Shown one piece after another: positions 1-49,743 of a stretch of DNA of 49,743 bases. The notes below the pieces were generated by a model. That model saw only the letters and a list, made by a program, of their open reading frames with translations. It was not told the origin of the DNA and searched no databases. Origin of the DNA: Macrostomum lignano (lineage: Eukaryota); assembly GCA_002269645.1 (NCBI GenBank), contig NIVC01002028.1, forward strand, positions 1-49,743. Reading direction: 5' to 3'. The translations under genes and the position numbers were made by a program. Numbering within the stretch: position 1 is the stretch's first letter; every line of letters starts with the position of its first letter.

Positions 1-1470
1 TGATACATTCAGATGGACAGAATGATACATTCAGATGGACAGAATGACACATTCAGATGGACAGAATGATACATTCAGATGGACAGAATGATACATTCAG
101 ATGGACAGAATGACACATTCAGAATGGACAGAATGACACATTCAGATGGTCAGAATGATACATTCAGATGGTCAGAATGACACATTCAGATGGACAGAAT
201 CACACATTCAGATTGACAGAATGACACATTCAGATTGACACATTCAGATGGACAGAATCACACATTCAGATTGACAGAATGACACATTCAGATTGACACA
301 TTCAGATGGACAGAATGATACATTCAGATGGACAGAATGACACATTCAGATGGACAGACTGACACATTCAGATGGTCAGATTAATACATTCAGATTGACA
401 CATTCAGATTGACAGAATGACACATTCAGATTGACACATTCAGATGGACAGAATGATACATTCAGATTGACAGAATGATACATTCAGATGGACAGAATGA
501 CACATTCAGATGGACAGACTGACACATTCAGATGGTCAGAATGATACATTTCAGATGGACACATTCAGATTGACAGAATGACACTTCAGATTGACACATT
601 CAGATTGACAGAATGACACATTCAGATTGACAGCATGACACATTCAGATTGACAGCATGACACATTCACTTGTTCAGATTGACACATTCAGATTGACAGC
701 ATGACACATTCAGAACAGAATGACACATTACTTGTCACAAATGACACATTAGGGAAGACAGAATGACACATTAGGAAGACAGAATGACACATTAGGGAAG
801 ACAGAATGACACATTAGGGAAGACATAATGACACATTAGGGAAGACAGAATGACACATTAGGGAAGACAGAATGACACATTAGGGAAGACAGAATGACAC
901 ATTAGGGAAGACAGAATGACACATTAGGGAAGACAGAATGACACATTAGGGAAGACAGAATGACACATTAGGGAAGACAGAATGACACATTAGGGAAGAC
1001 AGAATGACACGGGAAGACAGAATGACACATTAGGGAAGACAGAATGACACAGGGAAGACATAATGACACATTAGGGAAGACAGAATGACACAGGGAAGAC
1101 AGAATGACACAGGGAAGACAGAATGACACATTAGGGAAGACATAATGACACATTAGGGAAGACAGAATGACACATTAGGGAAGACATAATGACACATTAG
1201 GGAAGACAGAATGACACATTAGGGAAGACAGAATGACACAGGGAAGACAGAATGACACATTAGGGAAGACATAATGACACATTAGGGAAGACAGAATGAC
1301 ACATTAGGGAAGACAGAATGACACAGGGAAGACAGAATGACACATTAGGGAAGACAGAATGACACAGGGAAGACAGAATGACACATTAGGGAAGACAGAA
1401 TGACACATTAGGGAAGACAGAATGACACATTAGGGAAGACAGAATGACACAGGGAAGACAGAATGACACA
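1..1470. repeat. ~22-bp minisatellite with two sub-arrays (TGACACATTCAGATGGACAGAA, then TGACACATTAGGGAAGACAGAA from ~740)
   Basis: Directly visible tandem units; the array runs off the left edge of the window. Confidence 0.97.
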
Positions 1471-1482
1471 CAAAAAACTCAC

Positions 1483-1538
1483 CAGTTTCTACAATCCACC
1501 CAAGGCCGCAGCAGAGCACCAAAATATTTCCCCACAGC
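1483..1538 (-). other. Possible internal coding exon (56 nt) of a minus-strand gene
   Basis: Minus strand reads ctttcaag|GCTGTGG...GAAACTG|gtgagt. One open frame gives LWGNILVLCCGLGWIVET. No homology recognised, and the phase does not join directly to the exon at 5156-5234. Confidence 0.3.
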
Positions 1539-2024
1539 CTTGAAAGTGTCATTAATTTAGTGACTGAACGTCTTAGGCCTCAAAGGTCTCCGAACGCCTA
1601 AAGCATGCCAAATACATGTATTATATACCGAATGCTTCCATCAGAGAGTTGTTGCGCTTCATATTGATTTTTTTCGGCAGCCAATCAGAGATGCTTTAAC
1701 AAGGCCCTATTGGGATCATGTGGGATTGCCGCATGAAATTGCTGCCACCAGTGCGAAGCGGCCGGGATAATTCAGGGGGGGGGATTTCATAGTTCCCAAC
1801 GCGACAAGAGGCTGCTATTGCTGACCCTCAGGACAAAAGTTTTCGCATGCGGTCTTGCTAGATAAAACTGCTCAGTAATTGCAATATTTGCAGATTTCGC
1901 GACCACGGTTTATCTCAAAGCTTATCTGTATTGCTTTGTAACTACATCTGATATTTTATCCTATAATGACTTTCGAAGATTTTTACATGACTTTCCACGG
2001 CTTTCTATATTTCTATGCCTCTAT

Positions 2025-2260
2025 GACTTTCTGTGTCTTTCTATGACTTTCTATGACTTTCTATGACTTTCTATGACTTTCTATGACTTTCTATGACTTT
2101 CTATGACTTTCTATGACTTTCTATGACTTTCTATGACTTTCTATGACTTTCTATGACTTTCTATGACTTTCTATGACTTTCTATGACTTTCTATGACTTT
2201 CTATGACTTTCTATGACTTTCTATTACTTTCTATGACTTTCTATGACTTTCTATAACTTT
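2025..2260. repeat. 10-bp tandem repeat (CTATGACTTT)n
   Basis: About 20 near-perfect units visible. Confidence 0.97.
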
Positions 2261-2488
2261 TTATGGCCTTCTGCGGCTTTCTCTTACATTTTATATAAGA
2301 CGTCTTAGATCATTGTATGAATTTCTATGATTTATATGCCATTGTCGTAGCCGTGTCGTTCGCTGCCACTTTGTTGTAAGTCTCACCTTTCTAGATATTA
2401 GTAGTTATTGTAAATATTTTTCACTAGTAATGCTAAGAACAACGAAAAAAGATGAGTTTATTATGTGGTTGATTGCTGATTTTAGAAT

Positions 2489-2802
2489 CAGGTGTTGGCA
2501 AGCTCCGGCCTGCAGGCCTAATTCGGCCCGCGAAGCTTCTCTATCCGGCCTTCGGGTCCTTTGAAACTTCTCTCCTCTCCCTCTCCTCTCCCTCTCTCCT
2601 CTCCCTCTCTCCTCTCCCTCTCTCCTCTCCCTCTCTCCTCTCCCTCTCTCCTCTCCCTCTCTCCTCTCCCTCTCTCCTCTCCCTCTCTCCTCTCTTCTCT
2701 CTCCTTTCTCCTTTCCTCCACTCTTTTCTTTCTCTCTCTCTCTCTCCTCTCTCATCCCTCTCCTCTCTTCTCTCTCTTCTCTCTCCTCTCTCATCCCCTC
2801 TC

Positions 2803-2833
<31 letters not shown>

Positions 2834-3016
2834 TCTCTCTCTCTCTCTCTCTCCCTCTCCTCTCCTCTCCTCTCCTCTCCTCCTCTCTTTTCTTCCATCT
2901 CTTCTCTAATCTCATCTCAAATCTCATCTCAAATTTTCTCTCTCCTTTATTCCATCTCCTTTCCTCCATCAGCTAGCCTTTCTTCTTCCCTTGACATAAA
3001 ATTTTGCCAACTCCAT
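2489..3016 (+). mobile_element. hAT-Charlie (MER58-like) MITE with CT-rich interior
   Basis: The left end CAGGTGTTGGCAAGCTCCGGCCTGCAGGCCTAATTCGGCCCGCG resembles the Charlie/MER58 terminus CAGGGGTCGGCAAAC..CGGCCCGCGGGCC. The right end TTGCCAACTCCAT (3004-3016) is an imperfect inverted copy. A related reverse copy lies at ~43200-43560. No clean TSD. Confidence 0.55.
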
Positions 3017-3744
3017 CTCTAAATTTTCAGCTGCACCTTCGCTTTTTGTTTTTTTTTTGTTAATCTCAGAAGTTACTCGTAAATATGCATATCACTAATA
3101 TTTAATATTCAAATCACCGTTTAACTCTACTAACAGTACGAAAACTAGAACATTATTTTCGTTGTTCTTTTCTAAATCGAACTTCCATTTTTTGTACGGA
3201 AAATGCACAAGAAAATTTATTATAGGAAACAAACACTTTATAAACAGCAGAGAGTAAGCTTCTTTTTCAAACTTAACGATAATTGACTTGCAAATTGGCT
3301 GCTTCATCAGGATTGTTCACTACCATACCTATGAACGCATAATACAGCAATTTGCACTCATTCACGAGAGAAGTTGCTCAAGCGTTCACAGCGCCTCTGT
3401 AAGAGAAATAGTTAGGGACGAGTAACAGAAAACGGGCTAGGAAAAATGCAATCATTTCTCACGCCCGACCGCGCGCGCTGCCTGCGGGAGGATCTGGGAG
3501 CTGCCGCGGCGCGCTTCTTGATCCCCGGGACCGACCGCATTAGGAGCTCATAAAAATCTGACGCAAGTGACTGATTAAAGCATGCTCCAGGGGCTGTGTG
3601 CATGGCCTAAAAGCTGTCTCAGTGGGATTTGACTGAAGGCGAAATACATTCGCGATTTCATTTGAAAATGATGCTTTTGGACCACTTTAGTTTATTGCTG
3701 ACTGTTATCTGCAGTGAGCAATGATATCGGGATTGAGACAGACA

Positions 3745-3775
3745 GTCAGAAAGACAGACAGGCAGGCAGACACTA

Positions 3776-3808
<33 letters not shown>

Positions 3809-5135
3809 CTAAGACATGCAGACACTAAGACAGGCAGACACTAGGACAGGCAGACACTAAGACAGGCAGACACTAAGACAGGCAGACACTAAGACAGACA
3901 GACACTAAGACAGGAAGACAAGAAGGCAGACAGACACTAAGACAGGCAGACACTAAGACGGGCAGACACTAAGACAGACAGACACTAAGACAGGAAGACA
4001 AGAAGGCAGACAGACACTAAGACAGACAGACACTAAGACAGGAAGACAAGAAGGCAGGCAGACACTAAGACAGGCAGACACTAAGACAGGAAGACACTAA
4101 GACATGCAGACACTAAGACAGACAGACACTAAGACAGGCAGACACTAAGACAGGAAGACACTAAGACATGCAGACACTAAGACAGGCAGACACTAAGACA
4201 GGCAGACACTAAGATAGGCAGACACTAAGGCAGACAGACACTAAGACAGGCAGACACTAAGACAGGAAGACACTAAGACATGCAGACACTAAGACAGGCA
4301 GACACTAAGACAGGCAGACACTAAGACAGGAAGACACTAAGACATGCAGACACTAAGACAGGCAGACACTAAGACAGGAAGACACTAAGACAGGCAGACA
4401 CTAAGACAGGCAGACACTAAGGCAGACAGACACTAAGGCAGACAGACACTAAGACAGGCAGACACTAAGACAGGAAGACAAGAAGGCAGGCAGACACTAA
4501 GACAGGCAGACACTAAGACAGGAAGACACTAAGACATGCAGACACTAAGACAGACAGACACTAAGACAGGCAGACACTAAGACAGGAAGACACTAAGACA
4601 TGCAGACACTAAGACAGGCAGACACTAAGACAGGCAGACACTAAGATAGGCAGACACTAAGGCAGACAGACACTAAGACAGGCAGACACTAAGACAGGCA
4701 GACACTAAGACAGGAAGACACTAAGACATGCAGACACTAAGACAGGCAGACACTAAGACAGGCAGACACTAAGACAGGAAGACACTAAGACATGCAGACA
4801 CTAAGACAGGCAGACACTAAGGCAGACAGACACTAAGACAGGCAGACACTAAGACAGGAAGACACTAAGACATGCAGACACTAAGACAGGCAGACACTAA
4901 GACAGGAAGACACTAAGACAGGAAGACACTAAGACATGCAGACACTAAGACAGGCAGACACTAAGACAGGCAGACACTAAGACAGGAAGACACTAAGGCA
5001 GACAGACACTAAGACAGGCAGACACTAAGACAGGAAGACACTAAGACATGCAGACACTAAGACAGGCAGACACTAAGACAGGCAGACACTAAGACAGGAA
5101 GACAAGAAGGCAGGCAGACACTAAGACAGACAGAC
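3745..5135. repeat. 16-bp minisatellite (AGACACTAAGACAGGC)n
   Basis: More than 80 tandem units, with variants (GGAA, ATGC). Confidence 0.97.
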
Positions 5136-5155
5136 ATATCAGAAGCACAGCTTAC

Positions 5156-5234
5156 CTCTGACGGCTCTCAGCTGGAGCAGCAGAATCGCCAGCAGCCGCA
5201 GCGCCCTCAAGAATGGAGATCTGTCTGTCCGCAT
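5156..5234 (-). CDS. Putative first coding exon with a signal peptide (gene continues leftward)
   Basis: ATG at 5234 gives MRTDRSPFLRALRLLAILLLQLRAVR(G), with a basic n-region and Leu-rich h-region, followed by a perfect donor G|GTAAG at 5155 (phase 1). Downstream exons not resolved. Confidence 0.45.
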
Positions 5235-6064
5235 TGACCAACAGCCGAGTTGGTGGCTCTCAGCGGCGAAATTTCCGTCAGGTTAGGCAGTGGGGGTGCA
5301 ATAAAACTGCTCCGCACTGCTCAAGACTCGAGGGGGGGGTTTCAGTCAAGCCAGGATTGGTCGAAACGGAACTGAGTACCGCGGTTTATGCGACCTTGGC
5401 TTCCAGCTGAGCGATCGAGTCTCTGGCTATGAAATGCATTATTGATTTTGTCAACCAATTCGCCCACTCAACCCCGCGATTCGGCCCTTTGTGCCCCTCA
5501 ACTTATCGCATTAGCATCTACAACTTTGCTGAGCTGGGTCTGGAGCTGCTGCTCAGGTTATTGCCTCGGGTAGTTCGAAAAAAATCCTCTCCCACACTCG
5601 CTTGAGCTCCTCTCCGACTCTCTCTTTTTCTCTTTCTCGATATGCACAAGCGAAAGTGCAATTGCTGCACCACAGTGCAATGGCGACTGCAGCTAATGTG
5701 CTTTCAAGGGAATCGACAGCCTTGCAAAGCATTGAAGTCGCGACTTACCGCTTTTATGTGGTTACATAATCAAATATATGTTTACCTCTTTTATTTTAAA
5801 ATGTCAAAAATATCAAGAAAAAAAATGTGTAAGAGCCGAGAATTTAGAGTAAGTTTACGAAGTATATTTTGATGCACGATAATTTACGAGCGATTAAATA
5901 GTAAATAGATCGATTAAAGTGACTCACCCAACTGGGGTGGTGGGCATGTACAGAGAAGAAAGCGAGATGCAAGTACATATACTAATAGAGCAGCCCCCAC
6001 CCCGACGGCCCAAACCAAACGCAACCCTACAAATGTTTTTGGCAGTGAGTAATATACTAAGTAT

Positions 6065-6280
6065 AACAAGTAAATATAACAGTAACGATAACAGTACCTA
6101 TAGCAGTAACTACAGCAGTGCCTATAGCAGTAACCATAGCAGTAACTATAACAGTAACTACAGCAGTAAGTATAGCAGTAACTACAGCGGTAACTATAGC
6201 AGTAACTACAGCAGTAACTATAGTAGTAACTATAACAGTTACTATAGCAGTAACTACAGCAGCAACAATAGCAGTAGCAG
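6065..6280. repeat. 12-bp degenerate repeat (AGTAACTAYAGC)n
   Basis: Visible tandem units; these explain the SSNY and TAVTIA pseudo-ORFs. Confidence 0.9.
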
Positions 6281-6432
6281 AAGAAAACAGAATAAAGCTA
6301 CTAATATAATTTGCACGCTTTGAAGAGTAAATTGAATTCTAAGCACAACGAATGCAAAGTGATTGGAGTATCTGCTTCCTAACGAACTATTTTGGCTCTG
6401 GGAACATCAAGTTTTTCAAGGTGCATTCGAGC

Positions 6433-8049
6433 TCAAACAGTCTTCAGCTGTCGGATTTCCTGCTGGGACAGTCCAGCTTTCAGCAGGTAGTTCTCGGCGC
6501 TGCGGTAAGTCTCCAGTATGTAGTCAACCAGCTGCAGCATGGTAGATCGCGACTCTTTGAGTCTGGCGCTGTGCTCAGACTCCGGGTAGTCACCCTGATA
6601 TCTGGCGAATTCGGTCTAAAGCAGACAAGGATGGGATTGATAGGCCAATTTTGCTTTTTGTTAATATTTTTTAACTCATAATTCAAGTTGATTTTGAAGT
6701 TGGTAACTCATAGTTGGTTTTTTGTTTCACGGTTTTATTGGAGCTGTCGATGTGAGTGCAGAAGAAGACGTAGCCTGCCCTAATGGCCAGATGTGCAACC
6801 GACAGCTCAGCCGCAGCCATCGCGCGGCGCATCTGAAGGCTGCGTACGGCTGTTCAGTCCAAGGACTGAGGGGGTCGCCCCCTTTCGCCCCCTAATCATA
6901 TAAGTTCACTCGGAAATTGTTCCGAGTGGGTCGGGAATCATGCCCATCATTCATCAGTTAATACTGTGTTCCAAGCTCCTCCAGCTACCTCCCAGCAGCA
7001 CCTCCCTGCTCCTCACCTCCGACGCGGCGTGCATGTCGGCCAGAATGCTGGGATCCTCGCCCAGAAGCAGCTGCATCAGACAGACGACCACGGCTGCCAC
7101 CTGCTGACCGTCCCGGCTGACCAACAGCGCCGGGTAGGCATCCCGTCTGGCCAACACCCGCATGGCTGCGGCCAGCGCGTCCGGGAAGCAGTCGAGCACT
7201 TCGCGTAGCAGCCGCAGTGTTGGCCGGCCGGCGCTGGCGGACAGCAGGTAGGCGCTGACATCCGGGACGCACAGCCGGCAGGGCCCGGCGTAGTCGGCCA
7301 GAAATCTCCGCAGCTGGAGCTGAGGCGAGCGAAGACAGTCCACCCGGTAGGCGATGGCGGAGACCAAGTCGTCGTCGGCACCCACCGGGCGCTCAATGAT
7401 GAAGCCGTCAGTCTCAGCTCCCGCGTCGGCCTCCGGCTGCCAGCGGAGGACGCAGAGATGGCTGAGGGCCAAAAATTTGGTGCTTTCAATTAAAATTGGA
7501 AGAGAATGACAGAAATATGAAGACAAGAACGTACATGTAACAATAACAGTTCTAGCAGCATAAAGCATTAAACCCAAAAGAACCGAGAAGACAACTCGAT
7601 GGCGAGTTCTGCAAGGTTCAAGTGGAAATGTATCTATATACACTTTTACGAAGGGAACACACCTCTACAACCGAAGCACACTTCTACAACAGAAATGCAC
7701 CTTCACAACGCGAATGCACACCTGTATGTAAAACCTACTTATATAGAGGCGCATCCGGTGGCTCTGTTCTCTCATGGTCGGACCTGAGATCGATGATTGA
7801 TCGCAGGCCAAGCGACATCAACTCGGCGGCCCCCTCGTCGTCCAGGTTGAACGGATCGCACGCCCGCAGGCAGATCTTGCCGCCAACAACTTGACAGACG
7901 CGCAAGTTCGGCAGTCCGTTTGGTCGTCGTTCTCGAAGCCGTTTCAAGCGTTCCAAGAGTAGCTGTTGATTGCGATCCGACTCGTCGCCAAACAGCTGCT
8001 GAGTGACGCCAGAGTCGGGTCGGTTTGGACCAGCTTCTCTGGAAGACAT
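6433..8049 (-). CDS. Tyrosine phosphatase family (Y_phosphatase3, IphP/MptpB-like) protein, catalytically dead; 3 exons, ~312 aa
   Basis: Exons 8049-7739 (phase 2, TATAA|gtagg), 7461-7017 (phase 0, GAG|gtgag) and 6615-6433 join in frame. Family motifs: GLPNLR, LGLRSIIDLRSDHE..PPD, and C-terminal MLQLVDYILETYRSAENYLLKAGLSQQEIRQLK. The P-loop reads LLVSRDGQQVA instead of LFHCxxGKDRTG. Confidence 0.8.
6774..6938 (-). mobile_element. CORE-SINE family A, internally deleted copy in intron 2 of the phosphatase-like gene
   Basis: Near-identical to the 3' part of the copies at 34119-34389, 37979-38273 and 38852-39181. It resumes with the post-B-box segment at 6915-6938. Confidence 0.85.
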
Positions 8050-10039
8050 GCAGTTTTGTTTCAATGAGGAGAAGTTTAGCTGGAACGATTCTGTGCTGGA
8101 TGACAGGGGATGCTAATTCTCTGCGACGGGACTTGCTTCAAGTCGTCTTTCGTTGACTTCTCTGCTCTAATTTGATCCTTTTTCTAAGCTTTCTGGAGGC
8201 AGCCCGTGTGTGCGCGCTTGATTCTGCTTTGAATAATGCCGTTTTTTAATTGGCAACACAGCAACTGAAACTCACTGAAGAGTAGGCAAAGCCAGGGTTG
8301 AGCCAGGAATTAAAACAAGACCGAGACTAGGAGAGATGTTGGCCCCTGTGAGTACAATCTGTTGCTTGGCGAGTGTCTTTGGACACTGGAAGCTGTGGAC
8401 GATGGCAAGAGAGCGAGAAAGAGAGAGCGAAAGGGGAGAGTGGGCGAGTTCTATGCGCTCATGGCACGCAGCACCAGCAGCAGCAATACACTGTTGTCAT
8501 TATACAATAGCTAGAGTACTTTTTGCTTACAGATGGGGTAAGAGAATGAAGGTGGCAGAGAGACAGTCCGAAGCAAGAAGCGTCCAGTTTGTGCTGCTGG
8601 GCTACCTGCACATTGAGCTGTCTGGTTGAATACAAGGCTAGCTATTGATAAGTAAACAAGCTATAGTAAAATCAAAGCTAAGTCAGGTTTACGCTCGCGT
8701 CAGAGATGAACGCATGGAGTTTCCTGGCGTTGGTAGTGGATTAAGGGGATATATTGGGAGATACTTTGAAGCCTTCCTGGCTGAGGATTAAACAGTACGT
8801 GGATGTAGCAGGAAGTAATTTGCTACGCTGTTTCACAGATCTAGGGGGATTGGACTAAATCCTATTCTGCCTTCTCTTATCTCACAGACAACGGGTTTAT
8901 AAGGGGAACTTTCTCCGGTGCAATCTTGATTGAGTGGGTGAGACGCTTTGCGGTGACTGTGAGTGGAGCTCCCGTGCTGGAATCTGCACGGATATGCTAC
9001 AACCAGGGGCTTAGGCGGACGAAATGAAGTGTGCCAAGAATTAGATCGGAGGAGAAGATATTGAAAAGAAGTTCATCAGCTCGCCTGAGGAGAGGGGGGG
9101 GGGTCAGACGTCTCCTGACTAGCGATTCGTATTCTTACAGTCGCAACCAAATTAGACCAGAAGTTGCTTCCGCTCAATTAGAGGCAGCAAGGGCTGCCCC
9201 ATGGCGCAAAAGGGGCGCGCGAGACCAAGAGCGACATGCAACTTAGCATTTTCCTTCCCGGATGTTAAAATGTTGAGCAGAAAGCTAACTTTGTCCTTTT
9301 AACTAAGTTTAAAAAACGAATGCAAAGCATACTACTTGAAAAGCTTCCCTAGTAGTAGAGTTGGGGAAATAGTCTTTGTCTCTAGTGGCAAAATGAAGCA
9401 CATGCACTTTTATTGCCTCAAGCCTCTATTGCGTGAGGTTGAGTTTGAGGTTGAAATTAGTAAATAAGCAACGCTCCCCATTCTTGTCTTGTCTCTCCAT
9501 CTTGCCTCGATTCTCTACTATGAATAATAATTAGCTGGCTAATGAACGACAAGCCAACGCTTGTTTTATTCATGCGTTCACTTGAATCATTAGTTTCAAT
9601 TCTCAACTTAGTCTTGTACAAGCGTCGTTACAAGGAGACGGCTTAACTGGCAGGGGGAGAAGCACCCGCCTGTTCGTATTGACAAATCTGCCAGGTGACT
9701 CGAAATGAAAGGTAACTCCTTTACTTGCTAGAACCAGAACGGCTCAAGAGTTGGCCTACTCGTGCTCCGCAGTTCAGGAGGCAGAGATTTGCAGATTAAT
9801 TGTTGGCATCAGATTCTCAGCACTCGTTGCAGACCAGAGATTCAGAGATTTCATAATTTACTGGGAAGTCTAAAAGCAAGTGAGTCCGGGAGCAAGCCTG
9901 AAGTCTCCAAAAAGCTCACTGTAGGATGGGCCAATGAGACGTTTGCTTGAAAAAACTCCTACCAACAGCAGACTTTAAATACTTGCAATTCCCCTCTCTT
10001 CCTTCTTCATCAGAAGGAAGCAGCGATCGCAGCTCTTTG

Positions 10040-10579
10040 ATGCATCCAGCCGGCGAATCTCTCGAGGGCACTTCGGTTCCGGCCACGGCCGATCCAGCGG
10101 CCAAGGTTGGTCCGGTCACCTTCGTGCCTCCGGTGTGGCTCGCCCACATCGCCATCGGGGTGGCGTTCATCGCCTTCCTCATCGCCTCGTTCGCTCGCTA
10201 TCGGATCCGGCGTCGACAGGGCCGGGCCGGGCGTCCTGGAGGAGGCGGCGGAGCCGGGGGCAGCGGCGGCGGCTCGGCGGCCGTGGCAGCGGCCTGGCCC
10301 TCCAGTTCAAGCGGCATGGGCAGCAAGGCGGGCGGCATCTCGCTGGCCATGCGTGGCTTCAACCGGCGCGGGCAGCAGCAGCAGCTGGACTCGCATCAGC
10401 AGCCGCAGCAAGGGTCGCAGCTTTCTCACTCTCAGCAGCAGGCGCGCCGAAATCAGCGCGGACGGTCAGGAGGGCAGCAGCGACTACAGGGAAGGGGCTT
10501 CGTGAACTCGGAGACTGGCGACGCAGGGCAATGCACCGCACAAACAGCTTCTGCGACATCCTATTTTTCTGCCTTCTGA
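10040..10579 (+). CDS. Uncharacterised single-pass (type III-like) membrane protein, ~179 aa
   Basis: ATG 10040 lies within ORF 9947-10579. The hydrophobic segment VWLAHIAIGVAFIAFLIASFA is followed by basic RYRIRRRQGR (positive-inside rule), then a Gly/Gln-rich tail. GC-rich coding-like composition. No family recognised. Confidence 0.65.
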   Translation: MHPAGESLEGTSVPATADPAAKVGPVTFVPPVWLAHIAIGVAFIAFLIASFARYRIRRRQGRAGRPGGGGGAGGSGGGSAAVAAAWPSSSSGMGSKAGGISLAMRGFNRRGQQQQLDSHQQPQQGSQLSHSQQQARRNQRGRSGGQQRLQGRGFVNSETGDAGQCTAQTASATSYFSAF

Positions 10580-10584
10580 ATCTT

Positions 10585-11480
10585 CTACAGTGTCTTTAGT
10601 ATCTAAAGTATCTACAGCGTCTACAGTGTCTACAGTGTCTACAGTGTCTTCTAGCGTCTAGCGCGTCTAGTCTACAGCGTCTACAGTGTCTACAGTGTCT
10701 ACAGTGTCTACAGTCTACATCTACAGTGTCTACTACAGTGTCTACAGTGTCTACAGTGTCTACAGTGTCTACAGTGTCTACAGTGTCTACAGTGTCTACA
10801 GTGTCTACAGTCTACAGTGTCTACAGTGTCTACAGTGTCTACAGTGTCTACAGTGTCTACAGTGTCTACAGTGTCTACAGTGTCTACAGTGTCTACAGTG
10901 TCTACAGTGTCTACAGTGTCTACAGTGTCTACAGTGTCTCAGTGTCTACAGTGTCTACAGTGTCTACAGTGTCTACAGTGTCTACAGTGTCTACAGTGTC
11001 TACAGTGTCTACAGTGTCTACAGTGTCTACAGTGTCTACAGTGTCTACAGTGTCTACAGTGTCTACAGTGTCTACAGTGTCTACAGTGTCTACAGTGTCT
11101 ACAGTGTCTACAGTGTCTACAGTGTCTACAGTGTCTACAGTGTCTACAGTGTCTACAGTGTCTACAGTGTCTACAGTGTCTACAGTGTCTACAGTGTCTA
11201 CAGTGTCTACAGTGTCTACAGTGTCTACAGTGTCTACAGTGTCTACAGTGTCTACAGTGTCTACAGTGTCTACAGTGTTTACAGTGTCTACAGTGTCTAC
11301 AGCGTCTACAGTGTCTACAGTGTCTACAGTGTCTACAGTGTCTACAGTGTCTACAGTGTCTACAGTGTCTACAGTGTCTACAGTGTCTACAGTGTCTACA
11401 GTGTCTACAGTGTCTACAGTGTCTACAGTGTCTACAGTGTTTGCAGTGTCTACAGTGTCTACAGTGTCTACAGTGTCTAC
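10585..11480. repeat. 9-bp tandem repeat (GTCTACAGT)n, ~99 copies
   Basis: Direct observation; begins just after the stop codon at 10579. Confidence 0.98.
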
Positions 11481-11964
11481 GGTTACAACATCTGATAGCG
11501 CCACCGGTAACTGACAGCTGAGTCTAAAGAAGTCATTGCCGAAGATAAATTCAATATTAATGAAGCAGACGGAAGTCTGAGAGATAGTTTTGCATGGGAA
11601 TCATTGAAGATAGCTGGCGAAATTTGTGAATTTTCACATAGGTTTAAGCTTCAAGCATACTTTATTACTTTCACAAGAAGGATGTATTCAGTAAGGCATG
11701 ACTCATACAGTAGGAATTCGTGGAGTTCCTATTGTACTCAAACAGCTGGCCCATTTCTGCTCTATGCATTCGGTATAATTTAAATATCATAGCGTCCGTT
11801 GGTGCACTGACTAATTCGCTTGAGTATAACTTATTTTCTATCTCATCTAACGTGCATTACAACGAAAAATAAAGTGATACTTATCTGCTCTTTCCCATAA
11901 ATTCATTTGCTCATAATGATACCTATGACTGCTATCTGAAGCCTTAGATTCAGCCCTACATTGT

Positions 11965-12728
11965 TACCTGAACCCTTTGATTCAACCCTCCATTGCCACC
12001 TGAATCCTTTGATTCAACCCTCCATTGCTACCTGAACCCTTTGATTCAACCCTCCATTGCTACCTGAACCCTTTGATTCAACCCTCCATTGCTACCTGAA
12101 CCCTTTGATTCAACCCTCCATTGCTATCTGAACCCTTTGATTCAACCCTCCATTGCTACCTGAACCCTTTGATTCAACCCTCCATTGCTATCTGAACCCT
12201 TTGATTCTACCCTTCATTGCTATCTGAACCCTTTGATTTAACTCTCCATTGCTACCTGAACCCTTTGATTCAACCCTCCATTGTTACCTGAACCCTTTTT
12301 ATTAGAGGCAGGGGGGTTGTGTGCACCCTGGCGCACTTTAAGCGACATAGGCACACAACCGGCGAGAGGCATTACTGCCCATTCCGCCGACTCCCCTGAG
12401 CAGGCATACAAGCGCGCGGATACGTACGCAGGCACACACTCACACAGGAGTGTACAGCGGCCCTAACTTTATATTATCGTTAGGCATGTACACTTCACTG
12501 CGCCTTGGGGGGTTGGCTCTCAAGGCCGTTAATTGCACGAGCAGAGCCAAGCTGAGATTCCAATTCAGCCCCAAATTAATGTGACTGCACTTGGAATCGA
12601 GCCTGGGTTGCTGGCACACCAGAGCCTGCGCTAGACCGCTGGGCTACGCCCCCCCCCTACCTGAACCCTTTGATTCAACCCTCCATTGCCACCTGAACCC
12701 TTTAATTCAACCCTCCATTGCTACCTGA
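11965..12728. repeat. 32-bp minisatellite (TACCTGAACCCTTTGATTCAACCCTCCATTGC)n interrupted by a SINE
   Basis: About 10 units before 12298 and 2 units after 12658. Confidence 0.95.
12299..12657 (-). mobile_element. tRNA-derived SINE family B, full length, 14-bp TSD
   Basis: The minus strand has A box TAGCCCAGCGG and B box GGCTCGATTCC, a 3' stem GGTTGTGTGC/GCACACAACC (12315-12360) and an A-rich tail. It is flanked by TACCTGAACCCTTT at 12285-12298 and 12658-12671. A second copy is at 47193-47460. Confidence 0.85.
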
Positions 12729-13219
12729 GGCAAATAACATTCATATCTTGCAATTTAGCCTGAATAAATCATCTTGAAGAATTAAAGGTTAAAAAAACCC
12801 GAGACACTAAGTGAAGCTAGGCAATGAAAAATCAATATTTCTCAACCAAATGAACTGAAAATCAAGCATTTTAAGGAGTTCAATGTGTAAACTGACTCCG
12901 CAAAGTGACATGCAGTCTGCACTTTGTAACTCGATGCATTGGATGCACAAGTCAATGAGAAAAAAAATTGCTTCAAAACTATACTCAATCAAACATTGTA
13001 AGCATACAAACTTAATGTATTTTCCGCTTGGCTACACTGTTCTCTTATTTTCTGAAAATGAGGCAGCACAGTCATTGTCGGCCGGAAAACAAATGCGTGA
13101 GTCTCAGTCACCATGTCCTGAGATTACCCTTTCTCTTAATTTCTTCTTTTTTTAGCTGGCGAGTCGATAGAGTAGCCAAGGAATTTAATGTGAAATGGGT
13201 CTGAGCAGCATTTCTGGGC

Positions 13220-13229
13220 TATAAATATA
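13220..13229 (+). promoter_or_regulatory. TATA box upstream of the SLC13 gene
   Basis: CTATAAATATAAG lies 24 nt upstream of ATG 13244 and 63 nt upstream of ATG 13283. The spacing favours 13283 (MNSSQ) as the start. Confidence 0.45.
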
Positions 13230-13243
13230 AGCCAGTCGGTGGG

Positions 13244-16200
13244 ATGAACAATCAAGAAACTTATCATCAGACTCCCTTCATCATGAATAGCTCGCAAGCA
13301 ATCGCAGTTTTCCTCAGAGTTGTCGAACTGCTCCGAGGATTTGGCAAGCTGTTGCTGAAGCATCGGGCGACTGTGGTGCTGATCCTTGTGCCGCTGGCTT
13401 TGCTTCCGTTGCTTCTTTGCTTTGACAGTCTGGTAAGTGAATCAAGCTTTAGACCGATTGGGTTGTGCTGCAATATGCTTTAAATTGCTATCAACCTGTT
13501 TATCCAACAGGTATCCAAGGCAGCCTACATCATTCTACTAATGTCATTCTACTGGAACTTTGAAGTGGTCCCTCTAGGAGTGACCGCCTTGCTGCCTGTG
13601 GTGCTGTCACCTCTGCTCGGCATTATGTCCAGTAGTGAAATATGTCCCAGCTACTTCAAGGTAAGTTTTTGTTTAAATAACACATTATTCAACTTCAAGA
13701 GTTTAAGGTAATCCAAGGTACCCATTGAAGAGCAACTTGTGCACACATTTTGCAGGACTCGAATATGCTTTTTCTCGGCGGTCTAATTATGGCTGTATCC
13801 ATCGAGGCCTGGGATTTGCACAAGAGGATTGCCTTGAAAGTTCTTTTACTCTGCGGCGTCCAGCCCAGGTGGTAAGCACCTACAGTACTTGCTCGTATGT
13901 GATAAGGGATGTATTTTAAAACATGGCTGTTTTGAACAAGCTTGAGCATAATTCGCATACTCCAGGCTCCTCTTCGGACTGCTTGCTCCGGCCTGGGTTC
14001 TTTCGATGTGGATCTCGAACACGGCCACGGTAGCTATGATGCTGCCTATTGTGGAAGCTGTGCTATCCGAGCTGCGGTGTCAGCATATGCGGCAAAAACG
14101 TCGCAAAGAGTCGGTGGTGTCAGAAACAGCACCCAGTGTCCTTTCATCCTCCGTATCCACCGTTTCTGATGAAAACTCCGGAGAGAATCCTGACGGTGAT
14201 CTGTCAAGCCCAGCGGTGAAAATACAAATCCCACCGCTGCCACCAGACGATGTGGAAGATGAGGATCCAAAGAAAGACTCTATCGAAGACGACAATGACG
14301 ATAATAACGATGGAATAATCCGTCGATGCCTTTGAAAGAATACCTGGCTGAGGAGAGCAACGCAGAGTTTGCTAGCACGTGCCGGATGCTGCTGCTGGGC
14401 GTCTCCTACGGTTCTGTTTTTGGTGGCGTCGTCACTCTGACGGGAACGGCTCCGAACGTTATCTTGAATGGGATTGTTCAAGAGTACTACGGATCCAACA
14501 CGGGGCTCAACTACTGCAGTTGGATGCTGTTTGCCTTGCCATTGGGCGCCGTAGGCCTTTTGCTGACCTGGGTCTGGCTTCAGATCAGCTTTCTTGGCTT
14601 TCGGTGAGAGAAGGACGACTTTTGTGCCTCTTTTACGTGTCTTACGTATTATCAAAATTGAGCCTTCTCTTCTAAATCTGGATTTTAATTCAGCAGGTTT
14701 AAATCCTAGTATTAATAGTTTATAGCCACTCAGTTGGAATCCGATATTTATTTTAACGCGTTATCAAAAAACTGGAAGCTAGACGAACCAGACCAGATGA
14801 TGATTGTTAATCTGTGAGACTCAATCTCAAAAATCCTTTATCATAAGGATCATACAGACTCAAACTTTGATTATACGTAGACATGATGTAAAGATATTCA
14901 TTCGTAATTGAAAGTAATTTATAGTCACGAGTCTTCCATGGCTCTCTTCATAATCAGCAACAATCAACACATGTACTCCAAACTCCTCCCAGCAATATAA
15001 TTCTGCATCCTTATCCGTTTAACGTCTAACTGTCTTTTAAGTGGTTTAAGCGATCGCCGTACTGAGAAAGCAGACATATGATACTATCAGACACGTCGTA
15101 CAAGATATTTAGCATCTTGGGTAGAAATTGTAAGTAGGATCTCTTAAATTGGGAAAAATTTTGAAACTATAGCAAGCAACCTTAATCATAGGTTTTGCAT
15201 AGAAAAGCCATTCAAAAATTTAATACCAAAATAGTTTAAAAACGTGTCCAGAACCCAAGGAATTTTAGGTTTTCTTCTAGGAAAGCGTGTAAAACGCAGG
15301 CAAAACTAAAAGTGAGTTTTTGGCAAGATTAGACGTAAGGCTCTCCTGTTATTGGTCGCTACAAATGCGGAATTCTTTGGTCTTGTAGACACTTAAGGAA
15401 CATCGCAGCGTTTAATTTTACTTTTACTTTTGGGCCCAAGCTGCGCAAAAAATAAAAAATGCATTTTTTTCGATTAGGCTACTTTTGCCGGGCTGATAAT
15501 TACTTCAACTATCATTAGCTGTTGGTAATGTAATTGTGATGCTTTTCCTTATCACTTCGCATACACTGCAATTTCAGCGGCTTGGCCAAAGCCGGCGACT
15601 CGGTCGCAATCGCCGACGCTCGACTGACCCGCGCAGCTCTCCAGCGGCAGTACAAGCAGCTCGGTCGCTGAGCTACGCTGAGGCAAGCGTGCTGGCTATT
15701 TTTGGCCTCACTATCATCCTGTGGATCTCGCGACAGCCTGGAGCTCCGGGTTGGTCGTCGTTGTTTATGAAAGCGCCAACCTCGGATTCTGAGGATGAAG
15801 CACCAGTCAGTCTGATGAGTGACGCGCAGCCGGCCGTGCTGGCCGTCTTGCTGCTCTTCCTGCTACCCTCGCGGAATCCGTTCGCGAACCTGTTCAAGGC
15901 TGTAAGAAGAAAACCAGTTTCCAATGAGACGACAGTGGAGCACTGCAGTCAGCAGCAGTCTGACTTTGAATTTAAAGCCGATGCTGATGCAGCTGGAGAA
16001 GATTGTCGGCAATGGCGTACCAAGCCGAGTCGGCTGCTGAGCTGGGACCTGGTGCAGAAGCGGGTGGCCTGGCAGATTGTACTCATGCTGGGTGCCGGCT
16101 TCGCACTGGCCGACCTGTCCAGAGTGAGTTCATTTGTAAAGCCTCTAGTTGTGAACTTACTGACATGGCAAATGTTTCTCCTCATAATGTCTCGACAAGC

Positions 16201-17211
16201 AAACAGTTTAAGTTTGAGTCCCATGGTATAATCACCCCTTCTTTGGCCCAGCGTTTCACCTGATCCGTGCTCTAGTAAATGCGCAAATCAAGCGATACTC
16301 GATCTTCCGCACTACTCAGGTGTCCGGCCTGTCCGACTGGATCGGCAGCCAGCTGGTTGCGTTGAAGTCCGTGCCAGCCCCGGCTCTCATCTTCATCATC
16401 TGCTGGTGCTCCGCCCTGCTCACCGAGTTGACCTCTAACGGTACAGCTGCCACGATCCTGCTGCCCATCTTGGCCAGTCTGGTGAGTCCGCGTCCGCCTA
16501 GAGATTCGGTTTTTGCTATTAACTCGATTTATCAATAATCAACCACATTCAGTGACTTTCAGTGACTTTCAGTAATATTCAGTGACATTCAGTGACATTC
16601 AGTGACATTAAATGACACTCAATGACATTCAGTGACATTCAGTGACTTTCAGTGACTTTCAGTGACTTTCAGTGACTTTCAGTGACTTTCAGTGACTTTC
16701 AGTGACTTTCAGTGACTTTCAGTGACTTTCAGTGACTTTCAGTGACTTTCAGTGACTTTCAGTGACTTTCAGTAATATTCAGTGACATTCAGTGACATTC
16801 AGTGACTTTCAGTGACTTTCAGTGACATTCAGTCACCGAAATGTTTTAGAGCGAGCGACTGCAGCGACACCCGTTCCAGCTCATGCTGTCTAGCGCCGCT
16901 TCCAGCTCTTTTGCATTCATTTTGCCGATCTCGACACCAGCAAACATACTGGTCTATTCGAGGGGCTACCTGCGGCCGTGGGATATGGTAAGGCTTTGGA
17001 TAACACTGCGTCTCTGTTGCATTGAAAGCATCCATATATTAACTATGGCAAGGTAAAACAATCGTGAATTTATTCGTTGCAGCTTCGCACCGGCTGCATC
17101 ATGTGGCTGCTCTCGAACGCTTTGGCGGCCGGGGCCTCTCTCTGCTATGCGCCGGCAATTTTCGGCATCAACGGTTTTCCGGACTGGGCCAGGAGGAATG
17201 CAACTTATTGA
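13244..17211 (+). CDS. SLC13: SLC13 family Na+-coupled dicarboxylate/citrate/sulfate symporter (DASS), 8 exons, two apparent -1 frameshifts
   Basis: Exons 13244(or 13283)-13432, 13511-13660, 13756-13871, 13966-14603, 15578-16123, 16320-16481, 16850-16987, 17083-17211; all GT-AG with compatible phases. Motifs [59 protein letters not shown]. One base must be restored at ~14311-14320 and at ~15668. Confidence 0.93.
16548..16832. repeat. 10-bp tandem repeat (CAGTGACTTT/CAGTGACATT)n in SLC13 intron 6
   Basis: Direct observation. Confidence 0.96.
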
Positions 17212-17840
17212 CGGTTGCTTAAGCTCACATTACATGCTCTAAACTTATTTTTAATCATTCCTAACTCATTGTATCATATTCACTGATATTCATTGGCCCT
17301 TTACTTATAAAGTTGCTTCATCATGTATGCTATGAGTTAGACCTGAGTCGTATCCTTTCGAACTCTTAATCCAGAACAGGCTCGCTATTCATATTTGAAG
17401 CAACACTGAAATTTCCCTGTAAAAAATTAATAAACACATTGATCAACACAATAATAAAAAGAATTTTAAGGAAACATTAGCCAGATATTGAGCAGTGGGA
17501 ATTTCGGTTCTGCTTCGAGTAAAAAAATATTCGAAATTAGATTCCGTTCATCATTTGGGTTATTGAAAGCCAAGACGTATACAATAAAAAATAAAATATT
17601 CTTTTCTACTGACAGTAGCATAGCCTGGATATTTGTGAAATACACTAATTCTGTACATTCTGTATGTACGTCCAATACGTACAATAACGCTGTACATTTC
17701 AAGCTTTAATAAAAGCCCAAATTTTGCTGCTTCAAAGAAAAAATTATTAACCAGAAATAGCTTTCCTTTTTAAGCAAATTTTGCCTTAACTTTTACTGCC
17801 GTCTTAGTAGACATTGCGAAAGAAGATTGAAAACCAAAGA

Positions 17841-19734
17841 ATGCAGGCATCTGGAAGTGGCTCGGATCTCCCAGCAGATCGGAAAATTATTCTTGCCATT
17901 GCACAGGGAGACAAGGCATTCGTGGAGAATCTCTTGACAAGAGGAATGACGGCCGACAAGCTGCTCATATCAGCATCCGGTGTCCCGTTCTCGCCACTGC
18001 AGGCTGCCTGCATCACTGGACAGACGGCTGTTACTGAGCTGCTAATCGCATCGAAAGCCGACGTCAATTATCAGGATCAGGACGGACGAACTCCAGTCTA
18101 CCTGGCATCGATGCAGGGCCATCATCAAGTCGTTGATCTTTTAGTAGAAGCGAGAGCAGACGTAAATCTGGTAACAAATTCCGGCACATCAGCGCTCTAC
18201 ATTGCAGCTCAGGCTAATCATTACAAGGCAGTGAAATCGCTGATCAGCGCCAAAGCCGATGTCAATCACGCAATAAAAAATGGCGCGACACCGCTGTACA
18301 TCGCGTCGCAAAAAGGTCACCACCGGGTTGTTGAATTGCTCCTCAAGCAGGACGTCAACGTTGACTGTCAGATTAACGAAGGCGCCACACCACTGTACAG
18401 CGCTGTTCAGAATGGCCACTTGAAAGTAGCGCGGTTGCTGCTGCAAGCGCAGGCAGACGTCAACTTGCAAGCCAACACTGGGGCAACACCTCTATCTATC
18501 GCCTCGTACTTTGATCGCAGAGAAATAATGACCCTACTCATTAAAGCGCAAGCTGAAGTTGACCTTCAGCTGAGTACTGGTGAATCGCCACTATATTTGG
18601 CCTCTCAGAATGGCCACCGTCAAACTATGCAACTGCTGATTGGAGCAATGGCCGATGTGAATTTGGGAACGACAATGGGCGAGACGCCTATTTACGCTGC
18701 ATCTTTCAATCCCGGGCTTGAAACGGTGAGCCAACTCATCCAAGCCGGAGCCGACGTCAATTGCCATACCAAATCGGGCGAGTCACCTCTTTTCGTTGCT
18801 TCTCTGCGCGGTCACCGTCAAATTGTGGACTGCCTTATCAAAGCGAACGCAGACGTAAATTTTCGAAACAGAAAAGGTGACTCGCCTCTCTATATCGCAT
18901 CGCAGAACGGACACAATGACATTGTCAAGCTGCTTATTAAATCGAAAGCGGAAGTCAACCAACAAACATGTCTTGGGGCCTCGCCAATGTATATTGCGTG
19001 TCAGAATGGACACCAGAGAGTGGTAGCCTCGCTTATCAAAGCACAGGCAGACGTTGACGCTCCGAGAGCATCTGGGAGTCCCCACTTTTGATCGCCTCCT
19101 GCAACGGTCATCATCAAGTGATTGACCTGCTCATCAAAGCGCAAGCTGACATCAATCAACAGGACAACCTTGGAGGGTCGCCTTTGTACATTGCCTCACA
19201 GAAAGGGTTCCACCAGGTGGTGGCTGCACTTCTCAAAGCACAAGCAGATGTTGATATTCAGCAAATAAATGGCGGCTCGCCCATTTACATTGCGTCGCAA
19301 CTAGGCCGTCATGCTGTGTTTAGTTTGCTCCTAAAAGCGCAAGCAAGTGTTAATCTGCAAACTGACACGGGGCTGTCTCCGCTCTTTATTGCGTCACAGA
19401 ATGGTTACCATGAGCTGGTTGACTCTCTCATAGACGCTCAAGCTGACGTCAATGTCAAAGACTCCGAAGGCTGCACGCCAATCTACATCGCGTCGCAGAA
19501 CGGTCACTATGGCGTGGTGTTGTCCCTCGTCAGAGCTCATGCTGACGTTGAAGCAAGAACTGTTACTGGTGAGACTCCCCTTCTAATTGCAAGCGTCAAT
19601 GGACATCACCGAGTTGCTGCCTTGCTGGAACAAACTATTCAGACACAATATGAATCACCGTTTCTTGAGTCTGAGACAGAAAAGGCTAAGCATCAACTTA
19701 CTCATCAGGATCGTGCGGCTTTGTCAGAGTCAGA
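17841..19734 (+). other. Ankyrin repeat region (~18 x 33 aa) of the ANK-cGLR gene
   Basis: Repeats of G.(T/S)PL(Y/F)IASQNGH..VV.LL..A.ADVN in ORFs 17814-19091 and 19088-19738. The two ORFs are continuous if one G is restored (SGESPLLIASCNGH). Confidence 0.95.
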
Positions 19735-22714
19735 GTAAGAGTTCGAATTTGAGTTTTTATATTAAAATAGAGCGACGTTGTACATAAAATGAAATAGAGC
19801 CCCCTAATTTTCGAATCCAAATGGCATTTAGAAGTGCTTCTCAAAGCGGTTTGTTGAAGTATTTAGTTGTTTCGCTGGCTACGCGGCTTCAGCTTAGTGT
19901 AATTGCTGCCGTCAACATGCATGCGTGGGCATTACGCTCGTACTAGGGCGGAAGAAGCACTGGAGCTACTAAAAGCAACATAAAAAAATTCTCATTAGGC
20001 TGTTGAAGAAAGTTCTCTATTTGCAATTTTACTTTGTACACGATCATTTCGCCAACTGACCGAGAATACGCACTGTTTGCTGTTGCAAGTGTACATTTCC
20101 AGTTCTAGAACTCCAACCTCTGTCCCTCTTGTGCGTGATCTATGCACAATGTGCTCTTTTTAGTGTACGATGATTTCTCTCCTTCTAGACATTTTTCTCT
20201 CTGGTTTTAATCTGTATTTTTCCAAAAGCTCAATTATGTCTTTCTATCTCGCTCTATGCATTCGCTCATCTTTTAGCTCGGTTAATTTTGTCTTCCTCGT
20301 CATTGTCCTTTTTATAGTTTAGGAATGAAACGATGCCCGATGCATTAAAGCAACTAATGCAAAAAATGAACTTTATAAAATGAAAGAGACAATCAAATAG
20401 CAAAATTAGTAGACTGAACGGGACGGAAAGTGGGGAATGGAAACGCTACGAGTAGTATGTGGTCAGAATGCAATAAATAAAATATTTTCTTCAGGTCGAT
20501 GCCGAGTGAATTGGAACTCAGTCTGCTGCTTCAATCGACGCTTACAAAAGCCGGATTTGTTAAAGCCAGAGCCGCCTTGCAGGCTGCAGTTGCCGACGCA
20601 TTGCAGGGAATTTTGCGAAGCAGGAGAGACTCATTCCCAGGGATCTATATTGTCGGCAGCTACTCAGAGGGCTGGGGCAACAGCCTGACCAAAGCGGACG
20701 GGAGAACGGACGCGGAGTCTGACATTGACGTGATGAAGCTGTTTCAGGGTCGACTCTACCACATCAGAGGTAGTTGCCAATGCTGCGATCGAAAAGAAAA
20801 GGAGCTGGTCGACTGCAAGGATGGTCATATTCGAATTGGGGGCTTTGGTAAGCAGCTGTTTATTAAATTGGAATATCATAAGGGTCTCGGCGTCATAGGC
20901 ATTATCGCGGAGGTCTTTTCATATAACAGGACTATGCTCAGTCTGGATTCACGCTTAAAGCCGCAGTGTAGGCCCAATCTGTGAAAGCAATGCTTATGGT
21001 ACTCGTACCAACTCGCATGCACAGGAAGTAATAACCAGGCCAGAGTTTTTTAATCAGCACACAAGTAGACATAATTCAGTTTGTGCGACTGACTCTCTGT
21101 GCTTTTGCTCCAGTACCATATTGTACCAAACAGTTCACTAAATCTAATTTGTTATCCAATTGTTCAGTTAAAAAGTTCCAATATGAAAGCATGATCTCAT
21201 AAAAGCTTATAAGACATTTAATAATCTTTATCGTTAAAACAGCAACCAATCCGGCAAAGGCCTCAAGTGGCACACCATTGAGACCTGCAGTAGATGAAGT
21301 TGACGCATGCCGCGTCTGCTGCTATCCGCCAATCGCTCCGCTGCTGCCGCACCGAATCTCTAGCTCAAATATTTCTCCGTCCGTTCTGAATACACTTCAA
21401 AGCGAGCTCAGCAAGTCACCCTGTCACGTGGTGCACGCGGCACCACCTAGACAAGCGGGAAAGCAGCTTCGTGTCAGCACAACTTTCCTGGAGAAACTGC
21501 TGCTAAGAGGTCTCAGCACGTTACAGGGCCAGCTATTCGTCACTCTGAAGTACTTGGTTAAGAAAGTAATTTGCCGCAAAGACGGCTACAATTTCGAGGG
21601 GCTAAAAGCATATCACGCAAAGACAATCACTTTCAGAATGTTGGAGGAGACGCCGGCTGAGGAATGGAGACCGCAGAATTTCGTGAGTCTAATAAGACGA
21701 TCGCTGCAGATGCTTCTTGACAGCATCGAACAAAACTGCACGGTGGACAATGTGGATGGTCGAATCATGGAGCACTTTTTCCTGTGCAACGCTGGTTTGT
21801 ACTTGAAGGGCTTGGGTCCGAGCCATGCCGGTGCAATGACACAAACAATTCAAAGTGCTATGAATGTTTTGAGGGATGTAATTGAAAAGCTGCCGCAGAT
21901 CTTGCTGAAATTTCAAAGAACGCTTCGACCGGTCAACGAATCGGGCGTATTTTACTTTCACCCTTTTCAAATTCTACCGGAACTGAGACTTCAATCCATT
22001 CAGACAGAAAACCCAGAGCTTGAGTATCACGAGATCTATGATGTAGTGGGATGGTCACTGCTTCAATTATCTCAGCAGCGGATATCTGAATCGCCAGATT
22101 CCCGACAGACGCTCATGCAAATGATTGACAGGCTCCCGGACTGCGCTCGGACAGCTCGCGAGGCTCTCAGGGCGATGATCTGTCTAAAATTCGACGATAG
22201 AGATGGAGCACAAAAGGTTTTGAGTGCCTGTAGGCGGCACAAAGTGAGCAGAGGAATAACCTGGTCTGCGGAGAACTTAGCAATTGAAGCAACAGAGGAA
22301 GACGTGCGGCAGTATTTGCTTAGCGTTGACTCGGCATGGAAATTCTGCTTCCGATTTGATCAACGCCCCGAGCTGCCATTTCTACCTAAAGTCATTGCAG
22401 AGTACTTTCCATTTGACGTTGACAGCTACACTCAAAATGCGGTCTTCTATGTCAATTTCGACGCACTGCTGCAGAGTCTAAGACTTCTGCTGACACCCGA
22501 TGACGTAAGCGTTAGACACTGGTTCCAAGAGGTGTCTTGGAGTGAAAGCGCCGACATTCAGGAACTCGCAGTGTGCGCCGCCTTCTGCGACGACTCCAAC
22601 CTGGTGCAGATATTCGTGGAGAAACTGCAGCGTCAGCCAGTTCTCAATCGTCTGCAACAGGAGCTGAGAATTAAATTGCAAGTTTTTGCTTTGCTTCCGT
22701 GTTTGCAGTCATAG
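17841..22714 (+). CDS. cGLR: Ankyrin-repeat + cGAS/Mab-21-like nucleotidyltransferase (ANK-cGLR) fusion protein, 3 coding exons, ~1239 aa
   Basis: Exon 17841-19734 (about 18 ANK repeats, -1 frameshift at GGG 19074-19076) ends GA|gtaaga (phase 2). Exon 20495-20847 starts ttcttcag|G TCG ATG CCG (phase 2) and ends TTT G|gtaag (phase 1). Exon 21243-22714 starts aaacag|CA ACC (phase 1). NTase motifs: GS (20655-20660), DID (20721-20729), third acidic residue in VDEVDA (21293). Mab-21-type LRVSTTFLEKLL, LKYL, LKAYHAKTITFRMLE..W and MEHFFL. Confidence 0.8.
20495..22714 (+). other. cGAS/DncV-like (Mab-21 family) nucleotidyltransferase region, split by intron 20848-21242
   Basis: IYIVGSYSEGWGN...ESDIDVM and a Mab-21 C-terminal helical signature, recognised from ORFs 20499-20984 and 21278-22714. 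Confidence 0.88.
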
Positions 22715-23147
22715 TATAATCTATTGATTTTGTAGTTTTGAAAACGTAATTAACTAAACGTTACAACTAATTTCTATTTTTTATTTTAGATTTGGAGTTG
22801 GTCTATAGCTGGCAGCGGACACCGCACTACCTGCCGAAGGTCTATTGTAAACCAGTAACCGTTTTTAACAAACAGATTTTCCCGACTTTCTTCGTTGCTA
22901 CAGGAGCTTTAGACACTACTTGAAGTAGATAAAAGTTAAAAGACTGGAAATCAATAGGCAAAAGTCTATAAAATATTTGTTTTGCTATTAGCTCGGAGCC
23001 TAGCGTAAGCGCATTGTATGAACACTTATGTCCGGTCCGCAACTGATGTCATTATTCGACACTATTTTTTTCATTATTCCACACTTATTCGCGGTCATTA
23101 ATCCACAATATTCTATCATGCTTTAATTGGCTGTTTTGAGTTATATT

Positions 23148-23385
23148 ACCATAGACAACTGTGATGTATGTCTTAGTTTGACCATAGACAACTGTGACGT
23201 GTGTCTTAGTTTGACCATAGACAACTGTGATGTGTGTCTTAGTTTGACCATAGACAACTGTGATGTGTGTCTTAGTTTGACCATAGACAACTGTGATGTG
23301 TGTCTTAGTTTGACCATAGACAACTGTGATGTGTGTCTTGGTTTGACCATAGACAACTGTGACGTGTGTCTTGGTTTGACCATGG
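23148..23385. repeat. 33-bp minisatellite (TTGACCATAGACAACTGTGATGTGTGTCTTAGT)n, ~7 copies
   Basis: Direct observation. Confidence 0.96.
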
Positions 23386-23494
23386 AAAACACTGTGATAT
23401 CAATAAATATTATAGCATTTTTCAAGCCAATTGAGCCTAGGAGCAAGCAATTTAATCCTTAGTGGGAAAATCAATCTATTGAAGAATTGCTTTT

Positions 23495-23948
23495 CATTGT
23501 CTTTGGCCCGAAAGGGGGGTCTAAATGGAGCAACCAATTTGAGAATTTGGGCGCGCTATTAATCCTTTCCACAGTTGTGCAAGCCTTAGACCATAGAAAA
23601 TAACAGATTTCATTACACAAACATGGATATGGCAAACGAAGAATTTAGCGAGCAGAGCAGTGACGAAAGTTTAACTACAGCCCAAGATGCAGTGGATAAG
23701 CATCGTGAGAGACACGATTGTTCTCGGCTTATATTGTATGCCATTGTTTTGCCTTTGCCTGTTTTGATTGGTTTCTCTGAAATCAAAGTGTTAATGTCAG
23801 TAGTTTTTTTATATGCCATCTATTTGCAGACGTTGTTTCAGTGAAGTTATTCGTGAAGGATATACGAGCACTGTGAAATGGATTCATTGCGCGCCCAGAT
23901 TCTCAGATTGGTTGCTCCATAGACCCCCCTTTTGGGCCATAGACAATG
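23495..23948. mobile_element. Foldback/MITE-like element with ~80-bp imperfect terminal inverted repeats
   Basis: 23495-23575 (CATTGTCTTTGGCCCGAAAGGGG...CCACAGT) is the reverse complement, with mismatches, of 23870-23948 (ACTGTGAAATGG...GGGCCATAGACAATG). No TSD found. Confidence 0.7.
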
Positions 23949-25438
23949 GATAAATAATCAGCAGTCCCAGTGCGTGACAACGATTGTCTGCCGAGCGCCG
24001 GTGGCAATTTAAGCAATTTAATCCTTATTGGGAGAATCAAGTTATTGAATATTTGTTTTTCATTGCTTTTCTGTATTTCTGTGAGGAATGTTTTGAATCC
24101 AAATTTCTATGGTAATATTCAAAAACTGGGGAATAATGATTGATCTAAAATTGTTTCTATTGTGTGCGGTGTAAGTATATGTACAATAATGTTCATTAAT
24201 GTTTCGAATTCGTCGAACTGTTGCTATTCAGTAGAAAACTTTGTTTTTCCATGGTCAAAAACACGTAGGAAGATAGTACTGCACTCATACTCGCCACTGA
24301 AAACCCTCCACGACTTTAAAAAGGATGCGCAAGAAAACGTATTTGACAAAATCTCAGCTATCCTTGAAATTGATCGAAATTGTTTTTTTCTACAGATATA
24401 GATTTAAGAACACCAGAACATTGTATAAAATTACTCTCATTTTGATAAATAACTGAAAACATTGTGCAATGACTACAATTTATTATTTAAAGCGTGCGTT
24501 AAATAAGCATTGCATAAAGTCGGAATAAAAAGTATAATAGCTACCCACGGTTTGATAAATAATGTTGAAAAATTGAATTAAATACGAAGCAGCAGTTTGA
24601 GTTTGCCAGAGACAGGACAAATAAATATTTAAAAAGCTGGTACACTTACTAAAAATAAAAAATTATGTAAAGCTTTTCAACTTGCTAGCTAATAACAGAA
24701 GCGACCTAGGTTGGAAATCCATTACTCTACTGATTGCATAAAACAGTGAGAAAGTGTATAGAAAATGTAAATAAAGCTCTAATTAACTGTCAAAACGTGT
24801 ATATAAAAATAAGTAAAAATCTACTTTTAACTAAGAAACACATTGCAGTTTAGGTACTCTAACAACTTCTCGGGAGGAATTCGGTCACACTAATCAAAGA
24901 TTGCAGTTTGTTGCAGATTTGGCTCAATAAAAGTAATAATAGATCAGTGGGGTAATCTTGAAATTTTTGCTCTACTCTTGGGTCCTAAAGCTAGGAGCAT
25001 GAAAAGCCTGGTGAAGAACGATATCCTGAAGGAATCAATGACGGTTCGAGTTTAAATGCTGAATTTTTAACAAACATCTGTGATTTTGGACGCCTCCGTT
25101 CGCATGTAGGAGCAGGGAAGCGTCTGACTCTCGCCCAGGAATTCAATTCCGTTTGCGGCGGCATTAATTTGGGACTTTTGCAGGAAAATCGTCCGGTGGG
25201 TTGACGGGCCAACTCCCAAGACACAGAGAGTGTACATGTACTTTCCTTACGATAAAAAAGTCAAGGTTAGCTCGTACTGTACACCCTATGGGCGTGTGTG
25301 CTCAGGGATCAGTGTGGAATCGACACAACTGCTTGCTAACTGCGGGCTGTCACCTTGATTTACGACAGTGCCCACTTTAAAACGCAGCAAAAATGATAGG
25401 AAGTTCACAACTAGCTGTTACTCATGGATTCTCTCTCA

Positions 25439-25750
25439 CTATTCGGCGTCAAAATACTCGATTGGCTCATCGGCAGACTTGCCCGTCTGCAGGCCACTCA
25501 GTCGGGCGGCCTCCATTGTATGCGGCAGCGGCCGGAACACGCGCAGGTGGACGAACTCCGAGTGGCCAATGCGCACCTTGGCAAAATAATTGGTGCCAGC
25601 AACTACCTGGCTGGCGATCAGAACCGGTTCGAACTGGTCCACGGATCGGCCAAGGCGAGCCTCCACGCTGGCCCGCACAGAGGCCAGTATGGCCTTCTCC
25701 ATCTCGTCAGCCTCACGAGCTGGACTGATTCCGGCACATCTGGTTGCCAT
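25439..25750 (-). CDS. CSTB: Type 1 cystatin (stefin, cystatin A/B-like), intronless, 103 aa
   Basis: N-terminal Gly (RCAGIS), QVVAG loop, TNYFAKV, HLRVF..LP and K...E(P)IEYF; no signal peptide. Confidence 0.93.
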   Translation of the reverse strand: MATRCAGISPAREADEMEKAILASVRASVEARLGRSVDQFEPVLIASQVVAGTNYFAKVRIGHSEFVHLRVFRPLPHTMEAARLSGLQTGKSADEPIEYFDAE

Positions 25751-26181
25751 GGGAACCGGGTTTGGAATAATAGCTTAGTGTTCGAGGCTACAGGACAGTA
25801 TACTGAAACACAAATAATATTCAAGTTGCGATGTGCGAAATATGGCTGATTTATATGGGGAGGGGCAAGCAAATTTTTTGTAAAAATTCCGAATATTTGA
25901 ATATTAAATAATGATACATTTACAGAGGCAGACTATAGATTTAAAGAAAATTCACAGACAAAAATGATTAAATATTAACACCTGTATGAAAAAAATACAA
26001 CGATTTAGTCAAATTTAGTTTCTATTTTGATATAAGGTCACAGTATCATCAAAAAAACACTCGTCTAAATTTTATTTTTCACACTAGCCAATTAAGTGTG
26101 TTAGCTAGTGATAAATTTTAGGTGATAAATTCATGTTAAAAATTGTTTGTTAATGCAGGACTTCATATATTTCATTGCGGT

Positions 26182-26344
26182 CAGGGGCAGATCGAAAAAG
26201 TTTCAAGGGAGGGGATAGCTAAACGGAGCACTACAGCCCAATATTGGAAAATAGACATTGCATAGTTACAGGCAAAAAAAGTATGGCTCACTTTTTTGGC
26301 CACGGCTGGGGTCCCCATGCCCCTCTCCACTGGATCCGCCCATG
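26182..26344. mobile_element. Small MITE with CAGGGGC(G/A)GATC-type TIRs
   Basis: Left end CAGGGGCAGATCGA, right end TGGATCCGCCCATG (imperfect inverted). No TSD match. Confidence 0.45.
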
Positions 26345-27237
26345 AGAGGTTATAATTACTGGCCATCAAATCAAAGAAGCATCGTAACCGTAACTATACT
26401 AGACATTGCTGATTAATTGTATGCATGTCATTTAATAACATAAAGGGTCACTTAAATTGCTGGTTTTTGCAGAATATTTTTATAATAAAAAACGAATTTT
26501 AGCTGAGAAAAGTATGAAAAGTAAAATGCATGTCAATGAAGAAAATAAAATACTAATGAGAGTCAATACTTTATAGAAGTTGAGAGCAATATAATACAAA
26601 TATAAAATACACTGATGCAAAAACAGTTGCATAAATAGCATAAATACAGCAAATACTATAATTTAAAAAAACTTTAAAAGCCTAACAGATTGGAAAACTA
26701 TCGCATTTTTAACCCCGTTATTTCTAGCGAAGTCAAAAAGCCGCCAATTATTTGCTTCATTAGCTATGCATTAAAACAAAAAGAAAAGCTATTAAATACC
26801 TTTACCCTTTTAGAACAAACTTTTTGTCACTCTCGTTTATTGAGATAAATAGTTTAATTTTTTCGTACAATAAACACTACCCTTCTCAACGTTTTTACGA
26901 TTTATCTAAACATATCGTACTAGCTAATGCTAGTCTGGTAGAATGCTTGATTTTCAAGTTCGAAATGATCTGTGATGCAGCCAGGGAGGCCCAAGCTATC
27001 GCCCTATAATTCCATATTATTATTTTCTTTTTTCTTCACTTTTTTGTAGTTGGTGCTTTCCGGAAAAATCCTTGCACCTGAATATATCTACATGTATTTT
27101 GAGATTTGAGGGGGTGTTGTAGGCTTGTCCATTCGGCAGATATCGATTTCAGACGGCTCGAACATTTTACCACCAGCCTAATAGCACAGAGGGACTTTTT
27201 ATATTCGAATGTTCAAGGAAATATCCTGTATTAATTA

Positions 27238-27297
27238 CAAGGACTTATAGACTAGCTAGTCTAGAAGAATGATTTCTAGCTAGTCTAGAAGTCCTTG
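27238..27297. mobile_element. 60-bp hairpin micro-MITE with 22-bp TIRs and 8-bp TSD ATTAATTA
   Basis: CAAGGACTTATAGACTAGCTAG ... CTAGCTAGTCTAGAAGTCCTTG (1 mismatch), flanked by ATTAATTA at 27230-27237 and 27298-27305. Confidence 0.7.
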
Positions 27298-27792
27298 ATT
27301 AATTACTCTAGGGCATTGTGAGTAGTTCATGCACATGGTACATGTACATTGTACATACACGTAGCCATGCAGCCACTGTGTAAAAATATCAACTAAAATT
27401 ATGTTTAGATACGATAGCTAGTAGCTACCAAGCTCTTTTACTATATGTGCCTGGAAAATACATAGTAAAATAAACTGGCCCGATCCTACCCGTAGCTATA
27501 GCTACCATTGTAACTGTGTGTATCAAGTCTTTGTATTCTTTCACAGAAACGCCTGACAGTATTGCCATGCATAATTATACTATTGTGGCGGCCAGTATGT
27601 ACGCGACCGGCAAGCACCAGTGCAGCCGCAATTGAAACCCCCCAACCTCTGTCTAGCTGACGTGGGGTGGGTGCACCAGATTACTCGTACATGCAGCGGG
27701 CTCGGTAAGCCGGGCCGCGGGGGTTGGCGAAGTTTGTCACGCCACCATTTCGCACCCCCCGAGGCCCCTCAATCACGCGCTGTTTGTAAATA

Positions 27793-30044
27793 TGATGTAA
27801 CCACGCTCTGGTCGCGGGATAGGGCATGGGAACTTTTTCGTAAGTGCCTCCTATCCCGTGTACCCCCCTGCACAGAGCTGTCGAGACTCGGCCAGGTCTC
27901 CGACCAGGCCTGGAGACTCCCGCTCTGCTGCACCCCCCTGCTGCCTTGGTTCCGTCTCCCTTGCCGCCACACCTGCCTTTCCGGAGCTCCCTATCCCTCT
28001 CTGTACCCCCCCCCTACCTTATCTCCCCTGCGCTCCACCCTAGTCTTCTTGCACTTTCCCTATCCCCCCTCTTTTTGTCTCCCTCTGCACTCTTTTCCTG
28101 CGCTGTCCCCTCTTTCTCTGTGTCTACTTACAGTATTTTATGTGCTCACCGCCTCCCCATCCCCTCTCAAACTCCCAAACGGTGACGCAAGTCGTGTGAC
28201 CCCTTCTTCCCCTCGGTGACTCATCGATGACTCATCCCCCCCTCTTGCGCAACCTTTTCTCACGCCATGTTCTCCTCCCCAAATTTCTCATGCGACACCC
28301 ACCCCACCTCCGCTTCTATTGTTCTCGTTTTTGCTTCTTTTGTTCTCTCGACCCCCACCAATTATCACATTTTCTCCGATTTTCTCTTTCTTTGGTTCTC
28401 GTTTTCGCACCTAATTATCACCTTTTCCCCAATGTTTACTTTTCCATTGTTCTTGATTCTCCCCAATTATCCCCGATTTCCAATTCCTTTGTTCTCGACC
28501 CCGGCCCCATTGTTCTCAATGTTTGATTGCGCAACACTTTCGCGACCTCCCGCTGCGCCAATTATCCCCCCACCCCGCCTCCGGATTGCGCAATTTCCCT
28601 ATTTCTCATGTTGCTATGCCGGTCTCATGCTTCTCATCATGACTCATTCTGACGTCATTCTGCCGGCAGCCAATCAGAGAGAGGGAGTCATGGAAACGAC
28701 CTTGGAGCGGCGGCTGGGAAGGCTATAAAAGGAAGCGATTTCGGCATGAGAATCCTCAACTTGTGCCCTCTTGGGACACTTTCTGCCTCTTGGGCCACTT
28801 TTGCCCACCTTCGGGCTCCTAGTCTTTCTTTAGACTTGCCGTCAGACTGAGCTCTGACCCATTCGTCTATAAGACGAATCCCTGCCGGTCCGCGGTCTGT
28901 TACTGCCAAGTTATCTTCAGCTCCCCAAGTGAGCTCGCCTATCGGCCAGCGGTCTGATACCGCCCAGCATCATCAGCATCGCCTGATCTACATCAGCGCC
29001 TCGTCGCTTCAGCGCATCGCCGTTTCACCGTCTGCCTGACTGCAGCCTACAGCCGCCCTCGGTCACTCCGCCTCTCTCTCTCTCTGTGCAGCTGCCGGTA
29101 AGTTCCTATTACTGATTTGTGCCCTAATTGCCTTTGCTTAGCCGGAGTTTGCCTATTTTTCCATTCTCTGATTAGAGAGCTGAGCCAGTTGTGATACCGT
29201 ACCTTTTGCTGTATTTTTACTTAATAGTGAAGCCGCCTAATTGCCTGATTATTTGCCTAAGGGCCTAATTATTAACTATTAACTAACCTCATCATTATTC
29301 ACTCTTTCACCATCATTTCACTCATGGCTTGCTAAGCCTTTCTCCCGGGGTATCAAAGCATAAGGAAGTTGGGTAAGCTAATGGCCTCTCCCCGTGCAAA
29401 GCTCGCCTGTGAGTGCGTGCTGCGGGGCCGCGTGTGCGTGCAGTAGAGGGATTAGCGAGTCTTGGCACAGAATGGCAGTAGGAAGGTTGCAACCCCATGC
29501 TGACGCGTCCCTTCGCCCTGAGCAATCTAAACTATAGACAGTACATGTTCGCCTCATACTACTCTTAGTAATCAAAGTCGCAAGTCAGCCTCGCTCACAG
29601 CCACAAAGGATCCCCTGCTGAGAAATCCTCCAGATTGAGCCCAGAGTTCCCGATCATGCCCCAAGCAGAGTCCCTGTACTCGGCTGCATGTGTCTCCCCT
29701 GTTAGCCTAAATCTCCTGGTAACCATCCCAGGCGGGGCTCTAGCCTCGAGAGGTCTGGTAGAAAGATCCAGGTGCGCCAGGTCACATAGAGTGGTGGCAG
29801 CCACTCGGTCATACTATGACCGAGTGACCAACTATTGCACCTTGGCTACAGGTGGGGTCCATGTGGGTCCTTGGCCCTCTGGTCACAAAGCGCTACCAAA
29901 GCTATCAATCATGTGGGCGGGACAGTCTGGTGCTGGAGGTCCGTCAGGTCATTGCCCGGTCATAGGCAGCCTACGGTCATTACCCCCTCTAGTCATGCGT
30001 TCGTCTCTCTACGGAGCGGACAGGCGACAAGGGCGGTTACATCA
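27793..30044 (+). mobile_element. Putative solo LTR (Gypsy-like), 2252 bp
   Basis: Termini TGATGTAACC ... GGTTACATCA (10-bp perfect inverted, TG..CA), 4-bp TSD AATA (27789-27792, 30045-30048), internal Pol II promoter, no long recognisable ORF. Confidence 0.6.
28640..28730 (+). promoter_or_regulatory. Pol II promoter: AP-1 (TGACTCA), CRE (TGACGTCA), CCAAT box, TATA box
   Basis: TGACTCA 28640-28646, TGACGTCA 28650-28657, AGCCAATCAG 28668-28677 and TATAAAA 28724-28730, in canonical order and spacing. Confidence 0.65.
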
Positions 30045-30945
30045 AATATATAATTTATATTTATTATACAAATACGCGCAAAGCAGCACAAAATCTTCGC
30101 TGCCATTCCATCTATTAAAATTAAAGCTCTTCCGCCTCACATTTATGCATAAATGCAGCAAAATTTTATTGCCAATTTTAAACATTTACGTCGTACGCAC
30201 ATATAGTGTGCTGCAATCCCAGACAGTATGCATCATAGTTTATCGGCAGCTTTTAGCTCGCATGCAATAAAAGTTTGGTATTCAACAAATTGGTGCAGTA
30301 TACATGTAGACGCCACGCACTTAGCTACTTTCCCATTGCTTCGATCGTGCCTGCACAAAAAGGTCGCAGTTGCTGTGTGCGACAGAGTGCTTGCAAAAAA
30401 AGCAAGGATGAAGGCTACATGTATATTTCCTGTAATGCTGATGTTTCCTTTCTGTCTTTCTCCGGAAAATTTGCCGCATTGCTGCGTAGAAAGCACTCTT
30501 CCAGCCTGCATCAGCACTTGCGAACAGGAACTAGAATTTTTGTTTTTTGGCTGTATATGAGTGGCAGCTGACTTGCCTTAGCTGCGGTATGGAGACCTGA
30601 ACTAGAGGAAAAAACATACGATTGTAAGGCTGCAACCTTCCCGGCGTTTAGTAGTAGCAAAACAAAAACTAAAGCTGTAACAATGGTCTACGTTCTATAG
30701 CTCTAGCTTGCGGAGTCCATCAATTTCGGTTAGCCTGATGCGAGTGAATGCTAGTGAGGAATTGGAATTCACTGGACAGTTTCAGCTGTTCCAAAACGAG
30801 CAGCGCCCCAATTGCTATTACACCCAATGTACGAGTATAATATCATGATTATTATCCAATATCAAAAATGGTCAGACTACAGAGTTGAGCAGGCATGGCA
30901 CCATAGGAACGGAAACCTTTTTAGGGTACTCCAGACTTGGCTTTA

Positions 30946-31134
30946 TTAGAGGGAATGGAAGCTGGGGCGTGGGGACAGAAGAGGCAGCTTGACACCATAC
31001 CTGCTCCTCTTAGTCGGGATGTACTGCTTGAACAGCAAGAGCCTCTTGTACAAGACCAGCGTTTCGTGGACGGAACATGCTGGCGCGACATGTAGTTGCT
31101 GCAGCTGATGCAGACACGGCTGGATTTTGGGCAA
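30946..31134 (-). pseudogene. piggyBac (PGBD4-like) transposase relic
   Basis: KIQP...CSVHETLVLYKRLLLFKQYIPTKRSRYGVKL matches the piggyBac K.RP...(S/T)VDE.LV.YKGRL.FKQYIP.KR.RYG.K block. The first catalytic Asp is replaced by His and the ORF is truncated. Confidence 0.8.
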
Positions 31135-32471
31135 GGGCCAAAATTATCAGTCAAAATATCTTCATATATTCGTTCTCAGATTCCATGGCAAAAAGGAGTA
31201 AGAAAAGGCAGCAGGCAGTGAAACAGTAAACACAAATTTAGAGTGAGAGCAGCCGGCAAAGGAAAGGGGTGCTGCGAAAAGCAACTGTAAATCAGTATAC
31301 GTCCAGAATTCGGGACAGCCGTCGGCAACAAGGGTGATGCCAAGCAAATACCAGTAGTTTTAATTAAGCGCCTTGACATATTTTAGCTTGTTACAGCCCC
31401 CCGTAGCCTATTTTAATAAGGTGGCTCATTATTGTGTTAATTAGAGTCATAGTAATTTTCTTGAGTTGCATTATATTACACTAAGTAACTATTTTTCTTA
31501 ACTAAAATCTGGTTTTGTCAAAGTAAAATTTCAGCAGCTTTAAAAAACTCGCCGTTGGTCCTTATATTCCTCAATCATATTGAAGTGCAGAATTTGCATA
31601 CAAATAACATTTACAGCTGCAAATTCTGCGCCGAGAAAAAGTGCAAACAATTGATCCAAATCAAACCATTTTGTGACGTGAAAATCTAAAGAACAATCTT
31701 TAGTACATGTCGTTCCTTTCAACGTCCTAAAATGAAAAAAATGTAAATGATGGAACCAGCGCTTCGTTCCTAATCGAGGTTTGCATATATCGTTAGCGAA
31801 GACTAACATGTACGAAGCAAAGCACTTGGTGAACTCCAGCCGGCGGAAGCAGCTGTTTGAGAGAGAGCTCAGACAGACTTTATTGATACTCGGCAGTGTA
31901 CAGCCATGTTTTTAGTACAACCAGTTGGCAGGCGGTAATCCCTGTGTCAGCGCAAACGTCATCAATTTTGGCTTTAGAAATAATTATTAGGAACGCAAAT
32001 TCATAGTCATTTGCGATGCTGAGAATTTGCGCGACTTTTAGCACTTTAGAGAAGTGCGGCCAGCTCTGTACTTTTTTATATGCACGAGCAGCAGGTGGTA
32101 GATCGATTTCTGAATATTCTCTTTTATGTCTGCCTCGGCAAGGACCAATCTAATCACAGGTCTCTGAATAATTTAGACCGCTGCTACACCCTACAGATGT
32201 ATTGAGTCATCGGATTAAGGGAAAAGATGAAAATCTTTATATGCGAGAGCATAGCGCATTCAATATTCATAATTTATAGATCTGTAGATCTGTAATAGAT
32301 CTGTTTCACAACAGCACAATATTGATGATTTTAAGAGTGTACGCTCTAAAAACTGAATAAGAAATGCAAACATCATGCTCATCGCCTATCACCAACTTTG
32401 AGTGGTCGCAAAGGAAATTGCTTCAATAATCAGTTAATTAGTGAGATAGTGCGCGCTACAAGGCTGTTCCG

Positions 32472-35083
32472 TCAGATCATTCCCGTCTGTTGCTGCAGTT
32501 GCTGTGGCACCAGCGAATTGTCAGCCACTTCAGCGCAGCCTTCCGATGCTTTGCTCACCTTTTTCCTGTGCCGCTTCAGCAAGCAAAGTTCCAGTAGTTC
32601 AACGGCAAAGGCGCAGGTCAGACCCAGAGTGAGACTGCTCAGGCCGCCAACTTGACTCATCAGCGCGCTGAAGCTCAGCGACAGCGTCTCCGTTTTCTGG
32701 ATGGTGTTCCGTGTCTGCCTCCGCACGGTGATGTATGCGAAGTCGCGACCGCTTGGCTCCAGCACTTGCGGTCCAGATATCGCCGTGAGATTTTTCGCCG
32801 TTAGGAAGTCGCGCAGCGAGTTCTTCGCCGACTGGATTGAAGCCTCAGCTTGGCGACGCTGCTCCGACGATGCGGTCAAGTCGGCCAGTCGTTCGGAGGC
32901 CTCAGCCAAATCGCGGAAACTTTTAGCCTGAAGGGCCAACCAGTGCAGTTGCCAGTCTGCCGCACGCCAGATTGTCTTGGAGGAGACCATCTCAAAGTCG
33001 TGATAGTGGCAGGGCTTAAGGCAGTGCGTGTCGCCCAGGTTTGCTCGCAAACTCGGCAGGTTGAGTGACTGCAGACAGGCCCGACTGCGCAGCACTGGCT
33101 CCACGCCACGGCGATAGTCGCCACAATACGGATGCGTTGCATTTGGTGGAGTCTCGCGCAGAAGGTCGGCAAAGTGGCAGCCGCAGGCTTTCAGCACTAT
33201 CCTGCCGAGCTCCTGGCGCAAGCAGCCCTCCTGCGAGTAGGCAAAGTCACGTCCGAGGTCCAACACGCGACGCGATAAGGCGATGGTTTCAGGCAGGCAA
33301 GCATCAGTCGGACTGCCAACCTCGATCAGGCGCACAGGTTGGTAAGCCATCTCGACCATCTTGCCCGGCGCCACGTGAATGCCTCGGTCGGTTGGTTCGG
33401 GGAAGCGATCGTGCTCCTGCAGCTGCACACGGAAGCCGCTAGCCTGCTGGAAGGCGTCCTGCACGAAGGCCTGCTCGTGTGGATCGGCTCCGTGTTGGTG
33501 GTGGCTGTCAGTGACTCTCAGCACTACCGTAAGCGAGTCGATAGTAGGAGTGGCCTGCGATGGTTTGAGTTTCAAGCGGGAATCTAGTTGCTATGGCACA
33601 AATACCCTGACTGTGCCTGCAATAAACCGTGAACAGTGGAGCTTGAGCAATCATGGCAGTTTTTTAGGTTAAATATTTTTGTTTTCAAGTTGATAAATGG
33701 GAAAAATGACCGCCCACAATACAATCACTGTCACTCTCACCAAGCTCTTCAGCGATTAAAATTGAAGGTTCCCTAAAAATTTGGACGCGTCAGAATTTAA
33801 ATCGAACACTTCCGGTCCCGCGTCACAGCAGTCAGCTGTTGCTACATCTGGGCAGCGCTAACACAGCTCTCAGCTTTGGAATAACTATGTGCTAAATACT
33901 GAAAAATTCTTAAAATACAAAATTTTCTCTTCAAACAGGTTAACAGTGTGATTACAGGACATTTTTTTTGCTTTCAATTCAAATTGAAAGTTCAAACCTG
34001 TTCGTTACGAGGGTATCTTTGGTCAGAATAATAGGTCGTCTTTCTTCCCAATTTTGTTCGTACTAGTAATGATAATAATAATTGATTTTTTTCTGCCCTA
34101 CGAAGGTAGGGCAGGGCCCCTGCCCTAATGTCCAGATGTGCAACCGACAGCTCAGCCGCAGCTATTTGCGCGGCGCATCTAAAGGCTGCGTACGGCTGTT
34201 CAGTCCAAGGACTGGGGGGTCGCCACACACCCTCAATTACCCCAGCTAATGCTGGCACCCATTTTACAGCAGGGTAAAATTGTTTAAAGTGTCTTGCTCA
34301 AGGACACAATTTTTTCGAGTGGGGTCAAGAATCGAAACCCCGACCTTTCAATCGTGAGTCCGACGCTCTAACCACTAGGCTACAACCCGCCTAAGTCTTC
34401 CCAACTCTATTTTGTACTATAGTTAAATCAATAGTTGATTCGCACACATGCAGCACGCAGCCCTGAGTCTAAGAACAGGTCGCACCTGCACTCACCTGAA
34501 CCTGGAAGCAGTTGAAGTAGTCCGGCAGGCTGATCAACTTTAGCTGCATAGCGCAGCCGTCTCCGCTGCTCATCTCCATGAACGAGCCCGTGGCATTGAT
34601 GCAGAATATAAATAGCTGCTGGGCTGTGTGGCTCAGCTTCTCTGCGTCATCCGGCTCCAGGTTCTGATAATAGACCCGCTTGGAGTCGCTGGCCAGGATC
34701 TCTTCGGCGCCAATGTGATTCCCGGCGTCGAACATCTTCAGCGCGTGGGCGCGCAGCATTCTAGAAAAATTGGTCGGCGACAGGATCTGGCCGCTCTGCC
34801 AGAGCTGGCGCCCGCTCTCTGTGAACGGATAGTGACCGCACACGGTCACCGCAGGCCAGCTCAGCCCCGGGTCGTTCAGCACAACCGTAGTCTGGATGAC
34901 CGTCCTGTAGCTCAGGTAGTCGGTAACGATAAAGCAGACGCAGGTGACTAAGAAGGCGGCCATTGCGGCCACGTAGGCGGTCCAAATGCAGCGCAACGGA
35001 CGCGTCGGCGCTTTCACAGTTTTGGCAACCCCGCGAAGCGAAGTGGCCGTGCAGAACAGCTCGAAGTCCTGGCGCAGACCCAT
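32472..35083 (-). CDS. DEG/ENaC (degenerin/ASIC/FaNaC-like) amiloride-sensitive channel subunit, 2 exons, ~568 aa
   Basis: Exon 35083-34496 (CAG|gtgag, phase 0) joins exon 33590-32472 (ccatag|CAA) in frame. Motifs: F..TSLRG (HG position), TM1, WPAVTVC, YFNCF, Cys-rich thumb (YSQEGC..C.C..C..PC) and TM2 MSQVGGLSSLTLGLTCAFAVE. Confidence 0.92.
34119..34389 (-). mobile_element. CORE-SINE family A copy in the DEG/ENaC intron
   Basis: Reverse complement of the A box/B box head plus the CORE-like GTGTCCTTGAGCAAGACACTT...CTGTAAAATGGG. Confidence 0.9.
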
Positions 35084-35829
35084 AGTGGGTCAAAGTTTTC
35101 CTGTCTTCACCCCGCCGGGACTTTGAAGTGTGATTCAGCAAAAAGATTGTAACAGAGCTGAAATATAAGCGAAGAGAGATTCTTCACACGAGGGTCACGG
35201 TGGGGCGGTCGCTCTGCTGTAGGACCAATGGCGGCTCCCTTGCGTAAAAATATCGATATAGAGGAGCATTAGCATTGGTCAGAGGAAGTGAAGGATCATC
35301 TGCTTTTTTATATACTTTAGACTTGGGCAGCGCAGCTGAGGGCAGAGGTTGATGGCAGCAATTAATTAAAGCCCAGAACCACGCTGCCACAATGTCAGTC
35401 GTGTTAGGGACCGCAAGCGTCAGCTCCCAAATAATTTATTTTAGCACTGACAAGACAGATTGCGTGCTTGAACCGCGACAACGGGGGCTGGAAGGGAGCA
35501 GAGAGTCCCAACTCTCAAACCAGCTGACCGCTTAGTCAGCCAACTACTGCAGTTGTCAGCACTAGATTGCTGGGGTAGTCGGGCTGGATAGAACTCGCAA
35601 CGAATTCTGCGAGTCTTACTCAAAAAAAGCTTCTATGTTGGCCTTAAACTTTTCTAAGATTGTTCTCGTCTCACTACTATTCGATCGCGAAGTAGCGAAC
35701 CGAGTTTCAAAATGCTCAAAACGGTAACGTTTGTTTGCCTGAGGTATTCCAAAATGTACAACTTATTTTAACGAACTGTAGTGTTACTTTACGTATTTTA
35801 AATAAGTGAAAACTTTATTTTCACCTATG

Positions 35830-36631
<802 letters not shown>

Positions 36632-37689
36632 TGTGAGGTAGTGTGTACTTTTAATCCATTCTTCAAAACATTTGTTTAAACAGTATTTTCGAAAATTCAA
36701 GCATAAAAAACTAGAAATAAACTTATTCTTGCATGTTGCTACTGCTTCACCGAAAAGAGTAGCGAGATAAAGATTTTGAAATAGAAACCTGAGGAAATCT
36801 ATTTTTTATGAACTACTTTCACCTTTTGTTTTTGGAAGAACTCAGTAAAACAATGACGCGATTCAGTTGAAATGACCAGCTGCAGAATTTCATGGAAACA
36901 CAATCTGCTTAAAGCCCTAGTTATTCAAAACACTTTGCCTATCATACCGGCTTTCTGCAGTATCAGAGAAAATCCTTGCGTGTCAAGACCAGACAGAAAA
37001 CTATAAATGTTTTTCTCATAAAAAATCGAAGCTATAAGGCAGGCAACTGTTTGTATGGAGCAGCCCGAAATACGGCAGACTGAGATGAAGGGTGTTTGCC
37101 TAATTTTTCTGTCAGTCAAAGACACGCAAGATTTTCTCAAGCGGAAATGTTGAGTGTCTTCAGAAGAGATTCTCCAGTGGAACAGGGGGCCGGGCATCGA
37201 GAGGGGAGAACGGAGCATACGCTTGGCTCAGTGCCAAAAACCTCATGGCACATCGCCTTCCCTGAGGCGCTCCAATCATTTTAGACCCCGCCGTTCTCAC
37301 TGCAGGAAAGTCTTCAGTGAAAAAATTCATTCCATAAGCCTGTTCCTGAGCATCTTTGCAACAACTGATGTTTCTTTAATCTGATCTGCTTCATTTTTCT
37401 CCCTCGAATTTAGCCCGTACCCCGCCTTCTTATCCCCTCACCTCTAATCTGATTGGTTGAGCAATGAGTGCTCCTGTGAGGCAGATATTAACAAGCTGTT
37501 GTAAGCAAATTCCAAGCATAAAATACTACAGCTTCCTTGCTAGCTGTCAGGGTTCTGTCAGTCAGATGCAGCAAGAAATGATTCCCAGAAGTACCAAATT
37601 CGCGTTGAAGGTAAGTTGACCATTTGATTACCTGTAAACTGTATTTTGCTGCAGTTGACCCTATAGAAAATATTGAAGATAACGACTTA

Positions 37690-37885
37690 TAGAAGCTTCT
37701 ACAGGCTTATAAAGGCTGTTACAGACTGGTTACAGTCTGATAGAGGCTAGTAGAGACTGATACAGGCTTATACACGCTGATACAGGATTATACAGACTGA
37801 TAGGCTTACACAGATGGATACAGGCTTATACAGACTGGTAGAAGCTTATACAAACTTCTACAGGCTTATAAAGATGATACAGGCT
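37690..37885. repeat. Degenerate ~20-bp repeat (ACTGATACAGGCTTATACAG-like)
   Basis: Recurrent TACAGGCTTATA motifs. Confidence 0.6.
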
Positions 37886-37978
37886 TAGATAAATAGATAC
37901 AGAATTATTCAGACTATTGAGATAGATCTCATTGGCAAAGAACTGTATAAAATTATTTTATTGTATATAAATTCTGAC

Positions 37979-38273
37979 GGGGCTGTAGCCTAGGGTTAGA
38001 GCGTCGGACTCGCGACTTGAAGGTCGGGGGTTCGATTCCCAATCTCACTCGGAACAATTTGTGTCCTAAGCAAGACACTTAACTCTGCATTGCTTCAGTT
38101 CACCCAGCTGTAAAATGGGTGCCAGCATTAACTGGGGTAATTGAGAGTGTGTGGCGACCCCCCCCCCAGTCCTTGGACTGAACAGCCGTACGCAGCCTTC
38201 AGATGCGCCGCGCAATAGCTGCGGCTGAGTTGTCGGTTGCACATCTGGCCGCCCAATTGGGGCAGGTGTAATC
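37979..38273 (+). mobile_element. tRNA-derived CORE-SINE family A
   Basis: A box TAGCCTAGGGTTAGAGCG, B box GGTTCGATTC, and a central domain resembling the MIR CORE (gtgaccttgggcaagtcactt...ctgtaaaatggg). Confidence 0.9.
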
Positions 38274-38851
38274 AATTAAAATAATCCATTGTGTATAAAA
38301 CTGCATATTCGCATTTTTACCAAAATCTGCTACTGATACAGACCAGTAGTATAGAGCAGTTTACAGCACAAGCAGTCAGTACTGAATCCCTACAACTGAA
38401 CTCTGGGTAAGCAAGTGATCAGAATCCCGAGGCCGATGCACCGATCTCAGCAGTTCAACATGATGAGGAAGGAAATTTGATCCGCAGAAATTCGATTACT
38501 TTACCCTGGCGAAAGACCTTGTGAGTGCTGAGGGGGGGGGGCAGCTCCCATCATCGAACCAGATGCTGGCCAATCGAATGCTTCTAGTAGAGATGTTTTA
38601 ATACTCGGATTTTCTGCTTTTGCTGTTGATCCTGCTTTCTGTGAGCGAAGGAGACAGGCGGGCTGCGACAGACTGGGAGATGGCAACCAGTGCTTTGAGA
38701 TCGGGGCTGCAGGTAAGGCAATGAAACCAGAGTTTTGGCAGTTGAAGCCAAAAACCAACTACATGTATGTAGTTGGATGGGAATTTCATTTTTTACTTTT
38801 ATTGGAAACAGATCTAAAGTTAATGCTTTTAACATGACTTTCATATCTTAT

Positions 38852-39181
38852 GGGGGGTGGTAGCCTCGTGGTTAGAGCGTCGGACTTACGACTGAAAGGT
38901 CGGGGGTTCGATTCTCGACCCCACTAGAAAAATTTGTGTCCTTGAGCAAGACACTTTACCCTCTCTGCATTGCTTCAGTTCACCCAGCTGTAAAATGGGT
39001 GCCAGCTTTAGCTGGAGTAATTGAGGGTGTGTGGCGACCCCCAGTCCTTGGACTGAACAGCCGTACGCAGCCTTCAAATGCGCCGCGCAATAGCTGCGGC
39101 TGAGCTGTCGGTTGCATATCTGGCCCAACTGTGGCAGGTGTAATCAGATATTATTGTTATTGTTATTATTATTATTATTAA
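38852..39181 (+). mobile_element. tRNA-derived CORE-SINE family A with (ATT)n tail
   Basis: Closely similar to 37979-38273; ends in a TTATTG/TTA microsatellite tail. Confidence 0.9.
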
Positions 39182-39450
39182 TGGCTACTTCAGTGGTTCA
39201 TTGATTGTTTGTAAACCTTTCTTTGTACTCGTAATAAATAAGGGGATTTATATGTTTAGATTTTGGAATTTATATGCATCATTGCAAAACAGCAATACTT
39301 TAACTTTAGGCCATTAAGTTACACTGTAAAACTAAGTAGTTCTTGGTTAAAATTATGTTAGTTAGACAGTTAAAACTCTAAATCTGTGAAATTTAAACGT
39401 AAATTTACGTTTAAAAAAATTAAACGTAAAAGTTCACAATTCGTAAGCAG

Positions 39451-42400
39451 GGTCGCAAACAGCCGCCCACAGCAGCCAGAGATGAGCCTCAGAGTTCGCC
39501 CCAGCGTCAAGTGAAGAAACAGGCGACGAAATCCGTCTTACAAGATTCTCCATCTAAGTTGCGGCGAGGGCAAAGCTCCAGGTAAGTCTGTGGGTGACAC
39601 AGGCTGGGGGAGACACAGGCTGGGGGTGACACAGGCTGGGGGTGACAGAGGCTGGGGGTGACACAGGCTGGGGGAGACACAGGCTGGGGGTGACACAGGC
39701 TGGGGGAGACACAGGCTGGGGGTGACACAGGCTGGGGGTGACAGAGGCTGGGGGTGACACAGGCTGGGGGAGACACAGGCTGGGGGTGACACAGGCTGGG
39801 GGTGACAGAGGCTGGGGTGACACAGGCTGTGGGTGACACAGGCTGGGGGCGAAACAGGCTGGGGGTGACACAGGCTGGGGGTGACACAGGTTGGGAGTGA
39901 CACAGGCTGTGGGTGACACAGGCTGGGGGTGACACAGGCTGGGGTGACACAGGCTGGGGGAGACACAGGATGGGGCTGACACAGGCTGGGGGTGACACAG
40001 CCTCTTACACGCAATTTCACTAGCCGTCGCAAGAAACTAGAGTTGAGCAGGCTGTACTTTAAGTGTACTTCTCACACCCCACGCTGCAGGACGGAAGTCG
40101 TGCTAGACCAGGCTGTGTGCAGAATCGAAGTCCTGGAGAGAGACGCTGACAGCATCAGATCAACTCTGACCGTAAGCCGGGAGCAAGACGCAGATAGTTT
40201 TTCTTGAGAGCCCATTAGCTTGAGGCGCTGGGGCCAGGAGGACAGCAAGATGCGATAGTGGCAGCGGCTGGGGCTGCCGACGCCCGTGATTAATTGCTCG
40301 AATCTGGCGCGATACTTTTTTACTCCCCCCTCCGCCCTGGTCACTTCGCCATCAATGCTGGGCTTTGATCTTCGCCGCCGACTAGACAACGGTTGACAAC
40401 GGGGAAGTCGAGGGCAGACTGGCTTGTATTTTTCTGCTTTTATTGGAGCCGACAAAGTGAAAGTGCTTGTGCTACAGATAAGAGTAAGGCGGCTGTCAAC
40501 TGCTGGGCCACCGACATCACTGAACCTAGCGCAAGTGTGCCGATTGTTTCCCTGACAGAGAATTTTGCAGATTCTTTCATGCTTATATTTTTGTTCCGTC
40601 TCGCCTATAGGTTTTTATCTCTAGTCTTTTGTCTCCCATATCCCATGTCAGATATCTAATCTCACACATCCAGAGGCCAATTCTGATATCTAGTCTCACA
40701 GATTTCAACTCCCAACTCCCATCTCAGATCTCTAATCTCCCAGGTTCCATCGCCCAGTTCAAATATCTAATCTCACAGATTCTAGATCCCATCTCCTATT
40801 ATCTAATCTCGCCGATTTGATCACCCAGCTACTCATCTCCGATATCTAATCTCACAGATTCCATCTCCGATCACCAATATCTAATCACACAGATTCCATT
40901 TTTCATCGTCATATCTAATCTGAAAGATTCTAGATTCCATTTCCTATTATCTAATCTCACAGGTTCCAATCCCAGCTCAGATATCTAATAGCACATTTCA
41001 CAGATTCCATTTTTCATCATCATATCTAATCTCACAGATTCCAGATCCCATCTCCGATATCTAATCTCACAGATTCCAGATCCCATCTCTGATATCTAAT
41101 CTCACAGATTCCAGATTCCATCTCCGATATCTAATCTCACAGATATCTAATAGCACATTTCACAGATTCCATTTTTCATCATCATATCTAATCTCACACA
41201 TTCCATATCCCATCTCTGAAATCCCATCTCAATCTTGCTAAAGAGTTCAGCCGATCCAGAAATATCTCAATGACATCGCAGAGAAGAGAACTGAAATCAG
41301 ACAGCCAAGAACTCAATCTATCAGTCGAACAGTGGAACAGAAACAGAAAGCGCCGGGATGAAAATAGAGAGCCAGCTGAAGAGCTGGGAAGTCGAATATC
41401 GATCTTTAATTCAGAAATGAGAGACGGCAGCAGCAGAGCTGCATAAAGTCCGTTGGGAATGAGCGTCAGGGGGGGGGGAGTGGCGGAGAAGCAGGCAGTG
41501 ATGAGAGTCGAAGATTTCTCCCATCTAGTTAAGCGCATGTATTACACTGGGTACAGGCAGAGTTCCTTCAGCGTACCAACTACTGCTATGCCCTCCCGCT
41601 GTTCGGGAATTCAGATACTTAGAAGAACTTCTATCTGAAGTAGAGAATTACAGCTGGGGAAAGTTTGAAAGTTAAAGACTTCTAATCACCAATGGAGGAG
41701 TTTTTATCTATGATATAATATCTTCGTTAAACTTCACCCCAGCCCAGCCAATCGCAGGCCGAGAGCGGAGCTGTTCGGTTATTTTTCTAACATTTTATTT
41801 TTCTATATTTCAAAACTTAGGGGAATCATATAGTTTTCTGTGAAATTAAATTACGCCTATTTCTCTACCTACTTGCTTCAGTAGCAATGAACGAGTTTTT
41901 TATCTTTAATTTGAGAACTTTTCTTTATGCTCAAAATTTTACGTCGTCGAATTACTAGTGCAGGTGTAGAAAAAATACTAAACTAAAGACTATTTAATTG
42001 GAGTTAAATTGAAGGAGCAGAAGGAGCAGTAAGTGGGCGCAGGGCCCAAACCGATATATTTATAGAACATTTAACTTTGGGGGGTTGAGCCCAGAATAAT
42101 AAAGAGAGGGGGTGGAGTGCGCGACTGAGGAAAGAGGCGAGAACGGAGAGCCAATCAGAACGCAGCAAGGGAGAGAGAGATAAGAATAACAAGATTGAGC
42201 TAGACAGAGAGAGAAAACGGAGTAAACAGAGACAAGTGAAGGTGAACTAAGAAATGACTAGGAAAGTCGCGACACCCCCGAGTACCAATAGAATTATGAA
42301 TTAGAGTTCAAGAAACAACTTTAAAGCAAATTTAACAATGGTGTACAAATTCGACTAAGAATTTCAATACAAAACCTGTGGAGACTAGAGTGAATGCAAA

Positions 42401-44917
42401 TTTGACCAAGAAATTTCACGTGTGCGATTTTAATGAATAAATTGTTACAACCAAATGAAAACTGACTACATCTACTCTCCCCCCTAAAAAATTAATTTAA
42501 TTTTTTACATTGTGACTACATGGTGAAAGAAAAAATTGAATGACGAATTAACGAGGCGATCTGGCAGGCGATGAGCGAAGAGACGATCCGGCAGGCGAGC
42601 CCCGAGGCGCCCCGGCCGAGAATTTGAAACCGAGAGAGACCGAGGACACCGCAGGACGCACCCCCGGCAGACGAATCGATGAGGCCGACAGACGAAGCGA
42701 TGAGGCCGACAGACGAAGCGATGAGGCCGACAGACGAAGCGATGAGGCCGACAGACGAAATGACGAGATGACTGGTGGAGGGCTACGACTATGACGATGG
42801 CATGGCCTTTGCCAGCCTTACTGAATTGACTTAATTATTTTACATTGGGCGCCATGTAGAAAAAATACTAAACTAAAGACTATTTAATTGGAGTTAAATT
42901 GAAGGAGCAGAAGGAGCAGTAAGTGGGCGCACGGCCCAAACCGATATATTTATAGAACATTTTACTTTGGGGGGTTGAGCCCAGAATAATAAAGAGAGGG
43001 GGTGGAGTGCGCGACTGAGGAAAGAGGCGAGAACGGAGAGCCAATCAGAACGCAGCAAGGGAGAGAGAGATAAGAATAACAAGATTGAGCTAGACAGAGA
43101 GAGAAAACGGAGTAAACAGAGACAAGTGAAGGTGAACTAAGAAATGACTAGGAAAGTCGCGACAGCAGGGTTCGGAAATTGTTTTATTTCAAGGGTCAGA
43201 TAGAGAACCTAGAGCATGACTGCAGGCTCGAGGAGAGGAGAGAGGAGAGGGAATAGAGAAGAGAGCTGAGAGATGATAGATAGGAGAAAAGAGAGTCGAG
43301 GAGGGATTGGCGAGGCAAGGCGAAAAGAGAGGAGACGAGAGGAGAGAAGAGATGAAATAGGAGAGAAGGCAGAGGAGAATGGAGAGAAGAGAATGAGAGG
43401 AAAGGAGAGGAGAGGAGAGAAGAGGAGAGGAGAGGAAATGAGAGAGAAGACAGTTGAGAAGACACAAACCTTGAGCGGGCCGAATTGCTATTGCGAAGTT
43501 TCAAAGGACCCGAGGGCCAGAGAGAGGCTTGCGGGTCGCATGTGGCCTGTGACTATACCCCTTGTTTAGTCAGTAGTCACTTTAGCCAGCTCAAAACTTA
43601 AAGATGCTGACGATATGAAATTGCAAGCTTGTGAAGTTTCGAGTTTCCAAAAGCGAACCTGCTTTCGCACCCAACCCGCCCGCGCCCAGGCCAGCCAATC
43701 GCAGGCCGATCAGCTGTTCAGCCGGCTGGAAAGCCTCGAGGAGGCCGGCTGTGAGCGTCGGCTGGCCGCCTTGGAGCTGGACAGCCGCCGACTGCGCCGC
43801 GACCTGCTGCGAACCAGCCGCAACACTGACCAGCTGGCCAATCAGATTGTCTGCAACTCTCTGGCGCACAAGGTCTGCTTTCAGAAGAGAATAAAATTGT
43901 CTAAATTAAAGCTTTTTTAAGTTCCCTATTAATGTTTGTTTACAACTCCATCAAATGAGTCATTGAATCGCACGGATCCGAGTACAAGTCACGTGATCGA
44001 ACCGAATTTTGGTCGCGTCTCGTGACCAAAGACTTCCAGCAAATGTGATTCCGCTCAGGGAGACCCGTCTGTCTCGCCTGCAGCGCGGTCCTCCTCACCA
44101 GCGGTTGGGAAGAAGCTGGCTCCTTCCGTGTCCCTGAGGTACCGGACGTTAGCGGTATGCACTCGGGCCTGCAAACCTCGGAGAGGTGATTGAGCCTGGC
44201 CTTGCTGAAAAACGGCTGATAAAAATTGTTCACAGTTTTCACTGCTTGAGCCGCAGACGAGACACCGCTCAAGCCATGGAAGAAACGGATGGAGGGCCGT
44301 GCTGACTACTTTGAGGTACCTCTGGTTCAGCCTAAGGAGGGCTCTGCGCAGGAGGGGATGACAAGAGGCAGCATTTTTTTCATTGATTTGTACACCATTC
44401 GTGCGATTTTAGGACTCAATTGATGGGAGGACACTCTTTCAGTTAGTTAACTGCCGCAAGGGGCTCTGGCACTGCCGAAAATCAAGAGGCGACAGCCGAC
44501 CGGTTTCAGAGTCTCACCGAGCAGAGCCGCTACCTGCGGCTGCGCCTGGACGAGACGGAGCAGCGAAGTCGCCAACTGGCCGCGGCGGTGGCTGCGCTGA
44601 CTCGACTGGTGAACCTGGAGCAGGCCGGTTGCGACCCCGAAGACCTGAGCTGCTCATCCAGCCTGAACTGCAGTGTGGAGCTCAACGTCGGAGGGGATGC
44701 TATCAATGACTGCGGAGATGATCGCGAATGTGCGGCAGCAGCTCCAGCTCGAGACGATGACGGCTATTCGTCTCTGGCACCCACAGCGACGGCTGCCGCT
44801 GCAGCGGCTGCCGCGGAGGCTTCAGCCGGTCTGGCAACCCGCTTCGAGCCGGTGTCGATGGACGATTTTTACATCGACGATGACTTTGAGGTGCAGCGAG
44901 TTCTTGCTGGGAGATGA
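39451..44917 (+). CDS. Uncharacterised coiled-coil protein, partial multi-exon model
   Basis: Exons 39451-39581 (phase 2), 40024-40171 (phase 0), 43690-43872 (phase 0) and ~44447/44510-44917 join in frame and give heptad-like LDQAVCRIEVLERDADSIRSTLT|ASQSQADQLFSRLESLEEAG...RLRLDETEQRSRQLAAAV. Upstream candidate exons near 37570-37610, 38488-38520 and 38650-38712 could not be phased. Confidence 0.5.
39592..40000. repeat. 16-bp G-rich minisatellite (GACACAGGCTGGGGGT)n
   Basis: Direct observation; fills the intron 39582-40023. Confidence 0.96.
40640..41200. repeat. Degenerate ~35-bp minisatellite (ATATCTAATCTCACAGATTCCAGATCCCATCTCCG)n
   Basis: Recurrent ATATCTAATCTCACAGATT units. Confidence 0.85.
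41965..43164 (-). mobile_element. Non-autonomous LTR retrotransposon (TRIM-like), 1200 bp
   Basis: Two 310-bp LTRs (41965-42274, 42855-43164) with TG..CA ends and only 2 mismatches seen; 5-bp TSD GCAGG (41960-41964, 43165-43169). Minus-strand PBS TGGCGCCCAA (42854-42845) and a G-run PPT at 42275-42279; 580-bp non-coding interior. Confidence 0.92.
43200..43560 (-). mobile_element. Second copy of the hAT/MER58-like MITE family (GA-rich on the plus strand)
   Basis: GAAGTTTCAAAGGACCCGAGGGCCAGA..GCTTGCGGGTCGCATGTGGCC matches the reverse complement of 2500-2570 and has the same purine-rich tract adjacent. Confidence 0.6.
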
Positions 44918-45431
44918 CACAGTGGGAGATGACACAGTGGGAGATGACACAGTGGGAGATGACACAGTGGGAGATGACACAGTGGGAGATGACACAGTGG
45001 GAGATGACACAGTGGGAGATGACACAGTGGGAGATGACACAGTGGGAGATGACACAGTGGGAGATGACACAGTGGGAGATGACACAGTGGGAGATGACAC
45101 AGTGGGAGATGACACAGTGGGAGATGACACAGTGGGAGATGACACAGTGGGAGATGACACAGTGGGAGATGACACAGTGGGAGATGACACAGTGGGAGAT
45201 GACACAGTGGGAGATGACACAGTGGGAGATGACACAGTGGGAGATGACACAGTGGGAGATGACACAGTGGGAGATGACACAGTGGGAGATGACACAGTGG
45301 GAGATGACACAGTGGGAGATGACACAGTGGGAGATGACACAGTGGGAGATGACACAGTGGGAGATGACACAGTGGGAGATGACACAGTGAGAGATGACAC
45401 AGTGGGAGATGACACAGTGGGAGATGACACA
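44909..45431. repeat. 15-bp tandem repeat (GGGAGATGACACAGT)n, ~35 copies
   Basis: Nearly perfect units. Confidence 0.98.
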
Positions 45432-46344
45432 TCATCTCCATGTATCGTATGGATCAAATGTATGTATCATATGGACCGTACGTTTTCATGTGCATTTCAA
45501 AAAATGTTTAAACATAAAAAATATTTGATAATAATCTATTCAAGATTACGTTCACTAACTTCAAACTTCAATGTTTCCGGCTTAAAAATATTTCTTCACA
45601 CAGTAGTCTAGAAATGAAAAAAATAAGACATACAAACTAGATTTAAGACTTAGACAACAAAGTTACTTTGCTATTCAACAAAAACTGTGTCTGGCTCAAT
45701 TACGAATGGCATTGAAGAATCGCGAGCTCATAGGTCAAAACGGGCATGCTGTCGTGAAAATTGCATAGCAATCTGTGCAATCCTAGAAAAAATAATGCTC
45801 TGAAACAAAGACAATCCTTGCATAATTAATACAAACTAATGCGAAAGCAATCAGTCAGGTGTGTAACGACAAAATAATAAATTTCTCCCTTTGATAGCCT
45901 AGCATTGGTCGAGTCCCCCTGCTCTGTGATAACTCGTCGGCATACAATATCCGAACTGACTACTCGCGAGTAGTGAGTAGCAGTCGACAGAAGGTGAGAC
46001 ACCCAGTGTGCGCAGAATTCATGGTTCAAAAAAATTGAAATGGACCACAAGGGAAACAATACTCTAATTATAAAAAAATAGTGCTCAAAGCTTGCTCATG
46101 AGAGTTTAGTTGCAACTCTTTCGGTGCTGAAAGCAAAAAAAATTAGCGATCATAAAAGTGCAGGGAATTCCAAGTGAAGTGGCGCGTGCTTCATCAAGCT
46201 TTGCTCACAGGGAATATCTGGGCTTGCAATGCCATCCACGCAGGATTCTCTGTGAATTAAAGGGTGCAAAAGGTCAATTATGAGTACCTTATTCTCCAAT
46301 TTTTGCTCACATGCAATGCAAAAGGTCAGTGTGTACATCACTAT

Positions 46345-48841
46345 TCAGTCTGGTAAATGTACAATGGTCGCCCGCCTCATTCCACTCTCATACAGCAACC
46401 CCACTCCGCATTCTGATTGGCTGTGGCTTGGCAGTCTAGGCGTCAGTTTCAATCGGGGCAGCGAGCTCTGCGCCACTTTGCCATTGGCCACAGTTGCTCC
46501 TCCCACGAAGCCGGAGTCGTTGCTCTCCGAGGCGGTCAAGTTGGTCGACTGCTGCTCATGCTCCTGATGCTGTTGCTTCTGATTCCCTTGATGTTGCTTC
46601 TGCTTCTGCAGTTGCTGCTTTTCAGGCGACTCCGTCTCAGTCCGAGCTTCGTTGTCGTCAATTTTCCGGTCCGGGTTGTCCGGTTTCGCTTCCGCAGTGG
46701 GGGGCGGCGGCTTCTTCAGACCGAGGGAGGCCAGGCTGGGGTGCAGAGCGAGCGAGGGGATCAAAATTAGGGGAGCAGCGATTCGCCACGAATCCTGGCA
46801 AGAATGCGAGTAATCTTCGCAGTGATATCAGCTTCTTCCGAGATCCCAATTTAACAAATTCCCGAATACCCTACCCCTGCTCGGGGAAGACCGCGGGAAA
46901 GGCCTCATTAAGCACGGCCTGGCTGCAGCTCGCTCCCCCACGCAGTCTCCCAGCTGCCTCTCTCGCCACTGCTAGGCTGAAACAATCGCGCATTGAAAGC
47001 CCGCATCTCACTCTGCTCTTTGAATGGAGCAGCTCAGAGTATCCCAGATAAGCCTGTAAGCCAAACAGTAAGCTGTCTGTCTTGCTCAAGCCCTCACAGC
47101 CATCCTAATGACCAGTTCAGCCTAAGCATCAAGGTGAAACCGAATTATTTTTCTGTCCAAATGAATCCCGACTTAGTAAATTGACTTGAAAGGCGGGCCG
47201 TAGCCCAGTGGTCTAGTGCGGCGCTCTGATGTGCCAGCGGCCCTGGCTCGATTCCAAGTGCAGGCGCTAAATTGGAATCTCGGCTTGGCTCTGCACGTGC
47301 AATTAACGCCCTTGAGGGGACCAAGGGGACCAAGGCACAGTGAAGTGTACATGCCTAACGATAAATAAAGTTAGGGCCGCTGTACACTCCTGTGTGAGTG
47401 TGTGCCTGTGCGTATGACTGCGTACGTATCCGCGCGCTTGTGTGCCTGCTCAAGGGGATTAGAACCAATTTATGTATGGTTTTATCGAATTTTAATACAT
47501 GGCTTAATGCTCTTCCATCCTGCCTTATATTGGTTGATTATTTCAGAGCAGCTTTGACCCGCTTTGTAGGGAAGAGGATACTAAAGCTACTGAAGGGGAA
47601 CAAGACTAAAAGGGATAAAAGAAGAGGCAGAGAGGGGAAGATCAAGGGAGCAGGGAGTCGGAGAATGTTAAATCTAATTAAATCCTCGCACATCAACACC
47701 CCAGCCAGCCCTGCTACAGCCGCGGCCCTGAATGTGCGAATCAACTCAACCGCCCATCCCGGCTGCTCGCTGGCGTGATGTAAGCCGAGTCACGTCACCG
47801 TTTGTGCTCAATTACCTGATTCACAGGCAGGTAAGGTAAGGCATTATAGCTGGGAAGGGATAGGCAGACAGACCTGCTTAGGTTTTGCAGCCTAGACATT
47901 CGATAAAATTAGAAAGGCATGAGCAAGAAAAAGTAGGCTGTTTTTTAATTGGAAGCTGCAGCTCGAGCCTCATCAGTTGCGTCTCTCACTAAACTTTGCT
48001 ACTGCAGTTTCCAGGGTTGATTTAAAATAATGCTTGTTTGGAGCCGAAAGAGTTCTCTCTGTACTATGCTTTTATTATCTCAAATTCATATTATTTTTGA
48101 AAACGCTGAGTCTGCTTAAGTTGAAGAATTTTCATTAAAATATTCAAGTATATATAAGTTTTAGAAACTGCTTTTTACTGTTTGAAACTCCAATTATTAT
48201 CATTCATTTTATCAGCAGGACAAGAATTCAGTTAAAATGAAACTTCTCTCTGAGTACTGAATTTTTCTGACCCCTACTGACAAAATAAAGTGCCCGCTCA
48301 AGTGAAATGGCGCCCACTCAAGTGAAATGGCGCCTACTCAAGTAAAATGGCACTCACTCAAGTGAAATGGCGCCTACTCAAGTAAAATGGCACTCACTCA
48401 AGTGAAATGGCGCCTACTCAAGTAAAATGGCACTCACTCAAGTAAAATGTCACTCACTCAAGTGAAATGGCGCCTACTCAAGTAAAATGGCACTCACTCA
48501 AGTGAAATGGCGCCTACTCAAGTAAAATGGCACTCACTCAAGTGAAATGGCGCCCACTTAAACAAAATGGCTCCGTCCCCGCCGCTCACCCGTGATTATC
48601 GGTCCCTTCAACAATTTCAGGCGGTTCCGGCAGCGGCTTATTGAAGTTGTCCTTGCCAACCAGCCAGTACGACTTCACCATGCCGCGGCCCTTCAGTTCG
48701 ACCTCGCCTCGCAGCTGCAGGTGATAGCCGCCCAGCTGGTCAAGGATGGCCTTAGTAAACGGGCTCACGTGGATACGGAAAGCCGCTCCGGTGGACTCCA
48801 TGCGGCTTGCAGTGTTCACCGTGTCTCCGAAGAGGCAGTAC
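46345..48841 (-). CDS. Receptor-type guanylate cyclase, last two coding exons (5' part lies beyond the window)
   Basis: Exon 48841-48590 encodes (R)[23 protein letters not shown]...[10 protein letters not shown]...[14 protein letters not shown]...NHG; the Cys in YCLFG is the GTP-specificity residue. It ends GG|gtgag (phase 2) and joins ccccag|C CTG at 46735 (NHG-LASLG), with stop at 46345-46347. Confidence 0.85.
47193..47460 (+). mobile_element. tRNA-derived SINE family B, 3'-truncated copy in the guanylate cyclase intron
   Basis: A box TAGCCCAGTGG and B box GGCTCGATTCC; the body matches the reverse complement of 12400-12657. Confidence 0.85.
48295..48570. repeat. 20-bp minisatellite (ACTCAAGTGAAATGGCGCCT / ACTCAAGTAAAATGGCACTC)n
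   Basis: Two unit variants, largely alternating. Confidence 0.95.
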
Positions 48842-48982
48842 CTGAAAGACAAAAAGATTTCCATGCTTTACAGAGCCTACAGATTAGATTGGGAACCGCT
48901 GGCAATCATAATTAACACCAGTTATTCCTTTATTGCGTCTTTTGTGGAATTTTCTCAACTAAATCTTCTAAAGGTGAAATGT

Positions 48983-49590
48983 GAGCTGTCCAATTCAATG
49001 GCTTTTTATTAACTTGATTGGCTGTATTGTCTATGGCCGAGTGCAGTTCTGTGGCAGTGGCTTCTGTTGCGAGCTGTCCAATTCATTGGCTTTTTATTAA
49101 CTTGATTGGCTGTATTGTCCATGGCGAGTGCAGTTCTGTGCAGTGGCTTCTGTTGCGAGCTGTCCAATTCATTGGCTTTTTATTAACTTGATTGGCTGTA
49201 TTGTCTATGGCCGAGTGCAGTTCTGCGGCAGTGGCTGCCATTGCGAGCTGTCCAATTCATTGGCTTTTTATTAACTTGATTGGCTGTATTGTCTATGGCC
49301 GAGTGCAGTTCTGCGGCAGTGGCTGCCATTGCGAGCTGTCCAATTCAATGGCTTTTTATTAACTTGATTGGCTGTATTGTCTATGGCCGAGTGCAGTTCT
49401 TTGGCAGTGGCTTCTGTTGCGAGCTGTCCAATTCATAGGCTTTTTATTAACTTGATTGGCTGTATTGTCTATGGCCGAGTGCAGTTCTGCGGCAGTGGCT
49501 GCCATTGCGAGCTGTCCAAATCATTGGCTTTTTATTAACTTGATTGGCTGTATTGTCTATGGCCGAGTGCAGTTCTGCGGCAGTGGCTTC
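48983..49590. repeat. 88-bp tandem repeat, ~7 copies
   Basis: Units start at 48983, 49071, 49157, 49245, 49333, 49421 and 49509. Confidence 0.96.
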
Positions 49591-49743
49591 TTCCAAGAAA
49601 AATTTGGATTCTTTACTTAATCGGCTTAGTTATATCAAGAAAATCCAAGAAAATTTTGGATTCTTTACTTAATCGGCTTAGTTATAAGCTTGACTGACAA
49701 AAGAAATACTGATTAACTTTTATAAACTATTCTAACTTGTGAA

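Follow-up and report, generated by a model that had tools for sequence, protein, structure and literature searches.

The window, a stretch of 49,743 nt of Macrostomum lignano DNA, contains on its + strand a gene that encodes an ankyrin-repeat array, a cGAS-like receptor (cGLR) core, and a long C-terminal domain, distributed over four exons.

Gene structure and identity of the locus

Exon 1 (17841..19734) begins with the ATG at 17841; it encodes an N-terminal cap, an array of 17 ankyrin repeats, and ~35 aa of acidic linker, and it carries a -1 frameshift as assembled. The repeats are 33 aa each and in perfect register, and Pfam Ank_2 matched the two pieces of the exon with E=1.6e-108 and 1.8e-43; the long array described in the earlier note was thus recovered, although the count is 17 plus the N-terminal cap rather than ~18. 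Intron 1 (19735..20494; 760 nt, GT..AG, phase 2) lies between the ankyrin exon and the exons of the enzyme core. As previously proposed, its donor GA/GTAAGA at 19734/19735 (slashes mark splice junctions) overlaps the apparent GAG TAA stop of the ankyrin frame, and its acceptor, ttcttcag/G TCG ATG at 20495, keeps the reading frame. Exon 2 (20495..20847) encodes an N-terminal spine helix and the first half of the nucleotidyltransferase core, including the GS and D-I-D motifs. It is followed by intron 2 (20848..21242; 395 nt, GT..AG, phase 1), which also preserves the frame, as had been predicted, and across whose position homologs read GF/ATNPAK. Exon 3 (21243..22677) carries the third catalytic Asp, the Mab-21 helical lobe, and, from 22013 onward, the family-specific C-terminal domain. 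The earlier model ended at an ORF stop at 22714 and missed a GC..AG intron that alters the last residues: intron 3 (22678..22789; 112 nt, donor aaatt/gcaagt), which is used by the public transcript-based model, leads to a terminal micro-exon (22790..22808) encoding (L)FGVGL and the stop TAG at 22806-22808. With intron 3 removed, the protein ends in RIKLFGVGL, whereas retention of the intron extends the ORF to the stop at 22712-22714.

The predicted product is ~99% identical to GenBank PAA61490.1 (BOX15_Mlig004324g1), a hypothetical protein of 1233 aa from M. lignano, which was reached by looking up the cluster of P0046, a fragment spanning the second junction and differing from the window sequence by one residue. 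The two frame pieces of the window match PAA61490.1 at 408/411 and 812/820 residues; its residues 1-411 correspond to the first piece of exon 1, and residues 413-632 form part of the second aligned piece. At the nucleotide level, the window is 98-99% identical to contig NIVC01002028.1 of the public Mlig_3_7 assembly, with which it shares the start, the three introns (the PAA61490.1 model has the equivalent of intron 1, ~760 nt, in public locus L002), and the neighbors, a Na/sulfate symporter upstream and an ASC channel downstream. The public contig differs in having GGGG at a G-run and an intact ankyrin exon, a triplicated 3' half, and a 7-bp deletion in copy 1, whereas the window has a single copy, in which the 3' half is intact and the ankyrin exon is frameshifted. 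A second tandem paralog inside the window was considered and rejected, as tblastn returned one copy only. A literature search for the locus name found nothing, but the gene is not hidden, as the earlier note had held, nor is it new: it is present in GenBank as PAA61490.1, and the ANK-cGLR class has already been published (Li et al. 2023, 10.1101/2023.02.22.529553). In summary, the window probably holds a copy of the four-exon M. lignano gene Mlig004324, comprising an ankyrin array, a cGLR core, and a C-terminal domain, and belonging to an ANK-cGLR expansion.

The ankyrin exon of the window, however, is not one open frame, and no intact open reading frame for the whole protein was found. The G homopolymer at 19074..19076 (+) reads GGG in the window against GGGG in NIVC01002028.1, which shifts the frame at the start of ankyrin repeat 12; because the run is three bases long, frame 0 ends at a TGA (19089-19091) while the repeats run on in another frame. 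The three exons of the earlier model total 3719 nt, a length not divisible by 3, and owing to the frameshift the single protein of ~1239 aa that had been proposed could not be translated from the window as assembled. The frameshift may be a homopolymer error in the consensus, or one of several near-identical copies may truly carry the lesion. A genuine loss of the G would make the window copy a pseudogene, yielding a truncated protein of ~416 residues (11 ankyrin repeats) or none, with function residing in a near-identical copy. The frameshift does stand in the given sequence, but it lies in a homopolymer, a typical site of long-read errors, and, when 3.7 kb of coding sequence is compared with copy 1 of L002, the only other indel is the 7-bp deletion of that copy. 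A third public copy (L003) is likewise one base short at the G-run, and another lesion, a loss of 7 bp within the C-terminal domain, is found in two public copies, suggesting that lesions are common among the copies; L003 is noisy, however, and with ~20 single-base indels over 1.3 kb of the ankyrin exon it is unreliable. The DV1 line has extra large chromosomes, and duplicated blocks of at least 95% identity make up 180 Mb of its genome (PMC5730564), which also counts in favor of a pseudogene. The copies further differ by 12 non-synonymous versus 5 synonymous codons, which gives no sign of constraint, the numbers being too small to weigh, whereas the public mRNA-derived protein PAA61490.1 is unbroken at the affected codon. 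On balance, a pseudogene at this locus is somewhat unlikely, though it is the strongest of the alternatives to a working copy of Mlig004324.

Nucleotidyltransferase core and its active site

An AlphaFold2 model of the non-ankyrin part (pLDDT 85.3, pTM 0.87) predicts the bilobal cGAS/Mab-21 fold, composed of a pol-beta-type nucleotidyltransferase lobe and a helical lobe. The structure comparison suggested in the earlier note was carried out with Foldseek against the PDB, and the top 50 matches were all cGAS, Cv-cGLR1 (8gjw), Sp-cGLR1 (8gjy), or MAB21L1 (5eom), with probability 1.00 and target-normalised TM of 0.46-0.59. At the sequence level, single-sequence phmmer with the 607-aa non-ankyrin part found nothing among PDB sequences. 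With full-length homologs as input, a profile search mostly retrieved ankyrin proteins; the family profile made from a trimmed core alignment matched mouse cGAS (E=4e-6) in the helical-lobe motif only. The Mab-21 helical domain of the earlier note was borne out by the predicted fold. In Pfam, PF03281 (Mab-21) had no match in the window protein and Mab-21_C, at ~21542-21832 (+) in the helical lobe encoded by exon 3, scored 22.9 bits against a cut-off of 24.1, a cut-off that several paralogs passed.

The catalytic site appears complete, with the GS motif (G54-S55, 20655-20660) and the D-I-D motif (D76/D78, 20721-20729) encoded by exon 2 and the third acidic residue (D135, 21293-21295) by exon 3, all on the + strand. 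In the model, these residues are placed on beta1 with the GS loop, on beta2, and on an adjacent strand. Nine paralogs, some with as little as 43% identity, all retain G54, S55, D76, D78, and D135, in agreement with the intact triad previously reported. The core thus resembles cGAS and the characterised cGLRs (human, mouse, and pig cGAS, Cv-cGLR1, Sp-cGLR1, and Drosophila cGLR1) in its bilobal fold, its catalytic triad, and the helix motif SYH.KT...W...NL, but it differs from them in an identity of only 11-16% over the structural alignments and in its extra N- and C-terminal domains. Conserved His and Cys residues are also present (H89, C94, C96, H111, C143, C178, and H179), lying before and around the third Asp, unlike those of the cGAS zinc thumb, which is located after the third Asp. 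The core pI, used as a proxy for nucleic-acid binding, is 9.0 here and 6.1-9.1 across the paralogs, and is not decisive. Bacterial CD-NTases of CBASS belong to the same enzyme superfamily and share the logic of a sensor enzyme producing a nucleotide signal (Li et al. 2023); the 50 PDB matches listed are animal proteins throughout and include none of them, and the present gene has spliceosomal introns and a eukaryotic context.

The fold is shared with MAB21L1/2 as well, and the presence of MAB21L1 among the structural matches, together with a Pfam signal confined to Mab-21_C, would fit a catalytically silent core that serves as a Mab21-like scaffold or regulatory protein rather than as a second-messenger synthase. 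Mab21L1/2/3, however, have no predicted functional active site (Li et al. 2023), whereas in the present family the triad is intact and has stayed invariant among divergent paralogs. The 15 active cGLRs of Li et al. 2023 come from insects, anemones, molluscs, hydras, and corals, and no flatworm enzyme is named among them; yet the same authors state that many cGLRs seem to show no activity in vitro, probably because it is unknown which ligand they need, and the five M. lignano cGLRs included in that 140-enzyme screen were constructs without the ankyrin array. The signaling context is also in line with a silent core, as no STING partner is documented in flatworms: the literature search found no STING documented in Macrostomum, the planarian S. 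mediterranea is without cGAS and STING (PMC13563047), and four cestodes in Table S5 of Li et al. 2023 are given without STING. Considering the conservation of the triad, a silent core is regarded as unlikely, and the gene product remains a candidate nucleotide second-messenger sensor. This reading, already put forward in the earlier note, is consistent with the architecture, the predicted fold, and the invariant triad, and Li et al. 2023 arrived at it too for the ANK-cGLR class.

Joining of the ankyrin array and the core by splicing

The ankyrin array and the cGLR core are supported as parts of one polypeptide joined by splicing, as the earlier note proposed. Both junctions are in phase, and both introns occur at the same positions and in the same phases in the paralog P0003, in which the exon after intron 1 likewise starts with G TCG. 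Moreover, the transcript-based protein PAA61490.1 reads across the first junction as SESE/SMPSELE and across the second as GGF/ATNPAK; the Mlig_3_7 gene models were built only from RNA-seq, de novo transcripts, and TransDecoder (PMC5730564). The alternative of two products, namely an ankyrin-only protein ending at the TAA at 19736-19738 and a cGLR-only protein starting at the ATG at 20499, for example after spliced-leader trans-splicing at 20495, could draw on the overlap of the stop with the donor, on the position of the ATG 4 nt past the acceptor, and on the ~7% of M. lignano transcriptional units that are polycistronic and trans-spliced (PMC5730564), but it is very improbable, given that seven members (P0001, P0003, P0008, P0010, P0015, P0039, and P0041) have no Met just before the core start, that array and core occur in one protein in 9/9 relatives scanned and in many annotated others, and that one gene was kept here by the TBONE pipeline, whose procedure splits units wherever trans-splicing occurs. 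The older UniProt models A0A1I8GSR7 and A0A1I8IYP2 also begin at MPSELE, although these two models are fragmentary and stem from ab initio gene prediction on an older assembly, and A0A1I8HFR6 joins another upstream exon to the equivalent of the acceptor at 20495.

Family expansion and possible signaling role

A search for family members, in the direction of the paralog count that had been suggested, yielded 166 representatives at E<1e-3, of which 70 remained at E<1e-30, with ankyrin repeats in each of the nine relatives scanned. The relatives looked up were all from M. lignano, except for one UniParc-only entry and one JGI metagenome contig, indicating a large expansion of the family that is almost confined to this species in what has been seen. 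ANK-cGLR is a listed architecture in Li et al. 2023 (Fig. 1C, S2A), whose Table S2 includes M. lignano PAA proteins with Ank_2 domains. Like the catalogued ANK-cGLRs of Stylophora pistillata and of M. lignano (PAA86972.1, PAA45980.1, and PAA68676.1), the present protein combines ankyrin repeats with a cGLR core that has a complete active site, and it has in common with the M. lignano paralogs the signatures GS(F/Y)(A/S)E(A/G)WGNSL and D-x-D; its array of 17 repeats, however, is longer. The Macrostomum clade is further set apart by the conserved C-terminal domain, the long extension recognised in the earlier note, which comprises ~230 residues and is mostly helical. It had no match in Pfam, and when modeled alone and searched against the PDB it gave nothing at E<0.001, only generic helical-repeat noise.

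If the core behaves like the characterised cGLRs, it would rest in an inactive state, and ligand recognition would trigger the synthesis of a cyclic (di)nucleotide signal. The ankyrin solenoid might bind the ligand or a partner, or might hold the enzyme off, and the nucleotide signal would then be read by some receptor in M. lignano. A bolder and, in our estimate, rather improbable proposal is that the M. lignano ANK-cGLR clade forms a self-contained and diversified, STING-independent receptor repertoire, in which variable ankyrin arrays bind pathogen proteins directly and the C-terminal domain has a regulatory or output function or is coupled to a non-STING receptor; some members of the clade may even be wired to a caspase, a candidate being the putative cGLR-ANK-caspase protein PAA59752.1.

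As a single gene, the locus adds little: GenBank already contains it, ANK-cGLRs are a published class, and a biochemical screen has covered close paralogs. At the level of the family, most flatworms are reported to be without cGLRs, while dozens of ANK-cGLR genes in M. lignano combine an intact active site with an additional conserved domain. A STING-independent repertoire, if true, would represent a new branch of cGLR signaling in a phylum from which the pathway is otherwise believed to have disappeared. Furthermore, transgenesis is available in M. lignano, and the species could therefore be a tractable system for studying the ligand of a cGLR that does not sense nucleic acids, the role of the ankyrin array, and the readout of the nucleotide signal in an animal where STING may be absent.

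Exon structure and the frame break of the ankyrin exon

An ORF scan of the window revealed four long plus-strand open frames across 17841-22714, two with ankyrin repeats (17814-19091 and 19088-19738) followed by two others (20499-20984 and 21278-22714). The donors and acceptors of both splice junctions proposed in the earlier note were found: GA|GTAAGA at 19734/19735 joins ttcttcag|G at 20495 in frame (phase 2), and G|GTAAGC at 20847/20848 joins aaaacag|CA at 21243 in frame (phase 1). An in-frame ATG lies 4 nt past the intron-1 acceptor (20495-20501); older UniProt fragment models begin at this ATG (20499), and the chimeric A0A1I8HFR6 combines another upstream exon with the same acceptor. The splice model lacked a third, GC-AG intron of 112 nt (22678-22789, +) that is used by the public model, in which a terminal exon of five codons with the stop TAG at 22806-22808 (+) follows. 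With this intron spliced, the C-terminus reads ...RIKLFGVGL, otherwise ...RIKLQVFALLPCLQS, a minor effect on the gene model.

The ankyrin exon consists of two ORFs in different frames rather than one, and the three proposed exons total 3719 nt, which is not divisible by three. Translation from 17841 ends at the TGA at 19089-19091, the frame breaking where ankyrin repeat 12 begins, with ...APRASG|ESPLLIAS... one base short; owing to this break, the single 1239-aa protein claimed earlier is not readable from the window as assembled. The earlier observation was thus partly confirmed, its splice model being right and the frameshift and third intron having been missed.

The public counterpart, PAA61490.1 (BOX15_Mlig004324g1, 1233 aa), was found in one 90% cluster; the window matches its locus, on contig NIVC01002028.1 (GCA_002269645.1), at 98-99% identity. 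The protein shares the start Met of the window product, matches the two frame pieces at 408/411 and 812/820 residues, reads ...APRASGESPLLIAS... across the frameshift site, and spans junctions 1 and 2 as ...SESE|SMPSELE... and ...GGF|ATNPAK..., respectively. Since the Mlig_3_7 gene models were built solely from RNA-seq (StringTie/TACO), a de novo transcriptome and TransDecoder (PMC5730564), the fusion has indirect RNA support. A literature search returned no paper mentioning Mlig004324.

Copies of the locus and its neighbourhood

Between the coding exons of the window and NIVC01002028.1, the G-run at 19074-19076 (GGG vs GGGG in the public contig) is the only indel besides a 7-bp deletion that belongs to the public copy and lies opposite 22550-22556 of the window. 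A third public copy, at a noisy contig end with ~20 single-base indels in 1.3 kb of the ankyrin exon, shares the 7-bp deletion, and its G-run is also one base short. The GGG is either a homopolymer consensus error or a genuine lesion in one copy among several that are nearly identical. The DV1 line is known to have additional large chromosomes as well as duplicated blocks, at least 95% identical, that total 180 Mb (PMC5730564). We consider it rather unlikely that the window copy is a pseudogene, which would be compatible with the family assignment.

The window carries the 3' half of the gene once (19272-23086); NIVC01002028.1 has two further, partial copies of it and three in all (9174-15199, 24454-28210 and 42608-46825; 97-99% identical). 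Either the segment is truly triplicated, or the extra copies were introduced in assembling a genome that is redundant and partly polyploid. The triplication stretches the public gene model to 36 kb: exons 1-2 of PAA61490.1 map to copy 1 and the next exon, after a jump of 31.5 kb, to the undamaged exon 3 of copy 3, implying an intact assembled mRNA.

The neighbours are alike in the window and the public contig and agree with Pfam on the public contig, with Na/sulfate (SLC13-type) symporter exons upstream (15536-16538, +) and an ASC/ENaC-type channel, the amiloride-sensitive sodium channel (ASC) gene, downstream (32472-35083, -). A 33-bp tandem repeat (23148-23390; 7.4 copies, 96% matches) starts ~340 bp past the terminal exon and recurs behind copy 3 of NIVC01002028.1. 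Tandem/satellite arrays of up to 200 copies are unusually abundant in the window. They are located at 1-1451, 3763-5136, 10584-11480 and 11930-12298 (units of 22, 16, 9 and 32 bp) and at 35829-36630, 39588-40000, 44908-45431 and 48983-49588 (4, 16, 15 and 88 bp), give rise to many spurious long ORFs and are consistent with the high simple-repeat content reported for the M. lignano genome (PMC5730564).

Architecture, fold and active site of the ANK-cGLR product

The ankyrin array has an N-terminal cap followed by 17 repeats, all 33 aa long and in perfect register, with very strong Pfam scores; ~18 repeats were counted earlier. The 607-aa non-ankyrin part gave a sub-threshold Pfam match to Mab-21_C (22.9 bits, cut-off 24.1), none to the Mab-21 core model, and none in a single-sequence search of PDB sequences. 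An AlphaFold2 model of this part, built from 25 family sequences, reached pLDDT 85.3 and pTM 0.87, and the best 50 PDB structural matches of its first ~390 residues (probability 1.00; target-normalised TM 0.46-0.59) were solely cGAS (human, mouse and pig), Cv-cGLR1 (8gjw), Sp-cGLR1 (8gjy) and MAB21L1 (5eom). In addition, a trimmed family profile matched mouse cGAS (E=4e-6) via the SYH.KT...W...NL helix of the helical lobe.

The model places G54-S55 after beta1, D76-I-D78 on beta2 and D135 on the next strand; these five residues, the GS, D-x-D and third Asp earlier described as intact, are invariant in 9/9 paralogs, down to 43% identity. The fold matches and invariant active site together give the protein the defining cGLR features testable in silico, and the invariant catalytic triad makes a catalytically silent, Mab21-like core improbable. 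H89, C94, H111, C143, C178 and H179 (window 20760-20830, 21317-21319 and 21422-21427; 607-aa numbering) are likewise invariant, with C96 kept in 8/9 paralogs, and this core His/Cys set is, judging from the residues, a possible structural metal site, placed differently from the cGAS zinc thumb. With a pI of 9.0 the core is basic in the window protein (6.1 to 9.1 among paralogs); acidic values were obtained for the ankyrin array (5.95) and for the C-terminal domain (4.9).

The long C-terminal extension described earlier is a domain of ~230 aa (residues 375-607; window 22013-22711) conserved throughout the family. Modelled alone it reached pLDDT 83.6, with a predicted mostly helical fold and a small sheet; its best neighbour among PDB structures had E=0.47, and it had no match in Pfam.

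The M. lignano family and published cGLRs

A word-indexed protein search with the 607-aa part retrieved 37 clusters, and an exhaustive HMMER scan 166 representatives at E<1e-3 (70 at E<1e-30); the relatives looked up were all from the free-living flatworm M. lignano, the exceptions being a UniParc-only entry and a JGI metagenome contig. The gene of the paralog P0003 (~53% identity) has introns at exactly both homologous positions in identical phases, and its exon after the first intron opens with 'G TCG' as in the window gene, providing independent support for the ankyrin-core fusion. A cGLR-only isoform from the ATG at 20499, e.g., by spliced-leader trans-splicing, is conceivable, but the shared intron 1, together with the absence of the Met just before the core start in seven other family members, makes it very improbable that the locus yields separate ankyrin-only and cGLR-only products by trans-splicing or from this ATG.

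Two M. lignano family proteins encoded outside the window carry the caspase label: P0076 (PAA59752.1, 1099 aa) combines a cGLR-family core (residues 2-547) with downstream ankyrin repeats and, at residues 872-1094, a caspase domain (Peptidase_C14, 89.9 bits), and P0192 (PAA80948.1, 1444 aa), in the same 90% cluster, is also named a caspase-domain protein. The arrangement may be a real sensor-protease fusion, or the transcript-based model may have read through from one gene into its neighbour.

Under the definition of Li et al. (2023), a cGLR is a cGAS homolog whose active site is complete; 87% are stand-alone enzymes, and ankyrin and TPR fusions are minor architectures (Fig. 1C, S2A; 10.1101/2023.02.22.529553). 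They reported only Mab21-like proteins and otherwise no cGLR in 'most platyhelminthes', listed M. lignano PAA accessions with Ank_2 in their domain table, and included five M. lignano cGLRs among 140 screened enzymes (PAA86972.1, PAA45980.1, PAA57558.1, PAA93208.1 and PAA68676.1), as constructs beginning downstream of the ankyrin array (10.1101/2023.02.22.529553). The signature motifs of these five are as in the window protein. The 15 described active cGLRs are from insects, anemones, molluscs, hydras and corals, and the authors stress that many cGLRs show no apparent activity in vitro, probably for want of a known ligand (10.1101/2023.02.22.529553). The planarian S. mediterranea is without cGAS and STING (PMC13563047), and four cestodes in Table S5 of Li et al. 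have zero of either in that table (10.1101/2023.02.22.529553); a literature search returned no paper on a Macrostomum STING.

By analogy with characterised cGLRs, from which we infer any activity of the ANK-cGLR core, the core would be kept inactive before ligand recognition and would then make a cyclic (di)nucleotide; the obvious candidate for binding the ligand or a partner, or for autoinhibiting the enzyme, is the ankyrin solenoid. As a description of architecture, the ANK-cGLR interpretation is supported, and the gene adds one more member to a published class and is already in GenBank as a hypothetical protein. The remaining interest lies less in the locus itself than in the family expansion restricted to M. 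lignano, the C-terminal domain with its orphan fold and the signal receptor.
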